DNA of 20,000 bases from an uncultured virus (IMG/VR IMGVR_UViG_3300030108_000125) (IMGVR_UViG_3300030108_000125:47529-67528); one strand, 5' to 3'. Positions 1 to 20,000 are shown, numbered from the stretch's first letter. Made by a program: numbers and translations. The notes: generated by a model from the letters alone, not told the origin.

Positions 1-3000
1 CTACTGCTTCAGCTAAAGAGTTTTCTACGCTGGCGTATAAACCTGTAGCTTCTTTAGACTCATCTATATCTGTTGTATTAGGATCGTCTTCTACAGCAGG
101 AGACCCGATTACCTGATTTACAATATTAAGCGTAGCGGTGGGCGCATATTGTCTTAACTCTTCTAAAGCAGCGGCTTCGTCACGCTGTCCAGTAAATCTA
201 TCTACATCTTCTTGTAGTACGTCTACTAACCCAAGAGCTTCATAAGCTGCACGTATTTCGGCTGTGGTAACTTGGCGTGGGTCTACATAATCAGCTACCC
301 CTGCTTCCTGCGTTTCTTGATCGAACTGACCAGTAAACAACGCTACTTCTTCGTCTGTAGGTGTAAACCCTGCCGCAGCAAACGCTGCACGTATTTCTGC
401 GTCTGTGGCTAGACGTGGGTCTACGTAATCCCCTATTGCCGTTTCTTGTGCTGTTTGCTCTAACTGACCGACGAATCTTTCTATCTCAGCTTCTGTAGGA
501 GTGTACCCTGCAGCAGCAAATGCAGCTTCTACTTCTGTTTTTGTAGTTTGAAGTGGGTCTATATAATCAGAAATTTTAAGCTCTTGGTCTGCTTGGTTTA
601 GTTGACCAACAAAACTGTCTATTTCTTCGTCTGTAGCCGTAAACCCTGCGGCATCAAACGCGGCGACTACTTCATCTCTCGTAGTTTGAAGTGGATCAAT
701 AAATTCTCCAACCGCTGTCTCTTGCCTTGTTTGATCTAATTGCCCTACAAACTGTTGAACCTGCTCGTCTGTAGGCGTAAACCCTGCTGCTTCGAATGCT
801 GCACGTACCTCTGCTTCTGTGGTTTGCCGTGGGTCTACATACGTTGCTATATTGTCTCTTACATATGATTCAAACGGTTTTCTTGTGCGTCGTGGGCCTC
901 TTACGGTGTCATCTGTATTTTGCCCCACATAGCTTTCAATTTCTTCTTCTGAAGGTTCGTATCCCAAATCACTAAAAAATTGTCTGGCTTCTGCCTCTGT
1001 AATTTGACGTGGGTCTATGTATGAACTTATGGCTTCTTTACGTGCATCTGTTAAAGTTAAGCCATCAAGAAAATTATTTACTTGAGCATCAGTAGGATCG
1101 TAATTGTTTTCTTCAAAGAAGCTTACTATCTCACCTTTAGCAGCTTCAACATCCTCAGCAAATGTAGTGAGAGATGTTTCATTAGCGGATTGCCCTACAT
1201 ATTGGGCCTTCTCTTCATCTGTTAAAGTTATACCTGCAGCGGTTGCAGCGGTGTCTACCTCTTCTTCGGTTACATAGTTGTCGCCTACAAACTGTTCTAT
1301 TTCTGCTTTAGTGTCAGCCTCACTCCGTTCACCTACGTAACTAGCTATGGTGTCTGCATCTGCTGTAAAGTCAGGATTTGCTTCTGCTATAATTTGCCCA
1401 ACTTCATCGGTGGTTACAATAAACTCGTCATAGGATGTGTTAAGCATAGTATTTAAACGGTCAACATCGGTAAGACCTAGATTGACCAATGCATCTCTAG
1501 CAACAGTTGGGTCTGCACTATTAAGAGCGTTTCGCACGTCTTCGTTGCCTTGAATTAGGCTGTCTATCAAGAAGTCTCCTGTGTATATACCACCAGCAGT
1601 ACCGCCACCAATTAGTGTACCTAATATACCAGCCTCAACAATATCACCCGCTACATCATAGTTAGGGTCTATCTGCACAAGAGAACTAGCTAGGTGTGCT
1701 GAAGTAAAACCCTCTTCAAACCCTTCAGTTACGCCCTCTTTAAATGTTACTTCTAAGCCATCAATCGCTCTGTTTGTTATTTCAGAGTTTTTAGGGTTAA
1801 AAATAGATTTAGCTAATGCAGCGCCACCCAAACCAGAAGCTACTGTAGTTAAGACTGCTGCTACCGTCCCATTTTTTATGGCTAATTCGGAAGCATAAGC
1901 ATCTGCATCTTCTTCAGTAAAACCTTGATTTATAGCTACGGCGTATGCTTGGTCATAGGCACCATCTACAGTAGCAAAATATGCCTCGCCAATATCTGCT
2001 GCTACAGCGCCACCTACACCTGCGGTGTTTTCTATGGTGCTGATAAGGTTATCCCCCATGTCTGTTATATCGGCTTTTTTAGCGCCTCGTAAAAATACAG
2101 AAGTTCCAAATTTAGCAGCAGCGCCAAAACCCAAAGTAAAAAACTCTTGAATAATTTCACCGCCGATATTCTCCGCAACCCATTGCACAGGGGCATCTTG
2201 TATATTTGTAAATATAGCTTCTGTTTTGAGAAGTCCTTTTTGGGCATTGGTTAATTCTTGGCCCGGATTGTCTGCCTCCCATTCAGCAATCAAATTGTTA
2301 TACCGCTGCGCATTCTCCTCGCCTTGAGCTAACCATTGATCTGATTTTGCTGAATTTGAAAAGCTAAGTAAGTCTTGAGACATTTCTTTTGTAAACTCAG
2401 AAGCGCCCTCTGCACCCCCATAGTCTAGTGCTACAGAAACAACGTTAGCCACTTCCCCAAAAGCACCAGTAACAACGCTTGCAACGTTGCTAAACATCTC
2501 TTCAAACTCTTTAAATCTTTCTTCACCACCTGCGGCTGGCACATACCCAAACATATTCGCTAGTTTTGTTAAATTTTGGTATACATTTCCTCCTACCTGT
2601 GCATCAAATGCTGCCCCGTCTTCTTTATTCATAGACATTATAAGGGGTGTATGAGCGTCTTTTTCTGCTCTTATTCTCTGTAAATCCGCAAAAGTATAAG
2701 TTATATTTTCTGTTTCTATAACTGGAACATTAAGCCCAAGACTGCTAATAACATCTTCTCGCATTGCAATAGAAGTGCCACTATCTGCACTTTCGTAACC
2801 AAATCTAGCAATGCCTTCAAATTCGTTACCTAAATTTTCTACAAATTGTTCAGCGCTAATATTACTGTCAAACAAACCACGTTGTTCAATTAAATAAGAA
2901 CCGATTTTCTCCTGAGTTTCCTCATTATACGTGTCATCCAAATTAACAACACCAGCATCTACAAGCCCTTGAAGTGTCCTGCCAACAACTTGATATTTGC

Positions 3001-5296
3001 CAGCAGGAGTTGAAATAACACCAGTGCCATCATCACGAAGAAACCCACGATCTTCATTAACATCTTGCGAGTATGCAGCATAAGTACCCGGACCACGTGC
3101 TTTCTGAAACTCTAAAACCTCCTCGACTGTCATATCCGTAAGTGTAACCCCAAAGTTACTTTCTTGGTTGCCTAGCAAGCGATCATAACCACCTGCATCA
3201 GACGTACCCTCAACTTCAGAAACACGTTGTTTAACGTTATCCATCAGGGCTTCTCTTAACCCTGCGCCAAGATCATCAACTGCAGTAATGTCGTAGCCAA
3301 GTTTTATTAAATCTGCTATTCTACTGTATGTATCTGTTAAGCTATCCCTATTCATATTTATAACAGCAAATGCGGGCTGACCCTCTTCCCTCATTAAACG
3401 ATTAATTGTTTGCTGTGTCGATGTTGCGGTATTGTCTGCTATTGTTTTGTCTGTCCACCGTAGTTTAAACTTACCATCTTGGTCTCTTACAGGCATTGTC
3501 ACGGCGTTCCCAGCAGCTATGTCACTAAGAGTTACCCCCTCATCAAATATATAGTTATCTGGGTCTATAATTGCGTTATTTATATCTGGGTTAATTGCAG
3601 ATGCCCTAGTCTCAATCTCCCGTAATATATTATCCCCAATCCTAATAAGATCATCAGGGCCAGTTAAAGAAGCAAAATTTGGTACTTCTTCCTCTAAATA
3701 TTCTATGGCAGCGGCAATTTGTTCTGGATTTAAAAATCTATAATCAACACCATTAGCGTTAAGTGTTTGTTCTAATACATTACTATGCGTATCTCGTAAC
3801 GCTCTTTTTAAGTCGGTATCTAATGCCAAACCTTGGTTTCTAAAATAATGTTCGTAAACTTCGTCTTCACTATCCAACCCGTGTATTGCCGCATAAACCG
3901 CTTTATCAAATTTTGGACCTGCTTGGTCCGTAATAGCGTTTGTTAAAGCTAAGGCTGTGGCAACAGTTTCATTATGCACCTCTTCTACACTTGGAAACTC
4001 GTCACCTAAATCATCTATGTCAGTCAACATACTTTTTAAGGCTGTGTCATAGGCACTAGTAAGCCCGGGTAGTGTGGGCGCTATTTCGTTATACGTGCTT
4101 AAAAACTCTGCCTTGGCATCGGCGTTATCATTGCTATAAGTTGTAAAAGCTGTGCCTGCTGCATTAACTGCGTCAAGATTTGTTTGATTTTTGTTTGCAT
4201 TATAGGTATCTACTGCTTCTGTATATAATTGGTACAGCCGATCTTCTTCATTATATATAGCTGTGTACCCATTAGCAGCATTAGTAGCATTGGTTCGCGC
4301 AGCTTGTAGGGTTTCAAAAGCCTCTGTTGCCCTACCTTTATTACCAAACAACGTATCTAACTTATCGTTTAGAGCCAAACCTTCAGAAGAATCTATAAAA
4401 TCTCGTATTTGAGTGTCTGCCTGTGTTTTAAGATTTGCAAAAAACGCGTCAGTTGGCTCTAAACCACCCTCAATAGCAGCGTTTAAACTAGAGTTTAGGC
4501 CTTCTCCGATAACACGCACCATGTCATCACCAAAAGTGTCTCCCAAACTTTTTTGTAAATCAGATAAGATTTCTATGTTGTTGGTATACCCACTAACTAA
4601 GTTTCGTAGGGCATCTTCTGTTATATTTCCACCTTGAACGGCAGCAACTATACCCGCAGTGGCGCTATCTCTTATTCCTGCGCCTAAATTAGTCCAAGCA
4701 CCATCTTCGCCAATGGTATTAATTAAAGTGTCATCTATAGCGCCTAATGTGTAACCTATTCCCGAAGCAAGGTTACCTGTTAAAAACGCGTTAGATGCAG
4801 CCTCAAAATTAAAACTACCATCAGCAGGATTAAACGAATGTATTAAAGTAGTAGAAAATTGCTCCGTGCCACCAATAATTGCAGTAGATAGAGGAGAGGA
4901 AGCAACCGCTTCACCAAAATTTTGAGTTAACGCTGTGCTGGCTTGGTTACTAACTACCTCTCCAACTTTACCACCTGCATACGTTAAAGCCATGCTTGTA
5001 ATTATATCTTCTGCAGAGCCGCCTCTGTACGCGGTAGAAGCACCTTGATTAAGCGCTAAAGCTAGTGGCCCTCCAAACCCTGTCACTAGTAATGCTGCTG
5101 TACCAACTGTACCAAACGGGTCTTCTACAATAGCTGCGGCTATATCTTCTGCTGTAGCGTTAAAGTCTAATTCTAACGCTTCGCCTTCGTCGAACGGATT
5201 CAAATCAATAGTGTCATAATTACGAGTGGCATAGTACACTTCATGCTCAAGACCACCAAGTATATCTATATCACTAAAATCTATGTTGCCGCACAT
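1..5296 (-). CDS. Giant putative internal virion/DNA-ejection protein (>1765 aa, 3'-truncated at window edge) with a lambda-lysozyme-like domain and 46-aa repeats
   Basis: ATG at 5296-5294 directly follows the TAG of the upstream gene (5299-5297). Translation begins MCGNIDFSDIDILGGLEHEVYY. The same frame was open where I checked it at ~2580-2760 and at 1-300 (...DDPNTTDIDESKEATGLYASVENSLAEAV). No stop-terminated ORF in this frame is in the ORF track, consistent with it running off the edge. It has Gly/Ala-rich hydrophobic stretches, acidic helical regions and the motif STPAGKYQVVGRTLQGLV, and lies after nozzle-like and gp13-like genes. Confidence 0.88.
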   Translation of the reverse strand, partial: MCGNIDFSDIDILGGLEHEVYYATRNYDTIDLNPFDEGEALELDFNATAEDIAAAIVEDPFGTVGTAALLVTGFGGPLALALNQGASTAYRGGSAEDIITSMALTYAGGKVGEVVSNQASTALTQNFGEAVASSPLSTAIIGGTEQFSTTLIHSFNPADGSFNFEAASNAFLTGNLASGIGYTLGAIDDTLINTIGEDGAWTNLGAGIRDSATAGIVAAVQGGNITEDALRNLVSGYTNNIEILSDLQKSLGDTFGDDMVRVIGEGLNSSLNAAIEGGLEPTDAFFANLKTQADTQIRDFIDSSEGLALNDKLDTLFGNKGRATEAFETLQAARTNATNAANGYTAIYNEEDRLYQLYTEAVDTYNANKNQTNLDAVNAAGTAFTTYSNDNADAKAEFLSTYNEIAPTLPGLTSAYDTALKSMLTDIDDLGDEFPSVEEVHNETVATALALTNAITDQAGPKFDKAVYAAIHGLDSEDEVYEHYFRNQGLALDTDLKRALRDTHSNVLEQTLNANGVDYRFLNPEQIAAAIEYLEEEVPNFASLTGPDDLIRIGDNILREIETRASAINPDINNAIIDPDNYIFDEGVTLSDIAAGNAVTMPVRDQDGKFKLRWTDKTIADNTATSTQQTINRLMREEGQPAFAVINMNRDSLTDTYSRIADLIKLGYDITAVDDLGAGLREALMDNVKQRVSEVEGTSDAGGYDRLLGNQESNFGVTLTDMTVEEVLEFQKARGPGTYAAYSQDVNEDRGFLRDDGTGVISTPAGKYQVVGRTLQGLVDAGVVNLDDTYNEETQEKIGSYLIEQRGLFDSNISAEQFVENLGNEFEGIARFGYESADSGTSIAMREDVISSLGLNVPVIETENITYTFADLQRIRAEKDAHTPLIMSMNKEDGAAFDAQVGGNVYQNLTKLANMFGYVPAAGGEERFKEFEEMFSNVASVVTGAFGEVANVVSVALDYGGAEGASEFTKEMSQDLLSFSNSAKSDQWLAQGEENAQRYNNLIAEWEADNPGQELTNAQKGLLKTEAIFTNIQDAPVQWVAENIGGEIIQEFFTLGFGAAAKFGTSVFLRGAKKADITDMGDNLISTIENTAGVGGAVAADIGEAYFATVDGAYDQAYAVAINQGFTEEDADAYASELAIKNGTVAAVLTTVASGLGGAALAKSIFNPKNSEITNRAIDGLEVTFKEGVTEGFEEGFTSAHLASSLVQIDPNYDVAGDIVEAGILGTLIGGGTAGGIYTGDFLIDSLIQGNEDVRNALNSADPTVARDALVNLGLTDVDRLNTMLNTSYDEFIVTTDEVGQIIAEANPDFTADADTIASYVGERSEADTKAEIEQFVGDNYVTEEEVDTAATAAGITLTDEEKAQYVGQSANETSLTTFAEDVEAAKGEIVSFFEENNYDPTDAQVNNFLDGLTLTDARKEAISSYIDPRQITEAEARQFFSDLGYEPSEEEIESYVGQNTDDTVRGPRRTRKPFESYVRDNIATYVDPRQTTEAEVRAAFEAAGFTPTDEQVQQFVGQLDQTRQETAVGEFIDPLQTTRDEVVAAFDAAGFTATDEEIDSFVGQLNQADQELKISDYIDPLQTTKTEVEAAFAAAGYTPTEAEIERFVGQLEQTAQETAIGDYVDPRLATDAEIRAAFAAAGFTPTDEEVALFTGQFDQETQEAGVADYVDPRQVTTAEIRAAYEALGLVDVLQEDVDRFTGQRDEAAALEELRQYAPTATLNIVNQVIGSPAVEDDPNTTDIDESKEATGLYASVENSLAEAV
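150..1020 (-). repeat. Intragenic tandem repeat, 138 bp / 46 aa period
   Basis: The Pro codon of the (Y/F)(V/I)DP(R/L)Q anchor is at 278, 416, 554, 692 and 830 (exactly 138 bp apart) and at 1010 (180 bp). Consensus is about YVDPRQTTxAEVRAAFxAAGFTPTDEEIxxFVGQLDQxxQETAIxD. Confidence 0.92.
2810..3260 (-). other. Lambda-R-like lysozyme/lytic transglycosylase domain inside the giant ORF
   Basis: RVSEVEGTSDAGGYDRLLG...MTVEEVLEFQK...STPAGKYQVVGRTLQGLV...YNEETQEKIGSYLIEQRG...LGNEFEGI parallels recalled lambda R motifs (SEG with catalytic Glu, STAAGRYQ, SQDAVALQQIKERG, IWASL). Confidence 0.75.
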
Positions 5297-5719
5297 CTAT
5301 CTACCCTCTTGGACGTTTACGGTAACAAATAACAAACCTGTGTCTTTAACTTTTCGTATCTCCATAGGATATCGTCTACCAATAATTGGTGCGACAGGCA
5401 TTAAATTTTCATTTTCAGCCGTAAATTTTAACACAGCTACCTTTCTTTGTTTTATTTTAGCTAAATAATCTAACATGTTTTTTAACATATTTTTGGGGGT
5501 ATCTGCATTATACATTACTACAAAAGCTACAAGCATGCCTTTTTTATTTTTTCTAACAGGTATAGTTATAAAAACAGTATTTCCAAACTGATCTATTACT
5601 GCGTTTTTATTGTCACTTAATATAGAAGCTGTTTGTAATTGCGCCCCCATACTTTGATTAGGATTACCCATACTCTCAATGCCCTTAGCAATGACAGTGG
5701 GTATGTCCATCTGTCCCAT
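5297..5719 (-). CDS. Hypothetical protein, possibly a degenerate GNAT-fold/T7 gp13-like assembly protein
   Basis: 140-aa ORF coupled at both ends (TAATG at 5719; TAG abutting the next ATG). Alternating beta/alpha pattern (QFGNTVFITI...FVVMYNADTPKNMLKNMLDYL). Position immediately before the ejection-like gene. The function is inferred. Confidence 0.7.
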   Translation of the reverse strand: MGQMDIPTVIAKGIESMGNPNQSMGAQLQTASILSDNKNAVIDQFGNTVFITIPVRKNKKGMLVAFVVMYNADTPKNMLKNMLDYLAKIKQRKVAVLKFTAENENLMPVAPIIGRRYPMEIRKVKDTGLLFVTVNVQEGR

Positions 5720-6039
5720 TATGTGACCTCAAGAATACTTGCTACTACGTGTAACCTATTAGCAGTAGCGGCGGTAACCTTTAGTATTTCTTCGGCTTGT
5801 ACAATTAGTGGTGCCGATAGAAGCTCTAACGTGTTATTAGCAGACACAGCTTTAGTCTTAAATAAACTAAATACATCTGACCCGCTGGTAATCGTCAGGG
5901 TAATCGTGTCGGCGTTGCCACTATCTTCAGAAACAAGAATAGATTTGACAATGCCAGTTGTAGACGCAGCACAGGTGTAAAGCGTGGTTATGTTAGTAGT
6001 GGTTAGGTCCACCTTTGCGTTTACATATGTGTTTGCCAT
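5719..6039 (-). CDS. Small beta-rich putative virion structural protein (106 aa)
   Basis: MANTYVNAKVDLTTTNITTLYTC...LHVVASILEVT. The ATG at 6039 overlaps the upstream TAA (TAATG), so it is preferred over the longer 6054 start in the track. Confidence 0.8.
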   Translation of the reverse strand: MANTYVNAKVDLTTTNITTLYTCAASTTGIVKSILVSEDSGNADTITLTITSGSDVFSLFKTKAVSANNTLELLSAPLIVQAEEILKVTAATANRLHVVASILEVT

Positions 6040-6227
6040 TAACTTAAAAACCACCCTATTGCATCGGTTTGATTTGCCAGTGATCTATCACGTAACGTAT
6101 TATCGACTTGAGTAAAATACAGGCGAAGCACTTTATTAAACTGCTCAAACTCAAATGCAGAATACTCTTCAGGTGGGTATGGCAGGGCAGGAGCCACAAA
6201 TCCTACGGTATAATCGTTACTAGCCAT
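6039..6227 (-). CDS. Small hypothetical phage protein (62 aa) following the nozzle-like gene
   Basis: TAATG overlaps at both ends. APALPYPPEEYS...NKVLRLYFTQVDN is a Pro-rich segment followed by an amphipathic helix. Confidence 0.78.
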   Translation of the reverse strand: MASNDYTVGFVAPALPYPPEEYSAFEFEQFNKVLRLYFTQVDNTLRDRSLANQTDAIGWFLS

Positions 6228-8371
6228 TACCGTCTCCCGTCTGGACGCATATCAAGGCGTGGTGCGCCTAGCTGCCACTGTACTCCTGTGGTGCTGGAAT
6301 CTACCTTCAAAGACATTTGTCTGCCTCTAACCCTAGTGTGTATTTGTTCTGTGTACACGTCTACAGGTGAACTTGCTGACCGTACAACTGTACCTGAGTT
6401 TACACCGCTTTCTGATGCGGGGCTGTTTCTGCCAGAGCCTGATGAGTTAAGAGGAAACAACGTCATGGTTATTGTAGGTGTGTCACCTGTAGACCCCTCA
6501 AAAGACACATCAGGAAACATCCTAGACACAAGAGCAAACTGATGTCCGTCCTCTAAGTCAAACTGTGCAGATGTAATAGATGCAGTAATAGCTGCAGGTG
6601 TTCCTGTCTCGTTATCGTCAATACCGTTTTCATGGTCCACAAGCACAGAGTTATACGTGGCTGCAAGAGGAAAACTTCTAAGACCGGAATCTAGCCATGC
6701 AGTGCGTGCCATGTTTCCATAGTACCAGATATCTTCTAGGTAATTGTATATAACATACCGATCTATGTTAGATGAAGCCGCAGAGCAGTAGAACCACCAT
6801 ACTTCATGGAACGCTTCGTTACTGCCACCAAACACCTGTACATACTGCAGGTCATTAAAGTCTGTAAATATGTACTTTCTAAGATCACAACGCAGTGGCT
6901 GCACCCGACCATCGTATTTGTAAAACTTATCCTTGCCCATCCAGTACGAAACACCATTAGCGTAGGCCACAGCATTCTGAGACGCGATAGAAGTCTGTTC
7001 ACCCACAATCGTAGCACCCCATACACCAGACCCTGCACCCACATACTGCAGAGAATAAAGTGAAGAATCGGTCCAAACCAAAACTTCTTGTCGTGCCTGT
7101 TGTGCAGCTACAATTTCCGTACCCCGTGACAAACGAAGACTACCTGCCTGTGTAGTTGCAGTGGGTGTCCAATTTACCGCGCTTTCTTGGTCAGACCACC
7201 GGATCAACATAGGGTCTTTGGACGAACTACCTAATATGTTAGTACCAAAACAGAACACAAATCTGTTAATGTCTGATACAAGAACGTTGTTAACAACTGT
7301 TGGCACATTAGAGGCACCAGCTAATGAAGTAAGTTCTACTGCACGTGTAGCAAGGTCGCCACTGGCTGCAGACGCATCCCAATAATATAAACGTCCGTTA
7401 CGGTGCGCGAATATTAAGTCTTCACCAAAGTTTTGCTGTGACCATACACGCAACGCTTCTGTATCAGACTCGCCCTGACCCCAAGCACCTGATCCCCAAC
7501 CACTAGCACCCCAGCCAACAAGTGGGTTAGCAGAAGATGCACCTGAGTTTATTTGATATGTGCCAACAACAGAGCTACCACCGTTTCCTGAGTCCGAACT
7601 AGTGCCAGCAACACTAGTATACGATGCGTTTGTTATAGTTTCTACGCTAAAGCTTTTACCTAATATAATGTAGTTGTTTGCATCTACGACTTCTTCTATT
7701 TGGTATTCTTGGTTGAGTATACTGGCAACTAGATTGCCACCAAGAGATACTGCATCACTAAACGTAACAAAGTCATTTTTCTTGGCTCCATGACTGTTGT
7801 CGGTCACTGTAATGCTAAAACAATTTACAGCTACCCCATCACTGTGCGATGCTGCTGTAGATGCTGTAGATGTACCCGCAACCAAGGAAGAAGCACCTCT
7901 AGTACAACCTGTTAATGTATTACTGCTAATAGCTGAGTAATCTATAACTTCACTATCTATGATAATCTTCCCTGCTTGAGGAAATCCAGTAGTGTCAGCC
8001 AGTGTTATAGTTGTAATGGAAGCGTTTATTGCACCATTCAAAGTAGAAGCCACTGCACTAAATGTAACATCGCCTGCACTAGTGGTTTCTCGTAGCGGCG
8101 TTATATCGTTAAACCCACCACCATTTTCTATGTAAAACTTTAAGTGTGTGCCAACACCCACTAGGTTCTGACTGCCCAGTGTAATCCAGTTAAGAAGTGA
8201 CCGCGCAAGTCCGAGGAATGTAGCCTCTGATATACGTGTCCAACCACCGATCTTTTCAGGTGAGCCTTGCCTAAATCTTATGTTATCAGACTCAAACCAA
8301 CCACCCTCGTTAGTATAACGAGTGTTTTCTCTATTTACACCAGATTTAAAAACTACCTTTTTTAGGGGCAT
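6227..8371 (-). CDS. Tail nozzle / DNA-stabilisation-like protein (P22 gp10 / T7 gp12-like), copy B
   Basis: 714 aa. N-terminus GVNRENTRYTNEGGWFESDNIRFRQGSPEKIGGW. Trp-rich beta-propeller-like segments (LIRWSDQE, AGSLRLSRGTEIVAA, VSYWMGKDKFYKYDG, EVWWFY). C-terminus RVRGRQMSLKV...RLDMRPDGRR. Resembles nozzle-like proteins I recall from marine podoviruses. Confidence 0.75.
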   Translation of the reverse strand: MPLKKVVFKSGVNRENTRYTNEGGWFESDNIRFRQGSPEKIGGWTRISEATFLGLARSLLNWITLGSQNLVGVGTHLKFYIENGGGFNDITPLRETTSAGDVTFSAVASTLNGAINASITTITLADTTGFPQAGKIIIDSEVIDYSAISSNTLTGCTRGASSLVAGTSTASTAASHSDGVAVNCFSITVTDNSHGAKKNDFVTFSDAVSLGGNLVASILNQEYQIEEVVDANNYIILGKSFSVETITNASYTSVAGTSSDSGNGGSSVVGTYQINSGASSANPLVGWGASGWGSGAWGQGESDTEALRVWSQQNFGEDLIFAHRNGRLYYWDASAASGDLATRAVELTSLAGASNVPTVVNNVLVSDINRFVFCFGTNILGSSSKDPMLIRWSDQESAVNWTPTATTQAGSLRLSRGTEIVAAQQARQEVLVWTDSSLYSLQYVGAGSGVWGATIVGEQTSIASQNAVAYANGVSYWMGKDKFYKYDGRVQPLRCDLRKYIFTDFNDLQYVQVFGGSNEAFHEVWWFYCSAASSNIDRYVIYNYLEDIWYYGNMARTAWLDSGLRSFPLAATYNSVLVDHENGIDDNETGTPAAITASITSAQFDLEDGHQFALVSRMFPDVSFEGSTGDTPTITMTLFPLNSSGSGRNSPASESGVNSGTVVRSASSPVDVYTEQIHTRVRGRQMSLKVDSSTTGVQWQLGAPRLDMRPDGRR

Positions 8372-8373
8372 GA

Positions 8374-8826
8374 CTAATCCATAAGTTCAAAGTGAGGTCC
8401 ATCTATAAAAGGTCTACGACCTTGTGATCTGCGAAGATCGACATAAGAGTTCATAGCATTTTCCATTGTGTCGTTCCAAGTGCGAATGTCATCAATGTGC
8501 CATGCTGCACCCCAGCGCACAGGGCAGCCTACTACAGAAGCAGCTTCTTTAATGGCGTCCGCAAGATCATCGTACAGATTTAACTCCCAACTTGCACGTC
8601 CATTTACATACGCCATAATGTCTATGGCTTTACCTACAAGATGTTTAGACTTCATTGTTTGACTAGCGCCCTTGGCTACCAACTCTTTTTGTTGGGCCTC
8701 AGTTCTCATGCCTTGGATCACGCCAAAATCAGTTTTAGTCAATGTAATAGCTTGTTTGGCTACGGCTTGCAGCCTTTCATCAACACCTTCTAACCTATCA
8801 AGGCTACGTCTACTTAATTTAAACAT
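8374..8826 (-). CDS. Endolysin, peptidase M15 family (L-Ala-D-Glu peptidase-like, Zn-dependent)
   Basis: FKLSRRSLDRLEGV...DFGVIQGMRT...SKHLVGKAID (HxxxxxxD Zn motif)...RWGAAW...FIDGPHFEL (DxxH). The start is probably ATG 8826 (GGAG upstream); 8841 is an alternative. Confidence 0.92.
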   Translation of the reverse strand: MFKLSRRSLDRLEGVDERLQAVAKQAITLTKTDFGVIQGMRTEAQQKELVAKGASQTMKSKHLVGKAIDIMAYVNGRASWELNLYDDLADAIKEAASVVGCPVRWGAAWHIDDIRTWNDTMENAMNSYVDLRRSQGRRPFIDGPHFELMD

Positions 8827-9016
8827 CTGTTCCATCTCCAAAAAGTTTTACACACCGCCAAGAAACAATATTATAATTTGGATAACGTTGCCTCACAATA
8901 TTTACCCCATAAGCACTTATAGACAATTCACACATTTCCTTGTTTGGAAACACGGGACTGCCTATGGACATACAATTTCCTTCTGTACATACTAAAAAGA
9001 TTGCAGCCCATATCAC
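8819..9016 (-). CDS. Small Cys-containing protein with hydrophobic N-terminus (65 aa)
   Basis: MIWAAIFLVCTEGNC...FPNKEMCE...WRC. ATGA overlap with the upstream gene at 9013-9016. Confidence 0.75.
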   Translation of the reverse strand: MIWAAIFLVCTEGNCMSIGSPVFPNKEMCELSISAYGVNIVRQRYPNYNIVSWRCVKLFGDGTDV

Positions 9017-9339
9017 TTTTTCTTCGCCATACCCGTAAACGTTTCTCTTGGTAAAGCATAATCCTTCATTATTCTCCGAACCTCTGGCTCAGAAATATTT
9101 AAAGCAATAGAAATATTGCACACATCCATACCATTACGTGCCAGTCGATCAAGTTTTCTTCCAAAATTAGTAAGGGGACGATCCTTTGGCAAAACAGAAG
9201 AAAACTTCTTTTTCTTCTCATCCTCTTTTAATCTTAATCTAGGATCAATCGCCGCATCTCTTTTACGTTGTGCGTCCCATGCCTTCCGATACAAATCTTC
9301 GTATTCGATGCGTTTTGCCTCTTTTAAACAAGCGTCCAT
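9013..9339 (-). CDS. Basic hypothetical protein with a possible C-terminal helix-turn-helix
   Basis: 108 aa, coupled at both ends. LARNGMDVCNISIALNISEPEVRRIMKDY fits an HTH pattern. Confidence 0.7.
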   Translation of the reverse strand: MDACLKEAKRIEYEDLYRKAWDAQRKRDAAIDPRLRLKEDEKKKKFSSVLPKDRPLTNFGRKLDRLARNGMDVCNISIALNISEPEVRRIMKDYALPRETFTGMAKKK

Positions 9340-9797
9340 TATGGTTTTACTTTCATGTATTTGCTGACTGCGCGGTTCCCAAACCAGAACGACATAATAG
9401 CAGCAAACAATCCTGCCGTTGCGTCATCCCATATTAAACTAAGAGCGCGGCCCAAGTCGTGTCCGACATTAAGCAAAGCTAATAACGCTGTTACTTTAAT
9501 GGCAACGAAAAGGCCAAAAAAACAATAAGTAATGACAGGGCGGACAGAACCTCGAAGTGCGTTAATAAAACCTCCCGCATCAATTGAATCATGCCTATAC
9601 AGCCCCTCTGTTTCTTTTATGTCAGCCTCTTTGTCCATAATGCTAAGTTTTAATTCAGCACGTTTGGACATCAGGTCCATTTCAAGCTGTGCTCTTTCAA
9701 GCTCGTGTTTATGTTCTTGGTTTGCTTTAAAATAGTTAAGGACTTCGGGTAAGAAAGAAGTACCGAAGCCAAGCAAACTACCTAATAGTGTAATCAT
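9339..9797 (-). CDS. Putative holin (resembles the 3-TM GTA-type holin family)
   Basis: Hydrophobic N-terminus, a coiled coil, RGSVRPVITYCFFGLFVAIKV (TM) and GLFAAIMSFWFGNRA (TM), with a basic tail. AAGGA RBS upstream. Lies near the endolysin. Confidence 0.7.
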   Translation of the reverse strand: MITLLGSLLGFGTSFLPEVLNYFKANQEHKHELERAQLEMDLMSKRAELKLSIMDKEADIKETEGLYRHDSIDAGGFINALRGSVRPVITYCFFGLFVAIKVTALLALLNVGHDLGRALSLIWDDATAGLFAAIMSFWFGNRAVSKYMKVKP

Positions 9798-9809
9798 TTC
9801 TTTTTCCTT

Positions 9810-10031
9810 TTAGTCCCAGAACTTGGTTTCTTTCGGGAAGAACTTTGGTTCGCAGTGCGCTTTGATTTTGCTGCTGCGGTAGTAGTTGTTTTTGTAGGTG
9901 TAGATGTGGCCTGTTTTTTCAACTTCTCTTGCAAAGTAGGCACATCTATGGATGTCTCTGAACGCCGCCACGCCCCCAATGTCCAACTCTTTATTGTCGA
10001 TATACACGACCAACAAAAATCCAAGAACCAT
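9810..10031 (-). CDS. Small protein with hydrophobic N-terminus and two Cys (73 aa)
   Basis: MVLGFLLVVYID...FRDIHRCAYFA...AHCEPK has the same architecture as 8819..9016. Confidence 0.72.
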   Translation of the reverse strand: MVLGFLLVVYIDNKELDIGGVAAFRDIHRCAYFAREVEKTGHIYTYKNNYYRSSKIKAHCEPKFFPKETKFWD

Positions 10032-10032
10032 T

Positions 10033-10233
10033 TCATTTTTCTGAACCTAGCCAGACTGCTATCGTCCCTGTCATAGCCCCGCTAACCACTGAAATCATAG
10101 CAGATTGCTGTGTTGACAAGTCATCAAGGCTCATCCCCCAATTTATAACTTTGATGTACATAATCGTCATCACAAGCATCATTAGTCGGGGCATCAATTT
10201 ATATTGGAGTATTTTTTCAAAAGTGTTTGTCAC
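10033..10233 (-). CDS. Small two-TM membrane protein (66 aa)
   Basis: Hydrophobic segments LMPRLMMLVMTIMYIKVINW and AMISVVSGAMTGTIAVWL. Tightly packed in the operon. Confidence 0.75.
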   Translation of the reverse strand: MTNTFEKILQYKLMPRLMMLVMTIMYIKVINWGMSLDDLSTQQSAMISVVSGAMTGTIAVWLGSEK

Positions 10234-10234
10234 A

Positions 10235-10471
10235 TTACACCTCTATATCGACACTAGAACCCTGTGGTTGTTCTATAGCCTTTCTTTCGCCTAACCTATC
10301 ATAACTATGGGCTAAAGCAACCTGTTGCTGTTCTACGGCTTTTTGCTGCTTATGGACGCGCTGGTGCTCACGTTGAATATTTTGTTGTGCTTGTTGGCTC
10401 TCAATACTACGTTGAGTTTTTTGAACCTCTGATAACACAGAAAACTCAGACTTTCCTACCATACTAACCAT
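10235..10471 (-). CDS. Gln-rich hypothetical protein (78 aa)
   Basis: Fills the gap between neighbours with an 8-nt overlap upstream. Coiled-coil-like Q-rich core ending YDRLGE...GSSVDIEV. Confidence 0.7.
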   Translation of the reverse strand: MVSMVGKSEFSVLSEVQKTQRSIESQQAQQNIQREHQRVHKQQKAVEQQQVALAHSYDRLGERKAIEQPQGSSVDIEV

Positions 10472-10940
10472 TTGCTGTCCTCATCAACCAAACAAAGACA
10501 AATAACCCTCCAACCAAAACCAAAAATAAAACAATACCTGCTACCCACTCAGTAATAGCTTGTTTTATTTCCATACGTCTAAATTCATGCTCTCGTTTTT
10601 TCTTGCGTATTTCAGCCTCTATTCGTAGAAACTCTTGCCAGTGAGACGGACCAAGGATTGCTGGGTGCGATATTATTTCACGTAACTCATCGCGCATTTG
10701 TTTTGCCTTTTTGCGAGCTAAAAAAACTTCCATAGCTTGCGCTTGTACACCGCCCCCGAGAGCTTTGTACCAAGGCGGTCTTTCAATCATCTTTTCTGCT
10801 TGGTCGATGTCAGCCATGCAGCCAGCCCACTGCTGTAACTGTTGGCCCATGTCTTGAAGGTCACGTCCAACTTGAACGCCCTTTTTCATAAAGTTAAAAG
10901 CTGCGGTAGCGCCCGCTATAGCGGTCATAGGGTCTATCAT
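10464..10940 (-). CDS. Hypothetical membrane-anchored coiled-coil protein (158 aa)
   Basis: MIDPMTAIAGATAAF N-terminus, helical core, and C-terminal TM WVAGIVLFLVLVGGLFVFVWLM. Confidence 0.82.
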   Translation of the reverse strand: MIDPMTAIAGATAAFNFMKKGVQVGRDLQDMGQQLQQWAGCMADIDQAEKMIERPPWYKALGGGVQAQAMEVFLARKKAKQMRDELREIISHPAILGPSHWQEFLRIEAEIRKKKREHEFRRMEIKQAITEWVAGIVLFLVLVGGLFVFVWLMRTANG

Positions 10941-10949
10941 AGATCATGC

Positions 10950-11183
10950 CTACCGTTCCATTAAACGATCTATTTTTTCTTCTAGCCTGTCAAACCTATC
11001 CATAACACGATCCATAACCGTATTATTTTCTACTTTACTAACATACTCTTTTGCTAATTCTTCACGTGTTTTATTAAGTAAAATACGGACGCGCCCAAGT
11101 TCGTCGTGTTGGCTTTTTAACCACCAACCTAGACCACCTATTGCGGCGGTCAGTCCCACGTTTATGAGCGCGTCCATTTCCAT
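10950..11183 (-). CDS. Small N-terminal TM plus coiled-coil protein (77 aa)
   Basis: LINVGLTAAIGGLGWWL followed by RFDRLEEKIDRL. TAATG coupling at 11183. Confidence 0.8.
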   Translation of the reverse strand: MEMDALINVGLTAAIGGLGWWLKSQHDELGRVRILLNKTREELAKEYVSKVENNTVMDRVMDRFDRLEEKIDRLMER

Positions 11184-11407
11184 TATTCTGCTGCTATATC
11201 CTCTGGTGGTTCTTCTAAAGTCTTTGTCAACATTTCCATAAAGGCTTGCTTGCCTACCTGTAATTGGTCAAGGTTAAACTGCGTAGAACTGATCTTACGA
11301 TCTAAATCAGTAATGTGGTTAATCATTACCTTCTGTTGATCTGTTAGTTGGTCTTCAGTATATTCTTTGTCGTTAATCGTGATGGATTTTGTTTGTTTCT
11401 CAGCCAT
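11183..11407 (-). CDS. Small hypothetical protein (74 aa)
   Basis: Strong RBS (AAGGAG) upstream. ITINDKEYTEDQLTDQQK followed by a coiled coil. Confidence 0.85.
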   Translation of the reverse strand: MAEKQTKSITINDKEYTEDQLTDQQKVMINHITDLDRKISSTQFNLDQLQVGKQAFMEMLTKTLEEPPEDIAAE

Positions 11408-11430
11408 CGTGATCTCCTTCTAGGTTAAAA

Positions 11431-11745
11431 TTAAGCGGCCCAAGGTCGTCCGCTCATGGTGGGTGGGTTTTTAAGATTATCTATGCCTTTCTTTAGATTT
11501 GCTTCCGTCACGTCTTTGTCTACCTGCGCTTGCACCCAAGCAATGCAGTTAGCTTCTGTAACACTCTCGTAAGCAGTGAAGTTACTGTCTGATGGATCAG
11601 GTGTGTGGCTAGTCGTGCCATAGCTGCTTACAGAGTGATCGCCATCTTTTGCGACGCATCGCCAGTGCAGCCTTTGTATACCTTTGCTTCCACTTGCGGT
11701 TTCATATTCGGTATTACTTACTGTCCATGTGTATTCGATTGCCAT
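11431..11745 (-). CDS. Hypothetical tail-fibre-associated protein (104 aa)
   Basis: Starts 2 nt after the fibre stop. YTWTV...LHWRC...FTAYESVTEANCIAWV...GRPW is a pattern I recall downstream of S74 fibres in marine phages. Confidence 0.82.
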   Translation of the reverse strand: MAIEYTWTVSNTEYETASGSKGIQRLHWRCVAKDGDHSVSSYGTTSHTPDPSDSNFTAYESVTEANCIAWVQAQVDKDVTEANLKKGIDNLKNPPTMSGRPWAA

Positions 11746-11747
11746 TT

Positions 11748-14677
11748 TTATGCTCCTTCTAATGCGGCTATACGAGCTTCTAATGCTTCATTCTTAGCTA
11801 TAGATTCTTTAAGTGCAGCAGTAAGTAAAGGTATGACATCTGTGTAAGATAGATACAATTTGTCCGTTACACCTGTTTTATCTTCTACATTAGGATCATT
11901 TTCTATTACGCTAACCGCCTCTGGTAAAACAGCTTTGACATCTTGAGCAATTAAAAATGGATGTAAAACTTTTTGTGAGTCATCATTATAATGACCCATT
12001 TTTGTTCTGAGTGTTTTTACTTTATCTATGGCATTTTCAATATCACCAGTTAAAGTTTTTAATCTTTCATCAGACGCAGAAGTCCAACTTGTTGCGGCGT
12101 CGCTTAAATTGACCCCTCCTGATGATCCTGCACGAATACGAAACCCTCCATTGGGAGAGGAGATATAGTTTAAGCCAGAGCGAGTATAAGCCAGTTCATT
12201 ACCTGTACCTGAGGCACAAATGGCCCCTACACTTCCACCAATTCTAAATTGACCTGCATTAGTTGCAGAACCTGTTTGAGTGTTAGCAGGATATGAACTT
12301 GGGTCAGTATCATTAATACCAACTGCACCGCCGCTGTCGACGCGCATACGTTCCGTATTATTAGTAGCAAAAACCACTGGTTTTTCACCACGATTACCAA
12401 TTTCAAGGGCATTTAAACCAAAACCTTCAATTCGCGCCGAATAAGCAGACCCAGACCAACCAGTAAAATTACCTGCAGTATAAATATATAGATTTTCAGA
12501 AGAACTTGTTGTACGTGTGACTTGTATTCCATTTATCCCTGCCCCATTTGAGGCTGGAGCAGCAGCATTGTCACCTAGAACAGTAAGTCGTGAGGGTGGG
12601 TCGTTATCTGCGATCCCCACGTTGCCAGAGCTATCTATTCTTGCATACTCACTTGAACCATCTGCATTGTCGAACGTGTATGTTCCACCACGCATAACAA
12701 AGTCTTCTTTAGCATACAGCCTTAGATCGTCTTCAGCCTGAATTGTCATGTCGTCTGTGCTATGATCAAATTCTATTGATCCTGCTTTTCGAGCATCCGC
12801 AGAGCCACTGTTATCTGCAAAATATATCCTACTTGTTCCTGACGTGCCTGTTCGTATTGCAATACCAGCAGATGATACACTGCTTGAACCAATAACAAGA
12901 CCTGCACCAGAACCTGTAATGTCAGTATAAGTAAAGTCACCACCAGTTCCGATTCCCACGTCACCCGTTGACCTTATGCGCATACGTTCCGTTGGAGAAT
13001 CTGAGCCATCAGCAGTAGTCGAAAATACTAACCTTCCTGGCATGTCAGTAGCATCATCTGCTGGCGTACCATCTACCTGTGCTTCAATCCTTGCAGCTTG
13101 TTCAAAATCAGTTCCATCACTTCCATAGAAAGCAATAGCACCCAGTTGATCGTTATCATTAACAACAGTGTGAGAACCTTTAGTTGTATTTCTACTATGT
13201 CCTAAAGATATATTTGCTCCGTCTGATCCATTTCTGTAGGTAGCAAAAGATGCAAGACTGAAATTAGTGTCTGAAACTTGTAACTCATGGCTTTCAGCAT
13301 TAAAATTAACACTAGAAGAATGTCCAATAAGTAATTCTCCGTTGCTGTCGAGGCGCATACGCTCAGACGAACCAGTAGCAAAACGAATGTCTTCTGCCCG
13401 AAAGCCCATTGGTTTCAAGGCTGAACCAGCAGAATTAGTTGTTTGAAATGCTAGATTACCACTTCCAACTTCACTAATTGCATCGTTGATTGTTAGCTTC
13501 GCATCCGTGCCAGACGTTACACTAACATCACCGCCAAACGTAGCACCTGCGTTAAACGTAGCAGCCCCAGCCTCAGACATATCAAGGGTCAAGGCAGTTA
13601 CGGTTCCACCACCATCATTACCTTTAAATATTAAATCTTTATCTGAAACAGCACTAAATAAAACAACATTTTGACTATCTTGACTAAATGTAAAAAGTGT
13701 TGTTGCATTATCTTTAAAACGCCAGTTACCACCATCAGCATCAAGAATAATGTCATTACCAGAATCAATATAAAGATCAGAATCATTTTCTATATTCAAG
13801 TCACCAGTGGTATTTTTTACAAAACTATGACTACCATTATGATATAATTTTAAATCACTACCTGCACCTAGAGCTAGCTCACCTGAATCTGGCAATTTAA
13901 CATCATGGTTAAACGTAGCTGTCCCTGCATCACTCATATCAAGTGTAAGAGCAGTTACATTAGCTCCACCATCATTGCCTCGAAATACCATGTCTCCATC
14001 TTGGACAATAGAGTACAGTTGAAAGTCATTAGTATCTCTTCTTAATAGACCATAAAAAGTGCCACCATCATGAAGTTGAATTCTTCCATTATCTTCAGCA
14101 TCAAGAATAATATCGTCAGCTACATCAATTGTCAGATCACCACTAGCTGTTTTATTTGTGAGAGCATCCGCAGCGACGCCAAAACTTCCTATTTGTACAC
14201 GTTCAGTTCCACCAGTGGTAAAACCTATCGTATCACTTGCTGATTTAAACATGCCTGTGTTTGTGTCGCCACTAAAAGTAAAGCTAGGTGTTGAACTCCC
14301 ACCAGTGCTTGCTGTGACGGTGCCTGTAGAGACTAATGCTCCAGCAATAGTAGTAATAGAATTTGTACCATTACCAATAGTTACATCTATTTCATCCTCT
14401 GCATTACCATCGGTTATTATAAGACCGTTTTGCATCTCCCCATCATGGGAAGCAATTTGAAGTCTTAGTTTACCACCTTCAGCACCGTCAGAAGCATCTG
14501 CAACCTCTGCACGAATTAATGCAAATTTAGTCTGTTCTTGGGCATCATTATCAGCAAAAAACTCTATTGTACCAATATCATCATCATCAGCGCCAGCAGC
14601 ACCTTTGTCTTTTACAAAACGAAGCCTCGCAGCATTAGCGTCATTAGTTGTGTCTTTGATAATTATTAAGGGGTCTT
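11748..14677 (-). CDS. Tail fibre, C-terminal part, with peptidase S74-type intramolecular chaperone
   Basis: Repeated ERMRxDSxGxVGI modules. C-terminus SDERLK...LIAQDVKAVLPEAV...LSYTDVIPLLTAALKE...LEARIAALE (about 11751-12074). The 5' end abuts an N gap, so the track's 14696 start is not real. Confidence 0.88.
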
Positions 14678-14687
14678 NNNNNNNNNN
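14678..14687. other. Assembly gap (10 N)
   Basis: Run of 10 N; the reading frame changes across it. Confidence 0.99.
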
Positions 14688-16464
14688 TTGTAACATCTAG
14701 ATTAGTCGTACCGTCTACGTCTATATCGCCAGAGATATCTAACTCTGTGCCAATTAGTTTTTGTGTTAATGTCACTACACCATCAGACGCAATAGCTATA
14801 GCATCAGTATCACTAGCTGAACCAATAGTACCACCATCTTTAATTACTAGATCATCTGCAATAGTAAGCAGACCTGCAGAGCTTAGTGTCATCTTAGCAG
14901 TAGCACTAGCAGCAGCAGTTTCAGATGCACCAGTGGTAAAAACTAATTTAGTAGAGTTAACACTAGAGGTAAACTCTGCTTCTGCTATGGCATGAATACC
15001 TGCAGCCACAGTAGCGGCATCTGTTCCACTGTCATCCCCTGCAGCAAACTCAATAGAACCAATAACTTCATTTGCAGTGATTTCGTTTTCTTCAGATTTA
15101 AGTTGTAATACTGTAGGTGTATTATCTCCTGTATTAGTATTAGTAACTGTCAAACCTGTATCGTGCACATGAGTAATTGTAATCTCATCGTTTGCACCAA
15201 AAGCTATTGTAGCACCGTCATGCTGTAACTCTAAGTCTTGAGTAAGTGTAACATCACCGTCAGAACCTATAGCTATAGCATCAGTATCACTAGCTGAACC
15301 TATATTACCTGCATCAGGTATGACTATGTTACCACCCGTAGTCATAAGACCACCACCAGTGTATGTACCACTTACGTCTAGGTTAGCGTTAACATCTACA
15401 AGTGTAGCATTAAGTTCTATTTCATCTGTTGCATCAATGTCAAGTGTTGTTGCATTAGGAGCACCTATCTTTTGACTTGCATCGTTAAACTGAATAACAC
15501 TAGTGCTATTAAGAAGTAACCCTGTATCAGCTACGTGTGTAAGTGTGACATCATTATCTGCACCAAAGTTAAGCACTGCTGCATCATGTTTTAAGTGCAA
15601 GTCATTAGTTAAATTAACATCCTGATTTGCATCTACGGTCATGGCAGTGCTACCACCTGTAGCTACAGTAATAACATCAGAACCGCTAAACGTAATACTT
15701 GTGTTTGTATCTCCATCTCCTGCAATACTATCAAGCTGAACTGCACCTACGTTACTTAGTGCCGCATCTCCAAAGTCTACTGCACCAGCTACTGTAAGTG
15801 TGCCTGATACCTCTACATTTGCATTTANNNNNNNNNNTGTAGCACTAGGGGCGTTAATAAACTGAGAGGCATCATTGAACTGCAACGCCATTGTGCTATT
15901 AAGAAGTAAACCTGTATCTGCAACATGCGTTAGTGTAACATCGCTGTCAGCACCAAACGAAAGGACAGAGCTATCTGATATAAGTCTGAGGTCATCTCCT
16001 ACTGATAAGTCAGCAGCTACACCTGCGCCACCTGCTACAGTTAAAGCACCTGTAGTAGCACTAGAGCTTGCCGTAGTAGCTGTTACCGCAACGACACCAC
16101 CGCTTGATATAGTTATAGCGTTTGTATCACTAGCAGAACCAATGGAACCTGCATCATCAATTACAATAGTTCCTGTTGTAAGTGCACCGTCAAAAAAAGC
16201 ATCTTTAAATAATAGAGAAGAAGTACCTAAGTCTAATGTATTAGTTGTTTTAGGAGTAACTGTTGTAGCGCTAACAACGAAGTCTTGCGCTGGGCCTAAT
16301 ACAGTAACAGGCCCACCCTCTGCAGATGTGCCATCGTGTGTGTGTCCACTGGTAGAGAAAGCTGTTACAATTGCATCAAACTCTCCATCAAAGTCTGCTG
16401 CGTTAATAACGTTACCATCAGCAATGTTATTGTCTGTATCGTTTCTTGTGTAACCTGTTCCCAT
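14688..16464 (-). CDS. Tail fibre, N-terminal part (virion-anchoring domain plus repeats)
   Basis: MGTGYTRND...FDGEFDAIVTAFSTSGHTHDG starts 4 nt after the nozzle-like gene. Gly/Thr/Asp-rich repeats. Contains the N gap 15828-15837 and ends at the N gap 14678-14687. Confidence 0.85.
15828..15837. other. Assembly gap (10 N)
   Basis: Run of 10 N inside a repeated tail-fibre module. Confidence 0.99.
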
Positions 16465-16468
16465 TGTA

Positions 16469-18637
16469 CTACCTTCTTGTGTTTGTGCCGTACTCTAATG
16501 TCACCGTGTCAAGTGAAAAAGGTGGGTCTTGACTGTCACTTCTAAATTGAATTGCTGTTGTAAATCCTGTGCCTACTGTTTGAGTGTTAAATAAGTTCTG
16601 AACTTTACCTCCGAAAGTAGAACCTGCGTTTGTTATTCTAACACTACTTATTGTTTCTGTCAAGGCGTTACTTATAGTTATTGTTGTACTATCTATATTA
16701 GTTATAGTAGTTCCGCTTGGTATGCCTGTGCCAGCAATACTATCTCCTACTTCCATATTAGTATTAGCTGCTACAGTTATACTTGTTGCACCGCTAGATC
16801 CTGATCCTGTTGTTGCAAACTTGGCGTATGTTTGTACACCAAAGAAAGCTATCTGTGATACTGTGTTTGTAAAGTCAATAGCTGCAGGTTGCACAGAATT
16901 TAATTCGTCAAAGTCAAACTTTAAATTAAACTTAAAATTAACTGCCCCTTGTGGATCTGTAAACAAGTTAGCTTTGTAAATTGTTTTACGCACTCTTGGG
17001 TCGTTTAGTGGTAAAAACGGAGATAGATATTCTGCTTCTATATTAGAGCCATCAAAGCTATTACCGTCTTCCATCTGATAAAGAAAACCATTATCTGAAG
17101 AGAATAATATTTTTTCAGTTGCCCCTACCATCTTACTATTAGCAGAGAAAACTCTTATACCTCGTATCTCTGCAAACTGAAAGTCTGCACCTCCCTGTGG
17201 CGAAAACTGTGTAGCAACTACTCCTTTTGCTGCATCGTCTTGCTGTCCTGCAACATAAGAAAACAATCTGTATTGCGACTTAGCTCTAACAACTAAACTA
17301 GAAAAAGAGTTACCTGTTCTAATAAAATCTCCTAGTGTGCTCTGTATAGATTTAGAAACAATACCTAAACCAAAGTCACCAATACGATCAGTAGCACCTA
17401 AGAGCCTTAAACCATCAGCAGTGAGAAACATAACATCCCCACCTATCTCTTGTATGCTATCACCATCAATACAACCAATATCTTCACTTATAGGTTTTAA
17501 TACAAAGTCAGACAGTGTGCTACCAGATATTTGTTGTATAGTCTTGTCTGTGAATATTATAAGAGATTCTCTAAATACTATTAGACCTGTAACATTACCA
17601 CCAACTCTAAAGCTACCAGCACCATTTCCAGAAGTAAAATCGTTATCTAATAATGGGCCTGTAAATGTAACCACATCATTTTTACCAAAAAATAAGTGTG
17701 TTTTAAAACTAGTTACATGTGTTGCAGATATAACATCTGAGGGTGCTCCTGTTAGTTCTACAAAACTAGTGCCATTATATAGTGCAGGTGGATTAGCTGC
17801 ATCAACTATTGCAACTTTACGTGTTCCTGTGAAGTTATATTCTGCAAAGCGTGTCTTTCCTGCACCCTCTCTATTTAAACTAATAAATGTTACAGCAGCA
17901 TTATCAGCAGGAGTAGAAGCTAGATTAGGAGCTATAGCTAAGGTTTGACCACCAGTGCCTCCTGCAGCAGAAGTAACAGTGTATACTTTGTCAAGACCAG
18001 CTACTGTAAATATATCACCTGCTTGTGGTGCTACAGTCAATCCATCTACAGCTAAGTTACCACCTGAGTTAGACCCACCGTTTACTAATACAGTGCCATA
18101 TGCAGGGACGTTAATTTTAGTAAAGCCATCACCTGATGTTTTATATAAGTCTGAGTTTAGTGCAACTAAAACATCATCACCAAAAACTTCTACACCTTGT
18201 GTTTTGTATGCGGTAGCGTATGTCTTAAATGTTAAAGCTGCTGCATTTGCAGGACTAGAATCTAATGCAGGACTTATAGTAAGTGCTGTTGTGTTATTAG
18301 TAGCGTTAAAACTAACAGCACCTATAGTGTATGTTCCATCTATTCCTGCTACTGTAAATGTATCTCCTACAACAGGAGTAGTGTGCGTTCTTGAAACATT
18401 TAGCGTTGTGCCTGTTTGACTTGCACCATTAACAACTGCTAGTCCATAAGGTGGTATTTTGTTTGGATCAAACTTAGAGAACCCAAGTATTCGTCTGTAT
18501 CCACCTACAATAGAAGGCTCAAAGTTTGTTAGTCTAATTGCAGAGCCAGGCATGTTAAGACCCTGCTGCAAGGGACTAAGGTTTGTTACAAGCCCTCCTT
18601 TAATCTCAACAGGAAATGTTTGTCTTTTAGTTGGCAT
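16469..18637 (-). CDS. Tail nozzle / tail tubular B / stabilisation-like protein, copy A
   Basis: 722 aa between the adaptor-like gene and the fibre. GGLVTNLSP...NFEPSIVGGYRRILGF N-terminus. Propeller-like motifs FKTHLFFG, VTGLIVFRESLIIF and IGCIDGDSIQEIGGDVMFLTADGLR. Confidence 0.78.
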   Translation of the reverse strand: MPTKRQTFPVEIKGGLVTNLSPLQQGLNMPGSAIRLTNFEPSIVGGYRRILGFSKFDPNKIPPYGLAVVNGASQTGTTLNVSRTHTTPVVGDTFTVAGIDGTYTIGAVSFNATNNTTALTISPALDSSPANAAALTFKTYATAYKTQGVEVFGDDVLVALNSDLYKTSGDGFTKINVPAYGTVLVNGGSNSGGNLAVDGLTVAPQAGDIFTVAGLDKVYTVTSAAGGTGGQTLAIAPNLASTPADNAAVTFISLNREGAGKTRFAEYNFTGTRKVAIVDAANPPALYNGTSFVELTGAPSDVISATHVTSFKTHLFFGKNDVVTFTGPLLDNDFTSGNGAGSFRVGGNVTGLIVFRESLIIFTDKTIQQISGSTLSDFVLKPISEDIGCIDGDSIQEIGGDVMFLTADGLRLLGATDRIGDFGLGIVSKSIQSTLGDFIRTGNSFSSLVVRAKSQYRLFSYVAGQQDDAAKGVVATQFSPQGGADFQFAEIRGIRVFSANSKMVGATEKILFSSDNGFLYQMEDGNSFDGSNIEAEYLSPFLPLNDPRVRKTIYKANLFTDPQGAVNFKFNLKFDFDELNSVQPAAIDFTNTVSQIAFFGVQTYAKFATTGSGSSGATSITVAANTNMEVGDSIAGTGIPSGTTITNIDSTTITISNALTETISSVRITNAGSTFGGKVQNLFNTQTVGTGFTTAIQFRSDSQDPPFSLDTVTLEYGTNTRR

Positions 18638-18640
18638 GTT

Positions 18641-19585
18641 TTACAAAACCCTGCTAGGTAACATCTTTGTATTTAGAGTTCTAACATTAACAACACTTGA
18701 CCTAATGTAGTCGTATCTGTTTATGTAAAGAGTACGCATATGTTTAATGCCATCCTCAAATGCTTCTTTTAGAACAAGAGCTTCTTGTGTTTCACCTCTA
18801 AACATATAACTTGTGTACATTGCACCATCAACGATTACGTATCTAAACTGCACAGGTAAACTAGGTACATCTGTTGCAGAAGATAAATCAGTTGGTAGCT
18901 TGAAGTAGTCAAACTGTAAGACATATTGTTTGTCAGGATAAGGGTACAGTAAGTAATTATTGTCAGGTGTTCTTACTATAGCTCTAGGAGATTCACCCTC
19001 AGAAAACTGTGTTACTGTTGTGCTATTAGCTATAGCTGCTGCTGTTGTGCTGTTAGCACCTCTAGTGCATCCTGTAAAGTCATTGCCAGATATACCTGTG
19101 TAAGTAATCTGCTCACCGCCTATATGCAGTGTTCCTGTTGAAGAAAAATCTGTAGTGGATGCAACAGTTATTGTTGTTACAGAAGCAGACAAACCAGAGG
19201 AAGCGTTGACAGTTGTAGATACAATGTCATCCTCTTGGTTTGCGTAATCTCTTGAGATGTATTCTTTGTAGTCTAGTATATCTAAACTATTGCCTAGTGA
19301 GTTTAAATCTGTGTCTTTTTTAATTCTAGCTGTAGAGTAATCCACAGACTTTGCATCTGTAGGTATTGAATATCTTACAACACCTGGTGTAAGTGTTTTT
19401 GTTTCTGTGTCGTGATTAAACGGAAAGCCAAATTCGTGTTGATTAATATACCTTATAGATGAGTTAATAGCATCTTTTACCATTGCATATTCACCAATGG
19501 CAGAGTCAAAATTACTAGATGTAAGTTCTACTTCGTTTAGTCTTCTGTTAACATCGTTGACTAAACCTAGATAATTATATGCCAT
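18641..19585 (-). CDS. Head-to-tail adaptor / tail tubular A-like protein with an inserted beta domain
   Basis: MAYNYLGLVNDVNRRLNE helical start, then VKDAINSSIRYINQHEFGFPF and LYPYPDKQYVLQFDYF...LPVQFRYVIVDGA. AAGGA RBS. Lies upstream of the nozzle-like gene. Confidence 0.78.
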   Translation of the reverse strand: MAYNYLGLVNDVNRRLNEVELTSSNFDSAIGEYAMVKDAINSSIRYINQHEFGFPFNHDTETKTLTPGVVRYSIPTDAKSVDYSTARIKKDTDLNSLGNSLDILDYKEYISRDYANQEDDIVSTTVNASSGLSASVTTITVASTTDFSSTGTLHIGGEQITYTGISGNDFTGCTRGANSTTAAAIANSTTVTQFSEGESPRAIVRTPDNNYLLYPYPDKQYVLQFDYFKLPTDLSSATDVPSLPVQFRYVIVDGAMYTSYMFRGETQEALVLKEAFEDGIKHMRTLYINRYDYIRSSVVNVRTLNTKMLPSRVL

Positions 19586-19610
19586 TATAATATCCTTGGT
19601 AAGTTGTTTA

Positions 19611-19635
19611 AGGGGCCAGCGCTGGGCCAGCCCCT
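19611..19635 (-). terminator. GC-rich intergenic stem-loop (weak terminator or mRNA-stabilising hairpin)
   Basis: Minus-strand AGGGGCTGGC-CCAGC-GCTGGCCCCT gives a 10-bp stem with two G:U pairs, 7 nt after the upstream stop. There is no long U tract. Confidence 0.5.
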
Positions 19636-19642
19636 AAAGTAG

Positions 19643-20000
19643 TTATGCGAGTAGATCACGATCCACTTCGTTAGCAGAGCCAGACTGTGAGACATCATCC
19701 ATCAATACGCATACTGCGTAAACACGAATAATACCACCAGTGATGGTTCCACCTGACGCATGAATCTCTACGTCAATAGTATCTGCTGATGCAGTAAATA
19801 CAGGTAAGTTAGAACATACACCTGACGATGTGATAGCAGGAGTATGATCCCCTACTGATGCACCATCAAGGTCAAATGATGCAGCAAAGATGTCTACATC
19901 TGTTCCTGTAATACCGACATGGATAGCAGAGTCAGTGGTAGTACCTGCCATTGCAGTGACAACTTTAAATCCTGCATGTAGGATCAAAGTGTTTGCAGGG
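19643..20000 (-). CDS. 5'-truncated beta-rich protein, putative capsid decoration/minor structural protein
   Basis: The frame is open to the window edge (PANTLILHAGFKVVTA...). All-beta pattern. Followed by a hairpin and then the adaptor-like gene. The function is inferred from position. Confidence 0.65.
   Translation of the reverse strand, partial: PANTLILHAGFKVVTAMAGTTTDSAIHVGITGTDVDIFAASFDLDGASVGDHTPAITSSGVCSNLPVFTASADTIDVEIHASGGTITGGIIRVYAVCVLMDDVSQSGSANEVDRDLLA

Follow-up and report, generated by a model that had tools for sequence, protein, structure and literature searches.

Two groups of marine podoviruses resemble the two parts of this record. In HMO-2011 (gp45-gp44-gp43) and CRP-345 (gp52-gp51-gp50), a capsid-adjacent gene is followed by an adaptor, a nozzle, and a fibre, and Table 2 of PMC4819975 names HMO-2011 gp44 tubular tail B. 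In HTVC023P, CRP-901, CRP-902, and DSL-LC04, with genomes of ~60 kb, the order is capsid, adaptor(s), fibre, small genes, lysin, nozzle, and ejection genes. Features of the phage groups were taken from PMC9038755 and PMC10149686. The roseophages CRP-9 and CRP-13 are described (PMC8528129) as genuine recombinants that unite an HMO-2011-type structural module with genes of another podovirus group; there the replication module was exchanged and the structural module is single, whereas here the structural genes would be doubled. Two genes that each encode part of a nozzle fold are reported in the genomes of PhiXacm4-11 (gp30/gp31) and phiRIO-1 (gp44/gp40) in 10.64898/2026.02.16.706137 and PMC4819975. 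Those genes are halves of one nozzle, whereas here a complete nozzle of a separate lineage is encoded by each gene. That viral contigs can be chimeric has been described as a problem (PMC11727651). In the De Bruijn repeat chimera, which yields a lasso-shaped viral contig, the contig start is repeated internally, the loop is a complete genome, and the stem has another GC content and redundant structural genes; we found no substantial difference between this type and the record.

The contig (L001) is 67,528 bases long, and the window analysed here is its final 20 kb (Table 1). We think it very likely that assembly made this record a chimera of two phage genomes. Contig bases 1-60,374 hold the complete genome of a podovirus (phage A), which closes into a circle and has its own single nozzle, and window positions 12925-20000 are a 7-kb tail-region piece of an HMO-2011-type phage (phage B) with its own nozzle. 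The two proteins would be ordinary podovirus nozzles from two genomes, and a dual-nozzle phage is very probably not a biological reality.

Phage A has the gene order of the HTVC023P/CRP-901/CRP-902/DSL-LC04 group, to which its nozzle is 33-36% and its capsid 58-71% identical. A homologous capsid and tail module was found against HTVC023P/HTVC027P (capsid 63-66%, nozzle 33-35%). The best 15 of 1,940 matches of the phage A polymerase were Rhizobium and Pseudomonas phages (<=37%); HTVC023P was not among these 15, and phage A is at most a candidate member of the HTVC023P type. On the phage B side, the window has the HMO-2011-type tail order, and HMO-2011-type nozzles are 36-53% identical to that of phage B, which is longer (722 vs 502 aa) through beta-sandwich inserts. 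In contrast to complete HMO-2011-type genomes, just 7 kb is present in the contig, the group-defining polymerase is absent from it, and capsid and portal were seen by proxy in a locus (L027) with 98% DNA identity. The polymerase of one relative (G001) has two CXXC motifs and a PF00684 match (E 1.5e-5) that is under the cut-off; PF00684 had no match in the relatives G002, G003, G000, and G007.

Table 1. Features of the window, in order of position (-, minus strand)
Feature	Position	Strand	Details
Phage A large protein	2..5296	-	2,165 aa in contig, extends beyond window; ejection-module position
Three small phage A genes	5297..6227	-	140, 111, and 62 aa
Phage A nozzle/tail hub, 714 aa (nozzle A)	6227..8371	-	phrog_3287 E 4e-66; profile, Foldseek, and VIA matches
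Endolysin, Peptidase M15	8374..8841	-	phrog_465 E 7e-51; PF13539 E 1e-6
Mobile small-gene cassette, ~ten ORFs of 65-158 aa	8819..11745	-	Between fibre and endolysin
Fibre C-terminal part with Peptidase_S74 chaperone	11748..12846	-	PF13884 E 9e-9
78-bp exact repeat of contig bases 1-78	12847..12924		Phage A circle closure; very likely chimeric junction
Stem: second tail fibre, N-terminal and middle part	12925..16464	-	Single frame at bridged gap lengths
10-N gap 1	14678..14687		Inside a fibre repeat of high copy number; bridging contigs have 60 letters
10-N gap 2	15828..15837		55 letters from joints of all four runs
Phage B nozzle (tubular tail B), HMO-2011-type, 722 aa (nozzle B)	16469..18637	-	Homology, fold, position
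Phage B adaptor, 314 aa	18641..19585	-	PF24175 SU10_adaptor E 6e-18; phrog_10775 E 4e-38
Cut gene, after major capsid gene in phage B relatives	19643..20000	-	98% DNA identity to L027; contig end

Identity of the two nozzle proteins

Both ORFs, named nozzle A and nozzle B, are real and nozzle- or hub-like by fold searches and homology. There was no detectable sequence similarity between them (best BLASTP E 2.6), and a profile-profile comparison (hhalign) gave a probability of 0.5% and an E value of 0.11 over 40 columns. The original prediction of two ~720-aa ORFs lacking mutual similarity was correct in its coordinates, and the gene order is as it described: adaptor, nozzle B, and fibre on the stem side, and endolysin, nozzle A, small genes, and a large protein in ejection position on the phage A side (PF24175 for the adaptor, Peptidase M15 for the endolysin). 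Its reading of both proteins as nozzle-like agrees with the results that follow.

A nozzle A profile built from 48 sequences matched (hmmsearch) the Pa223 tail hub 9nwi_Y (E 1e-18) and the VP1 nozzle gp16 (E 4e-10). The chain 9nwi_Y agrees in length and copy number with the Pa223 tail hub gp59 of 10.1101/2025.06.11.659172. The predicted model of nozzle A has a moderate pLDDT (60.9). Its top Foldseek matches were nozzles and hubs (E 3e-17), including P22 gp10 and T7 gp12, the two proteins that had been proposed for comparison. In the VIA search the top five matches were all hubs or nozzles, aligned over residues 1-714 (Z 12.8, rmsd 5.6, 403 aligned). By both searches, the predicted model has a beta-propeller with an N- and C-terminal platform.

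The nozzle B model has a pLDDT of 67.6, with residues 1-51, 559-604, and 672-711 under 50; the termini, where a platform domain would lie, are thus poorly modelled. All nine of its best Foldseek matches were phage tail chains. VIA ranked 9nwi_Y first (Z 20.7, rmsd 3.8, 299 aligned), with GP4 at Z 19.7 and generic WD40 propellers next (Z 18-19), and placed a beta-propeller in the predicted model. A nozzle B profile searched against PDB sequences found no nozzle match and just weak distal-tail matches (E 0.01 or worse). The identity of nozzle B also draws on homology and position: tblastn matched CRP-345 (53%) and HMO-2011 gp44 (YP_008320306, E 4e-61), and the gene sits between a PF24175 adaptor, directly upstream, and a fibre. 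Each nozzle would be the usual hub under the adaptor ring of its own virion, as is established for homologues.

The original prediction had attributed a single nozzle or hub protein to T7-like and P22-like podoviruses, and the two ORFs could in principle be complementary subunits of one split nozzle, as PhiXacm4-11 gp30/gp31 or phiRIO-1 gp44/gp40 are. Such nozzles exist (10.64898/2026.02.16.706137 and PMC4819975), but each model here aligns with the whole propeller of the same hub, and each gene occurs independently of the other in near-complete genomes and isolates. This reading was rejected as extremely improbable.

The PHROG label "amidase" for nozzle B was also dropped because fold, homology, and position disagree with it. 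PHROG 5107 and some GenBank records call the nozzle B family "amidase" or "nonribosomal peptide synthetase", which looks like propagated misannotation. Nozzle B has an insert resembling the T5 pb9 B-domain (PF21430), and its full-length relatives span 658 to 1,018 aa, which suggests that the family may gain and lose inserts of this kind. A small inserted beta domain is common to nozzle A (aa 107-176) and the phage B adaptor (aa 122-193), at 44% identity (E 2e-12), and is matched by baseplate and virion-protein PHROGs as well. From these sequence matches, it may be a mobile decoration domain present in two different tail proteins.

Closure of the phage A circle and the attached stem

The first 78 bases of the contig recur exactly at contig 60375-60452, and the two copies are 94.6% alike over 147 bp before they diverge. 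When bases 1-60,374 are closed, the fibre ORF at contig 1-3398 joins the fibre end at 11748-12846 in frame, giving a fibre of 1,498 aa with a Peptidase_S74 chaperone at its end; the same fibre end is also in frame with the stem fibre. The circle contains terminase, portal, major capsid, two adaptor-family genes, lysis genes, nozzle A, large genes in ejection position, polymerase, helicase, and primase. Its portal, capsid, and two adaptors come in addition to the stem adaptor. The size is in line with complete relatives of 55-62 kb, and GC content is 44.0% in the circle vs 39.5% in the stem. The contig is thus lasso-shaped, with its start repeated internally and a loop that closes as a full genome.

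A contig from public run X3 (record 14, 2,960 nt) lies on 11455-12993 and then departs. If it follows the phage A circle, 1,392 nt precede the repeat and 1,568 nt come after it, which adds up exactly to 2,960. A loose end of 214 letters in X3 begins with 30 letters that match contig 1355 exactly, and it therefore ends at 1568. This fit is arithmetic on lengths together with a single motif of 30 letters, and the source sample may be X3 itself.

Relatives have the circular order. One N-free contig (L210) is 94.8% identical over 3,904 bases to contig 6814-2911 and then has a different fibre body; after the fibre it is 85.8% identical to the small-gene cassette and 94.4% identical to the endolysin and nozzle A. 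It joins the phage A adaptors to nozzle A without the stem. The isolates CRP-902 and DSL-LC04 have the same gene order as the circle. Among 280 loci (limited in three scans to the best 80 of a larger set), 120 have nozzle A, 28 have nozzle B, and one has both; these loci have flanks of <=10 kb and include near-duplicates, so the counts are non-independent. In the same set, 30 of the 120 nozzle A loci extend to an adaptor-block gene, and all 30 of these genes are A-type. Nozzle B was absent from five A-type records that are 98-100% complete and from four further A-type records, and nozzle A was absent from five B-type records, two of them >90% complete; both profiles matched all of their controls (5/5 each).

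On the other side, a locus with 98% DNA identity to 18237-20000 (L027) carries the stem on into its own head genes, with capsid, scaffold-position, PF23899 portal, and terminase-position genes upstream and a capsid 72-79% identical to those of CRP-9, CRP-13, CRP-1, and HMO-2011. A stem continued in this way would duplicate the phage A head genes. In eight B-type loci (L014, L016, L018, L020, L024, L026, L290, and L291) the fibre is followed by small genes without nozzle A and, where the loci are long enough, by B-type large genes.

The two lineages have near-identical fibre modules in common, most likely through horizontal exchange. The shared stretch would have given two entries in the assembly graph, and the assembler may have come in from the phage B fibre, passed through the shared stretch, gone once round phage A, and stopped on reaching the same 78 bases again. 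The repeat is k+1 bases long for k=77, and SPAdes scaffolds typically have 10-N gaps; both points suggest SPAdes as the assembler. The B-side join was examined at the level of run contigs. At least one molecule must have carried the repeat together with B-side sequence, and either a shared block or a rare hybrid therefore exists. An exact pattern derived from the repeat had no matches in viral contigs, and a second exact pattern had two metagenome matches, both of 27 bp, in long contigs without phage homologues. A protein scan with the fibre end found just distant relatives (best segments 24-60%) and no copy of the contig allele.

The alternative is a real recombinant or cointegrate, in which a single crossover in the shared fibre would put the phage B head, adaptor, nozzle, and fibre genes before the phage A lysis, nozzle, ejection, and replication genes. 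The reading frame does run on from the stem fibre through the junction into the fibre end, one crossover joining two circles would produce a lasso path of this kind, and exchanges of modules between HMO-2011-type phages and other podoviruses have been described (PMC8528129). The phage A circle closes on its own, however, and the contig as written therefore carries two head-tail sets; in the published hybrids (PMC8528129) modules are replaced, not duplicated. Contig depths in run X1, which are weak evidence, fit a minor haplotype that leaves before nozzle A. We consider such a recombinant very unlikely, and the suggestion of redundant or alternative hubs in one phage finds little support.

The one locus of the 280 with both nozzle types (L019; with the same limit to the best 80 in three scans) bears on the same question as another record with the order B-nozzle, fibre, A-nozzle (L019:1311-8911). 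Up to ~7230-7320, this locus and four siblings are almost the same; there it departs, and the siblings (99.9%) continue instead to B-type small and ejection-position genes. Its right part starts within the fibre and is 87% like an A-type locus (L114), and its A-type nozzle motif stands behind A-type adaptors in 11 of 13 other loci, with the remaining two too short upstream. L019 is most simply a second chimera through the shared module. That the two records are independent captures of real, rare hybrids with two complete unrelated nozzles, generated by crossovers in shared fibre and small-gene modules between HMO-2011-type and HTVC023P/CRP-901-like podoviruses, deserves little credence. Were it true, a podovirus with two whole nozzles would be without precedent in what a limited literature search found, and it would allow the interchangeability of tail parts to be probed. 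That search for two-nozzle podoviruses found just the split nozzle of 10.64898/2026.02.16.706137, which does not imply absence from print.

Under the preferred reading as a chimera, the junction matters for annotation. It has no N and is in frame, and it is therefore invisible to gene calling. The record is rated 100% complete and passes as a complete virus, yet 7 kb of it come from another phage; cutting the contig at base 60,374 restores the complete circular genome. The near-identical fibre and small-gene modules in two abundant marine podovirus lineages hint at overlapping hosts and are a known type of mosaicism.

Other genes of phage A were noted. Two genes of the SU10-adaptor family (L001:3840-4481 and L001:4825-5511; PF24175 E 2e-19 and 8e-12) are barely alike in sequence and are kept together in relatives. 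Pa223 forms two adaptor rings from a single gene (10.1101/2025.06.11.659172), and the phage A lineage may build two adaptor rings from two genes. A gene for a GroES-like co-chaperonin (L001:12376-12756, phrog_3188) adjoins the portal. The 2,165-aa protein had no PHROG match; its homologues come after nozzle A in relatives, as do the 111- and 62-aa genes in most of them, and it has imperfect C-terminal repeats and is highly variable among relatives.

N gaps and the site of the switch

Contigs, not reads, from four of 24 listed public runs (X1, X3, X5, and X9) were compared with window 5001-20000, giving at least 31 listed pieces on the window and 419 more. Gap 1 is bridged in X1, X3, and X5, with just two differences in one X5 contig (record 19), and gap 2 is bridged at joints in the four runs and also spanned by L004 and L006. 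At the bridged lengths the stem fibre reads through 1,604 codons in a single frame as far as 11748. Both gaps are thus bridged in frame and neither is the required join, which is the shared, N-free fibre repeat at 12847-12924. The original prediction had seen two podovirus lineages joined in the fibre region, with a mis-scaffold at an N gap at least as likely as a real recombinant. The lineages, an HMO-2011-type stem and an HTVC023P/CRP-901-like circle, and the preference for an artefact stand; the site of the required join is not at an N gap.

The start of the stem fibre is 82-98% identical to fibres of the B lineage, and the switch to B-lineage DNA is probably at 12925. A second stitch at 14678-14687 is possible because gap 1 lies in a fibre repeat of both lineages. 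This repeat has a contig depth of 130 in X1 and 46 in X3 and several loose ends; it is 89% like the fibre of phage A itself and is present in an A-type locus (L289, 94%) and a B-type locus (L290). The records that bridge gap 1 stay within the repeat, so 12925-14350 may derive from a third phage, and the best relatives of the middle part of the stem are both A-type (60%) and B-type (55-58%). These observations speak for a variant of the chimera, counted within its overall probability, in which the switch is at gap 1 and 12925-14677 is an alternative fibre allele from an A-type or third phage. The in-frame bridge in three runs argues against this variant, as does third-position GC, which is 0.19 in 12927-14675, like the stem (0.18-0.23) and unlike the phage A fibre start (0.32). 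We regard it as the less likely site, though one to be kept in mind.

Depths of the X1 contigs are 24.5 on nozzle A, 28-33 on the cassette (8987-12317), and 6.1 on the first piece of the stem (12909-13593). Their sum fits a minor haplotype that has the cassette and the end of the fibre in common and departs before nozzle A, but such depths are weak evidence, and the cassette occurs in many other phages. Contig cover in X5 is 4-8 on the stem and almost none on nozzle A, and in X9 it is absent at 12501-13500. These holes were left uncounted because holes in contig cover prove nothing.

Fibre tip and small-gene cassette

Third-position GC is 0.21 in the fibre end (11748-12846), 0.20 in the stem, and 0.32 in the phage A fibre start (P 1e-4), hinting that phage A may have taken its fibre tip from a low-GC lineage. 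A codon log-odds classifier, which is weak (0.01-0.12 per codon), disagrees and places the fibre end as slightly A-like.

The cassette at 8819-11745 is up to 100% identical in the conspecific L210 and is found in many other gene contexts. For one of its genes (152 aa), identity is 93-99% in loci that have it between portal and capsid genes or behind the nozzle, and 81% where it precedes an HMO-2011-type portal. Judged by these contexts, the small-gene and lysis cassette (8374-11745) is highly mobile. The closest relatives of phage A by nozzle (L029 and L030) have a different endolysin (52%).
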